A stretch of 64,000 bases of DNA from positions 32,001 through 96,000 of the IMG/VR virus record IMGVR_UViG_3300042197_002234. The stretch is one strand, 5' to 3'. This DNA comes from a virus. A program made the position numbers and the translations under genes. This document shows positions 1 through 64,000 of this stretch, in pieces. Below the pieces are notes generated by a model that saw only the letters and a program-made list of their open reading frames with translations, had not been told where the DNA came from and did not search any database. Numbering within the stretch: the first letter of the stretch is position 1; each line of letters starts with the position of its first letter.

Positions 1-408
1 CAAAATAATAGATTTTTAAATGGTTGCTCTTTTGAGTGGGATAGCGAAAACAACAAGTTAAGATTTTCTAAAGATTTTTATAATAGAGTTAATTTAGATA
101 TACCAATTTTACATGAAGAAATTGATATTTTTTCTGATGAGTTTACAATTGATTTTAAAAGAAGTGAAAATAAATTTTATGTACAAAACATAGTAAAACC
201 ACAAACTTTAACATTTAAAATATATGATTGTATTACTGGTGGATTAATATATGAAACAACCATGGAATTAATTCCTCAATATAATTATTTCATTTATCCA
301 TCACAAAATAACTTTGATAGTGATGAGAATTTTAAAAAATTTAGAGTTGAGGTCTTGAAAGAAAATCAAATAATACATAATGAATTTATACATTTAAAAT
401 ATGAATAA
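1..408 (+). CDS. Partial hypothetical protein (C-terminal end; begins before the window), part of glycosylation island 1
   Basis: Frame +1 is open from base 1 to TAA at 406-408 (QNNRFLNGCSFEW...HNEFIHLKYE*) and overlaps the ATG of the next gene (ATGAATAA). Not in the ORF track. Confidence 0.8.
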   Translation, partial: QNNRFLNGCSFEWDSENNKLRFSKDFYNRVNLDIPILHEEIDIFSDEFTIDFKRSENKFYVQNIVKPQTLTFKIYDCITGGLIYETTMELIPQYNYFIYPSQNNFDSDENFKKFRVEVLKENQIIHNEFIHLKYE

Positions 409-1345
409 TGTTTTTAAAATAGTTAATATAGAACCTGAAGGTAAAATACATTTTGTTTTTTCAGGGGATGAGTCGGAATGTGAAATATCCATAATAGATA
501 AAAACACAGATTTAGTTGTTCACAAGACAAATATTTGGTTAACCCAAGATGTGACTTACTGGATTTCAACAGGTGAAAAAAATGCTAAAAGATTAAAAAA
601 TGTGATTTTTAGAGTTAATTACAACGGTAAAAATTATGATGAGGAATTAAATTTTTCTGGTGAGAATAGATTTTTAGTTATTAATTCTGAACAAATAAAA
701 CTTAACAATTGTGGTGATGATTTATTTCCAATAGTGTGTGAAATATTTTACGATAAAGTTTATGAAAGAGATTTTGTAAAAGTAGGAATTGATGATATAG
801 TTGTTGATATTGGGGCTAACTATGGAGTTTTTTCATTGTACACTCAAATGTTCAAACCAAAAAAAGTATATTCTGTAGAACCTGTTAGAACCACCTTTAA
901 ACAAATGAAAAAAAATTTAGACAAATATGGTGTTGTATGTATCAACAAATCAATAAGTTCAGAAAACGGTTATGAGTCTTTTGCTATTACCGATGTTAAT
1001 GGTAATAACTACGCATTGAAAAATATTGATGGGTATCACCCATCGTCTATAAAAAACCAAGAAATTGTTGAGACAACCACAATAAACCAATTAATATCTG
1101 ATTATGATATACCTCACATAAATTTCTTAAAAGTAGATTGTGAAGGTGGTGAGTATGATTTATTTACAACAATAGATAAAGAATATTTAAAAAATAAAAT
1201 ACAGAAAACCGCAATAGAATACCACTCAAGTAATATTAAAGATACTGTGGTTTCAACACTTTTGGAAAACGGGTTTGTTGTTGAAGATATCATAGGTGAA
1301 CCTGAAATAGGATTAATATACGCATACAACAAAAACTTTAATTAA
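401..1345 (+). CDS. FkbM-family SAM-dependent methyltransferase with an N-terminal accessory beta-domain
   Basis: VVDIGANYGVFS motif I, YSVEP, INFLKVDCEGGEY and AIEYH are typical FkbM motifs. Confidence 0.9.
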   Translation: MNNVFKIVNIEPEGKIHFVFSGDESECEISIIDKNTDLVVHKTNIWLTQDVTYWISTGEKNAKRLKNVIFRVNYNGKNYDEELNFSGENRFLVINSEQIKLNNCGDDLFPIVCEIFYDKVYERDFVKVGIDDIVVDIGANYGVFSLYTQMFKPKKVYSVEPVRTTFKQMKKNLDKYGVVCINKSISSENGYESFAITDVNGNNYALKNIDGYHPSSIKNQEIVETTTINQLISDYDIPHINFLKVDCEGGEYDLFTTIDKEYLKNKIQKTAIEYHSSNIKDTVVSTLLENGFVVEDIIGEPEIGLIYAYNKNFN

Positions 1346-1346
1346 T

Positions 1347-4031
1347 ATGGTAAAGAAAAAACTTTTAGTTGTTACGCCTCACTTAAGTACTGGTGGTGCC
1401 CCTCAAGTTACTTTAAATAAAATAAAATTGTTGATAAATGATTATGAAATTAAGTGTGTTGAGCACGATTTTGTTGCGTGGAGTTTTGTTGTGCAAAGAA
1501 ACCAAATTCAAGAAATGTTGGGTGAAAATTTTATTTCATTAGGTCAAGATAAGTCTCAACTATTATCAATTATTGATGAGTTTAAACCTGATGTAATTTA
1601 TATGGAGGAGTTTCCTGAATTTTTTATGCCAGACGATGTTACAAAAATAATATATTCAAAAGATAGAAAATATACTATTTTAGAAACAACACATGACTCC
1701 AGTTTTCCTGTAAACTCAAAAAGGTGGTTTCCTGATAAATTTATTTTTGTAAGTGCGTTTAATGGTTTTAGATATTCGGTCTATGATGTACCATATGAAA
1801 TTGTTGAGTATCCTGTAGATTATAAAGAAAAAAATAAAACAGAAAATCAAAACTTATTGAATTTTGACCCGTCATATAAACATGTGTTAAATGTTGGTCT
1901 GTTTACGAGGAGAAAAAATCAAAGTTATATTTTTGAAATTGCAAAACTATTAAAAAACTATAAAATAAAATTTCACTTTTTAGGTAATCAAGCCGATAAC
2001 TTTAAAGATTATTGGGAACCTTTAATTAATGACAAACCTGAAAATTGTGTAGTATGGGGAGAAAGAAAAGACGTTCAAAGTTTTATTGAGGCATCAGATT
2101 TATTCTTTTTTGCGTCAAAGGGGGACAGACATAATAAAGAATTAAACCCTATAGCATTAAAAGAGGCTTTAGAATATAAAATACCTATGATGATGCACAA
2201 TTTAGATGTGTATTGTGGTAAGTATAACAATTACGATAATATAACATTTTTAACTGGTGATGTGAACAAAGATAGTCAAAAATTATTGGAACTATTAAAA
2301 CCATATAAAGAAAATTATGAAAACGAGTTGGTCATGATTGGTACTTATCCTAACACCAAATCAAGAGAAAAACTAACTTTAGATTGTATTGATTCTGTTA
2401 AAAAATTAGGTAGAAAAGTTATGTTAGTGTCTCACTACACTGTTTCATCCGAAATTCAAGAAAAGGTCGATTACTATGTGTATGACAAATATAATCCAAC
2501 AACTGAACATTCATACTATACAAGATTTTATAATTACAAACATGATTTTGATGTCGAAATAAATATTAATGGTTTAAAAAATACAAACCAATCTTTACCC
2601 GTACTAACAAATTTAATTAATGGTTTTAGAGCCGCAAAAGATTTAAACTTTGAAAAAGTATTTTACATAACTTACGATGTTATTTTAAACCCTAACGACA
2701 TTGAACACGTTAACAATTCATTTATTGAGGTTGATAGTCACAACGCATATCTATGTACATTACCAACCCCTTTTGGATATGGTATTGAAACTACCGCAAT
2801 GACTTTTAAAACTGATTATTTCTTGCAAAAATTAGAACATATTAGAACACCTAATGATTATAAATTATCAGTTAATAAATTTAATTGTCATAACTTTTTA
2901 GAGGATTTTTTTTGGAATGTATTTTCAAATGAGAATAATGTTAAAATTATCACAAATGAACAAAGCACATTTTTGATAAATTCAGGTAAAGGAGTTTCAT
3001 CTAATTCAGAATATTACTCTATCGTACCAATTAAAAATACAACAGATAAATGGGTGTTTTATTTTTATACCTATAATATTGATAATAGATGTGTTAATGT
3101 TGAGGTTATTGAAAATGGTGATATTTCTTTTTCTAAAAAATTTAAGATTTCAGAACAAAGGGAGTTTTTAAAAGAATTAAAATATAATGGAAATCAGATA
3201 GAAATTACATTAACTTTTTATGAAGATAATATTGTTTATAAAACAGAAAAATATGTTTTAAATAATCAAACAATAACCCAACATAAAAATAACGGATGGT
3301 TTAAATATAAAAAACTACCAAATATTAAATTAGTTCATATACAGACAACTAATAACGATGAGAGAGAACAACTCTCAAGACAATCACTACAACAAGTTAT
3401 TCCACACGGAATTAAATATACTTTACATACTAATGAATTATATAAATCACTTCCACCATCACATAATTGTGTGAGACCTCAATGCGTTTCAATGGAGTTA
3501 TTTGATGAAGAACAGGTTAAACAATTTGGTACCGCTCTAACACCCGCTCACTACGGTTGTTATGAATCTTTTAAAAATGCGATACTGTCTGAATTTGATG
3601 ACGATTTAGATTTTCTAATAGTTTGCGAAGGTGATTGTATTATTGAAGTACCAATTGATGATTTTATTCAAAAATTAAATCAGTCATGTGAAATAATTAG
3701 CCAAGCAAATATTGAGTATTTTTCTTTTGGTGATACTAAAACTTTAGATTTTGGTTGGCATCAGTCAAATGTTATTGAGGATATCCCAAATCAAGATTTA
3801 TTATTTATTACCGATAAAATAATTGGGTTACAGTGTATTATGTTTCCTCGTAAAACTAAAGAATTTTTACATCAACAATTAAGAACTCATAAGTGGGATT
3901 GTGCCGACACTTATTTTAATATGATTTTTGCTGAATATGGTTTAAAAATGGGTATACTAAAAAATAGAATAACTACACAGGCTGACGGTGTATCGTTAAT
4001 AGATAAAGAATATAAAACATTTATAAAATAA
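1347..4031 (+). CDS. Multidomain glycosyltransferase: N-terminal GT-B (GT4-like), central GT-A-like domain, C-terminal GT25-like domain
   Basis: N-terminal HLSTGGAPQV, NVGLFTRRKNQ, ASDLFFFAS...LNPIALKEAL (GT4-like); C-terminal AHYGCYESFKNAI...LIVCEGD resembles GT25 GCxxSH...LILEDD. Confidence 0.75.
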   Translation: MVKKKLLVVTPHLSTGGAPQVTLNKIKLLINDYEIKCVEHDFVAWSFVVQRNQIQEMLGENFISLGQDKSQLLSIIDEFKPDVIYMEEFPEFFMPDDVTKIIYSKDRKYTILETTHDSSFPVNSKRWFPDKFIFVSAFNGFRYSVYDVPYEIVEYPVDYKEKNKTENQNLLNFDPSYKHVLNVGLFTRRKNQSYIFEIAKLLKNYKIKFHFLGNQADNFKDYWEPLINDKPENCVVWGERKDVQSFIEASDLFFFASKGDRHNKELNPIALKEALEYKIPMMMHNLDVYCGKYNNYDNITFLTGDVNKDSQKLLELLKPYKENYENELVMIGTYPNTKSREKLTLDCIDSVKKLGRKVMLVSHYTVSSEIQEKVDYYVYDKYNPTTEHSYYTRFYNYKHDFDVEININGLKNTNQSLPVLTNLINGFRAAKDLNFEKVFYITYDVILNPNDIEHVNNSFIEVDSHNAYLCTLPTPFGYGIETTAMTFKTDYFLQKLEHIRTPNDYKLSVNKFNCHNFLEDFFWNVFSNENNVKIITNEQSTFLINSGKGVSSNSEYYSIVPIKNTTDKWVFYFYTYNIDNRCVNVEVIENGDISFSKKFKISEQREFLKELKYNGNQIEITLTFYEDNIVYKTEKYVLNNQTITQHKNNGWFKYKKLPNIKLVHIQTTNNDEREQLSRQSLQQVIPHGIKYTLHTNELYKSLPPSHNCVRPQCVSMELFDEEQVKQFGTALTPAHYGCYESFKNAILSEFDDDLDFLIVCEGDCIIEVPIDDFIQKLNQSCEIISQANIEYFSFGDTKTLDFGWHQSNVIEDIPNQDLLFITDKIIGLQCIMFPRKTKEFLHQQLRTHKWDCADTYFNMIFAEYGLKMGILKNRITTQADGVSLIDKEYKTFIK

Positions 4032-5011
4032 TGAAAAAATTAATTGTTATTGGGGCTTACCCAAATACACCAAAAAAGAAAGAAGTTTTAGTTGATGAAA
4101 TAAAATCGTTAAAATCTTTAGATTTTGATTTTATGTTGGTCACACATTATCCTACTCCTGTATATATACAGGAAATGTTTGATTACTACATTTATGATAA
4201 AAATCAAACTTTAACACCATTAGATAAAACAACATATTTTTGGTTTAATAGTGGTTCTTTTCTTGTTAGAATAAATAACTCAAGGCACGCTTTACCTATA
4301 AGTCAAAGTATGTTTAACGCTTTTAAATTTTCTGAAATAAAAAACTATGATTTTGTTTATTTTATTGAAAACGATAATTGGTTTTCAGAGAATGATTCTA
4401 AAAAACTTTCTGATTTGGTTACCACTATGTTTGAAAATAACAAAAAATGTATTTTTTTTAAACCTGAAAGTTATAGAGACAATGGTTCTTACGTTTACGA
4501 AACTCAGTTATTTGGAATAACCCCAAAATATTTTAATCAAGTTTTTAATTTACCTATAACAGAAGAAGAGTACTTTTCACATCCAACATATCCCGTTAGT
4601 TTAGAGTTAGGTTTTTATCAAAAACTTTCTGAGTTTGAAGATGATTTTTTAATAATAAATGAACACTCCTATCAATATTTTAATGAAAGTAAAATTAATA
4701 TTTTTAGGGTTGAAAATTTATTAATAGATTTAGTTTATAATAGTAAAAATCCTGCTCAACCTGTTTTGTTTTGTTATGGTAATAGAGTTTTTGACGACTT
4801 ATATAGAGTAATTGTAAGGTTAAATAACATTATAATTAATGATAGAAATTTACATTCAAACAATTGGTTTTATCAAACATTTGATTTGGATGGTAGTAAT
4901 TTGGTTTTTGAAATTTATAACAATGATGTACTACAAGAAAAAAAATCTTATACTTTAGATGAACACTTAATAGATAATTTAAAAGATAAAGGTATAATAG
5001 ATTTTAATTAA
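4031..5011 (+). CDS. Putative glycosyltransferase-like protein, paralogous to the central domain of 1347-4031
   Basis: KLIVIGAYPNTPKKKEVL...FMLVTHY...IQEMFDYYIYDK aligns by eye with ELVMIGTYPNTKSREKLT...VMLVSHY...IQEKVDYYVYDK. FIEND is DxD-like. Confidence 0.55.
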   Translation: MKKLIVIGAYPNTPKKKEVLVDEIKSLKSLDFDFMLVTHYPTPVYIQEMFDYYIYDKNQTLTPLDKTTYFWFNSGSFLVRINNSRHALPISQSMFNAFKFSEIKNYDFVYFIENDNWFSENDSKKLSDLVTTMFENNKKCIFFKPESYRDNGSYVYETQLFGITPKYFNQVFNLPITEEEYFSHPTYPVSLELGFYQKLSEFEDDFLIINEHSYQYFNESKINIFRVENLLIDLVYNSKNPAQPVLFCYGNRVFDDLYRVIVRLNNIIINDRNLHSNNWFYQTFDLDGSNLVFEIYNNDVLQEKKSYTLDEHLIDNLKDKGIIDFN

Positions 5012-5012
5012 T

Positions 5013-5558
5013 ATGGCACACAACCAACAACAAAATTTTTACGGTAGGGTTAAAAATAAATTTCCAAAATATTTTAGAGATGTTAAAGTACTTGATATAG
5101 GTTCTTTAGACATAAATGGTAATACAAAACATTTTTTTTCACATCCACTATATTATGTCGGTGTGGACCTTTCAGAAGGTAATAACGTAAATGTGGTTTG
5201 TCCTGGTCACCTTTATGATTCAGGATTCCAATTTGATGTTGTAATGTCTTCTGAGTGTTTTGAACATGATATGTATTACCCAAGGACAATATCAAATATG
5301 ATTAAACTATTAAAACCAAATGGATTAATGATATTTACTTGCGCATCTACAGGAAGACCTGAACATGGTACATTAAGGTCAAATCCTACCGACGCACCAT
5401 TTTTACAAAATATTGATGAAAAATGGGCGAATTATTATAAAAATTTAACAGAGGATGACATTAGAGCAATTATAAATGTTGAAGACATTTTCAGTGATTA
5501 CGGTTTTGAATATGAACCATCTTCATGTGATTTATATTTTTGGGGAATTAAAAAATAA
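5013..5558 (+). CDS. Class I SAM-dependent methyltransferase
   Basis: VLDIGSLDING, YVGVDL, FDVVMSSECFEH and LLKPNGLMIF motifs. Confidence 0.9.
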   Translation: MAHNQQQNFYGRVKNKFPKYFRDVKVLDIGSLDINGNTKHFFSHPLYYVGVDLSEGNNVNVVCPGHLYDSGFQFDVVMSSECFEHDMYYPRTISNMIKLLKPNGLMIFTCASTGRPEHGTLRSNPTDAPFLQNIDEKWANYYKNLTEDDIRAIINVEDIFSDYGFEYEPSSCDLYFWGIKK

Positions 5559-5564
5559 TAATTA

Positions 5565-6251
5565 ATGAATGTTGATGTAATTTGTTTAACTAACACATAC
5601 GATTACAGTATGTTTGAAGTAACAAAAAGAGTTATTAAGTCATTACATTTGTCTGAAAAAAATATTAAGTTTAATATTATTCTATTAGAAAGCAATAAAA
5701 ACAATCCATATGTATATACGGATGTTGATTTTTATATAAAACCTGAAGAAGATTTTAATTATAACAAATATTTAAATATCGCAAATAAATACCTAACATC
5801 AGATTGGGTTTTGATTACAAATAATGATGTAATCTATCAAAGAAATTGGTTTTCAAAAATATTAGAGATATATAATAAACGACCTGATATAGAATCTTTC
5901 TCACCTAAAGAAGTACTTTTTTATTCAACAATATACGGAGACCATTTTGATTCTGACGATGAATATTGGGAAAATTATAAAGTAACCGAAGGTCTTTTAG
6001 GATGGTCTTTATTAATGAAAAAAAAAGTTTGGGATGAGGTTTATCCGTGGGACGAACAATTCGATTTTTTTTATCAAGATAATGATTATGCAAAAATAAT
6101 AGAATCAAAAGGTATTAAACACGCAATAGTTAGAGATTCATTGACTTTACATATAGGTAATTTAAATTTCTTTAAAGATGTTGTTGACCACGAAAGAAAT
6201 ACAAAAATGAAAGAAGGGTATAATAAATTTTTAAATAAATGGGGTAATTAA
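5565..6251 (+). CDS. GT2-family glycosyltransferase
   Basis: FNYNKYLNIA, WVLITNNDV (DxD region), W-D-E-x-F-x-F-F-Y-Q-D-N-D-Y acceptor motif, LHIG. Confidence 0.85.
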   Translation: MNVDVICLTNTYDYSMFEVTKRVIKSLHLSEKNIKFNIILLESNKNNPYVYTDVDFYIKPEEDFNYNKYLNIANKYLTSDWVLITNNDVIYQRNWFSKILEIYNKRPDIESFSPKEVLFYSTIYGDHFDSDDEYWENYKVTEGLLGWSLLMKKKVWDEVYPWDEQFDFFYQDNDYAKIIESKGIKHAIVRDSLTLHIGNLNFFKDVVDHERNTKMKEGYNKFLNKWGN

Positions 6252-8357
6252 ATGAGAATAATACACGTAACACCAGGAATGATACCAATCCCACCTAATG
6301 GATGGGGTGCGGTAGAAAAAATAATTTGGGAATACCATAAAAATTTACAGAAGTTAGGTTATGAATCTGAAATTAGATACCTAAATGAGGTTAACTATAA
6401 AGATGGTGACATCGTACACATCCACATAGCCAATTTAGCTTTGGAGACATATGAAAGAGGAATACCATATATTTTCTCATTACATGACCACCATGTGGTA
6501 TATAATGGAAAAGATTCTTTTAATTATAAACAAAACTTAGAAGCAATTAAAAAATCAGTAGTTTCATTCTGTCACGCAGAATATTTGGTTGATTATTTTG
6601 ATGAAACCGATAAGTTGTTTTATTTGTCGCATGGTGTAAACACAGATTTCTTTAAAGTAGAAAATCCATACAGAAGTGAACATCGTTTATTGTGTTTAGC
6701 TAATAACGGAATCGGTGGTGATTCATCTTATGATAGGAAAGGTTTCAGATATGCAATTGAAGCTGCAAAAAAATTAAATTTACCAATCACTGTCGCGGGC
6801 CCCGATAACAACAAAAACTTCTTTCAACACCATTTAGATTTAATGGATTATGATAAACTAACATTGTTGTTTGATAATCCAAATGAAGACAGTATTTTAG
6901 AGTTGTATAAAAATCACTCAATATTTTTACACCCATCTTCATTAGAAGCTGGTCATCCAAATTTAACATTATTAGAGGCGATATCTTGTAATCTACCAAT
7001 AGTTGGAACTTACGAAGGTAATAGAAAAATACACGGTATGATTGTGACTGAAAGAGATTCAAATCGTGTTGCAAACTCAATTCAAGAAATAATATCAAAT
7101 TATGAATATTATGTTAATGAAACTTTTAAAAATAAAGAAAATTTTGATTGGTCTACAATAACAAATAGATTATCAAAAATGTACAATTTAGTTAGTATTA
7201 TTAAAAAAGAGTATAATTCTGAAGAAACAAAAAGTTTATTAATTAATAATATTGAAAATACATCAAGGTTTGATTATAAAAAAGATAATAACTTAACATT
7301 TAATGTTCATTTTGTAAACAACCCGTTTTTTGAAATTTTAGGTGATTCAGATAAAGAATATAATGTTCTTTTTTATGATAATGATGAACTAATTTATTCA
7401 ACAAAACTTAGAGCCAATATGTGGTCAAAACTTAATAGGTCATATTATACAAATTGGATAATTGAGGTTTACGATGAAGACAAATTAATTTATAGATACA
7501 CAACTAACTTTACAGGTAAAAGAGTTTTTATTTCATTTGACTCAAAGTCATTAGGGGATAATGTATCTTGGATACCGTATGTGTTAGAATTTAAGAAAAA
7601 ACACAATTGTAATGTTGTTGTTTCAACATTTTGGAATAAACTATTTAAGGATGTGTATCCCGAACTCGAGTTTGTTGAGCCAGGTAGTGTTGTGGATGAT
7701 TTAGTCGCAATGTATAGAATAGGATGGTTTTATGATAATAATCAAGAACCAGTTTTACCAAGTACTATTCCACTACAAAAAGCAATTACAAATATTTTGG
7801 GATTAGAGTTTGAGGAAATAAGACCAAGAATTCACTTTGAACCAAAAGAAAGATTGTTTGAGGAAAAGTATATCACAATCGCAAATGAATCTACTGCAGG
7901 TTTAAAGTTATGGAACAATCCTAATGGTTGGCCAGAATTAGTATCATATTTAAAATCAAAAGGTTATAGAGTGGTTAATGTATCTAAAAATGGTGAAAGA
8001 TTAAAAGGTGTTACACAACTAAAAGACACGTCAATTGAAAATACCATGAATGCTATTTATCATAGTGAGTTCTTTATTGGTTTATCTAGTGGGTTGTCTT
8101 GGTTAACATGGGGGTTAGGTAAACATGTAGTTATGATTTCAAACTTCACTGAGTATGACCATGAATTTACTTCAAACTGCACAAGAATTACAAACCCATC
8201 TGTCTGTCATGGATGTTGGAATAACCCTATGTTTAAGTTTGATAAGGGTGATTGGAATTGGTGTCCTGAGCATAAAGGAACTGAAAGACATTTTGAATGT
8301 CATAAATCAATAACTGCGGAAATGGTTATAGAAAAAATAAAACATTTATTACAATGA
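6252..8357 (+). CDS. Fusion of an N-terminal GT4 domain with an Aah/TibC-type (autotransporter strand-loop-strand) protein O-heptosyltransferase-like domain
   Basis: N-terminal IPPNGWGAVEK and HPSSLEAGHPNLTLLEAI (GT4). C-terminal SLGDNVSWIPY, FFIGLSSGLSWLTW and the Cys set CHGCWN...WCPEHKGTERHFEC match my recollection of the TibC/Aah catalytic and iron-finger motifs. Confidence 0.85.
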   Translation: MRIIHVTPGMIPIPPNGWGAVEKIIWEYHKNLQKLGYESEIRYLNEVNYKDGDIVHIHIANLALETYERGIPYIFSLHDHHVVYNGKDSFNYKQNLEAIKKSVVSFCHAEYLVDYFDETDKLFYLSHGVNTDFFKVENPYRSEHRLLCLANNGIGGDSSYDRKGFRYAIEAAKKLNLPITVAGPDNNKNFFQHHLDLMDYDKLTLLFDNPNEDSILELYKNHSIFLHPSSLEAGHPNLTLLEAISCNLPIVGTYEGNRKIHGMIVTERDSNRVANSIQEIISNYEYYVNETFKNKENFDWSTITNRLSKMYNLVSIIKKEYNSEETKSLLINNIENTSRFDYKKDNNLTFNVHFVNNPFFEILGDSDKEYNVLFYDNDELIYSTKLRANMWSKLNRSYYTNWIIEVYDEDKLIYRYTTNFTGKRVFISFDSKSLGDNVSWIPYVLEFKKKHNCNVVVSTFWNKLFKDVYPELEFVEPGSVVDDLVAMYRIGWFYDNNQEPVLPSTIPLQKAITNILGLEFEEIRPRIHFEPKERLFEEKYITIANESTAGLKLWNNPNGWPELVSYLKSKGYRVVNVSKNGERLKGVTQLKDTSIENTMNAIYHSEFFIGLSSGLSWLTWGLGKHVVMISNFTEYDHEFTSNCTRITNPSVCHGCWNNPMFKFDKGDWNWCPEHKGTERHFECHKSITAEMVIEKIKHLLQ

Positions 8358-8734
8358 AAATAGAAGTATCAATTGGTGAGATTGTTGACAAATTAACAAT
8401 TTTGGAAATTAAAAAAGATAAAATAAAGGATGAAAATAAATTGGTTGATATCTTAAAAGAGTATAACTATTTAAAAGATGTTGTAACAAATGAAATTGGA
8501 TTTTCATTAGAATCCGAAGAATATAAAGATTTATTGGAAACAAATAAAAAACTTTGGGATATTGAAGACCATATTAGAAATAAAGAAAAAAGAAAATCTT
8601 TTGATATTGAATTTATTGAGTTGGCTAGAAATGTGTATATTACAAATGATGTTAGAGCATCACAAAAAAAAGATATAAATCTGAAACTTAATTCAGAATT
8701 TATAGAACACAAATCATATTCTGACTATAAATAA
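8354..8734 (+). CDS. Small helical protein resembling the DUF6165 family
   Basis: EVSIGEIVDKLTILEIK...LWDIEDHIR...FIELARNVYITNDVR...K..IN pattern, recognised from memory. Confidence 0.65.
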   Translation: MKIEVSIGEIVDKLTILEIKKDKIKDENKLVDILKEYNYLKDVVTNEIGFSLESEEYKDLLETNKKLWDIEDHIRNKEKRKSFDIEFIELARNVYITNDVRASQKKDINLKLNSEFIEHKSYSDYK

Positions 8735-8765
8735 AAAAAGGGGGGTTTTAAAACTCCCTTTTTTT
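8733..8765. terminator. Bidirectional intrinsic terminator between convergent genes
   Basis: A7-GGGGGG-TTTTAAAA-CTCCC-T7 hairpin with U-tracts on both strands. Confidence 0.8.
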
Positions 8766-11700
8766 ATAATGGGTCATTACATTCGTTATAAACTAATGTG
8801 TATGTAAAATATCTAGGACCCGCATTAGTACCATCTGAGTTAAAACCAACTATAATGTTTGTGTTACATTCAAGTATTTCGTCCTGTAATGTAAGGGTAA
8901 AACAAGCCACGCCAGCGGCGTTAAATGAGGTAACATCACTTGCTATTTCAGTTATAGTAAATGTAGATGATGTTAAATCATCACATTCGTATTTAAAAAG
9001 ATATGCGGTTACACTATTAGCCAAACCATCAACAGGACTTGTTACAGTACCACACAATTTTATAGTTCCAGAACTTAACATGTCGATAGGTACTGGTACA
9101 CCTATAAATCCTTGTGTTCTGGTATCGAAGGGTGATATTCCATCCCAAGCGATATCCCAAGGACATCCATTCCAACCACAAGTATTATTGGCGATGTAAA
9201 CGTCAGTATCATTAGGTCCTTGTGTCCAACTACCTGAATTTGATGCTAATAAAAATTGTCTTTTAATGTTAATTGTTGCATCACCTGTAGTGCCTTCAAC
9301 AATACCACAAGACCCCGCAACTGTTAAACCTGTGACACTAGTTACCGTAGTAGCACCATCGGTGACAGTTAAAGAACCACCACCACTTGATGTACCCGAA
9401 CTACCCGAGGTTCCTGATGAACCTGTTTGACCTGCAGTACCTGAACTACCTGAACTACCACTTGAACCTGAGGTACCGCTAGCCCCACTAACACCACTTG
9501 TGCCCGCAGTTCCATTAGCTCCGCTAGTACCTGAAGTTCCTTTAGTTCCTGAGGTTCCACTAGACCCTGAAGTACCCGAACTACCTGAAGAACCACTTGA
9601 ACCTGATGTTCCACTTGTTCCTGAAGTACCGTTAACTCCTGAAGTACCACTTGTACCATTAACTCCTGAAGTACCACTTGTACCAATCGAACCATCACAA
9701 CCATTACAACATACTTTGAAACATAATACATCACCATAAGAGAATGGACTTGCGGAACTTGAAGATGCGAATATCGGACCTTCAATAAAGAAGGAAGTAG
9801 AATTCAATCTTCCAACACCAGACCAATCTGAATAGTGTACAAATTTTGTTGGGTCTGCTTGATTATATATTGTTAAATTTCCACCACAAATACATTTGTT
9901 GAAAACTTCATATTGATTTACACCATTGTTATCAAAATCATAGAAGTGTAAATATGTTGCTGCCGATACAGTTAACGTAGTTGCTGAAGAACCTGTGATA
10001 AACGCAAATTCACCATTAGAATCAGGAGTACTATCGTTTGTTAACGTATATGGTAAACAATAAGCTGATACCCCACTAGTTCCTGATGTTCCACTTGTTC
10101 CTGAACTACCTGACGTTCCTCTAGTTCCTGATGTTCCTGAAGAGCCGCTGCTGCCACTTGAGCCCGAAGAACCCGACGTTCCACTTGTTCCTGATGAACC
10201 ACTTGAACCTGAACTACCTGATGTTCCACTTGAACCTGAAGAACCTGAACTTCCTGATGAACCACTGCTACCACTAGTACCAGATGTACCCGAACTACCT
10301 GATGAACCACTTGAACCTGAAGAACCGCTACTTCCACTTGTGCCTGATGTACCTGAGCTACCTGATGTTCCGCTAGTTCCTGAACTACCTGATGAGCCGC
10401 TTGAACCTGACGAACCACTAGTGCCTGATGTTCCTGAAGAACCACTACTTCCACTAGAACCTGAACTTCCTGAAGAACCACTTGTGCCCGAAGTACCACT
10501 ACTTCCGCTAGACCCTGAACTTCCGCTCGAACCTGAAGTACCCGAAGAACCGCTACTACCGCTTGTTCCTGATGTTCCACTTGAGCCTGACGTTCCGCTA
10601 GTCCCTGAAGAACCACTTATACCTGAAGTTCCTGAACTACCTGATGTTCCTGAAGAGCCAGATGACCCCGAAGAACCTGAGCTACCTGATGAACCGCTAG
10701 ACCCACTTGTACCCGCAGTCCCTGAACTTCCTGATGTTCCACTTGTTCCTGATGAGCCACTTGTACCGCTCGAACCTGAGGAACCACTATTTCCACTTGA
10801 ACCCGACGTTCCACTTGTTCCTGAAGAACCACTACTACCGCTTGAGCCCGAGCTACCTGAAGTACCACTAGTTCCTGAACTTCCTGAAGAGCCGCTACTA
10901 CCACTTGACCCTGAAGAACCGCTACTACCGCTTGTTCCTGAAGTTCCACTATTTCCTGAAGAACCACTTGAACCACTACTACCGCTAGAACCCGATGTTC
11001 CACTAGTTCCTGAACTTCCTGAAGAGCCGCTACTACCACTTGACCCTGATGTTCCGCTAGTCCCTGAAGAACCTGAAGTACCACTTGTACCACTAGTTCC
11101 CGAACTACCTGATGAACCACTACTACCGCTAGAACCTGATGAACCGCTAGTTCCACTTGAACCTGAAGAGCCAGAACTTCCTGAAGAACCACTACTACCG
11201 CTCGAACCTGAACTACCTGATGTCCCACTTGTACCTGAAGAACCGCTTGTACCTGACGTGCCGCTTGAGCCTGATGACCCACTACTTCCTGAACTACCGC
11301 TAGAACCTGAAGTTCCTGAACTGCCAGAAGAACCACTACTACCGCTAGAACCTGAAGTTCCTGAAGAACCTGATGTTCCGCTAGTACCTGATGACCCTGA
11401 ACTTCCACTACTACCTGAAGAACCGCTTGTACCGCTAGTACCCGAACTACCTGAAGTTCCACTTGTTCCTGATGACCCTGAACTTCCACTACTACCGCTA
11501 GAACCTGATGTTCCACTAGTTCCCGAAGAGCCGCTTGTACCGCTTGTTCCTGAACTACCCGAAGAACCACTACTACCGCTTGAGCCCGAGCTACCTGAAG
11601 TTCCGCTTGTTCCTGACGAGCCGCTACTACCCGAACTTCCACTACTACCCGATGTTCCACTCGTTCCTGATGAGCCACTTGTGCCACTAGAACCTGAGCT

Positions 11701-14700
11701 ACCTGAAGAACCGCTAATTCCACTTGTTCCCGAAGAACCTGAACTTCCTGAAGAACCACTACTTCCTGATGTACCGCTAGTACCGCTAGTACCTGAACTA
11801 CCGCTAGAACCTGAACTTCCTGAAGAACCGCTGCTACCACTAGAGCCTGATGTGCCGCTAGTTCCCGAACTTCCACTTGTACCGCTAGTTCCTGAAGAAC
11901 CTGAACTACCACTAGAACCCGAAGCACCGCTTGTACCTGATGAGCCGCTTGAACCTGAAGAGCCTGATGAACCACTACTACCGCTAGTTCCTGATGTACC
12001 ACTTGACCCACTACTACCGCTTGAACCTGAACTTCCTGATGAGCCTGATGTACCGCTTGTTCCTGAAGAACCACTTGAGCCTGAACTTCCCGATGAACCA
12101 CTACTACCGCTAGTTCCTGATGAGCCACTACTACCACTTGTACCAGATGTACCTGAACTTCCTGAAGTACCACTAGTTCCTGATGTTCCCGAACTACCAC
12201 TCGTACCCGAACTTCCTGAAGAACCGCTAGTACCTGCAGTACCTGAAGAACCCGATGTTCCACTTGAACCTGAGCTACCTGATGAACCGCTACTACCGCT
12301 AGTTCCTGATGAACCACTAGTACCGCTAGTACCTGAACTACCGCTTGAACCTGAAGAACCACTACTTCCACTTGTGCCGCTAGTACCTACAGTTCCTGAT
12401 GAACCACTAGTACCGCTAGTACCTGAACTACCGCTTGAACCTGAAGAACCACTACTTCCACTAGTACCCGAAGTACCTGAACTTCCTGATGTACCGCTTG
12501 AGCCTGAACTACCCGATGTTCCACTAGTTCCTGAAGAACCACTAGACCCTGAACTACCTGAAGTTCCGCTAGTTCCTGAAGAACCTGATGTTCCGCTAGT
12601 TCCTGAAGAACCACTAGACCCTGAACTACCTGAAGTTCCGCTAGTTCCACTTGAGCCTGATGACCCTGAACTTCCACTACTACCTGAAGAACCACTTGTA
12701 CCGCTAGTACCCGAACTACCTGAAGTTCCACTTGTTCCTGAAGAGCCTGATGAACCACTACTACCGCTTGAGCCCGAGCTACCTGAAGAGCCGCTTGTTC
12801 CTGCAGTTCCTGAACTACCTGAAGAACCACTACTACCTGATGTTCCACTAGTTCCTGATGAACCACTTGTACCGCTAGTTCCACTTGAACCACTACTACC
12901 TGAAGTACCTGAAGAGCCACTAGACCCTGAACTTCCGCTACTACCGCTTGAACCCGATGTTCCACTTGTACCGCTAGTTCCTGATGTTCCTGAAGAACCT
13001 GATGTTCCGCTTGTTCCTGAACTACCTGATGAACCACTACTACCACTAGTCCCTGAAGTACCACTAGTTCCTGAAGTACCACTAGTTCCCGAACTTCCTG
13101 AAGACCCTGATGTTCCGCTAGTACCTACAGTACCTGATGTTCCTGAAGAACCACTTGTACCGCTTGTACCTGACGAACCACTAGACCCACTAGAACCTGA
13201 ACTACCACTTGTTCCTGAACTTCCTGAAGTCCCACTAGTACCTGATGAACCTGATGTTCCACTAGTTCCACTTGAACCTGAACTTCCTGAAGAGCCACTT
13301 GTACCGCTAGTTCCTGATGTTCCACTAGACCCTGAACTTCCTGATGAACCCGAAGTTCCACTAGTTCCTACAGTACCACTACTTCCGCTAGACCCTGAAC
13401 TTCCGCTCGAACCTGAAGTACCCGAAGAACCGCTACTACCGCTTGTTCCTGATGTACCTGACGAGCCTGATGTTCCACTAGACCCTGAACTTCCTGAAGT
13501 CCCACTAGTACCAGAACTTCCTGATGTTCCGCTAGTTCCTGAACTACCGCTTGTTCCTGATGTACCTGACGAGCCTGATGTTCCACTAGACCCTGAACTT
13601 CCTGATGTTCCGCTAGTACCACTTGTACCCACAGTTCCTGAGCTTCCTGACGTACCGCTTGAGCCTGAGCTTCCTGAAGTCCCACTAGTACCAGAACTTC
13701 CTGATGTTCCGCTAGTTCCTGATGAACCGCTTGAACCTGAGCTACCTGAAGAACCTGATGTTCCACTTGTACCCGAACTTCCTGAAGACCCTGAACTTCC
13801 ACTACTACCGCTAGAACCTGATGTTCCACTAGTTCCCGAAGAGCCGCTTGTACCGCTTGTTCCTGAAGTTCCACTTGAACCTGAAGTACCGCTAGAACCA
13901 GAAGAGCCGCTACTACCACTAGAACCTGATGTTCCACTTGTACCCGCAGTACCTGAGCTTCCTGATGAACCGCTACTACCTGATGAGCCACTTGTACCGC
14001 TTGTTCCTGAACTACCCGAAGAACCACTACTACCGCTAGAACCTGATGTTCCACTTGTACCCGAAGTACCTGAGCTTCCTGACGTTCCACTAGTTCCCGA
14101 AGAACCACTAGACCCTGAAGAGCCTGAACTACCTGAAGTTCCACTAGTTCCTGATGAGCCACTTGTGCCCGAAGTTCCACTTGAACCTGAACTTCCTGAT
14201 GAACCGCTACTACCTGATGTCCCACTTGTACCTGAAGAACCACTAGTTCCTGATGAACCACTACTACCACTTGTACCAGATGTACCTGAACTACCACTTG
14301 TACCTGATGTTCCTGAAGAACCGCTTGACCCTGAAGAACCTGAGCTACCTGAAGTTCCGCTTGTTCCCGAAGAGCCTGATGTACCACTTGTGCCTGAAGT
14401 TCCACTTGAACCTGAACTTCCTGATGAACCTGACGTACCGCTAGTTCCTGAAGAACCACTACTTCCGCTTGAACCTGAGGTTCCACTTGTACCTACAGTC
14501 CCTGATGTACCTGAACTACCTGATGTTCCGCTACTTCCACTAGAACCTGAACTTCCGCTTGTTCCTGATGTTCCTGAACTACCACTTGTACCGCTAGTTC
14601 CTGATGAACCACTTGAACCCGAACTTCCTGATGAACCACTACTACCGCTAGTACCATTAGTTCCACTTGTTCCCGAAGAACCTGATGTTCCACTTGACCC

Positions 14701-17700
14701 ACTACTACCACTTGTACCTGATGTTCCTGAAGAACCGCTTGACCCTGAAGAACCTGAGCTACCTGAAGTTCCGCTTGTACCGCTTGTTCCCGAACTTCCT
14801 GATGTACCGCTAGTTCCTGAAGAACCACTTGTTCCTGAAGTTCCACTTGAACCTGAACTTCCTGATGAGCCACTACTACCGCTTGAACCTGAGGAACCGC
14901 TACTACCGCTAGTTCCTGATGAACCACTACTTCCACTAGAACCTGATGTTCCGCTAGTACCTGAACTACCGCTCGAGCCTGATGTACCGCTAGTACCCGA
15001 ACTACCTGATGAACCACTACTACCACTTGAACCTGAGCTACCTGATGTTCCGCTAGTTCCAGAAGAACCACTAGACCCTGAACTTCCACTACTTCCTGAT
15101 GAACCTGATGTTCCACTAGTACCTACAGTCCCACTTGAGCCAGATGTACCCGAACTACCTGACGAACCACTAGAACCTGAACTACCACTTGTTCCGCTAG
15201 TTCCTGATGTTCCACTTGTTCCTGAAGTCCCACTAGTACCTGATGAACCTGATGTTCCACTTGTTCCCGAAGAGCCTGATGTACCACTTGAGCCTGAACT
15301 ACCAGAAGACCCCGATGTACCACTACTTCCACTTGTGCCGCTAGTTCCTGATGAACCATCTGTTCCACTAGTACCTGAGCTACCTGAAGTGCCGCTAGTT
15401 CCTGATGAACCACTTGACCCTGATGTTCCGCTAGTTCCTGAAGTTCCGCTAATACCCGAAGTACCACTTGTACCGCTAGTACCTGATGTTCCTGAAGAAC
15501 CATCAGTTCCACTTGTTCCTGAAGTACCACTACTACCATCTGTTCCTGATGTTCCACTTGACCCTGATGTACCCGAAGTTCCTGAGCTACCATCAGTACC
15601 TGAAGTTCCGCTTGAACCCGATGTTCCTGATGAACCACTAGTTCCTGATGAACCACTAGTTCCTGATGAACCACTAGTTCCGCTAGTTCCTGATGAGCCA
15701 TCAGTACCACTACTACCGTCTGTACCACTAGAACCTGATGTTCCGTTAGTTCCACTTGTACCATTACTACCGTCAGTACCTGAACTCCCACTAGAACCTG
15801 ATGTTCCGCTAGTTCCACTTGTACCATTACTACCGTCAGTACCTGAAGTTCCGCTTGTTCCCGAACTACCACTAGTACCTGATGTTCCACTAGTTCCTGA
15901 CGAACCACTGCTACCACTAGTACCTGATGTGCCATTACTACCATCAGTTCCTGATGAACCTGAAGTTCCACTAGTTCCGCTACTACCATCTGTTCCGCTT
16001 GTTCCTGAAGTACCGCTTGAACCTGATGTTCCACTTGTTCCTGAAGTACCGCTTGAACCTGAAGTTCCACTTGTTCCTGAAGAACCTGAGGTACCACTAC
16101 TTCCGTCAGTACCGCTACTACCATCTGTTCCGCTTGTTCCCGATGAACCACTTATACCTGAAGTACCGCTACTACCATCTGTTCCACTAGTTCCTGAAGT
16201 ACCACTACTACCATCAGTTCCGCTAGTTCCACTTGTTCCTGATGAACCATCTGTTCCGCTAGTTCCGCTTGAACCTGAAGTTCCGCTAGTTCCCGAAGAA
16301 CCTGATGTACCACTAGTACCACTACTACCATCTGTTCCTGATGTACCACTAGTTCCTGAAGTACCATTACTTCCATCAGTTCCGCTTGAACCTGATGTAC
16401 CACTTGTTCCTTTAGAACCATTTACACCGCTAATACCTGAAGAACCTGATGTACCATTAGTTCCTGAAGTTCCACTTGTTCCTGATGAACCATCTGTTCC
16501 GCTAGTTCCACTTGAACCATCTGTTCCGCTAGTTCCACTTGTTCCTGATGAACCGCTTGTTCCTGAGGTTCCACTTGTTCCAGAACTTCCATCAGTACCA
16601 CTTGTTCCTGAAGTTCCTGATGAACCATCTGTTCCGCTAGTACCTGATGTTCCTGAAGAGCCATCCGTTCCGCTATTACCCGAAGTTCCCGATGAACCAT
16701 CTGTTCCTGAATTTCCGCTAGTTCCCGATGAACCATCTGTTCCTGAAGTTCCGCTAGTTCCGCTTGAACCATCTGTTCCTGAAGTTCCGCTAGTTCCGCT
16801 TGAACCATCCGTACCTGAAGTTCCACTAGTTCCCGATGAACCATCTGTACCTGAAGTTCCACTAGTTCCCGATGAACCATCCGTTCCGCTAGTACCCGAA
16901 GTTCCCGATGAACCATCCGTTCCGCTAGTACCACTAGTTCCTGATGAACCATCTGTTCCGCTAGTACCACTAGTTCCTGATGAACCATCTGTTCCTGACG
17001 TACCACTAGTTCCTGATGAACCATCTGTTCCACTGGTTCCTGAAGAACCGCTTGTCCCACTACTACCATCCGTACCTGAACTACCACTTGTTCCTGAAGT
17101 GCCGCTACTACCATCAGTACCTGAAGTTCCACTAGTACCACTTGAGCCATCAGTACCTGATGAACCATCCGTACCACTAGTACCACTAGTTCCTGAAGTT
17201 CCGCTTGAACCTGATGTTCCACTAGTTCCTGAAGTACCATTACTTCCGTCAGTTCCGCTTGAACCTGATGTTCCACTAGTTCCTGAACTTCCATCAGTAC
17301 CACTTGTTCCTGAAGAACCATCAGTTCCGCTAGTACCTGAAGTTCCACTTGTTCCTGAAGAACCGTCTGTCCCACTAAAACCACTTGTCCCTGAAGTTCC
17401 ATTTGAACCATCTGTACCTGAAGTACCACTTGTTCCTGAAGAACCACTAGTACCCGAAGAACCGTCAGTTCCGCTTGAACCTGATGTGCCGCTACTACCA
17501 TCAGTCCCTGAACTACCATCAGTCCCTGAACTACCATCAGTCCCTGAACTACCATCAGTCCCTGAACTACCTGACGTACCACTAGTTCCTGATGTACCAT
17601 TAGAACCATCCACACCACTTATTCCTGAAGAACCTGAAGAACCACTTGTTCCTGAAGAACCGTTTGTCCCACTAGAACCACTTGTCCCTGAACTTCCATC

Positions 17701-18795
17701 TGTACCACTAGAACCACTTGTCCCTGAACTTCCATCTGTACCACTAGTACCACTTGTTCCTGAAGAACCGTCTGTTCCACTCGAGCCACTTGTTCCTGAA
17801 GAACCGTCTGTTCCACTAGAGCCACTTGTGCCTGAACTTCCATCTGTTCCTGACGAACCATCAGTACCTGAACTTCCACTTGTCCCTGAACTTCCATCCG
17901 TACCTGATGAACCATCAGTACCTGAACTTCCTGAAGAACCACTAGTTCCTGAACTACCATCAGTACCTGAACTTCCATCAGTTCCGCTTGTACCTGAAGA
18001 ACCACTTGTACCTGAAGAACCACTTGTACCTGAACTTCCGCTTGTTCCTGATGAACCTGAAGTTCCTGATGAACCACTTGAGCCTGAACTTCCTGATGTA
18101 CCTGAACTTCCTGATGTACCGCTAGTTCCTGATGACCCACTTGAACCTGAAGTTCCGCTTGTTCCTGAACTACCATCTTGACCGCTAGTCCCTGATGTAC
18201 CATCTTGACCGCTAGTACCTGAACTACCATTTGTACCTGAAGACCCACTACTTCCGCTAGACCCTGAACTACCGCTACTACCTGAACTACCGCTACTACC
18301 TGAACTTCCTGAAGTTCCACTAGTACCTGAACTACCATCTTGACCGCTAGTCCCTGATGTGCCATCTTGACCGCTAGTACCTGAACTACCTGGAGAGCCA
18401 GTACCGCTTGTTCCCGAAGACCCACTACTACCTGGAGAGCCAGTACCGCTTGTTCCCGAAGACCCACTACTACCTGAAGTTCCTGACGAACCACTATTTC
18501 CACTTAAACCTGAACTACCTGAAGTACCGCTACTACCCGAAGACCCACTTGTACCTGAACTACCATCAGTACCTGATGTGCCATCAACACCACTTGTTCC
18601 TGAGCTACCGTCAATACCACTTGTTCCTGAAGTTCCACCTAAAGCCAAAGCATCTGCAACTTGTTTTATGGTTGCTTTATATGATGAGCCTGCAGGATTT
18701 TGGGAAGTGTCCCCTGTTATTACTATGTGGATTACGTCGTTTTCCGAAACTCCTGTTGCTAGTACCCTGTCTGTAAGTCTTTGATAATTCGGCAT
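8764..18795 (-). CDS. Giant (3343 aa) Gly-X-Y Ser/Thr-rich repeat protein, probable virion fibre or appendage
   Basis: ATG at 18795, TAA at 8764-8766. About 50 aa of unique N-terminus, about 2850 aa of GSS/GTS/GTD triplets, a Cys-containing domain, a second short triplet run and about 200 aa of globular C-terminus. TATTTATA motif 12 nt upstream. Confidence 0.9.
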   Translation of the reverse strand: MPNYQRLTDRVLATGVSENDVIHIVITGDTSQNPAGSSYKATIKQVADALALGGTSGTSGIDGSSGTSGVDGTSGTDGSSGTSGSSGSSGTSGSSGLSGNSGSSGTSGSSGSSGTSGTGSPGSSGSSGTSGTGSPGSSGTSGQDGTSGTSGQDGSSGTSGTSGSSGSSGSSGSSGSSGSSGSSGSSGTNGSSGTSGQDGTSGTSGQDGSSGTSGTSGSSGSSGTSGTSGSSGTSGSSGSSGSSGTSGSSGTSGSSGTSGSSGTSGSSGTSGTDGSSGTDGSSGTSGSSGSSGTDGSSGTDGSSGTSGSSGTDGSSGTDGSSGTSGSSGTDGSSGTSGSSGTDGSSGTSGTSGTDGSSGTSGSSGTDGSSGTSGSSGTNGSSGTSGSSGSSGISGVDGSNGTSGTSGTSGSSGTDGSSGTDGSSGTDGSSGTDGSSGTSGSSGTDGSSGTSGSSGTSGTSGTDGSNGTSGTSGFSGTDGSSGTSGTSGTSGTDGSSGTSGTDGSSGTSGTSGSSGTDGSNGTSGTSGTSGSSGTSGTSGTSGTDGSSGTDGSSGTSGTSGTDGSSGTSGTSGSSGTDGSSGTSGSSGTSGTDGSSGTSGTSGTDGSSGTSGTSGTDGSSGTSGTSGTDGSSGTSGTSGTDGSSGTSGTSGTDGSSGTSGTSGTDGSSGTSGTSGTDGSSGTSGTSGTDGSSGTSGNSGTDGSSGTSGNSGTDGSSGTSGTSGTDGSSGTSGTSGTDGSSGTSGTSGTSGSSGTSGTSGTDGSSGTSGTDGSSGTSGTSGTNGTSGSSGISGVNGSKGTSGTSGSSGTDGSNGTSGTSGTSGTDGSSGTSGTSGSSGTSGTSGSSGTSGTDGSSGTSGTSGTDGSSGTSGTSGTDGSSGTSGISGSSGTSGTDGSSGTDGSSGTSGSSGTSGTSGSSGTSGTSGTSGSSGTSGTSGTDGSSGTSGTSGSSGTDGSNGTSGTSGSSGSSGTSGTSGTSGSSGTSGTSGTDGSNGTSGTSGTSGSSGSSGTDGSNGTSGTNGTSGSSGTDGSSGTDGSSGTSGTSGSSGTSGSSGTSGSSGTSGSSGTSGTDGSSGTSGTSGSSGTSGTDGSSGTSGTSGTDGSSGTSGTSGTSGTSGISGTSGTSGTSGSSGSSGTSGTSGSSGTSGTDGSSGTSGTSGSSGTSGSSGSSGSSGTSGSSGTSGTSGSSGTSGTSGTSGTSGTSGTSGSSGSSGSSGSSGTSGSSGTVGTSGTSGSSGSSGSSGSSGSSGTSGTSGSSGSSGSSGSSGSSGTSGTSGSSGSSGTSGTSGSSGSSGSSGTSGSSGSSGSSGSSGSSGSSGSSGTSGTSGSSGTSGTSGSSGTSGTSGTSGSSGSSGSSGSSGTSGTSGSSGSSGTSGSSGTSGTNGTSGSSGSSGSSGSSGSSGTSGTSGSSGTSGTSGSSGSSGSSGTSGSSGTSGTVGTSGTSGSSGSSGSSGTSGTSGSSGSSGSSGTSGTSGTSGSSGTSGTSGSSGSSGSSGSSGTSGTSGSSGTSGTSGSSGSSGTSGSSGTSGTSGSSGSSGSSGSSGTSGTSGSSGTSGTSGSSGSSGSSGSSGTSGTSGSSGTSGTSGTSGSSGSSGSSGSSGTSGTSGSSGSSGSSGSSGTAGTSGTSGSSGSSGSSGSSGTSGSSGTSGTSGTSGSSGTSGTSGSSGSSGSSGSSGSSGTSGTSGSSGSSGSSGSSGTSGTSGSSGTSGTSGSSGSSGTSGSSGTVGTSGTSGTSGSSGSSGTSGSSGTSGTSGSSGTSGTSGSSGTSGTSGSSGSSGTSGSSGTSGTSGSSGSSGTSGSSGSSGSSGSSGTVGTSGTSGSSGSSGSSGTSGTSGTSGSSGSSGSSGTSGTSGSSGTSGTSGSSGTSGSSGSSGSSGSSGTSGTSGSSGTSGTVGTSGTSGSSGSSGTSGTSGTSGTSGTSGSSGSSGSSGTSGTSGSSGTSGTSGTSGTSGSSGSSGSSGSSGSSGTSGSSGSSGTSGTSGSSGTSGTSGSSGSSGSSGTAGTSGSSGSSGSSGSSGSSGSSGTSGTSGSSGTSGTSGSSGSSGSSGSSGSSGTSGTSGSSGSSGSSGTSGTSGSSGTSGTSGSSGSSGSSGTSGTSGSSGSSGTSGSSGTSGTSGSSGSSGSSGSSGTSGTSGSSGTVGTSGTSGSSGSSGSSGSSGTSGTSGSSGTSGSSGSSGSSGSSGTSGSSGTAGTSGSSGSSGTSGSSGTSGTSGTSGSSGTSGTSGSSGSSGTSGSSGSSGSSGSSGSSGTSGTSGSSGSSGSSGSSGSSGTSGTSGSSGSSGSSGSSGSSGTSGASGSSGSSGSSGTSGTSGSSGTSGTSGSSGSSGSSGSSGSSGSSGTSGTSGTSGSSGSSGSSGSSGTSGISGSSGSSGSSGTSGSSGTSGTSGSSGSSGSSGSSGTSGTSGSSGSSGSSGSSGSSGTSGTSGSSGTSGTSGSSGSSGSSGSSGTSGTSGSSGTSGTSGSSGSSGSSGSSGTSGTSGSSGTSGSSGSSGSSGSSGTSGSSGSSGSSGSSGSSGTSGTSGSSGTSGTSGSSGSSGSSGSSGSSGSSGSSGTSGSSGSSGSSGSSGSSGTSGTSGTSGSSGTSGTSGSSGSSGSSGSSGTSGTSGSSGSSGSSGSSGNSGTSGTSGSSGSSGSSGSSGSSGSSGTSGTSGSSGSSGSSGSSGTSGTSGSSGNSGSSGSSGTSGSSGTSGTSGSSGTAGTSGSSGSSGSSGSSGSSGSSGTSGSSGTSGISGSSGTSGTSGSSGTSGTSGSSGSSGTSGSSGSSGSSGSSGTSGTSGSSGSSGSSGSSGSSGTSGTSGSSGSSGSSGSSGTSGTSGSSGTSGTSGSSGSSGSSGSSGSSGTSGTSGSSGSSGSSGSSGSSGTSGSSGSSGSSGTSGTSGSSGSSGSSGSSGTSGTRGTSGSSGTSGTSGTSGVSAYCLPYTLTNDSTPDSNGEFAFITGSSATTLTVSAATYLHFYDFDNNGVNQYEVFNKCICGGNLTIYNQADPTKFVHYSDWSGVGRLNSTSFFIEGPIFASSSSASPFSYGDVLCFKVCCNGCDGSIGTSGTSGVNGTSGTSGVNGTSGTSGTSGSSGSSGSSGTSGSSGTSGTKGTSGTSGANGTAGTSGVSGASGTSGSSGSSGSSGTAGQTGSSGTSGSSGTSSGGGSLTVTDGATTVTSVTGLTVAGSCGIVEGTTGDATINIKRQFLLASNSGSWTQGPNDTDVYIANNTCGWNGCPWDIAWDGISPFDTRTQGFIGVPVPIDMLSSGTIKLCGTVTSPVDGLANSVTAYLFKYECDDLTSSTFTITEIASDVTSFNAAGVACFTLTLQDEILECNTNIIVGFNSDGTNAGPRYFTYTLVYNECNDPL
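10070..18630 (-). repeat. Degenerate 9-nt-period coding repeat (Gly-Ser/Thr-Ser/Asp triplets) with exact sub-duplications
   Basis: Gly at every third residue. Exact 84-nt copy at 10492-10575 = 13372-13455; 72-nt copy at 12301-12372 = 12391-12462; 42-nt tandem near 18390-18474. Confidence 0.95.
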
Positions 18796-18839
18796 TTTAT
18801 TTTATTCTATAAATATAAAAGGTATTGTTTTTAATGGTA

Positions 18840-19142
18840 TTATTGACCTTCAAATATATAAATATTAGCATCCATGAAAATGAATATCTCACCGTCTTGA
18901 TAAATCTTAGCTTTTTCATCACAATATATAATTCCGAATTTTTCACAACCAATAGAATCAATTAATTTTAACCCCAATGCGGGGGCGGTGTTAAATTGAA
19001 TTGGTAGTGTAATAACTAATGATGGTGGTATTGAGGTGTTTATAGTGGCAATTAAAACACATTGATTTCCATACACATCACACGCGAATAGATTGAATGG
19101 TAATGATACCCCTGTTACTGATGTAATTTCTATTTGAGTCAT
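18840..19142 (-). CDS. Hypothetical 100-aa protein, probably virion-associated
   Basis: Co-oriented between two large repeat-containing genes, with TATTTAT 6 nt upstream. Confidence 0.7.
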   Translation of the reverse strand: MTQIEITSVTGVSLPFNLFACDVYGNQCVLIATINTSIPPSLVITLPIQFNTAPALGLKLIDSIGCEKFGIIYCDEKAKIYQDGEIFIFMDANIYIFEGQ

Positions 19143-19168
19143 ACATCAATAAATACTCAATAATTTAT

Positions 19169-21838
19169 TTAACAACTACCAACCGAAGGTGATGGTGTTG
19201 GAGTTTGTGTTGGAGTTTTACTTGGTTTTGGGGTTTTACTTGGGTCAGGACAACCGCATGGATTTGTACAAGTTACTGACGGTGTAGGGGTATTTGTTGA
19301 AGTAGGGGTTTGAGTCATTGTTGGTGTTGGTGTTGGACTTGGAACTTTACAAGGGTCAAAAGAAGGTGTTGGGGTTACAGTTGGAGTAACTGTAGGTGTA
19401 GGTGTTTTAGTAGTTGTTGGTGTTGGGGTTGGTGTAGGTGTTGGTCTATTAACATATAAAACAAAATTGCATGTTGGGTCACAACTACCTGGTACAGTAG
19501 TTAATGTATAAGAACCATAAACCTCTCTTGGTGGAACTAACAAATACGGTCTAAATAAAAATGGTATTGTATGTTCACCTAAATTAATTATTATATCTTC
19601 ATTATCAGGTTTAAAAATAATGTTCATTAATTCACCATCATAGTTATTACTATCAATAATAATTTCATTAGTCGAACCTGAACTACCTGATATTACATAC
19701 GTAAAATCATCTTCTAAACATTCTGTAGTACAATCGGGACAATCAGGGTTAAACATCCTGAATGTATTTTTTAATAAATTAAAATTGTGTTTAACCTCAG
19801 GTGCGGATAGAGGTGTTACATACATTCTAAATTGTGATATACCACCTTCAAACGTCCCTGCAAAATTTTGTTCTATTAATATATGGTTATCCATACCATT
19901 AAATGTTGTACCTGTTAAATCATTAACAGGAAAACATTCAGGGTCTTGAATGTATGGTCCGTTTGGTAAAGTTGTTGATGAAAAAACAAGATTTTCTCTT
20001 AACCCTTGTGTTCCGCCACCCCAAGAAATATTAAATGGTACCCCAACTTGTCGTTCTTTATCAGTGTTTAAAGCTCTTGGAATTATCTCTTCAAAATCTT
20101 CTATGGTATGAAATAATTTACCGTTAATGTAAATTTTTAATCTACCACTTCTCATTTTCTTTTCTAACAACCATTTGTCATTTAAATTGACAATTTGAAT
20201 TGTTTCAGGTGTTTTACCGTTAATATTAGTGTATGGTATTGTTATTAATGACGCTGCGTTATTGGCTAAACTTTCCAAATGTAGTGTTTCGGTAATGTCA
20301 CCCAATCCACCTCTATACCACAAATCACAAACATCTAACCATGTGTATCGTTCCCAAACCGCATCAAACTGAAACCATCTTTCAATATCTAACCATGATG
20401 GACAAACTTCTGCACAGAACGGGTATATTGGTGTAGTACAATAATCAAATATTGTATATCCTGTTGTGAATGTTGTTCCTGTATTTTCACAAGAACCCGT
20501 AGTTGTACAATCACCAGTAAATCTTAAAACTCTAATACCTATTGATGGATTCTTTGGGTCACCACATAATCTAAACGACATTGCGTTAGACATTGAATCG
20601 TATAACGGGTCTTTTTCACACGTATTTTCTATTGAGGTAAAACCTGTATAACAATCCACACAATCATCACAAGTATCACAATTTGTACATGTTGGAGTAC
20701 AAGTTGGTTCTGGTTTCCAACAATCAGGAGTAGGACTTGGTGTCGGTGTAGGCGTGGGGGTTGGTATTATTATATTTGCACACTCATGTTTTTGACATTC
20801 CCAACCACAAGTTTCACAAGGATAATCATTACAATCACATCCACAACTTATTGTTTTTTGTGGGTCACCTTTACAAAAATCACAACCGTAATTTACATGA
20901 GGGTCATGAATGTTATTTACTGACCTTGGTGGGTAAACATAGATACATCTACTATTTGTTATAGTTCTATTACAACAAGCACAAGTTTCAAGTTTTGTTA
21001 AACCTGAAGTAACTCTATTATAGTTTGGGAAACATTTTGGGTTACCATCAGCGTGATGCCAAAATTTATTTTCCGACCTCGTTCCAAAATAAAAGAAAGT
21101 ATTTTTATTGTTTGGATATATTTCATTTAAAGTTGTTTCATTAGGTCCTGGTGTATATTCATTAACCAATCTAGGTTTTAATAACATTTCAATAGCCCAA
21201 CCTTTGTTTGTCCTTTCAGGAAAAACCTCATAATCATACCCAAATAATTTATAAAATCCTTGATAAAATCCACCATATAATTCATGATACATTCCTTCAT
21301 ACGGACTAGTTTTTGACACAACTTCATATAATACAGTTTTGTTAAAACCCGAAAATCTAACATTGGGTGAAGTACTCGTATATCCAGTGACTTGGAAAAG
21401 TTTCAGTCTTCTGTCAAAATACAACCTATTAAATTTTAGAAAATCACTAAACAATCCTTCAGTAAAGGTTATAGTTTCACCTGTTAATTTGGTTACTAAT
21501 CCGTTATCAGTACCAACTAATCCTATATCACAAGATGTGTTTGCCGAAAAACAAGCTAAATCTTTATTTTCAGGATTATAATAATTTTGAGAAACAAAAA
21601 TATTGTTGTAATTATATTGTTTATAATTTAATGTTAATTTTTGTGATGTTAATGGATTGTTGGTATCAAAATATATAGGTAATCTATTCCCATATGTTTG
21701 AGCGATTAAATACGGTGAGAATATTACTTCTTCATTATAATCTCTTTCATCGGTAGACAATGACATATCATTGGACTCTAAACTAAAACTTAAAGACCAA
21801 TTCGGACGAGGATATTGATTAATATTTTGACTCGGCAT
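19169..21838 (-). CDS. Cys-rich, Pro/Thr-linker protein with a LamG/concanavalin-like domain, probable virion protein
   Basis: LKIYINGKL...[24 protein letters not shown] matches the LamG C-terminal pattern. Many CxxC/CxC motifs and two (PT)n tracts. Confidence 0.7.
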
Positions 21839-21848
21839 CTTTTTTATG

Positions 21849-21875
21849 ATAAATAGTATAAAACGAAGTATTTAT
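21849..21875. promoter_or_regulatory. Back-to-back pair of putative phage late-promoter motifs (TATTTAT) for divergent genes
   Basis: ATAAATA at 21849-21855 reads TATTTAT on the minus strand, 10 nt before ATG 21838. TATTTAT at 21869-21875 lies 13 nt before ATG 21889. The same motif precedes about 15 other genes (see findings). Confidence 0.6.
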
Positions 21876-21888
21876 TGTTAAAAGCATC

Positions 21889-22737
21889 ATGATAACTTTT
21901 AATAAAGAGTACTTTGGTAATAATTATTATTTCTTCTTGAAAGAATCAGAAGAAAAGATAAGTTTATATTACTCTGTTGCCGAAACTTTAACGGAATCGA
22001 GAAAAAAAGATAAAAAAATGGATTTTGATAAAAGAGACGATAAAAAAATTAAAAAAATTGTGGACGACCTTTTAAATTCAAAAGACAAACCATCATTGAA
22101 AAAAGTTGAGGATAAACTTAAATCGGTAAAGAAAAAAGGTGAAATTGAAGAATTGGTTGATTATGATGGCACAATGTTGAGTTCAAGAATACCATTTTTA
22201 AATTTAACTTTAACACCGAGAAAAACTATGGACCAAACGGTTGCTATGTCAAGAGTAACTAACGACCCTGTAACTAGAGGTTACCGTGTTTATTGGGGTG
22301 AAAGTGAAGATAAAGAAGATGATGTTTTGTCCGAAGTTGATTTTTCAGATGCTTTTGGGTATGAAGAAACTGAATTTAAAGATTTTAAAGATTCAGTAAA
22401 AACATTAAAAGATATGGGTGTTGATAATCCTGTTGAAAGAACTTTAGACTTTGGTAAAATAAAAGGTGAAAAAGTTAAAAAAAACAGAAAAGGACAAAAA
22501 GTTTTAAAACAAAGGTTATCTGAAAAAGATTCAATTGAAGAACAACAAAGACAGGAAATGATTAAAATGGTTGAGGATATGTTAGCCAAAAAATCAAAGT
22601 CAGATTCTGATGTTGTAGGTAAAGAAAAACCAATTAGTAAAATATTAACTAAAAATTTAGAATCAATTAAAAAAATTGCTGATAAAGAAGGTATTAGTAT
22701 TAATAAATTAATAAACATTCTTAAAAAAGGTGAATAA
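21889..22737 (+). CDS. Hypothetical protein
   Basis: 282-aa Lys/Glu-rich ORF with an upstream motif and overlapping the next gene. Confidence 0.75.
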   Translation: MITFNKEYFGNNYYFFLKESEEKISLYYSVAETLTESRKKDKKMDFDKRDDKKIKKIVDDLLNSKDKPSLKKVEDKLKSVKKKGEIEELVDYDGTMLSSRIPFLNLTLTPRKTMDQTVAMSRVTNDPVTRGYRVYWGESEDKEDDVLSEVDFSDAFGYEETEFKDFKDSVKTLKDMGVDNPVERTLDFGKIKGEKVKKNRKGQKVLKQRLSEKDSIEEQQRQEMIKMVEDMLAKKSKSDSDVVGKEKPISKILTKNLESIKKIADKEGISINKLINILKKGE

Positions 22738-23200
22738 AGATTTATACGGACATAAAGTACCACTACCTGAAGATGTTGTAACTTATTTAGAACAATGTTA
22801 TAACGCAGCGTCTAATGCCGACGAAACAACTGAAGGGTATAAAAGAAATAAAGAATTAAGGGATTCTAAAGAAGTTACATACCAACAATTAAAAAGAATG
22901 AAAAATTGGTTTGATTCTTTTGATGGAAATGAAAATGATTTACCTTATATATTAAATGGTGGTCACTATGTTAAAAATTGGGTAGACAATACTTTAGGGT
23001 CTATGAGAAATAATGTTGATATGGGTAAAAAAATAAAATCTGAAGTTTTACCAAACCAATATATTAAAAATCACGAAAAGGGTGATTTAAGAAATATGCA
23101 CAGACCCAGTAAAAGTCACAAATCCTCGGTAGAAAAATACGATACAGCAGTTACTGAAAGCCTAAAAAGAATAAACGAACTAATAAAAAAAATAATTTAA
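22730..23200 (+). CDS. Hypothetical protein
   Basis: 156-aa ORF, translationally coupled to the previous gene. Confidence 0.75.
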   Translation: MNKDLYGHKVPLPEDVVTYLEQCYNAASNADETTEGYKRNKELRDSKEVTYQQLKRMKNWFDSFDGNENDLPYILNGGHYVKNWVDNTLGSMRNNVDMGKKIKSEVLPNQYIKNHEKGDLRNMHRPSKSHKSSVEKYDTAVTESLKRINELIKKII

Positions 23201-23204
23201 AAAT

Positions 23205-23498
23205 ATGGCAACACAAGAACCATTAAATTTTGAACAACCCGCAAATGAACTTTCGGCTATCGCTGAAATGGAAAGAGCTAAATTGTTACCAAAAAACGAT
23301 TTTAAACCAACAAACCAATATTCGTCCGTAAACCCTGACGCTTTAGCTGATGGTGATGACATGGGTAAAGGTACTGGTGAGTTTTTAGATGTATACAATC
23401 AAAATGCGGGGGCTATCCAAGACATTCTTGAAAGAAAGGCTGAAATAGTTATTAACGAATATCAACCAAACAAACCGTACACAACACCGAGCGCGTAA
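23205..23498 (+). CDS. Hypothetical protein
   Basis: 97-aa ORF; the stop overlaps the next start (TAATG). Confidence 0.7.
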   Translation: MATQEPLNFEQPANELSAIAEMERAKLLPKNDFKPTNQYSSVNPDALADGDDMGKGTGEFLDVYNQNAGAIQDILERKAEIVINEYQPNKPYTTPSA

Positions 23499-23887
23499 TG
23501 AAACTTTACAACACAGTTAAATCTCTTATCTTAGAAGTAGCATCAGTAGACTCTATTGTTAAAGCTATTAAAAATAAAGATAAAGTAATAATTTACTATG
23601 ATGGTGATGAACCAGGCGGTAGAGGTTTACGCGAGATTGAACCTGTTTGTTTTGGTTATAGTAAAGCTAATAACCCTGTTCTTAGAGCTTGGGATAACGA
23701 AGGGGCTTCTCACACAGGTTACAAAGGTGAACAACCGTTACCTGGTTGGAGATTATTTAGGGTTGATAAAATCTTATCTTTTAAGCCTACGGGTGAAAAA
23801 TTTGCACAGATGAAACCAAATTATAATCCTAATGGGGACAAGAGTATGAATAGGGTAATAATAAACGCAGTTTTTGAAAATCAATAA
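23498..23887 (+). CDS. Stand-alone WYL-domain protein
   Basis: VIIYY...REIEPVCFG...LRAWD...WRLFRVDKI follows the WYL pattern (R-x-V-x-P...L-x-A-W...R-x-F-R-x-D-R-I). No HTH. Confidence 0.7.
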   Translation: MKLYNTVKSLILEVASVDSIVKAIKNKDKVIIYYDGDEPGGRGLREIEPVCFGYSKANNPVLRAWDNEGASHTGYKGEQPLPGWRLFRVDKILSFKPTGEKFAQMKPNYNPNGDKSMNRVIINAVFENQ

Positions 23888-23895
23888 TATTAAAT

Positions 23896-24489
23896 ATGTC
23901 ATCAGAAAATGAATTAATTAAAAAACTAATGGTATCTAAAGCCATTATGGATAAACACAAAGAAATACCAAGAACTGGTAATTCTTCGGGGGTGATTAAT
24001 ACCCCTGCGGTAGAATCTTTTAACGCTCCTGAGGCAAAATACAATTTACCTTCAGAATTTTTAGAAGAAAGTACACCTAAAAAAGTTGTTAAAAATGAAA
24101 TACCAACAACAGATAGAATAATGTCATCAAAACTACCTGATGAAATTAAACGATTAATGATTGAGCATCCAATAACCCAATCAAACCCAATGACAGGTCC
24201 AACTTTATCAAATGATTTAATTGATAAAGCAGCTAGATTAATGAATGTCGATGCTAGCGGTAAACAAGTAGGTGAAATTCCTAAAAGAAAACCTCAAGGA
24301 CAAAATGTCTTTGAGAATGTCTCTGAAACATCAAATTTAAAGAGTTTATTAAAAGAGGTTGTTGAGGAAGTTTTATTAGAAAATGGTATACTATCTGAAT
24401 CAAGTCAAAGAACTAATGATGTTTTTAGTTTTAAGGTGGGTAAACATATTTTTGAAGGTAAAGTTACAAAAATTAAAAAGATTAAATAA
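23896..24489 (+). CDS. Hypothetical protein
   Basis: 197-aa ORF followed by a terminator. Confidence 0.75.
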   Translation: MSSENELIKKLMVSKAIMDKHKEIPRTGNSSGVINTPAVESFNAPEAKYNLPSEFLEESTPKKVVKNEIPTTDRIMSSKLPDEIKRLMIEHPITQSNPMTGPTLSNDLIDKAARLMNVDASGKQVGEIPKRKPQGQNVFENVSETSNLKSLLKEVVEEVLLENGILSESSQRTNDVFSFKVGKHIFEGKVTKIKKIK

Positions 24490-24510
24490 TTTTAAAAATA
24501 GTATTTTTCT

Positions 24511-24545
24511 AAACCCTCCATTTAATGGGGGGTTTTTTATTTTAC
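24511..24545 (+). terminator. Intrinsic terminator
   Basis: AAACCCTCCAT-TTA-ATGGGGGGTTT stem followed by a T-rich run. Confidence 0.75.
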
Positions 24546-24582
24546 CACAGTTACCTTTTGATAGAACGGGATATTTATATTT

Positions 24583-25344
24583 ATGGATGGAAAAACAAGA
24601 AAAAAAATTATTTCAGAATACAAGAAAGGTAAAAGTAGTTTAGATATTGTTAAAATAGTTAAACTATCAAAACCAACAATTCTTAAAGTTTTAAATGAAG
24701 AGGGATTAGTTAGAAAAAGAGATAGGTGTTCTAAATTAAAGATAGATAAGGTTGGTAAGAATTATGTTGTTAATAGAACTTGTCCAAAATGCGGTAAGTT
24801 TATTAAAACAAAATCTAAGGATAAGATAATCGCTTGTAGAAATCATTTTAACAAACTGAATAATTCTTCATTATGTAAACCATGTTCTTTAAAATTACAG
24901 GTGGGTGAGGGAAATCCTTTTTACGGTAAAAAACATACTAAAGATAGTTTGATAAAAATGACTAAAACTTTAACAAATTCACCAAGAAAATTTAGTTCAT
25001 CATCAAAACCTGAAAAAGTTATATATAATATTTTAAAAGAATTAAATTATTCCGTAAAAAAATCATACCGAATTGATAGGTATATTTGTGATATATTCAT
25101 AGAAAAGTTAAATCTAATTATAGAATATAATGGTGATTACTGGCATTGTAATCCAAAAAAATATGACAGAAATTATATACATCCACATAAAAAAAAGACG
25201 GCATATAAAATTTGGGAAGAAGACAATATTAGGATTGATAATTTAAGGAATATGGGTTATACTTTAATTGTTATATGGGAATCGGAATTTGATTCCATTA
25301 ACACAATTAAAAGTATATTAAAAGAATATGACACAAAAGATTAA
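24583..25344 (+). CDS. Free-standing homing-type endonuclease (HTH, zinc finger, NUMOD3 and Vsr/DUF559-like nuclease)
   Basis: GEGNPFYGKKHT (NUMOD3), CPKC...CKPC, and SSKPE...CDIFIEKLNLIIEYNGDYWHC (Vsr/DUF559-type core). Confidence 0.8.
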   Translation: MDGKTRKKIISEYKKGKSSLDIVKIVKLSKPTILKVLNEEGLVRKRDRCSKLKIDKVGKNYVVNRTCPKCGKFIKTKSKDKIIACRNHFNKLNNSSLCKPCSLKLQVGEGNPFYGKKHTKDSLIKMTKTLTNSPRKFSSSSKPEKVIYNILKELNYSVKKSYRIDRYICDIFIEKLNLIIEYNGDYWHCNPKKYDRNYIHPHKKKTAYKIWEEDNIRIDNLRNMGYTLIVIWESEFDSINTIKSILKEYDTKD

Positions 25345-26548
25345 CGTATTAGTTCTCCCAAGCGACAAAACTGGGTGTGGTAAGTTTAGGTCCGTAGAAC
25401 CTCACATCTTCTTACAAAATCTTTATCCAAATGATTTTCATGTTGATATAGATTATGAACCAAAAATAAACGATATAAACTATTGGAAGAAATACCAAAT
25501 AGTTCATGTGCATAGAAGTATTGGGAGTAACTATGACGCATCACCAGCAATAATTAAAGGTTTAAAACAATTAGGTATTCAGGTTGTTGTTGATATTGAT
25601 GATTATTGGTTACCCACCAAAGAACATCCAATACATCAATTAATTGTTAAAGAACAAATTGATAAAAAAATTATTGCAAATTTAAAAGAAGCGTCATATG
25701 TAACAACAACTACTAATTTATTTGCCAACGAAATAAAAAAAATAAACAAAAATGTTGTTGTATTTCCAAACGCCATTAATCCAAACGAAGGTCAGTTTAA
25801 TCAAAAAACAGAATCTTCAGATAAGATTAGAGTTGGTTGGTTAGGTGGGTCATCTCACTTACATGATTTAAAACTATTAGAAGGTTTTATATCAAAAAAC
25901 GGTTCAGAATTAAATAACAAATTACAATATGTTATTTGTGGGTTTGATACTAGAGGTGTTGTAACTGAAATAAATCCACAAACAGGAGAACAAAGAAGAA
26001 GAGATATTTTACCACACGAGACCGTATGGGCGAGATACGAAGAAATATTTACAGACAACTACAGAATTGTTGACGATAACTATAAAAATTTCTTACTTCA
26101 ATATAAAGAAGAAGAATATAAGAGTACTGAAGAATTACCTTATGTTCGTGTTTGGACAAAACCAGTTACATCATACGCCATGAACTATTCTAAATTTGAC
26201 ATTTCATTAGCACCTATTAAAAACCACATGTTTAACAGAATGAAATCTCAACTTAAAGTAATTGAAGCTGGTTTCTATAAAAAAGCGTTAATCGCGTCAG
26301 ATATTGGTCCGTATACTATTGATTTAAAACACTGTTTGAAAAATGGTGAATTTGTTGACGGTAATGCGATGTTAGTGTCTGAAAATAGAAATCATAGTGA
26401 TTGGGCTAAATTTATTAAAAGATTAGTTAATAACCCAAACCTAATTACTGACATGGGTGAACGTCTTTACGAAACAGTTAAAAATAAATACGACCTTTCT
26501 ATTGTGTCTAAAAATAGAGCAGAATTTTACAAAACAATAATTAAATAA
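25328..26548 (+). CDS. GT-B fold glycosyltransferase (GT4-like)
   Basis: IRVGWLGGSSH, FDISLAPIKNHMFNRMKSQLKVIEAG...ALIASDIGPY. Confidence 0.8.
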   Translation: MTQKINVLVLPSDKTGCGKFRSVEPHIFLQNLYPNDFHVDIDYEPKINDINYWKKYQIVHVHRSIGSNYDASPAIIKGLKQLGIQVVVDIDDYWLPTKEHPIHQLIVKEQIDKKIIANLKEASYVTTTTNLFANEIKKINKNVVVFPNAINPNEGQFNQKTESSDKIRVGWLGGSSHLHDLKLLEGFISKNGSELNNKLQYVICGFDTRGVVTEINPQTGEQRRRDILPHETVWARYEEIFTDNYRIVDDNYKNFLLQYKEEEYKSTEELPYVRVWTKPVTSYAMNYSKFDISLAPIKNHMFNRMKSQLKVIEAGFYKKALIASDIGPYTIDLKHCLKNGEFVDGNAMLVSENRNHSDWAKFIKRLVNNPNLITDMGERLYETVKNKYDLSIVSKNRAEFYKTIIK

Positions 26549-26550
26549 TC

Positions 26551-27282
26551 ATGATTAATATTCCAATTACTAAAATTTTATTTTTGGACATTGAGACCGT
26601 TGGTAGGTGTCCTGACTATGAATCTTGTCAAAAATTTAGTCCTGAAATTGCGGACCAATTTGAAAAGTATTACGATTGGTTTCAAAAAAGATTTCCAGAA
26701 GACCATTTAACGACACCTAAAAACATTAAAGAATCTGAAACAAAAAAAGATGAAGTTTTTAGAAAAAGAGCGGCTTTAGTACCTGAATTTGCAAAAATAG
26801 TTTGCGTGTCAATGGCTTTCGTTATGGATAGTGGTGATATCAAAAAACAAACATTTTCAGGTGACGATGAGAAAAAATTGTTAACCGATGTTAGAAATCT
26901 TCTTGACCGTTGTCATAAATTGGATTTCTTTTTGTGTGGACATAATTTAAAAAACTTTGATATCCCTATGTTAGCTAAACGTATGATAATTAACGGTATT
27001 ATGCCGTCAAAGATTCTTCCATCCTATGATACCAAGCCTTGGGAGGTTAAAGCTATTGATACAAAAGAAATTTGGCAATACGGTGCTTACAGTTCTATAG
27101 GGTCTCTTGATTTAGTTTGTTCCACTATGGGAATTCCAACACCAAAAGAAGGTGAAGTTACAGGGGCGACAGTTCATGAGTCATATTGGGAAAAACAAAT
27201 GTTATCAAAAATTGCGGAATATTGTGAAAAGGATGTTGAGGTTTTAATTGATTTTATAAAAAAATTAAAGGATTTAAAATGA
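26551..27282 (+). CDS. PolB-like stand-alone 3'-5' exonuclease (DnaQ superfamily)
   Basis: ExoI FLDIET, ExoII GHNLKNFDIP, ExoIII EYCEKDV. Confidence 0.85.
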   Translation: MINIPITKILFLDIETVGRCPDYESCQKFSPEIADQFEKYYDWFQKRFPEDHLTTPKNIKESETKKDEVFRKRAALVPEFAKIVCVSMAFVMDSGDIKKQTFSGDDEKKLLTDVRNLLDRCHKLDFFLCGHNLKNFDIPMLAKRMIINGIMPSKILPSYDTKPWEVKAIDTKEIWQYGAYSSIGSLDLVCSTMGIPTPKEGEVTGATVHESYWEKQMLSKIAEYCEKDVEVLIDFIKKLKDLK

Positions 27283-27890
27283 TAGATAAATTAAAAGATT
27301 TAGGGTCTTTAAAAGACATGGCCGACAAATTAGAGCAAATGCTTAAAGAAAATAATGCGGATGAGTTAAGTTTAGATAAAATTTACGATGAGTTTGGTTT
27401 AGACATTAAAAAACTTGATGAAGATATGAGGAACTATAAACCTAAACTTTATTTAGGTTTTACAAAACTACATCCTGATGCTTTTACCCCTAAGTACAAC
27501 TATTCATCTGACTCAGGATTTGATTTACATTCAGTTGAGGATGTAACTATAGGTCCTTTTGGTAGAGCTTTGGTACCAACAGGATTATCTTTCGATATTA
27601 AAGACGGGTATGAAATTCAAGTACGCTCAAAAAGCGGTTTAGCGATTAACCAAGGACTCATGGTTTTAAATTCACCAGGTACTGTTGATAACGGGTATAC
27701 TGGTGAAGTAAAAGTTATAGTATTTAATACTAACAATAATGAAGTTAACATAACTAAAGGTATGAAAATTGCTCAAGCCGTTTTATGTCCTGTGGTTAAC
27801 GGTGGATGGGTTGATTTAGAAGAAAACGATACTGTAGAAAACAAAGATAGAGGAAATAAAGGATTTGGTTCAACTGGAATATTTGCATGA
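27279..27890 (+). CDS. dut: Trimeric dUTPase with an N-terminal extension
   Basis: SGFDL, RSKSG, GTVDNGYTGE, KIAQAV and RGNKGFGSTG motifs I-V. Confidence 0.95.
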   Translation: MIDKLKDLGSLKDMADKLEQMLKENNADELSLDKIYDEFGLDIKKLDEDMRNYKPKLYLGFTKLHPDAFTPKYNYSSDSGFDLHSVEDVTIGPFGRALVPTGLSFDIKDGYEIQVRSKSGLAINQGLMVLNSPGTVDNGYTGEVKVIVFNTNNNEVNITKGMKIAQAVLCPVVNGGWVDLEENDTVENKDRGNKGFGSTGIFA

Positions 27891-29401
27891 TAACAATAAT
27901 TTACTCAACACACAAAGATGAAAATTACAATAACAAATTTAGACAACATTTGTTAAAAACTGTTGGGTTAAAAAATGTGCAAATATTACAGTATATTAAT
28001 CATAATCAATACAGTTTATCTGAATTATATAATAAAGGAATTGAAGAATCTGAGTTTGATATTGTTGTTTGTTGTCACAATGATATTAAACTTGACAATG
28101 GTTGGGGTAAAAAATTATTTAGGGATTTTGAAAATAACCCTAATTATGCTATTATAGGTAAAGCGGGTTCGTGTTATTTTCCTGAATCAGGAATATATTG
28201 GGAAAGAATGGGTCAGACCATGGTAGGTCAAGTTTATCACCAACCTGAAGGCGTTAAAAAATGGTTGAGTCCTTATTCATCTAAATTTTCGTTTTTGATT
28301 CCTGTTGTCACGATAGATGGTTTATTCATATCTTTTAACAAAACAAAAATTAAACACGGATTTGATGAAACTATTGGTAAGTTTCATTTTTATGACCATC
28401 CATTCTGTTTATCAAATTATTTGGATGGTGTTAATATAGGTGTGACAAGTTCATTTGAAATAACTCACGAATCTGTTGGTAGACCAAATGAAGAGTTTTT
28501 TAAATCAAAAGAAAAATTTTTAGAAAAATACGGTAAAAATTTACCTTTGGATTTACCACCAACAGAAATATACTTTGAGGTTTCAAAAGAAAAACCAATC
28601 AAAAAAATAGGTAAAATAGCGATTATAATACCAACAAAAGGTAAAATTGAAATGTTGTTTGATTGCGTAAACTCATTTTATGAACACTGTAATCCTGAGT
28701 TATTTGATATTTTTATTGCGGATACGGGTTCATCTGAAAGTGAAAAAGAATGGATTAAATCTAATATTCTCAATTTAGGTAATATTAAACTACTCGAGTA
28801 TGATTACTACAATTTTGCAAAAATAAATAATGACGTTGTAAAAAATCATATTGATAACAAATACGAATTTTTATTATTTTGTAATAATGATATTAAAATT
28901 ATTAATAATGTTATTTATGAAATGTTAAAAGTTTACCAAACAAATCATAGAGTAGGCACTGTGGGTGCTAGATTACATTTTAAAAATAATACAGTACAAC
29001 ATAGCGGTATTGTTATATTTTATTCTAATAAAACAAAAGAAATTGGTATTAATCATTTAGGTATAAATTCTTATTATAATTATAATAAGAATGTTAATGA
29101 GGTTATTGGGAATACTGCGGCTCTTTTAATGATTAAGAAATATTTATTTTTAAAATCAGGTATGTTTAATGAAAGTTACATTGGTTGTTTTGAGGATGTC
29201 GAATTAAATTTAAAATGTGTTATTTTGGGATATAAGAATTATTTTGCAGGTAACGCGGTTTCATATCATTATGAATCACAAACAAGAAATGAAGATGATG
29301 AAAATTTAAAAAAACAAAAATATGATTATAATAATGTTTTACTTCCTTTTATAATTGAAAATTTAGAAAAAATAAAAAAAAATATAAAAATAATGAATTA
29401 A
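27887..29401 (+). CDS. Tandem two-domain GT2-family glycosyltransferase
   Basis: Domain 1: YNKGI...VCCHNDI...FHFYD. Domain 2: IIIPTK...FIADTGS...FAKINN...LFCNNDI...GNTAALLMI...FEDVELNL. Confidence 0.85.
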   Translation: MITIIYSTHKDENYNNKFRQHLLKTVGLKNVQILQYINHNQYSLSELYNKGIEESEFDIVVCCHNDIKLDNGWGKKLFRDFENNPNYAIIGKAGSCYFPESGIYWERMGQTMVGQVYHQPEGVKKWLSPYSSKFSFLIPVVTIDGLFISFNKTKIKHGFDETIGKFHFYDHPFCLSNYLDGVNIGVTSSFEITHESVGRPNEEFFKSKEKFLEKYGKNLPLDLPPTEIYFEVSKEKPIKKIGKIAIIIPTKGKIEMLFDCVNSFYEHCNPELFDIFIADTGSSESEKEWIKSNILNLGNIKLLEYDYYNFAKINNDVVKNHIDNKYEFLLFCNNDIKIINNVIYEMLKVYQTNHRVGTVGARLHFKNNTVQHSGIVIFYSNKTKEIGINHLGINSYYNYNKNVNEVIGNTAALLMIKKYLFLKSGMFNESYIGCFEDVELNLKCVILGYKNYFAGNAVSYHYESQTRNEDDENLKKQKYDYNNVLLPFIIENLEKIKKNIKIMN

Positions 29402-29412
29402 TACACAATAAA

Positions 29413-30066
29413 ATGGCACAAGGAGTACACAAAATAACAGAGGACTTTGAGAGGAAGTTGTCTGAGTACACGGGAGCGAAATATGTCGTAACTGTCGATA
29501 ATCAAAGTAATGCACTATTTTTAGCACTGTATTACGAAAATCACATTAAAAATAGTATCGGAGAGAGTGTTATTATACCCTCAAGAACTTACCCATCAGT
29601 ACCTTGCGAAATTATCCATGCAGGACTTGAGGTTAAATTTTACCCTGTTAGTGGTGAAACAATTAAAGGTGCTTATCAGTTATTAGGTAGTAATGTTTAT
29701 GATTCGGCACTTAGATTCACTTCAAATATGTATATACCTGAAACTCATATGTGCGTTTCATTCACTGGTCCATACAAACATTTAAAATTAGGTAAGGGTG
29801 GGGCTATATTAACAGATAGTGAAGATGCTTATAAATGGTTTAAAAAAGCAAGATTTAGTGGTAGAGATGAATGTAGTTATCATGATGATAATTTTGATAT
29901 TAATCCTGTTGTTGGTTGGAATTTCTACATGATGCCAGAAATATCCGCGAGAGGTTTATTATTAATTTCTCAATTTTATGATAGTAATGGGAATCCAAAA
30001 CATAATGAGGATTTAGAATTACCATACCCTGATTTATCAAAATTTCAAATCTATAATTCTAATTAA
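29413..30066 (+). CDS. DegT/DnrJ/EryC1/StrS-family PLP aminotransferase (unusually short, 217 aa)
   Basis: FERKLSEYTGAKY, ALFLAL, VIIPSRTY, YDSA, and SFTGPYKHLKLGKGGAILT carrying the Schiff-base Lys. Confidence 0.8.
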   Translation: MAQGVHKITEDFERKLSEYTGAKYVVTVDNQSNALFLALYYENHIKNSIGESVIIPSRTYPSVPCEIIHAGLEVKFYPVSGETIKGAYQLLGSNVYDSALRFTSNMYIPETHMCVSFTGPYKHLKLGKGGAILTDSEDAYKWFKKARFSGRDECSYHDDNFDINPVVGWNFYMMPEISARGLLLISQFYDSNGNPKHNEDLELPYPDLSKFQIYNSN

Positions 30067-30068
30067 AA

Positions 30069-30194
30069 ATGAAACCAAAAATTTTATGTGTTCTTAATGT
30101 TTTCATGAATTACGAACATTATGAATGGAAAAAAAATAATCAGTGGGTACTTACCGCACATAGAAAAGAGACAAAATTTAATCAAGTGATATGA
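30069..30194 (+). CDS. 41-codon ORF (MKPKILCVLNVFMNYEHYEWKKNNQWVLTAHRKETKFNQVI), possible deletion remnant
   Basis: Fills the gap exactly: starts 2 nt after the previous stop, and its TGA overlaps the next ATG (ATGA). Confidence 0.45.
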   Translation: MKPKILCVLNVFMNYEHYEWKKNNQWVLTAHRKETKFNQVI

Positions 30195-30859
30195 AAGTAG
30201 CGATAATGCAACCTTATTTTTTCCCCTATATTGGATATTTTCAACTAATTAAAAGTGTTGATGTTTATATTAACTTAGACCACGTTTCATTTATGAAACG
30301 CAGTTACATGACAAGAAATGAATTAAAAAATAAAACAAGTATAAATTTGAATGTAACTAAAGGAAGTCAAAATAAAAGTTGTATTGAAACATTTGTTAAT
30401 GTTGATGAAGATTATATTAATAAATTCAAAAAAACTTTATATCATTTATACGGTAAGACATCCCATTATGACGAAATTATAAATGAAATTATTAATCCGT
30501 GTTTTACAGTTGGAAATGTAAATATTTCCACGTTCAATTTGAAAGTATTAAAAAAAATTTGTTCTTTTTTAGAAATAAACACAAAAATTGTTGATTCATC
30601 ATTCGGTATGACAGAAAGAAAAAAAGGTGATGGTATTATCGACATTATAAAGAAATTTAATTCTACCGAATACATTAACGCTATTGGGGGTAAAAAATTA
30701 TACAACAAAGAATACTTTAAAAACAATGGAATTAATTTATATTTTATAGAAATGTTAGACGTAAATTTTGAAAATCCGTATTCATCAATACTTGACTTAT
30801 TATTCACGTACGAAAAAAAACACATAATTCAAAATTTAGACAAGTATAAATTGACATGA
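30191..30859 (+). CDS. WbqC-family protein
   Basis: AIMQPYFFPYIGYFQLI N-terminus, YINAIGGKKLY, and SILDLLF C-terminus. Confidence 0.9.
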   Translation: MKVAIMQPYFFPYIGYFQLIKSVDVYINLDHVSFMKRSYMTRNELKNKTSINLNVTKGSQNKSCIETFVNVDEDYINKFKKTLYHLYGKTSHYDEIINEIINPCFTVGNVNISTFNLKVLKKICSFLEINTKIVDSSFGMTERKKGDGIIDIIKKFNSTEYINAIGGKKLYNKEYFKNNGINLYFIEMLDVNFENPYSSILDLLFTYEKKHIIQNLDKYKLT

Positions 30860-31470
30860 AATATTTGGAAATAGCTAAACATTATCAAGAATGTTTTAAA
30901 AAACACGGTGACAATAATTTTGGTGTTGATTGGCCAAACTTCGAAGATACTTTAACTAGACATCAAATTATGTTTGAAATTACCAAACATACGGACAATA
31001 ATATTTCTTTTTTAGATTTTGGATGTGGTTTAGGACATTTTAAAGAATGGCTAAATAAAAATTCACAGTCAAATATTAACTATTTTGGGTTAGACATTAA
31101 TAAAGACTTTACCGATTTATGTCAAAAAAAATTTCCTGACTCTAAATTTTATTGTAAAGACATTTTAATTGATGACAAAATACCTAATTTTGATTACATT
31201 ATATGTAATGGTACTTTTACAGAAAAAAGAAATTTAACTCAACTTGAAATGATGAGTTATTTTCAAGAAATAATTAAAAAACTATGGAATAAATGTGATA
31301 AAGGGATTTCATTTAATCTTATGTCGAAATACGTAGATTGGGAAAGAGAAGATTTATTTCATGTTTCATTAGATGAACTTAGTTGGTTTTTAACAAAAAA
31401 TTTATCAAGAAATTTTGTATATAGAAACGACTATAAATTATACGAATTTACAACATATGTCTATAAATAA
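30856..31470 (+). CDS. Class I SAM-dependent methyltransferase
   Basis: FLDFGCGLGH, YFGLDI, FDYIICNGTF. Confidence 0.9.
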   Translation: MKYLEIAKHYQECFKKHGDNNFGVDWPNFEDTLTRHQIMFEITKHTDNNISFLDFGCGLGHFKEWLNKNSQSNINYFGLDINKDFTDLCQKKFPDSKFYCKDILIDDKIPNFDYIICNGTFTEKRNLTQLEMMSYFQEIIKKLWNKCDKGISFNLMSKYVDWEREDLFHVSLDELSWFLTKNLSRNFVYRNDYKLYEFTTYVYK

Positions 31471-32137
31471 AAAAGTAATAATTTTTGGAGTTAAAGATTT
31501 GGCCGAATTAGCACATTATTATTTAACAAATGACAGCGATTATGAAGTCATTGCATTCACAATAAATAAAAGTTATTTAAATTCAACAATATTTATCCCA
31601 AAAGGGTCGGATACTGAATATCCTGTTGTTGAATTTGAAACCATCGAAAAAATTTATCCTCCAACTGAATATAGTTTATTTGCACCAATGACAGGTGTAA
31701 ATATGAACCAATCAAGAAAAAAAATATTTGAAGATGGTAAAAGTAAAGGGTACCAGTTTATATCTTATATTTCATCAAAATCGACCAGTTTTAATAATAA
31801 AATAGGTGAAAATTGTTTTATATTAGAAGATAATACTTTACAACCTTTTACAGAAATTGGTAATAATGTTGTTATGTGGAGCGGTAATCACATTGGTCAC
31901 CATGGTAAAATTGAAGACCATGTTTTTTTCACATCCCATGTCGTGTTATCAGGTCATTGTCACGTTAAAGAAAGAGCTTGGTTTGGTGTCAATTCTACAA
32001 TTAGAGATGGTTTAGTAATTGAAGAAGGTACTTTAGTTTCAATGGGGTCTTTGATAACAAAATCAACAGAACCATTTGGATTTTATATGGGGTCACCCGC
32101 TAAAAAACAAGATAAAAAATCATATGATGTGTTATAA
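31457..32137 (+). CDS. Sugar O/N-acyltransferase, NeuD/PglB/VioB type (hexapeptide repeats)
   Basis: N-terminal VIIFG Rossmann segment plus IGENCFI/IGNNVVM/IGHHGKI hexapeptide repeats. Start placed at MSINKK rather than the track's 31415. Confidence 0.85.
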   Translation: MSINKKVIIFGVKDLAELAHYYLTNDSDYEVIAFTINKSYLNSTIFIPKGSDTEYPVVEFETIEKIYPPTEYSLFAPMTGVNMNQSRKKIFEDGKSKGYQFISYISSKSTSFNNKIGENCFILEDNTLQPFTEIGNNVVMWSGNHIGHHGKIEDHVFFTSHVVLSGHCHVKERAWFGVNSTIRDGLVIEEGTLVSMGSLITKSTEPFGFYMGSPAKKQDKKSYDVL

Positions 32138-32144
32138 TTGAAAA

Positions 32145-33050
32145 ATGTGGGAAAAAAAACAAAATATTTTTAACAAACACCATTCACAAGTTCCAGTTGT
32201 GGACGAATATGATTTTTTTTATAGGGTTTATTATTCAACAAGAATAGATGGTAAAAGTACACCTTTATTTATCGATGTTGATAAAGATAACCCTTCAAAA
32301 ATAATTAAAGAACACAATAAATCAATTTTGGATTTAGGTGAAAAAGGTTCTTTCGATTGGGCGGGTATTATGCCAACTGAAATAATCAATTATGGAGGTA
32401 AAAAATTTTTATATTATATTGGATGGTCATTAAGACAAGATGTGCCTTATCACAACAATTTAGGTTTGGCCATTAGTGAAGATGATGGTCATACTTGGAA
32501 AAAATTTTCAAAAGGCCCTATATTTCACACTTCTTATAAAGAACCAGGTTATATTGGTACTGTTGAAATTATGATTGAAAATGGTATATGGAAGATGTGG
32601 TATCTATCATGTTTGAATTGGATTGATAATAACGATATAATGGAACCAACTTATGATATAAAATATGCAACGTCATCAAATGGTATTGATTGGATACCTA
32701 CTGGTTTAACTTGTATACCTTTAGAAAAAAATGAGGGTGGAATATCATGTGCTAGAGTTATAAAAGAAGAAAACAAATATCATATGTGGTATTCTGTACG
32801 AAATAAAATAGATTATCGTAATAATAAAGAAAATTCATATAGAATAAAAAAAGCAGAATCTATTGACGGGATAGTTTGGGAGAAAAATGATAAAATTGAA
32901 TTAGATATCTCGGACACAAATGAATGGGAAAATACAATGGTCTGTTACCCCTTTATTATTGAAAAAGAGAAAGAATTACTTATGTTTTATAATGGTAATA
33001 ATTTTGGTAAAACTGGTATAGGTTATGCAAGAAAAAGAAGAATTAATTAA
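32145..33050 (+). CDS. Five-bladed beta-propeller glycoside-hydrolase-like protein (GH32/43/130 clan-like)
   Basis: Repeated blades: LYYIGW...LGLAISEDDGHTW; MWYLS...IKYATSSNGIDW; MWYS...IKKAESIDGIVW; LMFYNGN...IGYA. Confidence 0.7.
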   Translation: MWEKKQNIFNKHHSQVPVVDEYDFFYRVYYSTRIDGKSTPLFIDVDKDNPSKIIKEHNKSILDLGEKGSFDWAGIMPTEIINYGGKKFLYYIGWSLRQDVPYHNNLGLAISEDDGHTWKKFSKGPIFHTSYKEPGYIGTVEIMIENGIWKMWYLSCLNWIDNNDIMEPTYDIKYATSSNGIDWIPTGLTCIPLEKNEGGISCARVIKEENKYHMWYSVRNKIDYRNNKENSYRIKKAESIDGIVWEKNDKIELDISDTNEWENTMVCYPFIIEKEKELLMFYNGNNFGKTGIGYARKRRIN

Positions 33051-33759
33051 CGAAGGGTTTATAATTTTTAAAAATTTTTTTCCCAAAAGTACAGTTCAAA
33101 ATTTACTAGAAAATTCTAAAAAAATTTTTCAAATACAATTTAATCATTTTGGATATAACGATTCTTTCACTGAGAATATGATTAAATTATTTCAGGAACA
33201 TCAAGAGGTATTTATTAACTGTGGTAAATTAATTCAAACAGGATTGATTGATTTATATCAATTATCAACCAATAATAAATTAATAAATAAATTAAACGAT
33301 TTAGGTATTACATATCCTAATATGTGTACTAGACCTGTTTTATTTTTTAATCACCCTAAATTAGCCAAAGAAGAACATTATTATAAAACACCCCCTCACC
33401 AAGATTGGCCTTCTATGGAATCTAGTTTAGATTCTGTAGTTGTATGGGTCCCATTAGTTGATGTAAACAGTAAAAATGGTTCTATCATAATTTGGCCAAA
33501 AAGTCATAAAGAAGGTGTTTTACCTTATAAAAATATAGGTGGTTTTGCAACTGTTGAAGGTTTTAAAAATGGATTACAAACTGAATTGGAAGTTGGTGAC
33601 GTAGTTATATTTTCAACTTTATTAGTCCATTCTTCAGGAGACATACTTGATAACTCAATAAGATGGTCGTGTCATTTTAGATATACCAACTTAGAAAATT
33701 ACGAATATATTGAAAGAGGATTCCCAAACCCATATATATACAAACCAATAACCAAATAA
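33025..33759 (+). CDS. PhyH-family Fe(II)/2-oxoglutarate dioxygenase
   Basis: TPPHQDW (HxD), VWVPLVDV...NGSI, GDVVIFSTLLVHSSG...RWS. Confidence 0.9.
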   Translation: MQEKEELINEGFIIFKNFFPKSTVQNLLENSKKIFQIQFNHFGYNDSFTENMIKLFQEHQEVFINCGKLIQTGLIDLYQLSTNNKLINKLNDLGITYPNMCTRPVLFFNHPKLAKEEHYYKTPPHQDWPSMESSLDSVVVWVPLVDVNSKNGSIIIWPKSHKEGVLPYKNIGGFATVEGFKNGLQTELEVGDVVIFSTLLVHSSGDILDNSIRWSCHFRYTNLENYEYIERGFPNPYIYKPITK

Positions 33760-34460
33760 TGAAATTTGCAGTAGTAATTACAACATATCAAAGAAAAGAT
33801 GGAAGCACTCCGATAGTGTTAAAAAGAGCAATAGATTCTATTTTTAATCAGGATTATAAAAATTTTAAAATTTATATAATAGGTGATAAATACGAAAATA
33901 ATGAAGAATTTGAATCTATTATGAATTTTTATTCTTCAGACAAATTGATTTTTGAAAATTTACCCGAAGCCAAAGAAAGAGATAAATATAAAGACAAATG
34001 GTTAATTTGGTCTTATGCTGGTTGTCACGCTAATAATTATGGAATTCAAAAAGCGGTTGATGATGGTTTTGAATATATTTGTCATTTAGACCATGATGAT
34101 GAATGGTATCCAAATCACTTATCATCCTTAAAGAATGCTATTGATAAAACAAACTCTCTTTGGTTGTGTACTAAATCAGAGTATGTTGGGGGAAGAATCC
34201 TTCCAAATATACATGGAGAAGAATTAATCCCTATTTTACCAATACCACAAGGTTTAATTCATTCGTCAACGTGTATTAATTTTAAAAAAATACCTTTAAG
34301 ACATAGAAACATATATGAAGAAACAGGTAAATTAGGTTTACCAGGTGACGCTGATTTATGGGAAAGAATAGCTAAATATTTAAAAGATAACAACCAAACA
34401 GGGTGTTTGGTAAATAAAATAACATGTAAACACATTGAAGAGGGTTATGAAAGACAATAA
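33759..34460 (+). CDS. GT2-family glycosyltransferase
   Basis: FAVVITTY, RAIDSIFNQDY, ANNYGI, ICHLDHDDEW, DADLW. Confidence 0.9.
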   Translation: MKFAVVITTYQRKDGSTPIVLKRAIDSIFNQDYKNFKIYIIGDKYENNEEFESIMNFYSSDKLIFENLPEAKERDKYKDKWLIWSYAGCHANNYGIQKAVDDGFEYICHLDHDDEWYPNHLSSLKNAIDKTNSLWLCTKSEYVGGRILPNIHGEELIPILPIPQGLIHSSTCINFKKIPLRHRNIYEETGKLGLPGDADLWERIAKYLKDNNQTGCLVNKITCKHIEEGYERQ

Positions 34461-35187
34461 TAAAATAAAAATAGTTACTTACATAGATAGAAAAAATATA
34501 TTATCTGAAGTTTTTATAAATTACTATTTAAGATTTTTGAACCATAATGAATTTCATTTTTTAATTTTAGACAAAAACTATGATTCTGTCTCAGAATACT
34601 TAAAATCAAAAAATTTTTCAGATATTAATTTTGAAATTGTTAGAAATGATTACATTGGGATGCCCACACTTTTAGATAAACAAAATTCAATTGTAGAAGA
34701 ATTAATATCTAACGGATTTTTAGTTATATATGTTGATTTAGATGAAATTTTATATCATCACAATCTACGTGAATATATCCTAAATTTTGACGGGGACTAT
34801 ATAACTGCGAAAGGTATAGTAATAATACCAAATACTGATGAAGAAATAATTGATGAAAATAAATCTATATTATCTCAAAGAAAATATTGTATAATAGATA
34901 ATGAATATCATTCAAAAGTATCAGTATTAAAATCAAAATTTATATGGACGGGAGGTCGACACAATAAAAATGGATATAAAATATTTGACGATATATATCT
35001 TATAGATATTGGAAAATGCTGCCCACAAATAATGTTAGATAATAATATGACAAGTAATATTTTATATGAAAAGAAAACTGAACGTTATTCTATAACAGAT
35101 AAAAATAGTATTCAAAACATTTTAAATGGGTGGAGAAAATCATTAATTAAAATACCCGAATACATTACCGAAACTAATTTATTTTAA
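34447..35187 (+). CDS. GT-A-like protein (putative glycosyltransferase)
   Basis: IYVDLDEILY is a DxDE motif typical of GT2-like/GT92-type domains; HSKV...GRH. Start placed at MKDNN. Confidence 0.55.
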   Translation: MKDNNKIKIVTYIDRKNILSEVFINYYLRFLNHNEFHFLILDKNYDSVSEYLKSKNFSDINFEIVRNDYIGMPTLLDKQNSIVEELISNGFLVIYVDLDEILYHHNLREYILNFDGDYITAKGIVIIPNTDEEIIDENKSILSQRKYCIIDNEYHSKVSVLKSKFIWTGGRHNKNGYKIFDDIYLIDIGKCCPQIMLDNNMTSNILYEKKTERYSITDKNSIQNILNGWRKSLIKIPEYITETNLF

Positions 35188-35277
35188 TGAATTAATTAAG
35201 AAAACAAATAGCCCTAAACAACCAAGTAGTAACAGTGTCTTTTTGATAAAAAAATTAAAATAAAAAAATAAATATAA

Positions 35278-36003
35278 ATGGTACAAAAGAAAAAAACAAA
35301 CTCAACTTCAGAGTCCGAACCAAAATACAAAACAAAGAAAGAATTAATTTCTCACATAATTAAGAAAAAGACAAAAGAAAAGTTTTTATCTGAAAGTCAA
35401 AGAAAATACTATGATTATTTAATTAACAGTCAAATAACAATCTGTTCAGGTCCCGCGGGTGTTGGTAAAAGTTATATAGCTATGAAGGCAGCAATTGATT
35501 TGTTGTCTGACCCAACAACACCATATGAAAAAATTATAATAGTAAGGCCCGCAGTTGAAGCTGAGGAAAAATTAGGTTCATTACCAGGTGGTGTTGAGGA
35601 AAAATTAGACCCGTATATTTTCCCATCGTATTACTTAATGAATAAAATTATTGGTAAAGAAGCTAGAGAAAAATTAAAAGAAATTGATGTGATTGAAGTG
35701 TTCGCATTAGCTTACATGAGAGGTATGAACATTGATAACTCTATCTTAATTTTTGAAGAGGCTCAAAATTCAACCCCAAGTCAAATGAAATTATTATTGA
35801 CAAGGATTGGATTTAATAGTAAATTCTTTATTTCGGGGGATTTAGAACAAACTGATAGATATAAAGATAAAACTCATTCAGGTTTGTGGGACGCTTTGAA
35901 AAGATTTAAAGATATTGAAAGTATTAATACTTTTGAATTTGATGATAAAGATATTGTTAGAAATCCATTAATTACCAAAATATTAAAAAGATACGAAGAA
36001 TGA
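35278..36003 (+). CDS. phoH: PhoH-family ATPase
   Basis: GPAGVGKS Walker A, VRPAVE, LGSLPG, AYMRG, IFEEAQN, GDLEQTD, VRNPL. Confidence 0.95.
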   Translation: MVQKKKTNSTSESEPKYKTKKELISHIIKKKTKEKFLSESQRKYYDYLINSQITICSGPAGVGKSYIAMKAAIDLLSDPTTPYEKIIIVRPAVEAEEKLGSLPGGVEEKLDPYIFPSYYLMNKIIGKEAREKLKEIDVIEVFALAYMRGMNIDNSILIFEEAQNSTPSQMKLLLTRIGFNSKFFISGDLEQTDRYKDKTHSGLWDALKRFKDIESINTFEFDDKDIVRNPLITKILKRYEE

Positions 36004-36596
36004 GAATTGGTGTAGAAATTAACGGGGTTTTAAGAAATACTTTAGGTAAAGTAGAACAAACTTATCAAAAATTTATGATTGATAAGACTGAAGGTATTGA
36101 AACTGACGATGATTTTATTTATGAAATTAAAAAACCAATAACCTCATTATCAATTCAAAATCATTTTACTTTTAAAGATGAGGAAGAACTATATTCTTTT
36201 TTATATGAAGAATTTCCCATGGAGATTTTTGGTCATTCTCAATCAACAGAATATTCAACCTTTAATGATTTAAATGAAATCTACGTTAAATTAAGAAACG
36301 ACCATGATTTTATTATAGTTTCAGATGAAATTGGTAAATCAAAACCAGCATCTTTATTCTTCTTATCTAAATTTGGGTGTGAATTTGAAAAAGTAAAATT
36401 TTATAGTAATACAACAATAAATTCAATGTGGAATGAAATTGATGTTTTACTTACGGCAAATCCCGCCTTATTATTAGAACATCCGTTAGATAAAGTATTA
36501 ATAAAATATAATACTGAATATAATAACGAAATTATAACAAAATACGAAATAAACAAAATAAAAGAACTTGAAGAAGTTATTAAACAATTAAAATAA
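36000..36596 (+). CDS. HAD/5'(3')-nucleotidase-fold protein with degenerate catalytic motifs
   Basis: MRIGVEINGVLRN where DxDGV is expected; IDVLLTANP where D-x-L-I-DD is expected. Confidence 0.6.
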   Translation: MRIGVEINGVLRNTLGKVEQTYQKFMIDKTEGIETDDDFIYEIKKPITSLSIQNHFTFKDEEELYSFLYEEFPMEIFGHSQSTEYSTFNDLNEIYVKLRNDHDFIIVSDEIGKSKPASLFFLSKFGCEFEKVKFYSNTTINSMWNEIDVLLTANPALLLEHPLDKVLIKYNTEYNNEIITKYEINKIKELEEVIKQLK

Positions 36597-36868
36597 TGTT
36601 AAAAATTTTAGGAGACCATTATTACTTAGATTTAGACGCAATTGATGAGTACATTCAAATAAAAGATAATAAATCTTCATCAGGAGAAACTGAAGGTAAT
36701 CATATTAGTATTGTAAAATATGAAACCATAAAACTAATGTTAGAGGTATTAATGGACGAAAACGAACAAATAGATGAATCTTTGGGTGGTAAAAGCTCCG
36801 AAATAACAATACCTTTTAAATTAGCATTTAACACTTTATTAAATAAAAAATTATTAAACAAATATTAA
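36596..36868 (+). CDS. Hypothetical protein
   Basis: 90-aa ORF, coupled via TAATG. Confidence 0.7.
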   Translation: MLKILGDHYYLDLDAIDEYIQIKDNKSSSGETEGNHISIVKYETIKLMLEVLMDENEQIDESLGGKSSEITIPFKLAFNTLLNKKLLNKY

Positions 36869-36870
36869 AT

Positions 36871-37935
36871 ATGGAACAGGATAAATTAGAAAAATTAGAA
36901 AAATCAATTCAGAACATGAAAGATAAAAAATCAAGAATTTATCTTTTAGTTCAAGATACTAGAGGTAACGCAAAGGCCTCTATATCATACATTTACAATT
37001 TAGGTATGGCGTTGTTGGACGCGGGATATAATCCTATTATGCTACATGAAAAACCTGATTATATGGGCGTTTCAACATGGATGTCAGGTGATTTTATGAC
37101 AGCGTTACCTCACAAAGCGATTGAGGGTGAAAATTTAGAAGTATCACCTGAAGACTTTATAGTTATTCCAGAGCTTTATGGTTTTGTTATGAGTCAAATT
37201 TCTAAATTACCTTGTGGTAAAATAGTTTTATCTCAAGCGTATGACCATCTTTTAGAGACTTTACAACCAGGACAGACTTGGACTCAATTAGGGTTTTTCA
37301 AATGTATTACCACATCAGAAACTCAAAAAGAATATCTTGATGGTGTTATGAAAAACGTATCATATGATATTTTAAAACCTTTTATTTCTGAAGAATTTAT
37401 TAAATCAGAATACCCATCAAAACCAATTATTGCGGTTCATAGTAGAGACCAAAAAGATTCTGTCAACATGATTAAATCTTTTTATATTAAGTTCCCACAA
37501 TATAGATGGGTAACATTTAGAGATATGAGAGGTTTATCTCAAAAAGAATTTGCGAACACATTAAAAGATTGTTGTTTGTCAGTTTGGATTGACGAAACAA
37601 GTTCATACGGTACGTTCCCATTAGAATCCATGAAATGTGGTGTACCAGTATTAGGGTTAGTTCCAAACATGCTACCTGAATGGATGAATGAAGATAATGG
37701 TATTTGGGTTAATAATAAAATACACATTGTAGACTATGTTGCGGATTATATACAAAATTGGTTGGAGGATAACTTAAACCCAAACTTGTATGAATCTATG
37801 TTAAAAACAGTTGAAAATTTATCAACTAAAGAAGAATTTTATAAAGTGTCTGTAAGCCTATTTGAGGGTTACCTAAATAAAAGAATGTCTTCATTTGAAG
37901 AACAATTATCTAAACTACAAACAATAGAAGAATAA
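36871..37935 (+). CDS. GT-B fold glycosyltransferase-like protein
   Basis: SSYGTFPLESMKCGVPVLG matches the GT-B donor-binding E-x-F-x-L-x-x-L-E-A-M pattern. Confidence 0.7.
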   Translation: MEQDKLEKLEKSIQNMKDKKSRIYLLVQDTRGNAKASISYIYNLGMALLDAGYNPIMLHEKPDYMGVSTWMSGDFMTALPHKAIEGENLEVSPEDFIVIPELYGFVMSQISKLPCGKIVLSQAYDHLLETLQPGQTWTQLGFFKCITTSETQKEYLDGVMKNVSYDILKPFISEEFIKSEYPSKPIIAVHSRDQKDSVNMIKSFYIKFPQYRWVTFRDMRGLSQKEFANTLKDCCLSVWIDETSSYGTFPLESMKCGVPVLGLVPNMLPEWMNEDNGIWVNNKIHIVDYVADYIQNWLEDNLNPNLYESMLKTVENLSTKEEFYKVSVSLFEGYLNKRMSSFEEQLSKLQTIEE

Positions 37936-37936
37936 T

Positions 37937-38749
37937 ATGGAAGAGAAAAAAACTTTTGACGTTTCGGTTATTTTACCGATTAAATCAGGAAAATCTAATG
38001 GTTTTACTGAGTATTTTGAAAAATGTATAGAATCCTTGAAGATTCAAAAAGTAGGTATTAATGAACTAATTATTGTTCACACAAACGAAACTTACTTGGT
38101 CGACTACCTAAACAATTTTGATTTTGGCGATTTAAGTGTTATTAAGGTTGAGTGGACTAAAGAACCTAATTACGCATCACAGATTAACATTGGTGTTCGT
38201 AGTGCAAAATCTAAATGGGTATCGTTATTTGAAATGGATGATGAATACTCAAGTATTTGGTTTAAAAATGTTGATTTGTATTCTAACTCATATTCAGATG
38301 TTGACGTATTTTTACCTATTGTTGTGGATACTGACGCTCAAGGTAAGTTTGCTGGTTTTACTAACGAAGCGACTTTCGCAGCTAACTTTACTCCTGAAAT
38401 GGGTATCCTAACTAACGAAACTTTGTTAGATTACCAAAATTTTCAAACATCAGGTATGGTAATTAAAAAGTCATCCTTTATTGATTATGGTTTAATGAAA
38501 CCATCATTTAAACTTACTTTTGGTTATGAATTCTTTTTAAGAATGACACATAACTCAGTTAAAATTATGTCGATTCCAAGAATTGGATACAAACATACTA
38601 ACTTAAGAGATGGTTCTATTTTTTGGAACTACAAAAATGGTGAAGATAGAATGTTAGAGGATGAAGTTAAATTTTGGATAGAGTCGGCCAAGAAAGAATA
38701 TTTCTTTATTAATGATAGAGCCATAAAATATGAACCTCAACAAGTTTAA
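37937..38749 (+). CDS. GT2-family glycosyltransferase
   Basis: VSVILPI, CIESL, NIGVRSAKSKWVSLFEMDDEY, YEFFLRM. Confidence 0.8.
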   Translation: MEEKKTFDVSVILPIKSGKSNGFTEYFEKCIESLKIQKVGINELIIVHTNETYLVDYLNNFDFGDLSVIKVEWTKEPNYASQINIGVRSAKSKWVSLFEMDDEYSSIWFKNVDLYSNSYSDVDVFLPIVVDTDAQGKFAGFTNEATFAANFTPEMGILTNETLLDYQNFQTSGMVIKKSSFIDYGLMKPSFKLTFGYEFFLRMTHNSVKIMSIPRIGYKHTNLRDGSIFWNYKNGEDRMLEDEVKFWIESAKKEYFFINDRAIKYEPQQV

Positions 38750-39498
38750 TGACTGAAAATTTAAAACTAAGTGGTGAAACAAATGTTGAGTTAAAAAAGA
38801 AAGGTAGAAAACCAAAACAAAAAAATTATTTTGATACCCCTGAAGAAGAGGCTGTTGTTAGATTTTTACAAGCGGAAAGTGACGAGGAACGAAATAAGAT
38901 TTACAATGAGTTTTTAAGAAAACCTTTAGACAAAATGATATCTTCAATTATTAGAAGATACAAACTCTATAGAAAAGACATGGATTTTACGGAAATACAT
39001 GTGGACACTCATTCATTTTTAATGACCAAAGTAGAAAAATTTAAGCCTTCAAAGGAAAAGAAGGCTTATTCTTATTTTGGAACAATTTGTAAAAATTATT
39101 TGATGGGTCAAATAATTAAAGACCAAAAAGAAATTAATAGAAAAATTTCTTACGAGGATATATCATCTAATTTAGAAAACAATCCATCATATTCATATGA
39201 TATTGATTCTGATGTTATTGATTCTGAAAATGTGATAAAAAAATTTTTATTAGAACTTGATAATTTTTTAGATAGTGAAAATTTATCCGAAAACGAATCT
39301 AAGTTAGGGCACGCATTATATGAATTATTTGATAATTACGAACAAATTTTTATTGGTAATGACAATAATAAATTTAATAAAAATGTAATTCTTCTTTCAT
39401 TAAGAGAAATGACAAATTTATCAACTAAAGAAATTAGAGGTTCCATGAAGAAATACAAAATCATGTACTATAATTTAATAGAAAGTATGGTTAAATAA
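38749..39498 (+). CDS. Phage sigma factor, T4 gp55-like (late transcription)
   Basis: KFKPSKEKKAYSYFGTICKNYLMGQI resembles sigma region 2 / gp55 (F-D-x-x-K...AYFTQ...NAF). Confidence 0.6.
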   Translation: MTENLKLSGETNVELKKKGRKPKQKNYFDTPEEEAVVRFLQAESDEERNKIYNEFLRKPLDKMISSIIRRYKLYRKDMDFTEIHVDTHSFLMTKVEKFKPSKEKKAYSYFGTICKNYLMGQIIKDQKEINRKISYEDISSNLENNPSYSYDIDSDVIDSENVIKKFLLELDNFLDSENLSENESKLGHALYELFDNYEQIFIGNDNNKFNKNVILLSLREMTNLSTKEIRGSMKKYKIMYYNLIESMVK

Positions 39499-39525
39499 AA
39501 AAAATCAAAATTAATATTTATAGAT

Positions 39526-39897
39526 ATGCCAAGACCTCAAAAAAAAGAAATTACTTTAACTAAAGAATCTATGTTATCTCTAATGCAAGAGATATATAAT
39601 GAATTAGTTGAACAAAGAAATACCGCAATTAGAATTCAAAATAAAATGTTAAGTATGATGAAGGAACCTGAGGATATGACGTTAATAGGTCCTGTTATCG
39701 AAAAACAACAAAAAATTATCAATGATTGTTTAGAGAAAAAATTAACTCTATCAAAATTACAATCAACCATGTGGGACAAAACTAACACAGGTAGTGAATC
39801 ATTCTCAATCGCGGATTTAGGTATGGACGATGAAACATTACAAAGTTTGATTGAAAAAGATTTGTCGAAAGACAATGATGGTTACAAAATGAAATAA
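39526..39897 (+). CDS. Hypothetical coiled-coil protein
   Basis: 123-aa ORF with TATTTAT at 39515-39521. Confidence 0.7.
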   Translation: MPRPQKKEITLTKESMLSLMQEIYNELVEQRNTAIRIQNKMLSMMKEPEDMTLIGPVIEKQQKIINDCLEKKLTLSKLQSTMWDKTNTGSESFSIADLGMDDETLQSLIEKDLSKDNDGYKMK

Positions 39898-39907
39898 GTT
39901 TAATTAA

Positions 39908-41812
39908 ATGTCTTTAGATTTAAATTTAGATTACGATAGTGCTAAAAGAAAAATTGAAGCCTCTAAAAGTTATAATGATTTAAAAAATCAATATGACCAG
40001 GCAACTAAAAAGGGTGGTGATTCTTTTGAAGAGTTTAGTGGTGATGTTACAGAATCTATTGACAAGTTAAAACAAGAAACTAAAAAGTTTCAAAGACAAA
40101 TAAAAAATCAGTTTGAGCAATTACTCGACATTAATAATGTAACAGGTGGAAAAGGAAGTAACTCGATTAGGTATATTAAAAGATTACTTTTAAAAACTCT
40201 TAGAAATATTGAACCAAAAATTTCTGAGATTGTTCAAGACTGTTCACTAAAAGCTATTGGTTGTGACCAAGAGCAAACTTATGACCCTCAAATATTATAC
40301 ATTAAGGTAAGTTCTATAGATTTAATAAACTTACTTAAAAAAGACCCAACATCTGATGATGGTAGGGTTCTATATGAAAAATACCCAATAAATGTTCAAG
40401 TATATCCTTTTGCAATGAATAAAGAATTGTATGAAAGGATACAAAGTGGTAATCCATACTCAGTAGATAATGGTCAGTTATATTTAGGAGCCTCAACACA
40501 ACCTTTATTTGATATTCAATACGTTGAGTTTGATAATTTTGGTCAAACAGGTCCTTGGTTTAAAATAACATTACAATCAAGACTTAACAATGTTAACAAA
40601 GTAGGAACCTTTTTAGTTGATTATTACAAGTCAATTAAACTTGTTGATTTTACAAACATAATGGCTTACATAATGGAGTCATTGAGCGGTGCAATATCAA
40701 TAAGTGCAAATGTGGGAATTGTACAAGCCGATGACACGAGTAAATTTTTATTATTGATTCAAAGAATCTTAGGATTATGTTTTGACGGTAAAAGTGAAAT
40801 TGATGTTAGTGGTATTGCAAAATTAGCCGAGTTAGATGGTGTTGATAATTCATTTTTTGAATTTACTGACATTGATTTAAGAAATATTGACCAACGAATT
40901 ACAAATATAAAAAATGGTGTTGTTGAGTTTGAGGAATGTGGTAATGTAAAGTTACCTGTTAATTTCCAAGAGATATTAGAAGGTTTAAATAATTTAAATT
41001 TTGTTGAGGATAAGGATTTGGTTGATGCTGCGGATGCTTTAACCGACACATTAACTAACAATCCTGCTTGGAAAGGATTTGCGATTGATGGTAATATAAA
41101 TGCCGCGGTAGATTTAAATTTTGTTAAGTTAATTGTTCAAGGATTAATATCAGCATTATTAAGCCCAAAAGTTTTATTACCAATTATGATTTTATTAAAA
41201 TCGTTAGGTAATGACATTGTTGATGTTATTGACACATTGGTTAAATTTATGAAAGAATTTAAAGATTTTGTAATCTGTGTTGTATCAAGAGTTGGGGCAA
41301 TTTTTGTTGAGGAATTATTTAATCTAATTAAGAAAGACATTAAAAATTTATTACAGGCAATAATTTTAGATGTTGCAAAAGAAAAATTAGATAAAAGAAT
41401 TATTATAATATTAAAATTAATTCAATTATTAATACTAATTGCTGAATTTATATCAGATTGGCGAAGGTGTAAAAGCGTGATAGATGAAATATTATGGTTA
41501 CTAAGAATTTTAACTTCTGGTTGGGGCGGTGAAGTACCCTTACCGTTATTGTTCGCGTCTCAATTAATGGACGGATACTCAGAAACAAGAGCGTTTATCG
41601 GAGCCATTGAGGAAATGCAAAAAATGGGTATACCTACAGGGGCAATGCCAGATGGTAGTCCTAACTTAACAGTACTTCAAATGTTTGGCCAAATGAAAGC
41701 GATGGCTAGTGAAGAAGCTGAAAATGGTAAACTACAGGTGGCGATTCCACCATTAACTATGACACCAGCGGGATTAACAGTCCCCGCCAGTGGATTTGGT
41801 AAGAGTGTATAA
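39908..41812 (+). CDS. Hypothetical 634-aa protein, probably baseplate or virion associated
   Basis: Long helical ORF next to the gp5-like gene. Function inferred from context only. Confidence 0.6.
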   Translation: MSLDLNLDYDSAKRKIEASKSYNDLKNQYDQATKKGGDSFEEFSGDVTESIDKLKQETKKFQRQIKNQFEQLLDINNVTGGKGSNSIRYIKRLLLKTLRNIEPKISEIVQDCSLKAIGCDQEQTYDPQILYIKVSSIDLINLLKKDPTSDDGRVLYEKYPINVQVYPFAMNKELYERIQSGNPYSVDNGQLYLGASTQPLFDIQYVEFDNFGQTGPWFKITLQSRLNNVNKVGTFLVDYYKSIKLVDFTNIMAYIMESLSGAISISANVGIVQADDTSKFLLLIQRILGLCFDGKSEIDVSGIAKLAELDGVDNSFFEFTDIDLRNIDQRITNIKNGVVEFEECGNVKLPVNFQEILEGLNNLNFVEDKDLVDAADALTDTLTNNPAWKGFAIDGNINAAVDLNFVKLIVQGLISALLSPKVLLPIMILLKSLGNDIVDVIDTLVKFMKEFKDFVICVVSRVGAIFVEELFNLIKKDIKNLLQAIILDVAKEKLDKRIIIILKLIQLLILIAEFISDWRRCKSVIDEILWLLRILTSGWGGEVPLPLLFASQLMDGYSETRAFIGAIEEMQKMGIPTGAMPDGSPNLTVLQMFGQMKAMASEEAENGKLQVAIPPLTMTPAGLTVPASGFGKSV

Positions 41813-41813
41813 T

Positions 41814-42026
41814 ATGACTAAAAAAGAACAAGCCGAAAAAACTTTAAGAATTGTAAAAGATTTTAAATCACATTCAAATAAAGACTTACAATTTGCGATG
41901 GACTTTATTCAAGAAGATTTTAATTTTACTAAAGAACAAATATTAAAATTAACAGAACATTTAGATAAGTTAGAATTAACTTATAATACGGTATTAAAAG
42001 AATACAAAACAAGAAATAAAAAATGA
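41814..42026 (+). CDS. Hypothetical small protein
   Basis: MTKKEQAEK start directly after the previous stop; TGA overlaps the next ATG. Confidence 0.65.
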   Translation: MTKKEQAEKTLRIVKDFKSHSNKDLQFAMDFIQEDFNFTKEQILKLTEHLDKLELTYNTVLKEYKTRNKK

Positions 42027-43645
42027 AAATAGATAATCAAAACAAACATCAAATTTTATTTCCAGGTATTGTAGTCGATGTTAAAGACCCTGCAATGCTA
42101 GGTAGAGTTAGAGCAAGACCTGTAACCAAGGACATTGAATCTATGATTTCAGGTATTGATACGACTAAAATAGAAAATGGTGATTTAAAAGAACAATACA
42201 AATGGACATCTATTGACCCATTAGTATTTATGCCTTTGTTACCGTTTTTTGTTAGCCAAGTTCCAAGAGAAACTGAATATATTCATATTATATACATGAA
42301 TAAACAGTTTCAAAACAAAAATCAGTTTTACATTCAAGGACCTTTTTCATCCCCAATGTTAAGCCCTAATGAGGTCTTTAATTCTGCTGAAAAATATTTA
42401 GCCGCGGGTGATTTAATTAAAGAAATACCTGGTGTTAGAAATCCTGATGGTTCATTTAAAGTTGATTGGAGTGAGGGGGTGTTCCCAATGCCAGGAGATA
42501 ATGCAATTTTAGGTAGAAGATTTTCCGACATTATATTTAAATCAAGACAGGGTGAAACTGGTCTTGAAGATTCTGTTTTAATTAGAGCGGGAAAAACAAA
42601 ATCTTTAGTACCTGGCGAATTACCAAGAGCCAATAATGACAGGTCTTTTTTACAATTAAGTTATTTTGGTCGAGAAAAAATAACAGGTGAAACAAAAAAA
42701 CAAAGTAGGTTTGTTGAGAATGTTAAAGTGGTAAAAAAGATGATAATTTGGGATATTCAAAATTTAGAAAACGGTCAAAATTCATTTAATGGGAGCGTTG
42801 GTTTATATAATGTAATACCATCAGGAAAAGTTAATACTAAAAATTTTCAAGCGGATACTATACTAAATTTATCGATAGGTACTGATTTTTCGGGTCCTTT
42901 GGAGGAAATTAAATTTAATGCGAAGACTTTTGAGGAATCGTCTAATTTAATTAATAAATTTATTGAGGGCGTTTTTAAGGGTAATCTAACTAATATACCA
43001 GATTATCCCGTTAAATCAGCATCAAATTTATCACCAGAACAAACGTTTCCCTTTGTTGTTACACCATCAAAAAAAAGTTATGAAACTGGTATTAAATTTG
43101 CACCTTCACAAGTTATAAATGACGTAAAAGAATTGGTTAATTATACTAAATTTTATGGTAAAATAAAATTAAATACGGGACTAGTTAATAGCGGATGGTT
43201 TTTAGTTTCGGAGAACAAAAATGGTGTGGCAGCTATTGGTCCACAAGTTGATACAAAGATAGATGAATTTACTGAAACAAGTTTTGTGGATAGCGATGTA
43301 AGTTATGCCGTGCTAGGTGGTCAAAATGTTTATTTGTTATCTCAAATGTCCGAAGGTCCAAAAGGTAAAGTAGATTTATATAACACAATTTACGGAATTA
43401 GTCAAGATAAATTTATTGGTGATAATAGCTCGATTCAAAATAGAACATACGCAATGGTTAGGGGTGACGAACTTATGATTTTATTAAGAAAAATATTCTC
43501 ATACGTTACAGGTCACGTTCACGCCATAGCTACAGTACCACCAATTCCTGTGGCTGCTGGTAACGGTCAAACAAGTGCAGAAATTGACGCGATATTAGCA
43601 AACTCAGAAAATACGGTATTAAATCAACAAATAAGGATTAATTGA
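42023..43645 (+). CDS. Baseplate hub / central spike protein, gp5/VgrG-like
   Basis: N-terminal OB-fold pattern GIVVDVKDPAMLGRVRAR...PLLP...VP; C-terminal HVH apex motif. Confidence 0.65.
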   Translation: MKIDNQNKHQILFPGIVVDVKDPAMLGRVRARPVTKDIESMISGIDTTKIENGDLKEQYKWTSIDPLVFMPLLPFFVSQVPRETEYIHIIYMNKQFQNKNQFYIQGPFSSPMLSPNEVFNSAEKYLAAGDLIKEIPGVRNPDGSFKVDWSEGVFPMPGDNAILGRRFSDIIFKSRQGETGLEDSVLIRAGKTKSLVPGELPRANNDRSFLQLSYFGREKITGETKKQSRFVENVKVVKKMIIWDIQNLENGQNSFNGSVGLYNVIPSGKVNTKNFQADTILNLSIGTDFSGPLEEIKFNAKTFEESSNLINKFIEGVFKGNLTNIPDYPVKSASNLSPEQTFPFVVTPSKKSYETGIKFAPSQVINDVKELVNYTKFYGKIKLNTGLVNSGWFLVSENKNGVAAIGPQVDTKIDEFTETSFVDSDVSYAVLGGQNVYLLSQMSEGPKGKVDLYNTIYGISQDKFIGDNSSIQNRTYAMVRGDELMILLRKIFSYVTGHVHAIATVPPIPVAAGNGQTSAEIDAILANSENTVLNQQIRIN

Positions 43646-43667
43646 TATTTATAAGTAAAACACTTAA

Positions 43668-45146
43668 ATGTCAATTAATAATTCGTATTTTAGTAAAAAC
43701 AATACTTTAATATCTAATAGTTTTACAAATACAGGTAGAAACCCTGTAACTGAACTGTTTTTTGGTACAACAGCAGTATCTCAATACCCTAATGGTTTTA
43801 GTAGATTTATTTTTAACTTAGACTTATCTCTTCTTTTACAAAAAATTTCGGACGGTACAATAACTACAGGTTGTACTAATAATATGACACATACTTTGAG
43901 AATGGTTAATACTTCAACATTTGATTTAGAACTATTAAATACATCAACATCTCAAGGTAGAATAAGAGCGACATCATTTGATTTAATTCTTTTTAGAATT
44001 CCATATATCAATGATGACCAAAACACCCCTCAAATTTGGGACGAGGGTGTTGGATATGATTTTGCGGATTTAATTTACGAATACAGTAATTTTGATAAGA
44101 ATTTTTCTGATAGACCATCAAATTGGTATCAAACAACAACGATAGGTGTTTGGACTGAAGATGGAATTTACAGTAATGACAATACGGGTAATGTTAATTA
44201 TTCAGGTTTAACTATTGTAGATACGCAACATTTTGAATTTGGTAATGAGAATATTTCGTTTGATATGACAAATGAAATAAACTTAATTATTAATGGTAGT
44301 TTAATAAATGTTGCAGGATGGGGCATTGCGTTTAAGCCTCAAGTAGAAAGTTTAACAGGTCTAACTAATACATATGAGGTACAATTTTTTACTAGACATA
44401 CTCAAACTTTTTACGAACCATTTTTAGAAACGAATTATAATGATTTAATTGATGATGATAGAAATTTATTTTCATTAGGTAAATCAAATAAATTGTATTT
44501 GTATCTCTATGATAGTGGTAACCCAATTAATTTAGATAACAATCCTTTGGTTGACATTTTAGACCTATCTGGTGACCCAATACCAGGTTTAACAGGTTTG
44601 ACAACATGTAGAAGAACAAAAGGGGTTTATGAAGTCGTTATACCTCCGTTAGTAGGATATAAAACACCATGTGTGTTCACTGATAAATGGTACAATCTTA
44701 ATTTAAACGGGTTTCCATTACCAATTCAATATAATGAATTTACTGTACAACCACTTAAAAACTCAATTCAAATTGGTACAAATTCTGCCGACCCAAAATT
44801 ATATGGGTTTGATTTTTACGGTATCAAACAAGATGAAAAAATATTAAATTCTGATATTAGAAAAGTTGGGGTTATCATCAAACAAGCTTACACAACTGAA
44901 AAATTATTACAAAATGTTGATGCGTCTTACAGAGTGTATGTTAGAGAAGGTCAAACAGAAGTTGAAGTTCAAGGTTGGACAAAAATTAACAGGACTCCAA
45001 ACGAATATTATTTCATATTTGACACACGAGATAAAATACCTAATGAATATTATATTGATATTCAGGTTGTGAGTAGTGGAGAAGTTAACACTTACAAAAA
45101 ACAAATAAAATTTCAAATAGTTAATATGAAATATTTGGAACAATAA
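43668..45146 (+). CDS. Hypothetical virion structural protein
   Basis: 492-aa beta-rich ORF with TATTTAT at 43646-43652, in the baseplate neighbourhood. Confidence 0.6.
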   Translation: MSINNSYFSKNNTLISNSFTNTGRNPVTELFFGTTAVSQYPNGFSRFIFNLDLSLLLQKISDGTITTGCTNNMTHTLRMVNTSTFDLELLNTSTSQGRIRATSFDLILFRIPYINDDQNTPQIWDEGVGYDFADLIYEYSNFDKNFSDRPSNWYQTTTIGVWTEDGIYSNDNTGNVNYSGLTIVDTQHFEFGNENISFDMTNEINLIINGSLINVAGWGIAFKPQVESLTGLTNTYEVQFFTRHTQTFYEPFLETNYNDLIDDDRNLFSLGKSNKLYLYLYDSGNPINLDNNPLVDILDLSGDPIPGLTGLTTCRRTKGVYEVVIPPLVGYKTPCVFTDKWYNLNLNGFPLPIQYNEFTVQPLKNSIQIGTNSADPKLYGFDFYGIKQDEKILNSDIRKVGVIIKQAYTTEKLLQNVDASYRVYVREGQTEVEVQGWTKINRTPNEYYFIFDTRDKIPNEYYIDIQVVSSGEVNTYKKQIKFQIVNMKYLEQ

Positions 45147-45169
45147 AAGATATTTATAAATAAAAAAAA

Positions 45170-45532
45170 ATGGCAAATAGAATAATTACAGCAACCACCT
45201 GTGTTGAGGGTGTATCAACCGAATATATTATTAATGATTCAGGTATTGATTTTTCAAAAATATATCAATTAAATAATGGATTATGTGCATCAATCGCTTC
45301 AGGGGAAACAACAAACAATTTCCCTAATATGTCATTCCCTTATGGACCATTTAACGATTGTGACGATTGTTATGAACCATTAAGTGCTAATACCGAATCA
45401 TTGGTTTGTGTTGAGTGTTCAGGTTCAACCTTTACAGTTACACCTCCCCACCCTGTTTACACAAACGGTCAATTTAAAGATATTGTCCAACTAAACGCTA
45501 TCGTTATTGGTGGTAACGGATTAAACGCTTAA
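45170..45532 (+). CDS. Small Cys-containing hypothetical protein
   Basis: 120 aa with CDDC and CVEC; TATTTAT at 45151-45157. Confidence 0.7.
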   Translation: MANRIITATTCVEGVSTEYIINDSGIDFSKIYQLNNGLCASIASGETTNNFPNMSFPYGPFNDCDDCYEPLSANTESLVCVECSGSTFTVTPPHPVYTNGQFKDIVQLNAIVIGGNGLNA

Positions 45533-45551
45533 AATATGAAAAAAAACAATT

Positions 45552-45887
45552 ATGAAAAAAATAATTAGACTAACTGAATCAGAATTAACAAAATTAATTG
45601 AGAATAGTATTAAAAGTATTAGAGAAGAAGATGAAGAATTAGGGGTTAGAGATATGGGATTCAAGGTTGAGCCCAATATTAGAATGACTCCAAGAGAGAA
45701 AGAAGTTGAAAGTTTGTTTGGTAAATACGAAGAACAAATTCCAAATGACGTTCTCAGATATCTAAGAAAAAACCCACAATTACTTATGAATCGTTTGGTC
45801 GATATTTACGGTGAAAAGTTTTTAGACTTTGCAGAAAAAGCGTACATAAATCAAATGAAAAAAAATTTAAAAAATGACAACTATTAA
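45552..45887 (+). CDS. Hypothetical protein with an LTE-type leader (putative head-internal protein)
   Basis: MKKIIRLTESELTKLIE N-terminus. Confidence 0.7.
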   Translation: MKKIIRLTESELTKLIENSIKSIREEDEELGVRDMGFKVEPNIRMTPREKEVESLFGKYEEQIPNDVLRYLRKNPQLLMNRLVDIYGEKFLDFAEKAYINQMKKNLKNDNY

Positions 45888-46695
45888 ATTAACCGAAAAA
45901 GATTTAAACAGAATTATTAAAAGGGTGATTGTGGAGACATCGCCTGAAGGAATATCTCTAACTTATGATGATGTTGTTAAAGCGTGTCTTGGGTATTTAA
46001 TTGAATGGAGTAAGGGTATGAGACCATTTAAGGACAATCAAGGGTTCACAGGTACGGTAGTAAAAAATGACGAAATGGTTAGTGAACTTAAAAAATATTT
46101 AATATCTCTTCGTGATAAAAAAGAAAAAAGACCTTTAAGTAAGGAGTCTAAGGTGTTATTAAGGACAATTATAAAAATGTTAAAAAAGGTTCAAGATAAA
46201 CAAAGATATATTACATTGGGTTCCACTTACAATGAATCAGTTTTGTCAAAAAATATGGGAAAAATGTTATCAGAACAAAAAACCCAACGATATATGTTCT
46301 TTTCAAATTTAGAACAAATGAGAAGACAGTGTGATTTATTACTTGATTTAGACCATAGTGAAATTGAATCTATTTTAAGTGATGGTCATGATTGGGCTCA
46401 AGACCATATTGCCGAAGCTAAAAATAATATGGACCAAGTATTTGACTTCTTGATGAATGAAACCAAACGATATCACAAAATGGGGGATGAAGTTATGGTT
46501 CCTTCAAACACAGATGTTATGGAAGAAGGTCGTAAAAAGACTGGTACTAAATTATGCGCTCGTGGTAAAGCCGCTGCTAAGGCGAGGTACGACGTATTTC
46601 CAAGTGCATATAGTAATGGGCATGGAGTACAGGTTTGTAAAGGAAAGATAAAAGGTCTTGATGGTAAAAAAAGATGTTCACCACCTTATTGTTAA
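45874..46695 (+). CDS. Modular hypothetical protein with an LTE-type leader and a basic Cys-containing C-terminal module
   Basis: MTTIKLTEKDLNRIIKRVIVE; C-terminal KLCARGKAAAKARYDVFPSAYSNG...VCKG. Confidence 0.7.
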   Translation: MTTIKLTEKDLNRIIKRVIVETSPEGISLTYDDVVKACLGYLIEWSKGMRPFKDNQGFTGTVVKNDEMVSELKKYLISLRDKKEKRPLSKESKVLLRTIIKMLKKVQDKQRYITLGSTYNESVLSKNMGKMLSEQKTQRYMFFSNLEQMRRQCDLLLDLDHSEIESILSDGHDWAQDHIAEAKNNMDQVFDFLMNETKRYHKMGDEVMVPSNTDVMEEGRKKTGTKLCARGKAAAKARYDVFPSAYSNGHGVQVCKGKIKGLDGKKRCSPPYC

Positions 46696-46700
46696 AAAAT

Positions 46701-46729
46701 AAAAGAGACATTTAGTCTCTTTTTTTTTT
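46701..46729 (+). terminator. Intrinsic terminator
   Basis: AAAAGAGAC-ATTTA-GTCTCTTTT followed by T6. Confidence 0.8.
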
Positions 46730-46761
46730 GTGTTTTAATGTCTATCCATATATTTATTAGT

Positions 46762-47247
46762 ATGGGTAGACAATGTAGTAAATGTGGCGATGTTAAATCA
46801 GATAATGATTTTTACCAAACACAAAGAGGTAATAGATGTAAGGAGTGTATTTTAATTGAAACTAGAGAATATAAGAGAAAAAAAAGGTTAGACCCCGAAC
46901 ATAGAAAAATGGAAGGTATTAAGCAAAAAGAAAGAAGGGTTAGTCTTTGGCAAAACACTTTAATACACGATTCAAAACACCGTAAAATTGAGAATACCTT
47001 AACCGTTGATGATGTGAATGAAATGTTTAATAAACAAAACGGTTTATGTTATTGGTTCAAAATCCCTTTAATACCTTCAAATCATAAAAAACACCCACAA
47101 CAACCTTCTTTGGACAGACTTGACAGAAATAAAGGGTATACAAAAGAAAATGTGGTATTATGTTGTTATTCTGCAAACATAGGTCGTAATGAAAATAATT
47201 TAGAAACTTGGTCTGATTTTTTAAAATTACTTTTGATTAATAAATAA
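46762..47247 (+). CDS. HNH-like endonuclease with an N-terminal zinc finger
   Basis: CSKC...CKEC and SLDRLDRNKGYTKENVVLCCYSANIGRN. Start placed at MGRQ, 4 nt after TATTTAT (46751-46757). Confidence 0.75.
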   Translation: MGRQCSKCGDVKSDNDFYQTQRGNRCKECILIETREYKRKKRLDPEHRKMEGIKQKERRVSLWQNTLIHDSKHRKIENTLTVDDVNEMFNKQNGLCYWFKIPLIPSNHKKHPQQPSLDRLDRNKGYTKENVVLCCYSANIGRNENNLETWSDFLKLLLINK

Positions 47248-47262
47248 ACTTTACTATATTTG
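47232..47262 (+). promoter_or_regulatory. Bacteroidota-type sigma70 promoter (-33/-7)
   Basis: TTTG at 47232-47235, a 19-nt spacer, and TATATTTG at 47255-47262 match TTTG-N19-21-TAnnTTTG. Confidence 0.75.
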
Positions 47263-47279
47263 TGTAAATGAAATTTTGA

Positions 47280-47699
47280 ATGATGAATCGGTCCTTAAAA
47301 AGAATATTAAAACGAATGTACGTTAAGTTCGTTCTGTGGCACAAATATAGAGTATTAACGCCTGATATTCATAGAAATTCAAACGAAATGATATGTGTTT
47401 CCATATGTAGAAAACTGGTCTCCCATCATGACTCAGAATTTGCCATAGCACCAATCTCCTACAAAAAATACATAAAAAATAAAACACTAGGTTTGTTTGT
47501 TGTTTTATACGAAAGACAGATTAGTATTACAAACCACGTTTATCATTATGATGTAGTAGTTTCACAAAGAGAGTGGGACAAAATAATGTCCATATACGAC
47601 CAAAAAACTGAAAAGATTAGACAAGAGTATGAGTCTGAAATTCACTCACAAATAAAACACTCTTTACACACAATTTTAGAAAAAGTTAGTAATCCCTAA
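47280..47699 (+). CDS. Hypothetical protein (host-promoter driven, likely early)
   Basis: 139-aa ORF downstream of a Bacteroidota-type promoter. Confidence 0.7.
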   Translation: MMNRSLKRILKRMYVKFVLWHKYRVLTPDIHRNSNEMICVSICRKLVSHHDSEFAIAPISYKKYIKNKTLGLFVVLYERQISITNHVYHYDVVVSQREWDKIMSIYDQKTEKIRQEYESEIHSQIKHSLHTILEKVSNP

Positions 47700-47700
47700 C

Positions 47701-48849
47701 TTATTTACTACTTAAAACTTTTTTTACAATTCTAACTAAATCAGATTCGGTTAATTTAATAGTTTTTGAATTACCCATCTGTTCGAATTTATTATTACTG
47801 TAATTAGTAAACTCATGGATTATATTCATAAGTTTACCATATAAATTATACCTGTCAAATAAATTCATAATTTTGTCATAATTTACCACATTATTTTTTT
47901 CGTCATAAATTATTATACCATCAGGGCTTGGGTATCTTCCACCTAAATAAGTTTCATTTGGTTTATTAATATAAAAACCAAATTTAGATGATTCTAATTT
48001 TTTTTGTAATTCTATATCCTTAATGATTAAATACCCCAATGAACCCATTTTATTATGTTTATTAAACATAGTTTCGTCAGATGATGATGTACACCATTTA
48101 GTATTTGCACCGTATTTACATGACGCGGCATGGGTTAATGGTATTACAAATAAGAAATTATCATCTTCATATATTTTTTCTTTTTCATTAGGTTCTATTT
48201 TAAATTTTTCAACAATAGTCTTTTTACTTAAAACATTTTCTTTCTTTGGTTTGTATGAAGTCATTACAGGTTTTTGTCCTTTACCTGTTTGTGTATCTTG
48301 TTTTTCTGCTTTACGTTTTTGTTGACACGCCGCTCTTTTTTGTGAATCACTCATTTTACCAGCAACACCCGCAGCTCTACATTTTGGATAAGCACCTTTT
48401 GATGTATCAGGTCTACCACATGGGGGATGTTTACCATTAACCTTTCTACATATATTAACCCAAGGCCCTTTTGGTTGTTTAGAACCCTTAGGTTTTTTCT
48501 TTGTACCAAACCAAACTGCCAAATCTTCATTCAAAGGTATTTTATCAACATCAATCCATTCACTTTCACCGATAGTTATAAAATCATAATTATTTTCTGC
48601 GTGCTTGGTACCAACTTCGGCTCTTTTTTCAATCTTTTTACGTTTGTGTTTTGGGGTACTCATTTTACCATCCATAGCATCATGTTCTAATTCAGGACTG
48701 TCAAAAGGTGTTACACTAATACTGAAAGGTGCTAATTGTGACTTTTCAAATTCATGATAACCAGGCACTATTGGTGGAACATATCCATCAACACCGTTTG
48801 TTGATGTCATTTCTTTTAAAACCTTTTTTATTATACTTTCTTTTAACAT
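47701..48849 (-). CDS. Modular hypothetical protein with (I/L)-x-E motifs and a basic Cys-containing module
   Basis: MLKESIIKKVLKE leader, PLNEDLAVWFG...WVNIC...PCGRP...YPKCR module, THAASCKYGANTKWC segment, and C-terminal IKLTESDLVRIVKKVL. Confidence 0.75.
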   Translation of the reverse strand: MLKESIIKKVLKEMTSTNGVDGYVPPIVPGYHEFEKSQLAPFSISVTPFDSPELEHDAMDGKMSTPKHKRKKIEKRAEVGTKHAENNYDFITIGESEWIDVDKIPLNEDLAVWFGTKKKPKGSKQPKGPWVNICRKVNGKHPPCGRPDTSKGAYPKCRAAGVAGKMSDSQKRAACQQKRKAEKQDTQTGKGQKPVMTSYKPKKENVLSKKTIVEKFKIEPNEKEKIYEDDNFLFVIPLTHAASCKYGANTKWCTSSSDETMFNKHNKMGSLGYLIIKDIELQKKLESSKFGFYINKPNETYLGGRYPSPDGIIIYDEKNNVVNYDKIMNLFDRYNLYGKLMNIIHEFTNYSNNKFEQMGNSKTIKLTESDLVRIVKKVLSSK

Positions 48850-48893
48850 AATAAATAACTATACTTATAAATATCACAAATTTATAATTAAGG

Positions 48894-49139
48894 ATGCAAG
48901 AGGAAGAATTATTCGGAAAGTTGTTTAAAACAATACCATTGTATAACGAAGGTCATTTAGAGATAATATTACAAACAATGGATAATGAGTCGGCAACATT
49001 TATGTTAATACAAGCGGTTAGACATGCCTTTGATAAAGGTGTTTACTCTATAGGTGAAACCGAGGTTATTTCAAAATCAATCAGAGTGTTATCCAAAAAA
49101 GAAGAAACTCAAGAAATTGAAAAAGAAACCGAAAATTAA
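48894..49139 (+). CDS. Hypothetical small protein
   Basis: 81-aa ORF. Confidence 0.6.
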   Translation: MQEEELFGKLFKTIPLYNEGHLEIILQTMDNESATFMLIQAVRHAFDKGVYSIGETEVISKSIRVLSKKEETQEIEKETEN

Positions 49140-49140
49140 T

Positions 49141-49171
49141 TTTGGTGTTTATTTTTTTTTAGTTATCTTTG
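49141..49171 (+). promoter_or_regulatory. Bacteroidota-type sigma70 promoter, probably giving a leaderless mRNA
   Basis: TTTG at 49141-49144, a 19-nt spacer, TATCTTTG at 49164-49171, and ATG at 49176. Confidence 0.75.
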
Positions 49172-49175
49172 AAGT

Positions 49176-49757
49176 ATGAAAAACATCCTAACAATATTGT
49201 CAATCTTTTTGTTCAGTGTTCTTAACGCTCAAACAAGAAAAGACACTATTGGTAACAATCTTAATATTAAGTATCTTAATTCTTTATTGTTAGAGGTTAG
49301 TAATGAAATTACCAAAGACAGTGGTGTTACATACGTATATAATGACGTTGCTTTCAAATGTGCGGAATATCAATCTTCTTACTTGTCAGTAAACGCTAAA
49401 ATTCACAATCAAAATAAAAATTGGCATCGCAATTACAAAGAACATAGAGGAGTATTACTTAACAGTTTGTCAGATAGACAAAAATATTTTGACAAAAAAC
49501 AAACTTTAGGTTGTGCTGCGGAAAATTGTACTCTTAAATACTTAGACCCATCTATGACCTACGAAACTTTAGCGAAATCAACAATTCAAAACTTTCTTGA
49601 TTCTGAACCACACAAAAATGTTTTATTAGGTAAAATTATTAAACTAAAATTTTTAAGTTATTCTGCGACAGAAGGAACTTACACTTTTCATGATGGTGTT
49701 AGTGTTGTCACAAAAAAAGTTATTTTTGTTGTTGGTTATTTCAGTGAACCAAAATAA
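49176..49757 (+). CDS. Secreted CAP/SCP-like domain protein
   Basis: Signal peptide MKNILTILSIFLFSVLNA|Q; CAAEN...FLDSEPHKNVLL resembles the CAP motif GEN...W-x-x-S-x-G-H-x-x-N-I-L. Confidence 0.6.
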   Translation: MKNILTILSIFLFSVLNAQTRKDTIGNNLNIKYLNSLLLEVSNEITKDSGVTYVYNDVAFKCAEYQSSYLSVNAKIHNQNKNWHRNYKEHRGVLLNSLSDRQKYFDKKQTLGCAAENCTLKYLDPSMTYETLAKSTIQNFLDSEPHKNVLLGKIIKLKFLSYSATEGTYTFHDGVSVVTKKVIFVVGYFSEPK

Positions 49758-49783
49758 AAAAGGTGGTTAATACCACCTTTTTT
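49756..49783. terminator. Bidirectional intrinsic terminator
   Basis: A6-GGTGGT-TAAT-ACCACC-T6 between convergent genes. Confidence 0.85.
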
Positions 49784-49787
49784 ATTA

Positions 49788-50996
49788 TTATCTTAAATTA
49801 ATTGTTGTTAGTGTAAATTGTAAAACTCTAATATAATAATATTCATCTCTGGCAGCTACTAATACTGGTCTACCTTCAGTAACATATTTTGTACTTGATT
49901 CGGCTCTTGTGTCATAAACACCTTGTTTTTCTCTTGGATTTTGAAATTTACCGAAAGACAACCCCCCAATAAATAATTCGTCACCGCTTATATAAGCTTC
50001 AGGTGTTGTGTTTCCGTTTAATCCTGTACTGTAATCAAAAGTTGGTAATACATCATCACCTAAATCCTTAACATCTGTTTTTAATATACCTGTATTAGTA
50101 TTTGATAATCTTTTAGCGGGAACTACTCCACCGCCAAACTTTGTTAAATCAACAAAAGTTTCAATTTCAGGTATTGCTTCAGCGGGGATTTGGGTTCCTG
50201 AGGTGCCTTGTGTTTTTGTTGTTTTACTACCTAAATCCACACTAACTTCAGTACTTGATGGTTTTACTGTTACCATTCTAAATTCAGAACCCCTTTTATC
50301 TTGTTGGCCATAATAGTTTATACCTGTTTCATATTTAATTTTATTTGTAATATCTTGACCTGTTTTATCTAAAACGTCTTGTATAATTATTTTACCCAAC
50401 TCTTCACCTCTATTATCAGCTAAGTACTGATTCATTTTGCTTGGGTCAGTTTCACCAGCGTACGGTGGAGTGTCTGAATGGTCTAAAGAAGAATACCCTG
50501 AAGGAACATCCAATGTTGGTCTTGCGGAGTCGGCAGTTCCTTGAATTGTGAAAGTAGGTAATTTAGATGTATTAGCAACACTTAAAAAATCAACAATCTT
50601 TTTAATAAATTCGTCGTAAGCTGATTTAGCATCAGGATATCTATCAAATTTTGGTTTAACCATATTATCAGGATATGGAAACAAAGAATCTTTTAATTCT
50701 AATTCGGTAAAAATAGGTTCAGGGGTTTTTCCTGGTGGTGTATCAGGTGTGCTTTCACCTTTAGTACCTAATCTGATTCCACTAGTCATTAAGGTCATGT
50801 TGTATTCACCACCTTCGTATTCCACATTAGTTGCAACAACTCCTGAAGGGTTATTTAATTCAACATTACCTTTGGTTCCTCCTTTCCAATTAAAAGATAC
50901 TTTTTTTGATTTTTGTTCACTGACAACAACACCTCTTTGATAACCAAAAAGGTATTTCATGTTATATAATTCTTCAGTTAGTAATTTTTTTTCCAT
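49788..50996 (-). CDS. Protein with an LTE-type leader and an OmpA-C-like (peptidoglycan-binding) domain
   Basis: FTIQGTADS...NQYLADNRGEEL...FRMVTV parallels OmpA-C I-x-G-H-T-D...N-x-x-L-S-x-x-R-A...R-R-V-x-I. Confidence 0.55.
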   Translation of the reverse strand: MEKKLLTEELYNMKYLFGYQRGVVVSEQKSKKVSFNWKGGTKGNVELNNPSGVVATNVEYEGGEYNMTLMTSGIRLGTKGESTPDTPPGKTPEPIFTELELKDSLFPYPDNMVKPKFDRYPDAKSAYDEFIKKIVDFLSVANTSKLPTFTIQGTADSARPTLDVPSGYSSLDHSDTPPYAGETDPSKMNQYLADNRGEELGKIIIQDVLDKTGQDITNKIKYETGINYYGQQDKRGSEFRMVTVKPSSTEVSVDLGSKTTKTQGTSGTQIPAEAIPEIETFVDLTKFGGGVVPAKRLSNTNTGILKTDVKDLGDDVLPTFDYSTGLNGNTTPEAYISGDELFIGGLSFGKFQNPREKQGVYDTRAESSTKYVTEGRPVLVAARDEYYYIRVLQFTLTTINLR

Positions 50997-51008
50997 TTAT
51001 ATTATTTT

Positions 51009-51536
51009 TTAAACTTCATCAGATTTAAAAGATACTGCTGAACCTTGTTGTGTTCCACCTTGTTGTGTTCCATCTTGTTGTGTTCCACCTTGTTGTGTTC
51101 CACCTTGTTGTGTTCCACCTTGTTGTGTTCCATCTTGTGGTGTTCCTGTTGTCGGTGCTGATTGAGCTCCTGAAATAACACCACCACAAGCGGTAAACGC
51201 TGTAGTAGTTTTTGGACCCCAAATACCATCCTCAACTAATTTTGTTGGTAACTTATCAGTTGGGCATTTATCATTAATTTTTATCTGTACTTGTAAAACT
51301 TTATCTTTACACGCAGGTTTTTTATTTGCACCTAAACCAGCACAAGTTGCGGTTTTCCATCTTTCTGATGTTGTTCCACCTTGTGGTGTTTGTTGTGCTA
51401 CTGGTTGTTGTGCAGCTGGTTGTTGTGCAGCTGGTTGTTGTGCATCTTGTTGTTCTGATAATCTATTTTTAGCGGTAACGTGTAAATTTAAAATACGTTC
51501 TTTTTCAGATTCTGTTAAAATTATTCTTTTTTTCAT
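51009..51536 (-). CDS. Protein with an LTE-type leader, a PG_binding_1-like domain and Gln-rich repeats
   Basis: VLQVQIKIN...DGIWGPKTTTAF matches V-x-x-L-Q...D-G-x-F-G-x-x-T-x-x-A. QQPAA and QQGGT repeats. Confidence 0.65.
   Translation of the reverse strand: MKKRIILTESEKERILNLHVTAKNRLSEQQDAQQPAAQQPAAQQPVAQQTPQGGTTSERWKTATCAGLGANKKPACKDKVLQVQIKINDKCPTDKLPTKLVEDGIWGPKTTTAFTACGGVISGAQSAPTTGTPQDGTQQGGTQQGGTQQGGTQQDGTQQGGTQQGSAVSFKSDEV
51046..51146 (-). repeat. 15-nt tandem repeat (six units plus a partial unit) encoding QQGGT/QQDGT
   Basis: TGTTGTGTTCCACCT units on the + strand; two units carry a C>T variant. Confidence 0.95.
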
Positions 51537-51540
51537 TTTA

Positions 51541-52281
51541 TTATGAGGTTAAATATTTGTCCAAATCAGCATCAGTTGGTACTGAAGCTTTTGGTTTAGT
51601 TGTTCCTGCGGTCGCACCAGATGAAGCTGCGGTTTTAAATTCTTTATCATTACAAGTGTAGTTTAATACTTGCTTTGTTGTAATGTCACCTTTTCTTCCA
51701 TTACCAAAGTATCTAAAATTACCAATAACAAATGAACCATTTGATTCCATTTTAATACGCTTCTTATTGGCTAATGTTGGTACACATGGGAAATTTTTGA
51801 ATGTTTCCTCAGCACTTTTTGAAGCCGCTGGTGCTGGGGTTACTTTAGGTACAGTAATTTTAATTGAATTTTCTTTAAAAATATCATTACCACTACTATC
51901 AACATCATCTTGGTAGGTCATTGTAATTCCAATACTTTTTAGGTGATTATAAATTTGTTCAACGTAACTTAAATCGTCGGTACCAAACTCACCATTCAAT
52001 ATATTAACAATTGTTATATACTCACCCATACCATAAGCGGGAATTAAACCATTAACCAAATTAAACATATTACCGTCTTTAATTTCCTGTATTGCAGCAA
52101 CAATTGCGTCCTCATCAGTACCCATACCTACAGCCGCTTTAGCCATTTTGGCAGCAATTCTTTTAGCTGATTTGGTTAATTCATCACTTTGTTCGGTTAA
52201 ATATTGATTTTTTGTGGCAGTTTCATGAAGATTTAAAATTCTATTTCTCTCATCTTCATTTATTAAAAATAAATTTTTCAT
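51541..52281 (-). CDS. Protein with an INE/LTE-type leader and an annexin-like repeat
   Basis: AAKMAKAAVGMGTDEDAIVAAI...IVNILNGEFG compared with the annexin consensus A-x-x-L-x-K-A-M-K-G-x-G-T-D-E-x-x-I-I...L-x-x-E-L-S. Confidence 0.65.
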   Translation of the reverse strand: MKNLFLINEDERNRILNLHETATKNQYLTEQSDELTKSAKRIAAKMAKAAVGMGTDEDAIVAAIQEIKDGNMFNLVNGLIPAYGMGEYITIVNILNGEFGTDDLSYVEQIYNHLKSIGITMTYQDDVDSSGNDIFKENSIKITVPKVTPAPAASKSAEETFKNFPCVPTLANKKRIKMESNGSFVIGNFRYFGNGRKGDITTKQVLNYTCNDKEFKTAASSGATAGTTKPKASVPTDADLDKYLTS

Positions 52282-52331
52282 TTTTTACTAGTTTTTATTA
52301 TATAAATATCACACAATCCAAAAAAAAGTCG

Positions 52332-52339
52332 TATCTTTG
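52332..52339 (+). promoter_or_regulatory. Bacteroidota -7 promoter element
   Basis: TATCTTTG equals TAnnTTTG. No clear -33 TTTG. No ORF downstream, only a structured element. Confidence 0.55.
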
Positions 52340-52343
52340 TATT

Positions 52344-52453
52344 GTAATTAAAGGAAACGATTCAGATACAAGATATTTAATTACGTTGTCAGGGCGAAAG
52401 AATCCTGATTTAAACAGGGAAGGAACGATTCAGATACAACCCCCTGTTTTTTT
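52344..52453 (+). ncRNA. Candidate ~110-nt structured small RNA with three hairpins
   Basis: Stems 52344-52352/52376-52384, 52389-52393/52404-52408 and 52412-52419/52442-52449, then a T-run. An identical 16-mer AACGATTCAGATACAA lies in loops 1 and 3. Confidence 0.55.
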
Positions 52454-52865
52454 ACACCCAAATTACAACTTGGTCTTTACCAACCCTAAATGGATTGTCA
52501 TATGATTCCCTAAAAACTGTTGTAATATATAGTTTCCAATATAAACCCATTTCTTGGTTTGGAACTACTGACATAGCCATTGCCTTTTCGGGTGATTTAA
52601 TAACAAAGGCCTCGCCTTCAGTAATGTCTCCTGATATAATTTTTTCAGCAATTTCATTTCTTGCTTGTTGAACAATATAACTTATTTCACCATTAGAGAT
52701 TTCTCTCTCGTCATAATTTTCAATACCCTCTCTTTTTCTTCTAAGGTAGGCGTGGTGTGTTCTGTCAATATCAAATGCAAAGGTAACTTCGATATTTGCT
52801 GATATTTGAGCAATCCTTTTTTCTAACAAAAGAGATTCCTTGATTAATTGACGTAATAGATTCAT
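52452..52865 (-). CDS. Hypothetical protein with an IKE/LLE leader; possible small RNase-type (BECR-like) fold
   Basis: THHAYLRRKRE...ISNGEI...YITTVF weakly recalls the DUF4258/colicin-E5-like pattern HA-x-x-R...I-T-V-Y. Confidence 0.55.
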   Translation of the reverse strand: MNLLRQLIKESLLLEKRIAQISANIEVTFAFDIDRTHHAYLRRKREGIENYDEREISNGEISYIVQQARNEIAEKIISGDITEGEAFVIKSPEKAMAMSVVPNQEMGLYWKLYITTVFRESYDNPFRVGKDQVVIWV

Positions 52866-52885
52866 TACATATAAATACTTTTAAA

Positions 52886-53563
52886 CTAAGTTTTGTTTGA
52901 TTTTCGAATATTTTCCTCGCCCCACAATGGTTGGAGGTTTTCTAATGACCAACATTTCATAAATTCTTCGTCCCCAATTTCTACTATATTATGGACAGAA
53001 ATGGGTGTTATATGGTCAACATGCCAATCACCATAGTTATCCCATGTCATACCGTCTTTAAATTGTTTTTCTAAGTGATTAATAAGTTCTTCAGGTGTAT
53101 ATTTTAGAATATCAAAATAATGTCCGTTTTTTTGAACATTGTTTTCTTTTAATACCTGATAAATAGCGGTTCTAAAATTATTGATTAGTTTATAGATGGG
53201 GTCAGTATCTTTACGATGTTTTTCGTACTTACGTTTATAATCTCTATGTTTATCAATATTTTTTTCTCTCCATTGTTTATGATACTCATTAAGACGTTCT
53301 CTATTTTCTTTAGACCATTTTTGGTGACTTTCTGAAAGTCGTGTTTTATTTTTTTCTCTATATTTTTTATCGGCAACTTTTTTACCGCCTAAAAACTTTC
53401 TTCCACTACCTTTAATAACCACCCCATTTTCTTTTAATATTCTACTTATGGTAAAAGTGGACCAATTAAATTTTTCAGATATTTCGCGTAATCCTTTAAG
53501 TTCATCGACAAACATTACTTTAATTTCATTAATTTCTTTCTCAGTTGGGGTAATCTTTTTCAT
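52886..53563 (-). CDS. Free-standing HNH-type homing endonuclease with an N-terminal HTH
   Basis: WHVDHITP...CWSLENLQPLWGEENIRKSNK. Start placed at MKKIT, 5 nt after TATTTAT. Confidence 0.8.
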   Translation of the reverse strand: MKKITPTEKEINEIKVMFVDELKGLREISEKFNWSTFTISRILKENGVVIKGSGRKFLGGKKVADKKYREKNKTRLSESHQKWSKENRERLNEYHKQWREKNIDKHRDYKRKYEKHRKDTDPIYKLINNFRTAIYQVLKENNVQKNGHYFDILKYTPEELINHLEKQFKDGMTWDNYGDWHVDHITPISVHNIVEIGDEEFMKCWSLENLQPLWGEENIRKSNKT

Positions 53564-53617
53564 ATAATATAAATATAATATATTATTACAAAAAAACAAC
53601 TATTTAATTTTATATAT

Positions 53618-53647
53618 AAAAAAAGGTCAGATTTCTCTGACCTTTTT
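53618..53647 (-). terminator. Intrinsic terminator after the major capsid gene
   Basis: AAAAAGGTCAG-ATTTCT-CTGACCTTTTT inverted repeat. Confidence 0.85.
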
Positions 53648-53668
53648 AAGATTTATTTAAGGGTTTGA

Positions 53669-55522
53669 TTATCTCAATTCTCTTAAATCAAATGTACGAA
53701 CTCCATCAACGGTAATACGTGCGTAGAAGCGGTTGTTCACCATTTTTTTCGCGTATCTCGTCATTATACCTTTTATTGGAGTAAAGTTAAATGGATTGTA
53801 CATTGTAGGAGTTAATTGTAGAGGTACATACGGTGCGTAGATGTAACCTGTGTCTAACAATGACGTTCCTTTGTGTCCAATTAACACTTGGTTAGCTGGG
53901 AAGTAAGGGTCACGGTAAACTTGGTAACGACCTGCTAATGTACCAACTCTTTCAATACCCATGTTGTATTGGTCTTGCTCAGGAGATGCGTTAGATACGT
54001 GGAAGTATTCTAAATCATCAAAGATTGCAGAAACCTCAGATGATACAACAATCCAGTTAGCTCCACCACGAAGTGTTGACTTGTGAATTTGAGCTGACAA
54101 TTGGTTGATAGCTGTAATCAATGTTTGGTTCCAGTCTTTCTGAGTGTAAGAAGTAGTTTGAGAAATTCTTCTCCAACCGTTGTAGTCCCAACGTAGGTTC
54201 CAAGCCGCACCTTTACGTAAGTCACGTAAAATTTCACGGTCAATCTCAGCTGCTACTTGCTCAGATAACAATGCTGTTAACTCAGCTTCAGCGTCGATGT
54301 TATGGAATGCTGCTACGTCTTGAGCCAATTCAGGAGACCATTGTGCTCTTAGTTTTCTTTCTGTTACAGAAACTGTAACTGACTCAAGGTCGAAAGAAAC
54401 TTCACCAATTTTGTCTTCGAATTCTAACTCTTCGTAACGTCTCCATGCTGCGTAGAATGAACTTGAAGTTAAACCTGTCGAAATTGTAGTACCAGTGTAA
54501 CCATCCAAAGATGTTGAGTTACAATCAGCACATACTGGACAAGATAAATCTACTTCCAAGTAAATACAACCATCTGCAGAACAGATATTTTTAAATGAAC
54601 CACCATTACCTGTTGAAGGCCATGATGTAGTTACTGTGTTACCGTATTGAACGATACCTTGACCATATTGTTGAGTAACAACTCTGAACAACAATGGACC
54701 TGTAGATACTGTACAAGGTGAGCCTTCAGCAACTGTTAAACCAGCACCTGTAAAGATAATTAAGTTAGACAAGAACTCTTCTGTGTCCATTTCATTACCA
54801 TTAGGTCCGATTAATTTACCAGCACCTGTGTCAGCGAAACCACACATTTTAACGATAACTTTTCTTGTGTTACCTGAAGCGATAAGACCACTACCATCAG
54901 TTGTACCCGAAATAATCGCATCTTCTAAGTTACCGTTACTCCATTTTTGGATTGAGGTTGTTGCTGTGATAGCTGACCAACGACCTTTAGAATAATCGAA
55001 TAAACCTGCTGGGTCTAAACCTGGTTCAGTTCCTTCGTAGAATAAATCGTAAAGGTTTTTAGAGAATGGTGCTCCACTGTTATAACCCGCTGCTGGGTCA
55101 CCAGGATAGTTACCAGGAGAACCTACAGGTGCGTAGTGGTCACCTGAAGATACATCACTCCACTGAGTGTTAGTACCACCACTGTAACCTTGAATTTTAG
55201 GTACGAAGTAGAACAATTTACCGATAGGTAAGTTCATTGCTTGTACAGAAACGATATCGTTTGCTAACAACTTAGAAAACACACGTCTAACGATTGGGAA
55301 AACCACAGTTTCAAAAGAACCTGAAGAACCGTCAGAAGTTGCTTCGTTAATCAAGAAGCTAGCTTGGTTTTCATAAAGCTGAGCTACGTTTTCTTTTAGG
55401 TGGCCTTTAAGACCTTCAAGGAACCCTAATTTGTCCCATTTGTTAATTGTATCTTCTTTGATAACTTTAAGGTGCTTAAGACCGATGTTACCAACAAGAC
55501 CTGATTCTAATAATGCTCCCAT
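53669..55522 (-). CDS. gp23: Major capsid protein, T4 gp23-like, with a large insertion
   Basis: VQAMNLPIGKLFY, RKLRAQWSPELAQD, LSEQVAAEIDREI, YAPYVPL, FTPIKGIMTRYA. Confidence 0.95.
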   Translation of the reverse strand: MGALLESGLVGNIGLKHLKVIKEDTINKWDKLGFLEGLKGHLKENVAQLYENQASFLINEATSDGSSGSFETVVFPIVRRVFSKLLANDIVSVQAMNLPIGKLFYFVPKIQGYSGGTNTQWSDVSSGDHYAPVGSPGNYPGDPAAGYNSGAPFSKNLYDLFYEGTEPGLDPAGLFDYSKGRWSAITATTSIQKWSNGNLEDAIISGTTDGSGLIASGNTRKVIVKMCGFADTGAGKLIGPNGNEMDTEEFLSNLIIFTGAGLTVAEGSPCTVSTGPLLFRVVTQQYGQGIVQYGNTVTTSWPSTGNGGSFKNICSADGCIYLEVDLSCPVCADCNSTSLDGYTGTTISTGLTSSSFYAAWRRYEELEFEDKIGEVSFDLESVTVSVTERKLRAQWSPELAQDVAAFHNIDAEAELTALLSEQVAAEIDREILRDLRKGAAWNLRWDYNGWRRISQTTSYTQKDWNQTLITAINQLSAQIHKSTLRGGANWIVVSSEVSAIFDDLEYFHVSNASPEQDQYNMGIERVGTLAGRYQVYRDPYFPANQVLIGHKGTSLLDTGYIYAPYVPLQLTPTMYNPFNFTPIKGIMTRYAKKMVNNRFYARITVDGVRTFDLRELR

Positions 55523-55559
55523 TTTTTTGGTTTTTTATTAATTTTTGTTTAGTTTATTT

Positions 55560-57164
55560 TTATTTTATTTTTGCCATTAAATCTTTCATTCTTAAGAACT
55601 GAGGATTTTCATAAGTTTTAGACTCAATCAAGCTAACCGCTGAACCTGTTACTTGAACGTTTTCAATTTTACGCTCAATAGATTCGTTCATTGGTTGACT
55701 TGTCTTAACTGAAAGTTCATCTTTAATGGTCTTGTAAAGATTCTTAGATTCTTTTAGAGACTCAACACCGTCAAATCTTCTCAAGATGTTAATTTTTTCT
55801 TGTTTAGATGTTGAATGTTCAGTGAACAAACGAGTTGCGTATGCTAAGTTTGAGTTAAATACTGCAACTTCATTTAATTTATTTCTGAACACGTTAAGTG
55901 CTTTTCTGTACTCTTCATTTTTCTCTCTAAGAATTTGTACTTCTTTAGCGGTACTTTCGAAAGTTAAGTTTCTATTAGGAGTGATTGCTTTTCTTAAACC
56001 ACGACCTGATTTAGAACCGTTTCCGTAAGTTCTTGCCGCCTCTTTGGTTTCATCCTTTTTAACGGTTTTCATTTTACCGTCCATGTTTTCACCTTCTTTG
56101 TATTCAAATTTTGCCTTACCTGTACCCATGGTTTTGTTAACTTTTTTCTTAATAGTTTTAAAACCACCTTCCATGTTAGGTTTGTTAGAATACACTTTTC
56201 TTTTATTTGGACTACCCATTCCGACACCTTTAGGTTTTACTGTCATTTTAGATTCCATAACGTCATCTAAAGCTTCAACATCACCTTCTTCCATTTCATA
56301 GTCTTTGTAGTGACCATCAACGTCACCCATTTTGCGACCACCTCTTCTCTTGAAGTCGTGTTTGTTTCCACCATATTCACCTTCTTCCATGTCTTCCATT
56401 TCGTCCATTTCGATTTCGTATACAATTTCTTCTCCGTCAGACTCTTCCTCATAAAACATACCACCAGGTCTGTCTTCTTCAGGTTGTGATGGTAAGTCCA
56501 TATAATCATCCATATCATCTATGTCCATGTAATCCATGTTCATATCATCCATGTCGTCCATACCATATTCGTCGTCATCACTCATGAATACTCTTTCAAC
56601 GATATCTTCAATTGACTCTTCGCCTTCCTCAACATCGTACATTTCAGAAAATTCTTCTTCCATGTCTCCATAATCAACACCTTCCATTTCTTCCATGTCA
56701 CCAGTGTAGTCGTCATCATCACCTTCACCAACAATCATGTATTCTTTACCTTCATCTTTAAGATTAATGTTTCCAGCATCATCCTTTACAACAACAATGT
56801 TGTCTTCAGGACCTGCTAAAGAAAATACACGTAAGATTTCATCTTCATCTTCAATGCCAGTTAGGTCGATAGTGTCTTCCTCATCACCCATGTCCATGTC
56901 CATTTCGGTGTCCATGTCAAGTTCGTCGTTATCAGTATCCATTTCGTCACCTTCCATGTCATCCATTTCAGGTTCTTCCATTTCAACGTCTGTGTCAATC
57001 TCCATATCGTCTTCTTCTTGTTCAGACAGAGATTCTTTTACTAATTCTTTGATTTCTTCCTTCATTGTTGAAGCAAGTATTCCTTTTGCATTTTCAGCAA
57101 CCGCTTCTTCCAAGTTTTTCATTTGGATGATTGCTTCTTCTACTAAAGATTTTTCTTTTGCCAT
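55560..57164 (-). CDS. Prohead core scaffold protein, gp22-like, highly acidic
   Basis: Lies immediately upstream of the MCP. Asp/Glu/Met-rich middle and coiled-coil C-terminus (NLAYATRLF...ILRRFD). Start placed at MAKEK. Confidence 0.8.
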   Translation of the reverse strand: MAKEKSLVEEAIIQMKNLEEAVAENAKGILASTMKEEIKELVKESLSEQEEDDMEIDTDVEMEEPEMDDMEGDEMDTDNDELDMDTEMDMDMGDEEDTIDLTGIEDEDEILRVFSLAGPEDNIVVVKDDAGNINLKDEGKEYMIVGEGDDDDYTGDMEEMEGVDYGDMEEEFSEMYDVEEGEESIEDIVERVFMSDDDEYGMDDMDDMNMDYMDIDDMDDYMDLPSQPEEDRPGGMFYEEESDGEEIVYEIEMDEMEDMEEGEYGGNKHDFKRRGGRKMGDVDGHYKDYEMEEGDVEALDDVMESKMTVKPKGVGMGSPNKRKVYSNKPNMEGGFKTIKKKVNKTMGTGKAKFEYKEGENMDGKMKTVKKDETKEAARTYGNGSKSGRGLRKAITPNRNLTFESTAKEVQILREKNEEYRKALNVFRNKLNEVAVFNSNLAYATRLFTEHSTSKQEKINILRRFDGVESLKESKNLYKTIKDELSVKTSQPMNESIERKIENVQVTGSAVSLIESKTYENPQFLRMKDLMAKIK

Positions 57165-57278
57165 AATTTGTTTATATTTTAATATATAAATATTACCATT
57201 TAGCAAAAAAGTTTAATTATCACTATTTTGATAAATGGTTTTTTATATACAATAAATATTTCCAAATTCACAAAAAAT

Positions 57279-57304
57279 AAAAAAGGGGACTATTGTCCCC
57301 TTTT
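57279..57304 (-). terminator. Intrinsic terminator
   Basis: AAAAGGGGAC-TATT-GTCCCCTTTT. Confidence 0.8.
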
Positions 57305-57328
57305 AATTATTGAAAATAATTGAAATTA

Positions 57329-57538
57329 TTATTCTATCACCTCATCAATTTTACTTTCAACAATGGCTGTGATTCTCCAATCTTGAGTGTAGTTTTCGTA
57401 AACTTTAGTTACTTTAGCCTCAACGTCAGTAGGACTATAACCCCTAACCAATTTTTCTTCTCTTAATTTTTTAATTTTTCCTGATTGGTCATCAACCATA
57501 TCAGTTGTGATTTTTGCTACAAAATACTTTTCGTCCAT
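57329..57538 (-). CDS. Hypothetical small protein in the head module
   Basis: 69-aa ORF between the protease and scaffold genes. Confidence 0.7.
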   Translation of the reverse strand: MDEKYFVAKITTDMVDDQSGKIKKLREEKLVRGYSPTDVEAKVTKVYENYTQDWRITAIVESKIDEVIE

Positions 57539-57548
57539 AATATAATTT

Positions 57549-58271
57549 TTAATATCCCAAATAATCGGTTAATCTTTTCATTAAGTCAATAGATTTGTCT
57601 GTAGCTCCACCAGTTTGTTTTTGCATTTTCATTTTATTTTCTTCCTCAATATTTTCTTCAAAGTTAAATCTTTCTTCAGGTTGACTAAATAAATAAGCTC
57701 CAGGTGTTGATGGTGAAGATACCAAGTCAAAACATATTAATTCAAAATCGTCTTGTACTTCATTTTGTTCACCAACTTTTTTAAGTGAACCAACACCACG
57801 AGATGATATACCTAATGTTACACCTTGTCTTAAGTAATTAGCTGCCATGTCCCCCTTAGTAGAAACAATACCTCTTTCATGGAACCCTGGTGAAGTTAAT
57901 AATTTTAGCTTACCCATCAATACAGGCCCGTCCCACCAAATATCGGTTATTATGTGAGATACTCTATCCAAGTCTATAAGAGAAGATTCAGGGTGGTTTA
58001 ACTCAGAAAGAGCCGTTCCTTTTTGAATCATCTTTTTATAATTGTCAGCCTCTCTTTTTAATATACGTTCAGGGTATATTCTACCATTTCTGTTTGGGGT
58101 ATTATACTTTTGTAACACCGCGTAGAATTCAAAAGGTTTGGAATGGTCTAACATTGCTTTAGACTCCATAATAAATTGATTGTTTTCTTCTTTTGGATTA
58201 ATAAATCCCGCATCATATTCAATCAAAATACCTTTACCACTCTCATGAGGTTTTAATATTTTCAAATCCAT
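57549..58271 (-). CDS. gp21: Prohead core protease, T4 gp21-like
   Basis: NRNGRIYP, ELNHPE (catalytic His), GISSRGVGS (catalytic Ser), FDLVSSPS. Confidence 0.95.
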   Translation of the reverse strand: MDLKILKPHESGKGILIEYDAGFINPKEENNQFIMESKAMLDHSKPFEFYAVLQKYNTPNRNGRIYPERILKREADNYKKMIQKGTALSELNHPESSLIDLDRVSHIITDIWWDGPVLMGKLKLLTSPGFHERGIVSTKGDMAANYLRQGVTLGISSRGVGSLKKVGEQNEVQDDFELICFDLVSSPSTPGAYLFSQPEERFNFEENIEEENKMKMQKQTGGATDKSIDLMKRLTDYLGY

Positions 58272-58296
58272 GTTTAATATTTTTATTTAATAAATA

Positions 58297-58767
58297 TCAA
58301 AGATTTGCTATTTGTAGTGTTTCATTATTTGGATTACCTTTTTTTGTCAAATAAAATTTAAAATACTCATTGTTGTAAAAGACTTCATCAAATATGTTAT
58401 TAGCGATTTTTTTAAGTGAATCTTTAATTTCTTTTGATTTGAAATCCTTATCGTCTTTAATTAAGTAAAAATTGATTTCTAAGTTCATAAATGATTTTTT
58501 ACCTAATGAAATTCCACTTGACCTTAAATCTAAATCTACAATAAATTTTTCTTCAAAAAGATTGTTATTAACGGAATCTAATGTTGCGTGTTTTATCGCC
58601 CTGCTCATGTTTAGTACTACTCTATTCCAATTTTCGTACTCATCGATGGGTTCTACCCAAGTTTGGATGTTTAAATAAATTGATTTTAACTTTACTGAAT
58701 CTACTGTACCATAGGTTATTTTTGCAAAGTTATTTGTTTGAATTTTTGAGGTTTTCCCCTTTTTCAT
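58297..58767 (-). CDS. Hypothetical protein
   Basis: 156-aa ORF in the head module. Confidence 0.7.
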   Translation of the reverse strand: MKKGKTSKIQTNNFAKITYGTVDSVKLKSIYLNIQTWVEPIDEYENWNRVVLNMSRAIKHATLDSVNNNLFEEKFIVDLDLRSSGISLGKKSFMNLEINFYLIKDDKDFKSKEIKDSLKKIANNIFDEVFYNNEYFKFYLTKKGNPNNETLQIANL

Positions 58768-58845
58768 TTGTCTTCATATTTTCCCTGTTTATTTTTTTAA
58801 TAATAATAGGTATATTTAGAGTTATAGTCAAAAAACTAATAAATT

Positions 58846-58852
58846 GAAAGGA
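58846..58852 (+). promoter_or_regulatory. Shine-Dalgarno sequence of rpsU
   Basis: GAAAGGA lies 5 nt before the ATG and is complementary to the UCCUUUC at the Bacteroidota 16S 3' end (recalled). Confidence 0.6.
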
Positions 58853-58857
58853 AATAT

Positions 58858-59052
58858 ATGATTATTGTAAAAGTAGACAAAAATTCTAATTTGGAAAAGG
58901 CCTTAAAAGTTTACAAAAGTAAAATTATTAAGACAAGACAACTTTCTGAAATTAATAACAGAAAAGAGTTTGTTAAAAAATCGGTTAAGAGAAGACAACA
59001 GATTTTAAAGGCTAAATACGTACAAAAAACATTTAAATCAAATAACGATTAA
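58858..59052 (+). CDS. rpsU: Ribosomal protein bS21
   Basis: 64 aa, LEKALKVYKSK...RKEFVKKSVKRR...KAKY, matching the bS21 ALKRF...R-x-x-F-x-K-P-S pattern of Bacteroidota type. Confidence 0.9.
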   Translation: MIIVKVDKNSNLEKALKVYKSKIIKTRQLSEINNRKEFVKKSVKRRQQILKAKYVQKTFKSNND

Positions 59053-59768
59053 ATATTTTCGTTTAGACCTTTTAATTTAAAATATGATAATTTATCGTAT
59101 TTTTCAGAAATAACTTTTGATAAAGTTTCATCAATTTTTGATTTAGTACTTTTATCAATTGTTTCATTTTTTAAGTTTGTTAATTTTGTAACAACACTTT
59201 CTTTAATAGTTTCAAACTCACTGACATATTTTGAATCGTCCTCTGATAAAATTTTAATTAATTCTTTTTTGTCAGATTCATTTAGAGATTCTATGTAATT
59301 ACTAATAGTCTTATTAGCTAAATTAACCATAGAACTAATTGGGATTAAAGGTGTTTCAGACTTAGTTAAAGGTTTTTTCTTAAGTGTTTCCGAAATAAGT
59401 CTTCGGCTTTCAAGTCTAGACTCAATCATTAAAACATTATTTGAAAATAAATTATCAATATTTTTATATTGGTTTTCAACTATAGTGTTTTTAACCCAAT
59501 TCTTAATTTTATTAACATCACTTTCATTTATTTTATTTACGGTATTTTCATATACAGTAATACACTCATTGATGTAATCAAAAACTAAATTATTATCAAT
59601 ACCTTTGTTAGATGATAAATTATCGTACAAATAGTAAATTTTAGAAATATTTTTATTTTCTAAAACATACTTTTTAAAGTTTTTTAGTTCTTCTTTAAGG
59701 GTACCTTTTTTATACGATTCTAATAAGGTATTTTCTATTCTTGATTTTAATATTCCGAAATTCATCAT
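59049..59768 (-). CDS. Hypothetical head-associated protein
   Basis: 239-aa helical ORF directly after the portal gene; TATTTAT at 59780-59786. Confidence 0.7.
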   Translation of the reverse strand: MMNFGILKSRIENTLLESYKKGTLKEELKNFKKYVLENKNISKIYYLYDNLSSNKGIDNNLVFDYINECITVYENTVNKINESDVNKIKNWVKNTIVENQYKNIDNLFSNNVLMIESRLESRRLISETLKKKPLTKSETPLIPISSMVNLANKTISNYIESLNESDKKELIKILSEDDSKYVSEFETIKESVVTKLTNLKNETIDKSTKSKIDETLSKVISEKYDKLSYFKLKGLNENI

Positions 59769-59786
59769 TGTTTTTAATTATAAATA

Positions 59787-61592
59787 TCAATCTCTTAATA
59801 TTTTACTTAATTGAGCTTCTATTTCACCCAAAGAATTTCTTGCTTTCGACAAGTCAATATAATCCTCAGCGTGTAACAAATCATCACTTTCTAATAAAAT
59901 ATTCAAATTATCTCTTTTTACAGATTCAGGCGTTATCTCGCCGCCACCTTCAGATGGTGGAGGAGGTGGTGGCATTTCACCACCCATTTCGCCGCCTGGA
60001 GGTGGTGGTGGAGCCGCAGCCGCGTTAGCGGTATCACCTGTTTTAGAGCCGTAAAGTTTGTCAATATTGTCAAAAACACCTGTGTGACTAATAATTGTTG
60101 CGGTATTTGTAAGTTCCGCACCTACAGCTTTTTCAATTCTCTGTTGTTGTAAATCAAGTTTGATTTCTTCGTCTGAGAAACCTAATACGTGTTTTTTAGC
60201 CCAAGTAACAGAAACTGGTGCAATACCTTCAATTGCGGTAACAGCATCTTTATATAATAAAATTTTTTCTTTCCAAACTTCAATTTTTAATAAATCAGCT
60301 TGAGTTGACGGATTGGTTAATGCTAATGTAAAATTAGATAATTCATCTTCAAAACCTAATAAAAATAAATGAATGATTGCGATTTTATTTAATTCCGCTA
60401 TCATACATTTTTGTATTCTATTAATAGTTCTTGCGAAACGAATATCCATTAATGATAAATTTTTACCATCACCAACAGGTTCTTCAAATCCTAAAAACGC
60501 TTTAGGAACACGAAGAGCCGTTAACAATTTCTTTTGGATGTACTCGATGTCGGCAATCTCCGCTAAATTCTGAGCTCCAGGTAATGTATCGATTGGGCTT
60601 GGAGCTGCGGGGTCTCTAACTGGAATAAAATAATCTTGGTCAACCGCCATTTGATTAAATCTCATGTCAACATTTCCTGTTTTAGAATCAACAACTTGGT
60701 CTCTTTTAAATTTATTTGCAACACGTTGTACATATGGTTCAACATCTTTGTCGTCCATGTTTCCAACATATACTTTAAACACTCTTCTTTCAGGAGCCCT
60801 TGATGTTCTATAAATTAACATCGCGTCTTCAGATAATAAAAGTTGTTTCCAAATACGTCTGGCTTTTTCTAACATAGATGTACCATATGGAAGTTTTCTG
60901 TCATCACCCAACAATCTAAAATGAGCTATTTCCCAAGAATTAAATTCCATATCCTTGGCTTTCCATTTAAATCTTAAACCTTTGTTTTCAACAGGTTCTT
61001 CAACGTTAGCTGATTTAGCCGCCATACCTCTTTCAAGACGTTCAATCTCGATATTTGGTAATTGCATGCACCCAACAACACCCTTGTCAGAATCTAATTT
61101 TAAATAAACAAAGTTATCTCCATACTTACAAGTGTTTCTTGTCCACATTGGTAAGTTTGTATTAATGTCTAAAACATTATTAAATAAATCAACAAGAATT
61201 GATTTAATACGTTTTGACTCTGAATAGATTTGTAACATATAACCATTTTGGTCAACAGTTGTTGATTCTTCTCCGTAAATGTCTAATGCAGCGGAAATCT
61301 CAGGGGTATACTCCATAGATTCGTAATCGTAGAACGAAGCTAAACGAGTCGGTTCATAATAAACGGCTTGTGTATATAAATTACTTTCAATTTTAGTCCA
61401 CTGATTAGCAAGATAATAAGTTTGTTGAGCCTGCAATTTTTGCATCTCATACTCTTGTTTGGATGTAGTTCTAAGTAATTCTTTTTTATCTAATTTATAG
61501 GTTGGGTAGTCCTGCTTCAATAATGAATTAGGACCAAAGGCTTGGGACAACCTTTGCCAAACTGTAAATTGATTATTTTGATTATTTTCCAT
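59787..61592 (-). CDS. gp20: Portal protein, T4 gp20-like
   Basis: EDAMLIYRTSRAPERRVFKV, DYFIPVR, IDTLPG, IEYIQKKLLTALRVPK. Confidence 0.95.
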   Translation of the reverse strand: MENNQNNQFTVWQRLSQAFGPNSLLKQDYPTYKLDKKELLRTTSKQEYEMQKLQAQQTYYLANQWTKIESNLYTQAVYYEPTRLASFYDYESMEYTPEISAALDIYGEESTTVDQNGYMLQIYSESKRIKSILVDLFNNVLDINTNLPMWTRNTCKYGDNFVYLKLDSDKGVVGCMQLPNIEIERLERGMAAKSANVEEPVENKGLRFKWKAKDMEFNSWEIAHFRLLGDDRKLPYGTSMLEKARRIWKQLLLSEDAMLIYRTSRAPERRVFKVYVGNMDDKDVEPYVQRVANKFKRDQVVDSKTGNVDMRFNQMAVDQDYFIPVRDPAAPSPIDTLPGAQNLAEIADIEYIQKKLLTALRVPKAFLGFEEPVGDGKNLSLMDIRFARTINRIQKCMIAELNKIAIIHLFLLGFEDELSNFTLALTNPSTQADLLKIEVWKEKILLYKDAVTAIEGIAPVSVTWAKKHVLGFSDEEIKLDLQQQRIEKAVGAELTNTATIISHTGVFDNIDKLYGSKTGDTANAAAAPPPPPGGEMGGEMPPPPPPSEGGGEITPESVKRDNLNILLESDDLLHAEDYIDLSKARNSLGEIEAQLSKILRD

Positions 61593-61629
61593 ATTAAAAA
61601 TTTAATCTCAATTAATAATAATTAAATAG

Positions 61630-61791
61630 TTAGGTTCTTTTAATCTTATTAATGTTAATGTCATTATTTGGTTTCTGTTCATTTATTGTGTTATCACCAC
61701 CAGGTTTTACATTACTAACACCTTGTCCTGTAACATTTAATTTACTACCGTTAATAATATTTCTCGATTTTTTTCTCTGAACAAATCCCAT
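61630..61791 (-). CDS. 53-aa hypothetical protein missed by the ORF track (MGFVQRKKSRNIING...INKIKRT)
   Basis: Fills the terminase-portal gap; its own TATTTAT motif lies 13 nt upstream (61805-61811). Confidence 0.55.
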   Translation of the reverse strand: MGFVQRKKSRNIINGSKLNVTGQGVSNVKPGGDNTINEQKPNNDININKIKRT

Positions 61792-61811
61792 ATTAGTTTT
61801 TATTATAAATA

Positions 61812-63581
61812 TTATCTAACCCCAAATAACCAACCATACTTATGATAATCTTCTTTTGTAAAATTTTGACCACCAAACTGCCTAATCCTATCGTTGTTAT
61901 TTGGTATAACAGGATTAAAACTTAAAGCCTCTCTTGATTGTTCATTAGTGTTTACTGACCAAGACTCAATCATCGCTTTAGTGTGTTCAGTAACTTTTGT
62001 TAGACTAGCAAATGATGATTCGGCAACATAGGTCGCCATCGCTATTGACATAATTAAGTCATCATGTCGTCCTTTTTGGTGGTCTGGTCTACCATTAATG
62101 TAAACAAAAGTGTCCATTTCATTATATAAACGTGTACTATAAATTCTAAAACTATGTCTCATAGCTTCTTCATATGAAGATATAATTTGGACTCGTTTGT
62201 TGTTAAAATTTATTCCTGGTATTTTTTCTAAAGCCTTTGGGTCGTATTTCCATTTATTTGCGGTATCAACACCATCAATATATAAATCTCTATAACCCAT
62301 TTCTTGTAATTTTCTTGATGTTGAGACTCCCATACCGCCAGTTATATCGACAACAATAAACGCATTGTACATACTACCCCATTTATAACATATTTCAGCC
62401 ATTGTGTCGGGTGGTAATTTACCCACAAATTCAGCAACCTGTTCTCTTTCATCAAAATCAATAATTTGAAATGAACTAAAGTCTTCACTATCTCCACGAC
62501 TAACGTCAACCCCCATAACATATTTGTGACCCAAAACAGGTTCCTTCCAAATCCAAAGTGAGTTAGAAACCATTTTGTTTTGTGGTTCTTTTAACATGTT
62601 TTCTTTTATGTTTTGCATTAATTTAGAATCAAAAACATTGTCACCTGAACCTAAAAAGTTACACTCTAATTCCTGAGAAACTTTTCTTTTATCGTATTTA
62701 AGTTTTTTAACCATTGCTTCAAACCAAGATGAACATGGTTTGTACCCCATTGATATTAAAGACTTAACCTCATTAAAATCTCTATTATTAATAGGAATGT
62801 GTTCCCAACTAATATTAGTTTTTAAATCATATTCTTCTTTGTTTAACAAATAGTGAACAATATCGTCAGTTTTTACAAAATATAAATCTTTAGTGTATCG
62901 TGGGTCTCGGTACCAATACATTTCAGAAATTCTGAAATCATTCATATTTCTTAGTGATTGGTCATAAATTTCATAATAAATTGCGTCGTGTCCGTTTGGC
63001 GTTGATATTACAATAACTTTACCTCCAGTAGATAGAGACGCCATACAAGCCGCCCAAAAGTCACTATCGGCTTCAATAAACGCAGCTTCGTCAAATACAA
63101 GTATTGTTGGTGTAAAACCTCTTAAAGCGTCTTTAGATGTTGCCACGGCTTTCACCTCACAACCGTTATTTAACTTATAGTGTTTTTGAGAATTTTTTTC
63201 AGGTGCAAAATCAATACCAACCCAAGAAGGCCACTGACCTACAAAAGCTCTAATTTTATTGGCCATCTCTAAAGACGTGTCCAATTTATTAGCAATAATT
63301 AGAATTTTTTCAGGTTTTGATTTTTTAGCGAATGCTAATTTTTTTGAAATCCATGCCGCGGTAACTGTTGAAACTCCAGCCTGACGATATTTTAACGCAA
63401 TATTTTCATTGTATTTTTCATAATCACTTAACAATGAAAGTTGGTCGGGAAATAACTCTAATGGTACGTATTTGGATACCGTGTTGTCGTAAGTTTCTAA
63501 ATAAGTTTTAAGTGCGTAATGATTGTCTTTTTGACATTTTACATATTCTATTAAAACTTGTTCTTTTGTAAGATTACTCAT
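61812..63581 (-). CDS. terL: Terminase large subunit, T4 gp17-like
   Basis: LKYRQAGVST Walker A variant, LVFDEAAF Walker B, ISTPNG, nuclease GVDVSRGDSEDFS, HDDLIMS. Confidence 0.95.
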   Translation of the reverse strand: MSNLTKEQVLIEYVKCQKDNHYALKTYLETYDNTVSKYVPLELFPDQLSLLSDYEKYNENIALKYRQAGVSTVTAAWISKKLAFAKKSKPEKILIIANKLDTSLEMANKIRAFVGQWPSWVGIDFAPEKNSQKHYKLNNGCEVKAVATSKDALRGFTPTILVFDEAAFIEADSDFWAACMASLSTGGKVIVISTPNGHDAIYYEIYDQSLRNMNDFRISEMYWYRDPRYTKDLYFVKTDDIVHYLLNKEEYDLKTNISWEHIPINNRDFNEVKSLISMGYKPCSSWFEAMVKKLKYDKRKVSQELECNFLGSGDNVFDSKLMQNIKENMLKEPQNKMVSNSLWIWKEPVLGHKYVMGVDVSRGDSEDFSSFQIIDFDEREQVAEFVGKLPPDTMAEICYKWGSMYNAFIVVDITGGMGVSTSRKLQEMGYRDLYIDGVDTANKWKYDPKALEKIPGINFNNKRVQIISSYEEAMRHSFRIYSTRLYNEMDTFVYINGRPDHQKGRHDDLIMSIAMATYVAESSFASLTKVTEHTKAMIESWSVNTNEQSREALSFNPVIPNNNDRIRQFGGQNFTKEDYHKYGWLFGVR

Positions 63582-63587
63582 AATTTA

Positions 63588-64000
63588 TTAGTTTCTTGAG
63601 ATACCCAAGCCACCTAATAAATCATCAAGGTCATCATCGTCCATACCATAATCATCTTTATCTAGCGCTGTTTCAGCCTCATATTGACGTAACTCTTGAA
63701 TAATTTCATTAACCATTCTTTGTATAAACTGAGCCCCTTGAGGGTTGCCTGAAAGTATTAATTTAGCAATTCTGAAAAATTCTTCAGCCGAAAGTTTAGA
63801 AAATCTCATAAATAAATAATGTTGTATATGTTTTTTGTCTTCGTCAAAAAGTTCTGCGGGATAAGCCTCTGTAAATTTTTCCCAAAATATAGGACCTAAT
63901 CTCATGTCCCATATTTCAGCAGGTAAAGTGTCTTCAGCCCCCATAACCATTTCGGCTTGTCTTGGGTCATCAGGTAGTCCATGTGTACCAAACACTTCAT
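63588..64000 (-). CDS. Partial hypothetical protein (starts beyond the window end)
   Basis: The track start at 63995 is a GTG inside a frame that stays open to the window edge. Acidic C-terminus. Confidence 0.7.
   Translation of the reverse strand, partial: EVFGTHGLPDDPRQAEMVMGAEDTLPAEIWDMRLGPIFWEKFTEAYPAELFDEDKKHIQHYLFMRFSKLSAEEFFRIAKLILSGNPQGAQFIQRMVNEIIQELRQYEAETALDKDDYGMDDDDLDDLLGGLGISRN

Follow-up and report, generated by a model that had tools for sequence, protein, structure and literature searches.

The locus described here poses a simple question: what does an enzyme resembling the bacterial protein O-glycosyltransferases TibC and Aah do in a phage, and is the giant repetitive protein encoded across one small gene from it the acceptor? 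TibC and Aah glycosylate the Ser-rich repeats of adhesins that are encoded beside them. We analysed a window of 64,000 nucleotides (positions 32,001 to 96,000 of IMG/VR record IMGVR_UViG_3300042197_002234), which is phage DNA as judged by its genes for a major head protein, a portal protein and a large terminase. A DNA search with 12 kb of the window against a phage collection returned nothing, and the phage therefore has no close cultured relative there. We consider it probable that the locus encodes a module by which the phage O-glycosylates a protein of its own, the collagen-like fibre; put simply, the enzyme most likely coats the fibre with sugar.

The candidate enzyme and its parts are as follows.

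6252-8357, plus strand: two-domain transferase (GT4 and TibC/Aah-type), an open reading frame (ORF) of 701 amino acids
About amino acids 160-290 of this protein, plus strand: GT4 domain (Pfam)
7365-8345 (amino acids 372-698), plus strand: putative TibC/Aah-type protein O-glycosyltransferase domain (TIGR04414)

The N-terminal half of the protein is a GT4/GT1 domain (Pfam E 6e-10). The remainder matched the TIGR04414 profile, hepto_Aah_TibC, with 286.6 bits over amino acids 372-698 (curated cut-off 200), a match that covers profile positions 31-373 of 374, and the protein matches the solved TibC chains 4rb4 and 4rap at E 1e-49 (4rb4: 1.2e-49). The Pfam GT9 model, which describes lipopolysaccharide (LPS) heptosyltransferases, reached 20 bits, below its own cut-off. 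All three motif groups of the TibC/Aah signature set that the initial annotation had read in this gene were found (SLGDNVSWIPY, FIGLSSGLSWLTW and CHGCW...WCPEH...FEC). Residues D436, T548, K552 and W617 align with TibC D110, T226, K230 and W305, and C652, C655, C671 and C683 align with the Fe-binding Cys-339, 342, 358 and 370. In TibC, Asp-110 is the catalytic base, Thr-226 and Lys-230 are ligands of the β-phosphate and Trp-305 contacts the heptose O4 (PMC4358343). In an alignment of 59 distinct phage homologues the catalytic Asp, Thr and Lys are invariant, the sugar-contacting Trp is present in 58, and the four finger Cys, predicted to bind iron, are invariant in 59/59; this pattern of conservation argues for retained catalysis. 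Judged by its sequence, the 701-residue enzyme is a genuine member of the TibC/Aah family. It has no signal peptide and should therefore act in the cytoplasm. PF21129, the N-terminal barrel of TibC, had no match in the protein in the Pfam search, and matches the homologue from Microcystis phage Mel-JY01 weakly.

The donor sugar is uncertain: with Thr in place of the Arg by which TibC contacts adenine, it may be something other than heptose. This residue, Arg-286 in TibC and T598 here, is represented among the 59 phage homologues by Thr in 44, Val in 9, Arg in 2, Ala in 2, Ile in 1 and Asp in 1; its equivalent is kept in the classical and the lipoprotein-linked bacterial clades. Arg-286 contacts adenine N1, the stated basis of ADP-sugar specificity, and the activity of an R286A mutant was lost or largely lost (PMC4358343). 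Its loss argues for a changed nucleotide in the donor. ADP-heptose synthesis genes of the GmhA, HldE and NTP-transferase types were not found in the 195 kb examined (about 65% of the genome), nor did that DNA contain any SIS_2, CTP_transf_like or NTP_transferase domain; the host could provide ADP-heptose. Given both the replacement of Arg-286 and the genes not found in those 195 kb, the heptose donor implied by the initial annotation is doubtful, while the family membership that it proposed has been borne out.

The transferase gene belongs to a tightly packed plus-strand operon (401-8734), and further sugar genes lie downstream in the window.

401-1345, plus strand: FkbM-type methyltransferase; the operon's first complete gene (PF05050, E 6.9e-15)
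1347-4031, plus strand: 894-residue protein with a GT4 (Glycos_transf_1) domain (PF00534, E 1.6e-9)
4031-5011, plus strand: 326-residue protein of no known family (no Pfam or NCBIfam match)
5013-5558, plus strand: SAM-dependent methyltransferase (PF13489, E 3.7e-8)
5565-6251, plus strand: GT2-like protein, weak match (PF00535, E 7.4e-4, below cut-off)
8354-8734, plus strand: DUF6165 protein, a four-helix bundle (PF19662, E 1.4e-9)
8731-8767, no strand assigned: hairpin between convergent genes, with A7/T7 flanks (folding energy)
27887-29401, plus strand: protein with two GT2 domains (PF13712, E 5e-18; PF00535, E 3e-9)
29413-35187, plus strand: sugar-tailoring block with a short DegT-like ORF, WbqC, a methyltransferase, a hexapeptide acyltransferase, PhyH and GT2
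36871-38749, plus strand: two glycosyltransferase-like genes (a weak GT1 match and a GT2)

The window begins within an ORF, which overlaps the gene at 401-1345, so the operon may begin further upstream. Across 80 loci with TibC-like genes, homologues of the FkbM-type gene occur in 20 and of the 326-residue protein in 26, and tblastn matches to the 894-residue protein were obtained in 74, in part through the shared GT4 domain. A DUF6165 gene lies near the TibC-like gene in 37 of the 80, in two arrangements; here its start overlaps the stop codon of the transferase gene. The DUF6165 alignment has 36 invariant columns, and the AF2 model (pLDDT 88) found no match below E 0.3 among solved structures. 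This is the small gene that the initial annotation had placed between enzyme and giant protein, and the shared terminator reported with it was recovered as well: in the 30 bases separating the DUF6165 gene from the convergent fibre gene, the hairpin at 8731-8767 folds with -16.7 kcal/mol (z -4.55) on the plus strand and -11.9 kcal/mol (z -2.9) on the minus strand. It is likely to be a two-way intrinsic terminator; a scan for consensus terminators did not list it. Counting Pfam matches over the window, we obtained seven ORFs with nine glycosyltransferase domains, three of these matches being below cut-off, along with three methyltransferases and DegT-, WbqC-, acyltransferase- and PhyH-like genes. 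The earlier figure of about ten glycosyltransferase genes was thus roughly right, and that of three methyltransferases was exact.

The presumed acceptor is encoded convergently, on the minus strand.

8764-18795, minus strand: collagen-like fibre of 3343 amino acids (P0002; ORF)
18637-18795, minus strand: non-repetitive N-terminus of 53 residues, 59% identical to the N-terminus of L036:3165-4997
10066-18636, minus strand: main collagen-like stalk, amino acids 54-2910 (triplet counts)
9703-10065, minus strand: non-repeat domain of 121 residues interrupting the stalk, amino acids 2911-3031 (direct reading)
9388-9702, minus strand: second, short collagen-like segment of 35 triplets, amino acids 3032-3136 (triplet counts)
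8767-9387, minus strand: C-terminal head, amino acids 3137-3343, a TNF/C1q-like jelly roll (AF2 and structure search)

Almost the whole protein is indeed Gly (31%), Ser (42%) and Thr (16%), as first described, and with 58% Ser plus Thr it is the sole extremely Ser/Thr-rich protein in the window. The repeat region, originally put at about 2850 residues, proved slightly longer: 986 triplets, or 2958 residues, are in strict Gly-X-Y register, with Thr or Ser at X and Ser at Y, and the longest unbroken run comprises 925 triplets (amino acids 136-2910). The triplets are GSS, GTS and GTD, Asp occupying only 65 Y positions. They contain no Pro, which occurs in the stalk only at two Ser-Pro breaks near the N-terminus, and the stalk lacks the Pro and charged pairs that normally stabilize bacterial collagens. 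The Pfam Collagen model PF01391 scored 256 bits on the first 600 residues. Mixed codons, and DNA repeats with only about 60-80% similarity, indicate that the repeat is maintained at the protein level. A frame of 2613 amino acids is also open on the plus strand; we rejected a DNA satellite or wrong-strand artefact because the minus-strand frame covers the entire region, has ends outside the repeat and includes a folded head, because its codons are mixed and because the same type of frame recurs in dozens of loci. The 10-mer TATATTTATA upstream of the fibre start codon occurs twice in the window against 1.0 expected, which is no enrichment, and we therefore make no claim for a late promoter.

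The N-terminus, the mid domain and the C-terminal head belong to no Pfam family. The 53-residue N-terminus is a possible virion-attachment end; the protein whose N-terminus it resembles is another collagen-like ORF. The model of the head (AF2 pLDDT 85, pTM 0.81) matched TNF with a Foldseek E of 2e-5, and its VIA Z scores of 9.2 with 4-1BBL, 8.9 with a fibre domain of cyanophage A-1(L), 8.7 with PRD1 P5 and 7.0 with the C-terminal domain of BclA lie in a range (7-9.2) that the tool calls common. Folds of the TNF/C1q type usually form trimers. Relatives of the head comprise only 36 representatives, with four invariant Cys, and among the related loci the head is conserved only in the L009 group.

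Does the pairing of enzyme and fibre extend beyond this phage? Of the IMG/VR loci, 53 extend for 8 kb or more downstream of a TibC-like gene, and in 39 of these a Ser/Thr-rich Gly-X-Y ORF lies downstream on the opposite strand; upstream of the enzyme gene such ORFs were found at only 3 of 57 loci. With near-duplicates removed, the downstream ORF is present in 25/34 clusters at 95% identity and 19/22 at 80%. Six of the 14 loci without it have giant Gly-rich ORFs instead, one of them a β-roll fibre with an S74 chaperone end, and Thr-Pro mucin-like ORFs occur at L021, L032 and three of these six. We then reversed the direction of sampling, using 48 viral records picked solely for DNA coding for GTSGTSGSSGTSGSSG (GTS/GSS). 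A TibC-like gene is present in 15 of them, including 12 of the 15 that are at least 60 kb long and 4 of the 5 that are at least 90% complete, against a baseline of only 4 in 50,697 INPHARED records. Both genes lie within 10 kb of each other in 10 of the 15 co-carrying records, in convergent, tandem or divergent arrangement.

The carriers are very unlike one another. Among them are four genomes, of 66, 69, 249 and 299 kb, with large terminases that show 45%, 27% or undetectable similarity to that of this phage, as well as Mel-JY01 and a phage of 735 kb. For the family, more than 5000 protein clusters match at E of 1e-10 or better, many on contigs of 100-640 kb. The counts are inflated: related phages supply many of the loci, and a contig with one of two adjacent genes tends to have both. 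Relatives recovered by terminase are at least 79% identical and mostly short contigs, which makes them unsuitable as an independent control. The association is also not obligatory: the enzyme is absent from GTS-repeat records of 58 kb (98% complete) and 148 kb (84% complete), and some TibC-like loci have no Gly-X-Y ORF within 10 kb. As judged from these gene contents, a link between enzyme and fibre that runs in both directions, across unrelated lineages and several gene arrangements, is well supported, and the part of the initial annotation that coupled TibC-like genes to GSS/GTS ORFs holds in the forward (39/53) as in the reverse (15/48) direction.

The bacterial members of the family provide a second line of comparison. 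Classical TibC/Aah genes lie directly upstream of AIDA-type autotransporters (PF16168, PF03797), and a gammaproteobacterial sister clade adjoins lipoproteins with (GSS/GTS)n repeats. A quick tree separates the phage and lipoprotein-linked clades, taken together, from the autotransporter-linked clade, and this split has full support. The neighbour in this phage is a collagen-like protein and not an AIDA-type β-helical passenger.

These comparisons bear on the alternative that survives best, although we consider it unlikely: that the TibC-like enzyme and the sugar genes modify other virion proteins, or several fibre types non-selectively. The head, the sheath or the neighbouring 889-residue Thr/Pro-containing protein (ORF 19169-21838, adjoining the fibre) would be the acceptors, and the collagen-like gene would lie nearby by virtue of the late structural region. 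One tract of the 889-residue protein is 47% Ser plus Thr, most of the 14 loci without a downstream Gly-X-Y ORF have other repetitive fibres or Thr-Pro-rich ORFs, and the glycosylated proteins of mycobacteriophages, as cited in PMC12619734, are capsid and tail-tube subunits. Against this, sampling from GTS/GSS DNA alone recovered the enzyme in most of the long records, Gly-X-Y ORFs are rare on the upstream side of the enzyme gene, and the bacterial sister clade adjoins repeats of the same type where no virion is involved.

It is more improbable still that the island alters the LPS core, O-antigen or capsule of the host, or the phage DNA, and leaves the fibre unmodified, the TibC-like domain then being a lipid-, glycan- or nucleic-acid-directed heptosyltransferase. 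Genes of O-antigen style (DegT, WbqC, an acyltransferase, several GT2 and GT4) are present in the window, another GT9 gene, an ordinary one, is located just upstream of it, and phage glycosyltransferases that convert serotype or hypermodify DNA are well known (PMC12619734). The domain itself, however, scores far above the TibC/Aah cut-off and below that for general GT9 enzymes, and has retained the four-Cys iron finger, a feature confined to the protein-directed family; family-wide, the gene adjoins a repetitive Ser-rich protein, and an action on host surface or DNA leaves the two-way association with Gly-Ser/Thr repeats unexplained. We regard as highly improbable a third alternative, in which the domain mainly acts as a ring that helps long repetitive fibres to fold or assemble, with little or no sugar transfer, and the collagen-like protein is perhaps a flexible Ser/Thr-rich tether with no triple helix, since, even though TibC is a dodecameric ring built through a β-hairpin thumb together with the iron finger and holding its substrate inside (PMC4358343), Arg-286 is lost, donor-synthesis genes were not found in the 195 kb and the stalk lacks Pro and charged pairs, the catalytic residues are conserved as described above and the domain occurs in many architectures among its homologues, fused with active-looking GT4, GT2 and methyltransferase domains.

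If the module does glycosylate the fibre, we infer the following order of events. Late in infection, in the host cytoplasm, the TibC/Aah-type domain would move the first sugar from a nucleotide sugar, whatever its identity, to hydroxyl groups on Ser or Thr in the (Gly-Ser/Thr-Ser)n stalk of the 3343-residue fibre. Lengthening and methylation of the glycan would then fall to the fused GT4 domain and to the operon's remaining transferases and methyltransferases. The fibre would be a trimer, presumably carried on the virion by its short N-terminal attachment end, with the stalk and the TNF/C1q-like head beyond; if fully triple-helical, the stalk could extend up to about 0.85 micrometre. Such a coated fibre might serve in adhesion, protection or shielding, the roles put forward by the initial annotation. 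A bolder proposal, which we hold tentatively and rate as possible rather than probable, is that the phage-centred TibC/Aah branch changed both its acceptor, to Pro-free (Gly-Ser/Thr-Ser)n, and its donor, dense O-glycans taking the place of Pro and Hyp in a sub-micrometre triple helix, in very long fibres of many aquatic phages and in surface lipoproteins of some Gammaproteobacteria; what points to a new donor is that the Arg contacting adenine has been lost.

To our knowledge, the TibC/Aah family is known solely from autotransporter adhesins of proteobacterial pathogens. Glycosylation of the fibre would extend it to a very large set of environmental phages, give it a new type of acceptor and provide a second, mechanistically distinct case of phage virion glycosylation after that of the mycobacteriophages. 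It would also raise the questions of whether sugars can replace Pro in stabilizing a collagen helix, and what role hairy fibres on the micrometre scale play in phage adsorption or protection in lakes. The initial annotation knew of no description of a TibC-type enzyme with a Gly-X-Y acceptor, and our literature searches agree: in searches mostly covering journals without subscription, no paper on such an enzyme with a collagen-like phage fibre was found; those on Mel-JY01 and on collagen-like proteins and glycosyltransferases of jumbo phages gave no paper on the system; and TibC together with phage gave only chance co-mentions.

Fibre genes of this type break assemblies and become mis-annotated. 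In Mel-JY01 the fibre gene is split by the record ends and overlaid with wrong-strand coding sequences, and its TibC-like enzyme is annotated as "methyltransferase FkbM".

Several known systems resemble parts of this one. According to Freeman et al. 2023, as cited in PMC12619734, mycobacteriophages modify virion proteins with their own glycosyltransferases, encoded near structural genes. The present locus shares this gene placement and, as proposed here, the targeting of the phage's own virion proteins; there, however, capsid and tail-tube subunits accept the sugar at their C-termini, the enzymes are not of TibC type and the glycans have been demonstrated, whereas here the system is known from genes alone.

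By sequence, the phage enzyme falls into one family with those of the TibC-TibA and Aah-AIDA-I systems of E. coli (BAHT; TIGR04414; 4RAP/4RB4). The catalytic Asp, the Thr/Lys pair, the Trp and the four-Cys finger are kept, a signal peptide is lacking in both, and in both the gene adjoins a very long, repetitive, Ser-rich surface protein, the surface location being a prediction here. The phage enzyme differs in its fusion to GT4, in the Arg-286 to Thr replacement and in having no match to the PF21129 barrel, and its neighbour is a Gly-X-Y fibre in place of a β-helical autotransporter passenger. Known TibC/Aah enzymes recognize a folded β-helix motif, not a collagen-like chain.

The architecture of N-terminal attachment part, Gly-X-Y shaft and TNF-like knob is shared with PRD1 P5 and with phage fibres that have collagen shafts. 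The P5 shaft is very short, in contrast to the roughly 986 triplets and dedicated transferase operon found here, and we know of no glycosylation of P5.

Glycosylated collagen-like fibres are already known from BclA and mimivirus collagen. Glycosylation of mimivirus collagen by L230 involves a hydroxylysine linkage, and in the cuticle collagen of Riftia galactosylated Thr stabilizes the triple helix without hydroxyproline. Both are precedents for sugar on collagen-like repeats, although enzymes and linkage differ and the systems are those of eukaryotes or their viruses.

BclA forms a glycosylated collagen-like filament of the Bacillus anthracis exosporium and ends, at its C-terminus, in a C1q/TNF-like domain. 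Its triplets are mostly Gly-Pro-Thr and its stalk is tens to hundreds of residues long; it is a protein of spores, and its glycosyltransferases are not of the TibC family; the phage stalk, by comparison, has 2958 residues and belongs to a phage protein. Common to the two are a collagen-like stalk, each triplet of which has a hydroxy-amino acid, and a jelly-roll head that forms a trimer, the phage trimer being predicted and its head model matching the BclA domain, and the phage stalk, like that of BclA, would carry O-linked glycans made by the products of neighbouring genes.

The window comes from a tailed phage. Its source is a viral record of 195.5 kb (completeness ~65% by CheckV) whose terminase is less than 30% identical to those of its nearest cultured relatives, and G+C is 26–31% across the window, bar one 10-kb stretch at 48–50%. 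The genes around the putative glycosylation system are arranged as follows.

Recognised phage genes, and the gene run next to the fibre gene
53669-55522, major head protein
59787-61592, portal
61812-63581, large terminase
401-8734, plus strand, seven genes packed end to end:
gene 1, FkbM methyltransferase
gene 2, 894-aa GT4 protein
gene 3, 326-aa protein, family unassigned
gene 4, SAM methyltransferase
gene 5, GT2-like protein, weak match
gene 6 (6252-8357), 701-aa TibC-like enzyme
gene 7 (8354-8734), DUF6165 gene, its start overlapping the stop of the enzyme gene and coupling the two
8764-18795, minus strand, collagen-like fibre

The 3343-codon fibre gene ends on the opposite strand 30 bases past the DUF6165 gene, and this gap forms a hairpin (-16.7 kcal/mol, z -4.55) bordered by runs of A and T. 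Some 1 kb outside the window, ahead of its start, another gene encodes a heptosyltransferase-like protein (G000:C1:30436-31176 in the source record, the same gene as L002:1501-2241); it belongs to the ordinary GT9 type, with a Pfam E of 3.7e-17 and just 32 bits against the TibC model. A DegT-type aminotransferase ORF (29413-30066) encodes 217 aa covering profile positions 18–227 of 360, where the usual enzymes have ~370 aa, and is truncated or split. Between structural and nucleotide-metabolism genes, ORF 24583-25344 carries NUMOD3 and MTES_1575/DUF559 nuclease motifs and is probably a homing endonuclease.

The initial annotation had proposed that a TibC/Aah-type enzyme glycosylates the neighbouring Ser/Thr/Gly giant protein, and family-model and structure searches of the C-terminal half bear out the enzyme's identity. 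Residues 372–698 score 286.6 bits against the NCBIfam equivalog model for Aah/TibC (cut-off 200); against solved structures they hit the TibC chains at E 1e-49. Pfam GT9, the general model of LPS heptosyltransferases, gives 20 bits, under its cut-off. The N-terminal half is a GT4 domain. Some relatives have a TibC-like domain on its own (~391 aa), and others join it to GT4, to GT2 plus GT4, or to a methyltransferase plus GT4. Residue roles were taken from the TibC structure (PMC4358343) and transferred by alignment: D436 takes the place of the catalytic base Asp-110, T548 and K552 those of the β-phosphate ligands Thr-226 and Lys-230, W617 that of Trp-305, which contacts the sugar, and C652, C655, C671 and C683 those of the four iron-finger cysteines. 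All 59 distinct phage homologues share the Asp, the Thr, the Lys and the four Cys, and 58 of them also have the Trp.

Arg-286 of TibC touches adenine N1, the stated basis of ADP-sugar specificity, and its mutation to alanine abolishes or largely abolishes activity (PMC4358343). This Arg is retained in the bacterial clades; the enzyme has Thr at the position, and 53 of the 59 phage homologues have Thr or Val. A search of the 195-kb record (~65% of the genome) for GmhA-type, HldE-type and NTP-transferase genes found none. Both the replaced Arg and the lack of such genes in that record make heptose a doubtful donor sugar.

The fibre is built mostly of triplets.

Parts of the fibre, in order
N-terminus, 53 residues, non-repeat
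2857 residues of Gly-X-Y, the sole breaks being two Ser-Pro dipeptides
globular insert, 121 residues
further 35 triplets
C-terminal domain, 207 residues

Thr or Ser fills position X of the 986 triplets, and Ser fills Y in 90%, the remainder being mostly Asp; proline is absent inside the repeats, and the first 600 residues score 256 bits against the Pfam Collagen model. Synonymous codons are mixed and the DNA repeats merely 60–80% alike, so selection acts at the protein level. Among 1.8 billion representatives, 36 are related to the C-terminal domain, with four cysteines invariant, and the domain's confident model (pLDDT 85) matches TNF at E 2e-5 (Foldseek). VIA-align gave Z values of 9.2 with 4-1BBL, 8.9 with the cyanophage A-1(L) fibre domain, 8.7 with PRD1 spike P5 and 7.0 with the BclA C-terminal domain; because this range is middling on the tool's own calibration, we regard a TNF/C1q-like jelly roll as likely and infer a trimer. 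If fully triple-helical, the stalk would be ~0.85 micrometre long, calculated at 0.286 nm per residue. Adjoining the fibre gene, 19169-21838 (minus strand) encodes 889 aa with no family match, 5% Cys, 9% Pro and a Ser/Thr-rich tract around residue 808; this protein could be another acceptor or a fibre-associated protein.

The initial annotation had suggested a co-occurrence analysis; the pairing of enzyme and repeat recurs across viruses, though it is not obligatory. With the TibC-like domain as query we retrieved 80 IMG/VR loci (49–86% identity). A Ser/Thr-rich Gly-X-Y ORF lies downstream on the opposite strand in 39 of the 53 loci with at least 8 kb downstream (25 of 34 clusters after near-duplicates were collapsed at 95% identity, 19 of 22 at 80%), and upstream in just 3 of the 57 with 8 kb on that side. 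In eighteen of the 80 loci the contig breaks off no more than 3 kb past the enzyme gene, the expected outcome if repeats break assemblies. Giant Gly-rich ORFs occur in six of the 14 negative loci, and Thr-Pro mucin-like ORFs in three of those six and in two other negatives (L021, L032). One of the six has beta-roll repeats of 14 residues and terminates in a Peptidase_S74 chaperone. Two such Thr-Pro ORFs, L033:4810-6654 (minus) and L021:18734-21052 (plus), near TibC-like genes in loci without Gly-X-Y ORFs, have 22–29% Thr and Cys-rich end domains. Beside a TibC-like gene, L053:14445-20933 (minus) encodes a fibre of at least 2163 aa that closes in a Peptidase_S74 intramolecular chaperone; its ~14-residue 'GGGxxNTASGxxSTV' beta-roll repeats weakly match an ice-binding beta-roll model. 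It is a second kind of repetitive Ser-rich neighbour, stylistically nearer autotransporter passengers.

In the reverse direction, we scanned IMG/VR for DNA capable of coding GTSGTSGSSGTSGSSG and ran the family model on the 48 available records. The enzyme family is present in 15 of these, among them 12 of the 15 that reach 60 kb and 4 of the 5 at least 90% complete, and in just 4 of 50,697 INPHARED records. Ten of the 15 carriers have the two genes at most 10 kb apart, oriented convergently, in tandem or divergently. Among the carriers are genomes of 66, 69, 249 and 299 kb, complete or nearly so, whose terminases show 45%, 27% or undetectable similarity to that of the window, and the pair also occurs in a 735-kb phage. 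Another carrier is Microcystis phage Mel-JY01 (PP395634.1), whose GTS/GSS collagen-like gene spans the ends of the linear record (L003:1-3052 plus the end of L006) and comprises ~1788 codons once these are joined; after it come a 'structural protein' and a GT4-TibC fusion of 1226 aa. The record's annotation gives the repeat gene no more than a short C-terminal 'hypothetical protein' and two wrong-strand CDSs over the repeat, and calls the fusion 'methyltransferase FkbM'. The association is strong; part of it is shared ancestry and physical adjacency on fragmentary contigs.

A DUF6165 gene lies near the enzyme gene in 37 of the 80 loci, in two arrangements; the family is largely viral in the ESM Atlas. 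Its alignment has 36 invariant columns, and the invariant polar residues (including E9, D12, K13, N64, W68, E71, R75, N98, D99 and R101) are more suggestive of an active or ligand-binding site than of a passive partner. The model is a four-helix bundle, for which a structural search returned no informative match.

Bacterial relatives supply a further line of evidence. An enzyme gene directly before an AIDA-type autotransporter is the textbook arrangement, and it is what the most distant bacterial members (33–38% identity) show in Burkholderia, Bradyrhizobium, Sporomusa and others: the protein encoded directly downstream combines AIDA stalk repeats with an autotransporter beta-domain. In a gammaproteobacterial clade (Arenicellales and relatives, 38–43% identity), TibC-like genes are flanked on both sides by small lipoproteins, each of which starts with a signal peptide containing a Cys lipobox, has a (GSS/GTS)n tract and ends in a poly-Asp tail; one matches Pfam Collagen.

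Gammaproteobacterial lipoprotein loci
L317:8516-12601
L320:8518-11887
L311:7793-9027
L313:11216-11644

In these loci, bacteria seem to have their own version of the phage pairing. A quick maximum-likelihood tree split the autotransporter-linked group from all else with full support, the other side holding the lipoprotein-linked clade (97) and a phage-dominated clade (84); as the search was quick and the midpoint root serves for drawing only, we do not read the tree as an order of events. The kind of repetitive Ser-rich neighbour therefore goes with the enzyme clade. This correspondence, with (Gly-Ser/Thr-Ser)n in two unrelated protein contexts, phage fibre and bacterial lipoprotein, is the strongest argument for the repeat as acceptor.

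The best-supported reading, which we hold to be reasonably probable, has three steps. The TibC-like domain would put the first sugar on a stalk Ser or Thr in the cytoplasm; extension of the glycan would fall to the fused GT4 domain, together with the remaining transferases and the methyltransferases of the operon; and the N-terminus of the decorated trimeric fibre would mount it on the virion. The known TibC acceptor is a folded beta-helix, recognised inside the TibC ring. A rival account, much less likely, keeps the enzyme's activity and makes a different virion protein the acceptor. Another, also unlikely, has the gene cluster modify the host surface or DNA instead of the fibre. Least favoured is a TibC-like domain that is mainly a chaperone, a reading against which the invariant catalytic base counts.

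As to the host of these phages, close TibC-like homologues occur on contigs binned to 'Bacteroides', Sediminibacterium and Chitinophaga MAGs (L305; L302-L304), and L305 and the viral contig L086 encode the same TibC-like domain sequence. Such contigs are probably of phage origin, either placed in Bacteroidota bins or integrated in the genomes, and give a weak hint of a Bacteroidota host.

Our literature search found no description of a TibC-type enzyme paired, across many phages, with a collagen-like acceptor of proline-free Gly-Ser/Thr-Ser triplets. What is known is that TibC and Aah O-glycosylate an adjacent repetitive adhesin, that virions of mycobacteriophages are glycosylated, and that BclA and mimivirus have glycosylated collagen-like filaments.

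Follow-up and report, generated by a model that had tools for sequence, protein, structure and literature searches.

Collagen-like tail-fibre and side-fibre proteins are encoded by a number of phages and prophages, as exemplified by EPclA of E. coli O157:H7 prophages (PMC3368898) and by PHROGs 5073, 6320 and 1806. In these proteins a Gly-X-Y shaft connects a virion-attachment end to a distal domain, but the shaft is only tens of triplets long and is stabilised by Pro at X and about 22 % charged residues (PMC11923368). A comparable layout, in which a collagen-like stalk is followed by a C-terminal trimeric jelly-roll head, is found in C1q-family proteins and in BclA of the Bacillus exosporium, whose short stalk is GPT-rich, with Pro at X and Thr at Y, and O-glycosylated (PMC8968730). 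Collagen stability is currently explained by Pro/Hyp, by Lys-Asp/Glu clamps and, in a few cases, by glycosylated Thr. The latter situation is illustrated by the very long cuticle collagen of Riftia and by the synthetic peptide Ac-(Gly-Pro-Thr(Gal))10, which is triple-helical whereas unglycosylated (Gly-Pro-Thr)10 is a random coil (as cited in PMC11923368).

Hydroxy-amino acids in long repetitive proteins are also modified by the bacterial autotransporter heptosyltransferases of the TibC-TibA and Aah-AIDA-I systems (TIGR04414). TibC hyperglycosylates Ser in a long repetitive helical substrate in the cytoplasm, and the known substrates of this enzyme are beta-helical autotransporter repeats, not collagen repeats (PMC4358343). 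A further class of proteins with a three-residue Gly periodicity and small side chains is represented by the springtail (snow flea) antifreeze protein. Its polyglycine-II bundle requires well over one third Gly (Gly-Gly-X) and consists of short PPII helices joined by turns.

Here we describe a 3,343-residue open reading frame in a 64,000-nt stretch of viral DNA (positions 32,001 to 96,000 of IMG/VR record IMGVR_UViG_3300042197_002234), hereafter the window. The presence of a gp23 capsid gene, a T4-type portal and TerL assigns the window to an uncultured T4-like phage. An earlier note, made from the sequence alone, had pointed to a proline-free protein with about 950 Gly-X-Y triplets over 8.5 kb, and this observation is confirmed. 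The features of the locus are listed in the table.

Features of the fibre locus; positions are those of the window
Position	Strand	Feature	Residues and size
401..6251	+	Same operon as the heptosyltransferase-like gene: FkbM methyltransferase, GT4-containing protein, one unknown, SAM methyltransferase, GT2-like	GT4-containing protein 894 aa
6252..8357	+	GT4 + TibC/Aah-type protein O-heptosyltransferase fusion, probable modifier of the fibre	
8354..8734	+	DUF6165 protein, last gene of the glycosyltransferase operon	
8731..8767	.	Bidirectional terminator-like hairpin between the convergent fibre and glycosyltransferase operons	
8764..18795	-	Whole fibre gene	3,343 codons plus stop; 278.5 kDa, pI 4.05
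8767..9387	-	C-terminal head, predicted TNF/C1q-like jelly roll over residues about 41-205 of this piece	3137-3343
9388..9702	-	Distal collagen-like neck next to the head	3032-3136; 35 triplets
9703..10065	-	Globular insert with 6 Cys, fold unresolved	2911-3031; 121 aa
10066..18390	-	Main shaft, unbroken Gly-X-Y; triplets 1-50 contain GQD, 51-350 are GTD-rich, 351-925 are neutral GSS/GTS	136-2910; 925 triplets
10340..18181	+	Open reading frame read as the shadow of the repeat	2,613 aa
18397..18636	-	Two short Gly-X-Y runs separated by GSP-containing register breaks	54-119 (22 triplets, 18439-18636) and 122-133 (4 triplets)
18637..18795	-	N-terminal adaptor of about 50 aa, probably the virion-attachment module	1-53
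18808..18817	-	Promoter-like motif TATATTTATA, 12-13 nt before the ATG	
18840..21838	-	Two co-directional upstream genes with no family match; possible fibre partners	889 aa and 100 aa

The protein contains 986 Gly-X-Y triplets in all, 925 of them unbroken, where collagen repeats are defined by six or more contiguous triplets, and residues 1-432 match the Pfam Collagen profile (PF01391) with 180.5 bits, the gathering score being 27.2. In the 925-triplet run X is S 454, T 452, I 6, Q 4, N 4, V 3, F 1 and A 1, while Y is S 839, D 61, N 13, V 6, A 4, K 1 and R 1. There is no Pro in this run and the whole protein has only 17. Considering all X and Y positions together, Pro accounts for 0.1 %, Lys+Arg for 0.2 % and Asp+Glu for 3.3 %, so that neither of the stabilisers described for collagens, Pro/Hyp or Lys-Asp/Glu salt-bridge triplets (PMC11923368), is present. 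At 0.286 nm per residue the main run would extend over 794 nm and all Gly-X-Y runs over 846 nm if they formed a triple helix, close to the 0.8 µm calculated in the earlier note.

Such a pattern cannot arise by chance, and codon usage indicates that it is under selection. The 925 Gly codons are GGT (467), GGA (334), GGC (66) and GGG (58); neighbouring Gly codons differ at position 3 in 64 % of cases, whereas positions 1 and 2 never change. Similarly, 64 % of same-residue codon pairs between blocks use different codons. Thr is confined to X (452 against 0 at Y) and Asp to Y (61 against 0 at X). That the long frame might be an assembly artefact had been named beforehand as a way in which the reading could fail, and this worry is largely removed. 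The longest exact DNA repeat is 84 bp; thirteen 77-mers repeat, but none do at k=99 or 127, and no k-mer of 99 nt or more repeats. The open reading frame on the plus strand is considered the shadow of the repeat, since all conserved termini and family hits lie on the minus strand.

The N-terminal adaptor aligns from residue 1 with the N-termini of gp015 of Cellulophaga phage phi13:1, a structural protein proven by mass spectrometry, and of a virion protein of cyanophage S-TIM5. It also matches phrog_19691 “virion structural protein” (E=0.0037). A phmmer comparison (E about 1e-14) further showed that it heads shorter collagen-like fibres of 535-1715 aa, which carry other heads, in four of the other viral loci examined (L071, L074, L076 and L078).

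The C-terminal piece has no Pfam, PHROG or NCBIfam family, including C1q and TNF, and its similarity to C1q and TNF heads is in predicted fold only. An exhaustive search yielded 36 homologues among 1.84 billion representatives, whereas a word-index search for longer proteins with the head domain found none. The last 165 aa or so, with four invariant Cys, model as a ten-strand jelly roll of TNF/C1q type (pLDDT 86.6). The model gives Z 9.6 (rmsd 3.3 Å over 123 residues) to RANKL, Z 9.2 to the cyanophage A-1(L) short tail fibre domain and the A4 tail protein, and Foldseek E-values of 3e-5 to TNF-alpha and 8e-5 to the Caprin-2 C1q domain. Since only a monomer was modelled, trimerisation is inferred from the fold alone. 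Once the Gly-X-Y runs had been cut out of the giant open reading frames, a profile search detected head homologues; they follow collagen runs in three of the retrieved proteins (P0003, P0005 and P0014) and in two IMG/VR loci (L001 and L005). L001 was found with the single head sequence as query, and the orthologue in L005 has a 36-triplet neck in the same place.

As to similarity with the T4 fibre proteins (gp34-37, fibritin) outside the collagen repeat, PHROG tail-fibre hits lie only on the Gly-X-Y part, and tblastn of the C-terminal 433 aa against 50,697 GenBank phage records gave no match. The globular insert remains unexplained: it has no Pfam or PHROG family and no homologue in 83 loci, the ESM Atlas returned only unnamed viral clusters, an alignment with the L005 inserts and the N-termini of P0005 and P0014 was not convincing, and single-sequence AlphaFold2 gave an unusable model (pLDDT 41.5).

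The gene is preceded by a promoter-like motif whose ATATTTAT core lies within 45 nt upstream of 44 of 198 predicted genes, where about 2 are expected; many of these genes belong to the virion module. On the other side, the hairpin (-16.7 and -11.9 kcal/mol, z -3.5 and -3.3) separates it from the convergent glycosyltransferase operon. The neighbouring enzyme scores 286.6 bits against TIGR04414, above the equivalog cut-off of 200, and matches the TibC structures 4rb4 and 4rap with E 2e-50. In the alignment to 4rb4, the D110A crystal form, the query has the catalytic Asp (TibC D110) within SLGDNVSW, and the four iron-finger Cys (C-x2-C ... C ... C) are aligned (PMC4358343). In contrast to TibC, the enzyme is phage-encoded and fused to a GT4 domain, and its presumed substrate is a collagen-register repeat. 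Transfer of heptose to Ser is inferred from this family membership. ADP-heptose pathway genes were looked for in 195 kb of the record, which is only about 65 % complete: gmhA and rfaE domain II are absent and only a sub-threshold PfkB-like kinase is present, although a host could supply the sugar.

This gene pairing is conserved across dozens of viral contigs. Among non-duplicate IMG/VR loci with the enzyme, 34 of 46 carry a proline-free G-[TS]-[SN] run of at least 10 triplets within 10 kb downstream, against 3 of 48 upstream (Fisher p 5e-12; the loci come from related phages and are thus not fully independent). In 31 of the 34 the arrangement is convergent, as here, and several of these runs are giant (852-881 triplets). 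In L001 the neighbour scores 297.3 bits and is paired with a 3,192-aa fibre of 868 triplets, 677 of them unbroken, carrying the same head domain. The pairing is nevertheless not universal, since the huge phages LR756501 and LR756504 have TibC-like genes but only 10- to 19-triplet runs, or none, within 15 kb. Giants were found only in IMG/VR contigs; among proteins of 1,838-5,851 aa in an index of 5.8 billion proteins, the longest run with Gly-free X/Y was 120 triplets. We found no published description of this kind of fibre, no paper on a phage heptosyltransferase paired with collagen and none on the cultured relative Microcystis phage Mel-JY01.

Taken together, we favour, with a probability of about 0.55, the view that the gene encodes a late-expressed virion fibre. 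The adaptor would dock it on the particle, the shaft would form the stalk, and insert, neck and head would complete its distal end. The head would trimerise, set the register and nucleate C-to-N zippering of a collagen-type triple helix, as in C1q-family proteins and BclA, and would also bind the host surface. Since the shaft has no proline and no Lys/Arg for salt bridges, its stability is inferred to come from dense O-glycosylation of Ser and possibly Thr; the TibC/Aah-type enzyme and the other transferases and methyltransferases of the operon would add these sugars to unfolded chains in the cytoplasm before the helix closes. The product would be a thin, sugar-coated thread of about 0.8 µm that widens the capture radius for host cells in dilute water. 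What the analysis itself establishes is the gene, selection on the Gly register and on X/Y identity, the modular architecture, the predicted head fold and the conserved gene pairing, while trimer, triple helix, glycosylation, sugar identity, virion site and function are deduced without experimental data. Ser and Thr, moreover, are only middling triple-helix formers (PMC11923368). The interpretation offered in the earlier note is partly supported: a real collagen-register phage gene and a fibre architecture hold up, and its suggestion that stability might depend on glycosylation gains strong contextual support, whereas a single continuous 0.8-µm triple helix is plausible on present evidence and no more.

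The main alternative, which we regard as unlikely but not negligible, is an intrinsically disordered, heavily O-glycosylated mucin-like tether or brush held as a trimer only at the head, a possibility the earlier note had also raised. X and Y positions that are 94 % Ser/Thr, without Pro or charge pairs, next to a protein glycosyltransferase would fit this view, as would the random coil formed by unglycosylated (Gly-Pro-Thr)10. However, a disordered linker does not need Gly at exactly every third residue, let alone X and Y positions that are kept chemically distinct, and relatives with 677-861 unbroken triplets keep the same register. An inferred trimeric head next to a Gly-X-Y neck is, in addition, the classic collagen nucleation layout. 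It is also possible, though improbable, that the protein is not a virion component but a released or cell-associated glycoprotein, such as a decoy, an aggregation matrix or a surface mask, or that the transferases act on host envelope glycans, as proposed for similar islands in pelagimyophages (PMC7029224). The adaptor shared with proven virion proteins, the resemblance of the head to phage receptor-binding domains and the promoter-like motif of virion genes speak against the former, and the tight, oriented pairing with the TibC-like gene argues that the fibre itself is the substrate.

The polyglycine-II bundle with possible ice binding put forward in the earlier note is not supported and appears very unlikely. 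It shares with the shaft the three-residue periodicity and small side chains, but here Gly is exactly 33.3 %, never occurs at X or Y, and no break or turn motif interrupts 2,775 residues, while the flanking adaptor and knob fit a fibre. An assembly artefact or a wrong repeat number is about equally improbable. Repeats are hard to assemble, the contig of the closest relative (L004) ends inside its repeat, and a 73%-identical head (P0002) is known only as a 198-aa fragment. Yet, besides the lack of long exact repeats, one frame stays open for 10 kb between unique termini, a 9,366-nt orthologue is identical in six metagenome assemblies, and other contigs carry 677-861 unbroken triplets.

Compared with EPclA and related phage fibres, the shaft thus has 925 unbroken triplets, no Pro and 0.2 % Lys+Arg, with a protein glycosyltransferase beside the gene; compared with BclA, Thr is only at X, Y is Ser and Pro is absent. 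The Riftia collagen is an animal extracellular protein that has Thr at Y and still contains Pro, and the enzyme and sugar differ. Since the first two modes of collagen stabilisation are completely removed over 2,775 residues, the protein is a clean natural test of whether sugars and hydration alone can hold a triple helix. A more far-reaching and tentative reading, which we consider less likely than not, is that the shaft is a true collagen triple helix about 0.8 µm long, without proline, hydroxyproline or salt bridges, stabilised entirely by a dense coat of O-linked sugars, added processively to the nascent chains by a ring-type TibC-like enzyme. This would be a third, sugar-only way to build collagen, used widely by aquatic phages as an adjustable-length host-capture line. 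Pro-free recombinant collagen-like rods could also interest materials science.

The locus also points to phage self-glycosylation of a putative virion fibre by a relative of a bacterial adhesin-glycosylating enzyme. This would change how the large glycosyltransferase islands of aquatic T4-like phages are read, which are usually assigned to modification of the host surface. A fibre five to six times longer than a T4 long tail fibre (about 145 nm) would alter estimates of phage-host encounter rates. Finally, the same adaptor heads shafts from 28 to 925 triplets, so that length appears to be an evolvable trait.

The viral record, of which the window is bases 32001-96000, measures 195,527 bp with a GC content of 31.6 %. 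IMG/VR classes it as linear and CheckV estimates it to be about 65 % complete. It belongs to a T4-like phage, as indicated by a gp23-type capsid gene, a T4-type portal and a large terminase. The nearest capsid relatives are an uncultured 484-kb phage, Microcystis phage Mel-JY01 and the Flavobacterium 'immuto' phages, at 41-46 % identity. The capsid protein itself appears to contain a large extra N-terminal or inserted region, since the Gp23 profile covers only residues 354-602 of its 617 aa and tblastn matches come in two pieces covering about half of it. The fibre ORF is the only collagen-register gene in the record.

Coordinates of the features discussed (window positions unless another sequence is named)
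Feature	Position	Strand	Description
Fibre ORF	8764-18795	-	3,343 aa, 278.5 kDa, pI 4.05
Main Gly-X-Y run		-	residues 136-2910 of the fibre ORF, 925 triplets
Insert	9703-10065		121 aa with 6 Cys
Neck	9388-9702		35 triplets
C-terminal region	8767-9387		207 aa
ATATTTAT core	18809-18816		candidate phage promoter
Shadow frame	10340-18181	+	2,613-aa open frame opposite the repeat
GT4 + TibC/Aah-type fusion	6252-8357		701 aa
Homing-endonuclease-like ORF	24583-25344	+	NUMOD3 plus an MTES_1575/DUF559 nuclease domain; between unknown genes and a PolB-type exonuclease and dUTPase
Second sugar cluster	27887-31470	+	double GT2 protein, DegT-type aminotransferase fragment, WbqC and a methyltransferase
gp23-type capsid gene	53669-55522	-	617 aa
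T4-type portal	59787-61592		
Large terminase	61812-63581		
PfkB-like sugar kinase	G000:C1:23580-24314 (same genome, outside the window)		matches RfaE domain I below cut-off (55 bits)
Cys-rich repeats	L001 (viral contig) 10550-11851		at least five repeats of about 70 aa, no Pfam family
Mel-JY01 enzyme and collagen-like genes	L086 1-8430 and L095 (PP395634.1)		TibC-like fusion gene; proline-free ORF across the record ends

The main run of the fibre protein proceeds without a single register break, and shorter runs of 22, 4 and 35 triplets bring the total to 986. Within the main run the X position is occupied by Ser (454) and Thr (452), and the Y position by Ser (839), Asp (61) and Asn (13), while Pro is absent and only one Lys and one Arg are present. 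The insert and the neck precede the C-terminal region. At 0.286 nm per residue the main run would span 794 nm. The earlier note, which had described a proline-free collagen-register protein long enough for a sub-micron filament, was accurate in its description. A structural model of the Cys-containing insert only reached a pLDDT of 41.5 and left its fold unresolved. The long frame on the opposite strand is a shadow of the Gly-Ser/Thr codons and could mislead gene callers.

The repeat is degenerate at the DNA level. The longest exact repeat is 84 bp, thirteen 77-mers are repeated but none at k=99 or 127, and tandem-repeat units match at only 63-90 %. Gly codons use all four synonyms (467/334/66/58) and neighbouring ones differ at position 3 in 64 % of cases, yet none of the 1,850 first and second positions has changed. 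Between 18-codon blocks, 64 % of same-residue codon pairs use different codons, and Ser is encoded by both the TCN and the AGY families at X as well as at Y. Since Thr is never found at Y and Asp never at X, the two positions are held chemically distinct. These facts point to long-term purifying selection on the Gly register and on X/Y identity rather than to recent slippage. The exact triplet count should nevertheless be taken with some caution, and the contig of the closest relative (L004) breaks inside its repeat. Independent support comes from other relatives. An orthologous ORF of 9,366 nt (852 triplets, same head) is identical to the base in six viral contigs from six different metagenome samples (L005-L010), which suggests either one persistent phage population or one site sampled repeatedly. 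The viral contigs L001, L012, L069/L070 and L072 carry totals of 726-881 triplets, with unbroken runs of 458-861.

A TATATTTATA element lies 12-13 nt before the ATG of the fibre gene. Its ATATTTAT core occurs 90 times in the genome, and 44 of these occurrences lie within 45 nt upstream of the 198 predicted genes, where about 2 are expected. Many of the genes concerned are in the capsid and portal module. The element, which is distinct from the T4 motif TATAAATA, is a candidate phage promoter, probably late, but this remains an inference. A bidirectional terminator-like hairpin separates the fibre gene from the operon that converges on it.

Both ends of the protein are fibre-like. The first 45-50 residues align from residue 1 with the N-termini of gp015 of Cellulophaga phage phi13:1, which is annotated as structural from MS/MS and itself carries a short Gly-Thr-Asn run, and of a virion protein of cyanophage S-TIM5. 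Each match is weak on its own (E 0.03-0.2; PHROG E 0.0037). However, the same adaptor heads collagen-like proteins of 535, 665, 810 and 1,715 aa in other viral contigs at a phmmer E of about 1e-14, each with a different C-terminal domain. A conserved anchor, a variable-length shaft and a swappable tip are the signature of a host-recognition fibre.

The C-terminal domain has 36 relatives among 1.84 billion representative proteins, several of which follow collagen-like runs. With this alignment AlphaFold2 produces a model with a pLDDT of 86.6, predicted to be a jelly roll of the TNF/C1q type. The structural comparison gives Z 9.6 (rmsd 3.3 A over 123 residues) to RANKL and Z 9.2 to the carbohydrate-binding domain of the cyanophage A-1(L) short tail fibre and to a cyanophage A4 tail protein, while Foldseek yields E 3e-5 to TNF-alpha and 8e-5 to a C1q domain. 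A collagen stalk followed by a C1q/TNF-like trimeric head is the layout of C1q-family proteins and of Bacillus BclA. In such proteins the head nucleates folding, and folding starts from the C-terminus (PMC11923368). The domain does not, however, belong to these families by sequence, so that the phage protein can be said to work like them without being one of them. In L001 the TNF-like domain is followed by the Cys-rich repeats listed in the table.

The operon converging on the fibre gene encodes methyltransferases and glycosyltransferases. Its 701-aa member, a GT4 domain fused to a TibC/Aah-type autotransporter O-heptosyltransferase, scores 286.6 bits on TIGR04414 against a cut-off of 200 and aligns with the TibC crystal structures at E 2e-50, with the catalytic Asp and the four iron-finger Cys conserved (residues as defined in PMC4358343). 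TibC hyperglycosylates Ser residues of a long repetitive substrate in the cytoplasm. Neither gmhA nor RfaE domain II was found in the 195 kb examined, where a PfkB-like sugar kinase matches RfaE domain I only below cut-off. The second sugar cluster suggests that the phage makes or tailors an amino-sugar as well.

To see whether the pairing of enzyme and fibre is conserved, IMG/VR was scanned with the TibC-like domain. At least 371 viral contigs were found, of which 80 loci were retrieved and 63 are non-duplicate. Among loci with at least 5 kb of flank, 34 of 46 have a Gly-X-Y run of 10 or more triplets within 10 kb downstream, whereas only 3 of 48 have one upstream (Fisher p 5e-12). In 31 of the 34 the run is convergent with the enzyme gene, as in the window (binomial p 8e-7). 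The runs are nearly all of the same chemistry, with Thr or Ser at X, Ser, Asn or Asp at Y, and 0-0.5 % Pro in most. Since the loci come from related phages, the p-values overstate independence; even so, enzyme identity to the query ranges from 46 to 77 % and the fibres differ greatly. L001, which was reached independently through the head domain, repeats the pairing with a 3,192-aa fibre and a neighbour scoring 297 bits on TIGR04414. The cultured Microcystis phage Mel-JY01 also has the enzyme, as a fusion gene annotated only as 'methyltransferase FkbM', together with an unannotated proline-free G-T/S-S collagen-like ORF (about 1,788 codons, 202 triplets) that runs across the ends of its linear record. 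Two CDS annotated on the opposite strand (1-651 and 739-2298) look like shadow ORFs. In contrast, the published huge phages LR756501.1 and LR756504.1 (636-735 kb) encode TibC-like enzymes at 39-45 % identity, but only 10- to 19-triplet runs, or none, lie within 15 kb.

Collagen-like shafts in phage fibres are known, both in PHROG tail-fibre families and in EPclA (PMC3368898). Very long prokaryotic collagen-like polypeptides have been counted in databases, at up to 2,000 triplets with many interruptions (PMC11923368). What differs here is the combination of hundreds of unbroken triplets, a complete lack of Pro and of charge pairs, and a dedicated, conserved protein glycosyltransferase. Among proteins of 1,838-5,851 aa retrieved from an index of 5.8 billion proteins, the longest comparable run was 120 triplets, and a literature search found no paper describing this class.

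Several other explanations have to be weighed. A disordered glycosylated tether fits the composition but explains neither the strict Gly register nor the X/Y asymmetry, and is considered unlikely, although it is the strongest of the alternatives. Less likely still, but not excluded in the absence of proteomic data, is a non-virion role of the protein, or an action of the transferases on host glycans (cf. PMC7029224). A polyglycine-II bundle with ice binding, which the earlier note had raised, would need more Gly and periodic turns, neither of which is present, and an assembly artefact is countered by the k-mer analysis and by the orthologues; both are very improbable. The interpretation offered in that note is partly supported.

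The analysis itself establishes a modular fibre gene under selection with a collagen-register shaft, a head predicted to adopt a jelly-roll fold, and a conserved, oriented partnership with a BAHT-type enzyme that is catalytically intact as judged from its sequence. The way in which these parts would work together is inferred, and the whole chain of events is given a probability of roughly 0.55. That the gene is a real structural fibre gene is highly likely, glycosylation by the neighbour is somewhat more likely than not, and a continuous triple helix is only slightly more likely than not. In this view, the chains would be O-glycosylated on Ser (Y position, followed by Gly), and perhaps on Thr, while still unfolded, whereupon the head would trimerise and the helix zip towards the N-terminus. 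The sugars would supply the hydration and steric stabilisation that Pro/Hyp or Lys-Asp/Glu clamps supply elsewhere (these mechanisms and the precedent of glycosylated Thr are set out in PMC11923368). The adaptor would fix the thread to the particle, and the head would bind a host surface glycan.

Follow-up and report, generated by a model that had tools for sequence, protein, structure and literature searches.

A small-RNA family displaying a nearly fixed hairpin loop beside a putative RelE/RegB-like ribonuclease gene of a freshwater jumbo phage

The source of the sequence is a freshwater jumbo phage whose virus record has a length of 195.5 kb and a G+C content of 31.6%, and the window analyzed here is a 64,000-nt stretch of that record. 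A T4-like capsid gene lies at window positions 53669-55522, and the closest cultured capsids are only ~41 to 43% identical to its product. The RNA complement of the genome comprises 25 tRNAs, a tmRNA missed by ARAGORN (L119 6109-6506, plus strand), a GOLLD RNA (L119 7554-7962, minus strand), and a freshwater-1 RNA (L120 3753-3815, minus strand). TAnnTTTG promoters point to a Bacteroidota host. Near-leaderless mRNAs are predicted genome-wide, many genes following TATTTATA at a distance of 3 to 5 nt or TAnnTTTG at one of 4 nt, and a Shine-Dalgarno-like word was found for only 4 of 186 long ORFs. The genome also contains a very long Ser/Gly/Thr-rich coding repeat with 9-nt periodicity (window ~9400-18300) and near-tandem duplications with a spacing of 65 to 66 nt at G000 174801 and 176706. 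The locus under study consists of a predicted small RNA and a gene that converges on it, with the following features (window coordinates).

52332-52339, plus strand: promoter element of the small RNA, of the Bacteroidota -7 type (TAnnTTTG), with the letters TATCTTTG, read from the sequence
52344-52453, plus strand: predicted ~110-nt three-hairpin small RNA, from fold, covariation, and model R1 (5' end inferred)
52344-52384, plus strand: hairpin 1, with a 9-bp stem and a 23-nt loop, from the fold; three pairs with two-sided change
52356-52371, plus strand: loop motif copy 1, an identical 16-mer, with column counts over 196 hairpin copies
52388-52409, plus strand: hairpin 2, with a YGAAA-type loop; five of six pairs with two-sided change
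52412-52453, plus strand: hairpin 3 (52412-52449) and U-run, terminator-like and also displaying the loop; eight of eight pairs with two-sided change
52424-52439, plus strand: loop motif copy 2, a 16-mer identical to copy 1
52447-52453, plus strand: run of seven T residues, overlapping the stop codon (52452-52454) of the convergent gene
52452-52865, minus strand: gene for a 137-aa protein with a weak RelE/RegB (BECR)-like fold, from model, fold search, and homologs
52870-52877, minus strand: promoter motif of late type, TATTTATA, 4 nt upstream of the start codon of the RNase gene

Folding of positions 52344-52455 (-21.8 kcal/mol; z, -1.9) yields exactly these three hairpins and leaves the two 16-mers single stranded. 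When the intergenic gap was shuffled 20,000 times, a duplicated 12-mer of any kind arose in just 47 cases. The promoter of the small RNA shows no obvious -33 TTTG box, and the 22-nt loop of hairpin 3 exceeds what a simple terminator scan accepts. The promoter element, the three hairpins, the T-run, and both identical 16-mers all lie where the original prediction had placed them. Its description of each 16-mer as preceded by AAGG is right as to the presence of that word and inexact for copy 1, which follows AAGGA rather than AAGG directly. The element had also been described as free of ORFs; a 97-codon TTG frame (52212-52505, plus strand) does cross it, and since the loop-to-loop spacing is 67, 68, or 69 among homologs, i.e., differs by 1- to 2-nt indels, this frame is not a conserved gene. 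Promoter, fold, and covariation predict an independently transcribed RNA, which would be expressed early judging from its promoter.

Covariation was assessed in a sequence-only alignment of 24 phage three-hairpin homologs, with slid structures serving as the control. In this alignment, 85% of the cells were paired, compared with ≤52% for the slid controls, which all three helices exceeded, and 16 of 23 pairs showed two-sided change, counts that may be inflated by relatedness of the sequences. RNAalifold returned no consensus for alignment A2, probably because of indels in the A/U-rich stems. The loop, with the consensus AAC(G/A)ATT(C/T/A)AGATAC, is nearly fixed in 196 hairpin copies carried on varied stems, and its core varies mainly at two positions (G/A and C/T/A); the search that retrieved these copies permitted one mismatch, so the constancy is partly built in. 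Among the matches listed for the exact 16-mer in viral contigs, a large share lies in hairpin loops right behind Bacteroidota promoters. Of 113 distinct copies, 83 have the first loop 16 to 20 nt past the promoter element, compared with 7 in the reverse orientation. A search of Rfam 15 with gathering and E-value thresholds assigned the small RNA to no family (CRISPR repeats, FopS, drum, skipping-rope, and freshwater-1/2 included), the best match being a chance snoRNA with an E value of 1, and a literature search for the motif letters returned unrelated primers only. These comparisons argue for a real, uncatalogued, and conserved small-RNA family whose stems serve as scaffolds for a fixed loop, and the selection for single-stranded display proposed for this locus is supported by stems that covary around loops that do not. 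In the distant homolog L566, the RNA is arranged in the same way but its loop is changed, with an A-U to C-G swap inside it; going by this one variant, the loop may fold as a mini-stem capped by U-(C/U/A)-A-G.

The loop is used as a module. Relatives carry one, two, three, or four loops, with or without hairpin 2, which is absent from two-loop forms with a spacing of 39 to 48 nt; the bivalent display originally proposed therefore describes the two loops at this locus and is not essential to the family. Single promoter-hairpin units, often ended by a U-run, occur in tRNA clusters and also in GOLLD leaders; in these leaders they are an optional element, other promoters there being without them (L019 and L020). 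The phage’s own genome has two single loop units ahead of GOLLD, and the 635-kb phage LR745206.1 has three stand-alone promoter-hairpin-U-run units distant from its RNase gene. Outside the window, the 16-mer occurs twice more, at G000 108432-108447 and 108693-108708 on the minus strand, which gives a total of four copies in 195 kb, each within a hairpin. Display in 5' hairpins, terminators, and stand-alone units speaks for action in trans rather than for a cis switch.

The GOLLD leader contains other noncoding sequence. About 450 nt of dense noncoding sequence separate the second loop hairpin from the Rfam GOLLD match, and an unannotated ~110-nt element (L119 8550-8655, minus strand, equivalent to G000 108549-108654) lies between two GOLLD-leader hairpins. 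This element has no Rfam match, recurs in L096, and is 78% identical to a noncoding stretch of Flavobacterium phages FpV4 and relatives (E value, 3e-15), which makes it a candidate RNA open to tests with a phage in culture. Several look-alikes were excluded from the motif copies, namely coding matches in terminase and nuclease genes and a 24-nt minisatellite in metagenome contigs, which fills large parts of the 22%-GC contigs L508, L518, and L464, up to 709 kb in length. A BLAST match in Lak phages was rejected since it covers the promoter only, and a Clostridia intergenic hairpin with the same letters represents a single orthologous locus and is probably due to chance.

A scan of 185,579 prokaryote genomes returned mostly chance matches together with some real-looking hairpin copies in Bacteroidota mobile islands and metagenome-assembled genomes (MAGs). 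Islands with resolvase, integrase, and RadC genes in the Bacteroidota MAGs L273, L317, L327, and L336 carry one to four loop hairpins, and the L336 array is almost identical to the phage arrays L141 and L186. A Saprospira-labeled MAG carries two paralogous two-hairpin RNAs 1.9 kb apart (L326 6400-6480 and L334 340-420), and in each of them a GACGTCA loop precedes a terminator loop that holds the motif. No RNase homolog was found in the five bacterial MAGs with real-looking hairpin copies, which are incomplete. As for a core host RNA, motif matches were found in 42 of 401 Bacteroidota genomes, which is the control level, and in 2 of 101 genomes of the family of the Saprospira MAG. An obligatory link to a 159-aa island gene was rejected because the homologs of this gene are mostly without the motif.

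The convergent gene encodes a 137-aa protein that has no family or Pfam match. Its predicted structure (pLDDT, 80) matched many RelE-family toxins, a CdiA RNase, and BrnT, all weakly (Z, 3.5 to 5.2), as well as T4 RegB, also weakly (Z, 4.0); RelE-family folds predominate among these matches, at Z scores (≤5.2) that leave room for other folds. An atlas fold search with the protein returned unnamed viral clusters only, and a DUF4258 match was obtained only below the cut-off, in a distant homolog. Residues His38, Thr116, and Glu15, the last of which lies in the N-terminal leader, are conserved in ≥90% of 52 distant homologs. The leader ends L-L-E, like those of neighboring head-cargo candidates, and a late-type TATTTAT word lies ≤25 nt from the RNase start in 50 of 74 homologs. 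On the basis of the structure model and the leader, the protein is a putative RNase that is probably packaged in the head, and the combination of a late promoter and a head-loading leader suggests that it probably enters the host along with the injected DNA. Between the capsid and RNase genes lies an HNH/endonuclease VII-like gene (window 52886-53599), which is optional and absent in many relatives.

The motif RNA is tail-to-tail with the RNase gene in 34 of 43 distinct homologs fetched by protein; six of the remainder have another structured RNA, one is at a contig end, and two are without an RNA. In the reverse test, the RNase gene lies right behind the RNA in 53 of 73 tandem-loop metagenome loci, many of the others being cut by contig ends, and the two large motif-bearing genomes tested both also encode an RNase-family protein. 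The pair persists although its neighbors belong to ~29 families next to the RNA and to ~26 next to the RNase gene, which indicates a cassette-like unit rather than passive synteny. These counts support a strong genetic tie between the small-RNA family and the RelE/RegB-like gene, as had been suspected from the convergent arrangement at the single locus. Exceptions occur in both directions. The RNA is kept where the RNase gene has been lost from the site in L584, L587, L466, and L033 (16 to 37% complete fragments), and the RNase gene is found without an adjacent RNA in LR745206.1 (L345) and L429; the 95% complete genome G406 has only a distant RNase homolog (E value, 3e-6), with no RNA beside it. 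A different RNA of ~140 nt, probably pseudoknotted, lies tail-to-tail downstream of the RNase gene in L411, L420, L258, L434, L435, L436, and L568. It has a GGTGAAA stem-loop resembling hairpin 2, with a similar hairpin in L411, L258, and L434, and the loop motif has no copy in four records bearing it. The RNase-gene tree, which is quick and poorly resolved, does not tell whether this alternative RNA arose once.

CsrB/RsmZ-type sponges are multivalent protein binders that expose the same short motif in several hairpin loops. The phage RNA has the same display on unrelated stems, whereas its motif is 16 to 19 nt long, does not keep GGA, and is phage borne. Type III toxin-antitoxin (TA) RNAs (ToxI, CptI, TenpI, and antiQ; PMC5086642) and phage pseudo-ToxI (PMC3475682) are alike in having a repeated unit, a variable copy number, a terminator, and a genetic tie to a small endoribonuclease gene. 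However, type III systems form one operon on one strand and their repeats are tandem pseudoknots, whereas the arrangement here is convergent in all linked cases, with separate promoters, and the repeats are plain hairpins whose stems are unrelated, as the covariation indicates. The type III toxins (ToxN, CptN, and TenpN) are MazF-like, while the top structural matches of the 137-aa protein are of RelE type, at weak scores (Z, ≤5.2) and without a Pfam match, and the phage loop also occurs as dispersed mini-genes. In operon layout and repeat structure, the small RNA thus falls outside the type III antitoxins; by analogy, it may nevertheless work like one of them or like a CsrB-type sponge. The layout also corresponds to that of a type I system in that the predicted 3' end, the U-run, overlaps the RNase stop codon at 52452-52454.

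The drum, skipping-rope, and DUF3800-I RNA motifs (Weinberg 2017, PMC5737381) are likewise terminated and associated with one nearby protein family in either orientation, but they have complex folds and different protein families, whereas the phage RNA consists of simple hairpins with one repeated loop. T4 RegB (PMC3014915) also comes from a T4-like phage, has a RelE-like fold (Z, 4.0), and possibly recognizes a long single-stranded motif, the likeness to the 137-aa protein being one of weak fold match without demonstrated sequence homology. regB, however, belongs to the early genes and has no known RNA partner, whereas the phage gene combines a promoter of late type with a leader resembling those of head cargo. 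FopS/GibS of Bacteroides, which are bound by RbpB (PMC11697453), are likewise multicopy Bacteroidota small RNAs sharing one motif; identity with the FopS/RbpB system was rejected because FopS has a single-stranded 5' mRNA-pairing seed and is core in Bacteroidaceae, whereas the phage RNA is neither core nor an Rfam match. A solitary CRISPR repeat mimic (Racr), the crRNA mimic of the original prediction, finds no counterpart in the data: no CRISPR repeat in Rfam was matched, the genome matches include no array or repeat-spacer layout, and the stems vary freely.

The original prediction had offered a protein decoy and an RNA antitoxin or inhibitor among several functions, and these are now the leading, if unproven, readings. 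The explanation that we tentatively prefer, and which falls a little short of probable, is that the linked putative RNase, a late and probably head-packaged protein, is the target of the small RNA, which would act on it as a multivalent decoy or inhibitor. The RNase would be made late from its own promoter, loaded into the head by its leader, and injected with the DNA, whereupon it would cut host RNA. The small RNA, made from a host-type promoter soon after entry, would then serve, in multivalent form, as a mimic of the enzyme’s substrate or as an inhibitor, either turning the enzyme off or protecting phage RNA. Its dose would be increased by the further single-hairpin units found at the strong tRNA and GOLLD promoters. 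The stems would merely hold out the fixed loop of ~16 to 19 nt for protein binding, most likely by the RelE/RegB-like ribonuclease. Escherichia coli RelE has been reported to cut CAG/UAG codons (PMC7180214), and the loop contains the same CAG/UAG triplet, which is a resemblance only. A fuller scenario, in which a RegB/RelE-like RNase injected from the phage head is shut off by a portable substrate-mimic loop, supplied both from arrays next to its gene and from ~45-nt mini-genes at the strongest promoters, and some bacterial mobile islands have captured the loop as an RNA-based immunity to the injected enzyme, is unlikely.

The main alternative is that the loop, like a CsrB-type sponge or pseudo-ToxI, serves to decoy a protein of the Bacteroidota host, for instance a nuclease used in defense or a regulator that binds RNA, with the RNase being a coselected neighbor in a host-takeover cassette rather than the ligand. 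We regard this as doubtful. It would fit the stand-alone units far from the RNase gene (LR745206.1 and tRNA clusters), the hairpins in bacterial islands (resolvase, integrase, and RadC) and Saprospira-labeled MAGs in which no RNase was found, and the constancy of the loop while the RNase diverges to ~45% identity, as a conserved host ligand predicts. However, it leaves unexplained why the multiloop form, despite dozens of rearrangements, has kept its place on the stop codon of the RNase gene, the sampled genomes yielded no core host RNA with the loop (42/401, at control level, and 2/101), and the island-gene homologs mostly do not carry the motif. An antisense role, either in cis against the 3' end of the RNase mRNA in a type I-like manner or in trans through a seed against a phage or host mRNA, accords with the convergent layout that places the terminator on the RNase stop codon, with wobble pairing at the G/A and C/U positions, and with one 15/16 complement within the thyA coding sequence of the phage. 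It is nonetheless improbable: cis pairing needs no fixed or repeated loop, the A variant at the C/U position breaks pairing, and the LR745206.1 hairpins persist though the RNase mRNA there is without a complementary loop. The antisense seed proposed at the outset found no target in five related phage records or 401 host-phylum genomes, the thyA match being at about chance level (rough estimate, 0.1) and not recurring as a target in related phages.

Still less probable is that the loop is a cleavage site of the RegB-like RNase, which would mature tRNA and GOLLD precursors while the small RNA tunes or times the enzyme. Loops do occur in GOLLD leaders and between tRNA genes (e.g., L233 and L004), and RegB may recognize a long single-stranded motif (PMC3014915), but the hairpins are dispensable in GOLLD leaders (L019 and L020) and many units stop at a U-run, behind which there is nothing that could be matured. 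Mimicry of the 790 loop of 16S rRNA, by which a ribosome factor such as IF3 would be titrated in favor of near-leaderless phage mRNAs, is very improbable; the two loops can be aligned by inserting a single base, and many genes begin 3 to 5 nt after a promoter motif, yet 11 to 14% of shuffled motifs match 16S rRNA equally, which is chance level, and a literature search found no paper on such mimicry. A site acting at the DNA level, i.e., an operator or a nut/boxB-like antitermination site, is the least probable. It draws on the fixed distance of the first loop from the promoter and on a word after the loop in the genome’s GOLLD leader that we take to resemble boxA. Against it, the stems covary, one copy lies inside a terminator with no gene downstream, and none of the only four copies per genome is at an early protein-gene promoter; the operator scattered over many promoters that had been envisaged is not what was found, since every copy is in a hairpin and the first loops are in the sense orientation 16 to 20 nt past a promoter.

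Should the loop bind a host protein, it would be a bait for a Bacteroidota factor that is targeted by jumbo phages and mobile islands alike. The preferred reading can be reduced to a hairpin of ~45 nt, the minimal unit, and a 137-aa protein, which makes the idea directly testable in laboratory strains of E. coli or Flavobacterium. To our knowledge, nuclease-binding RNA antitoxins are known for only a few toxin folds, and an RNA inhibitor of a RelE/RegB-fold enzyme, if true, would be new. It would also be a partner of the type that was once postulated for RegB of T4, an anti-RegB having been raised as a possibility (PMC3014915).
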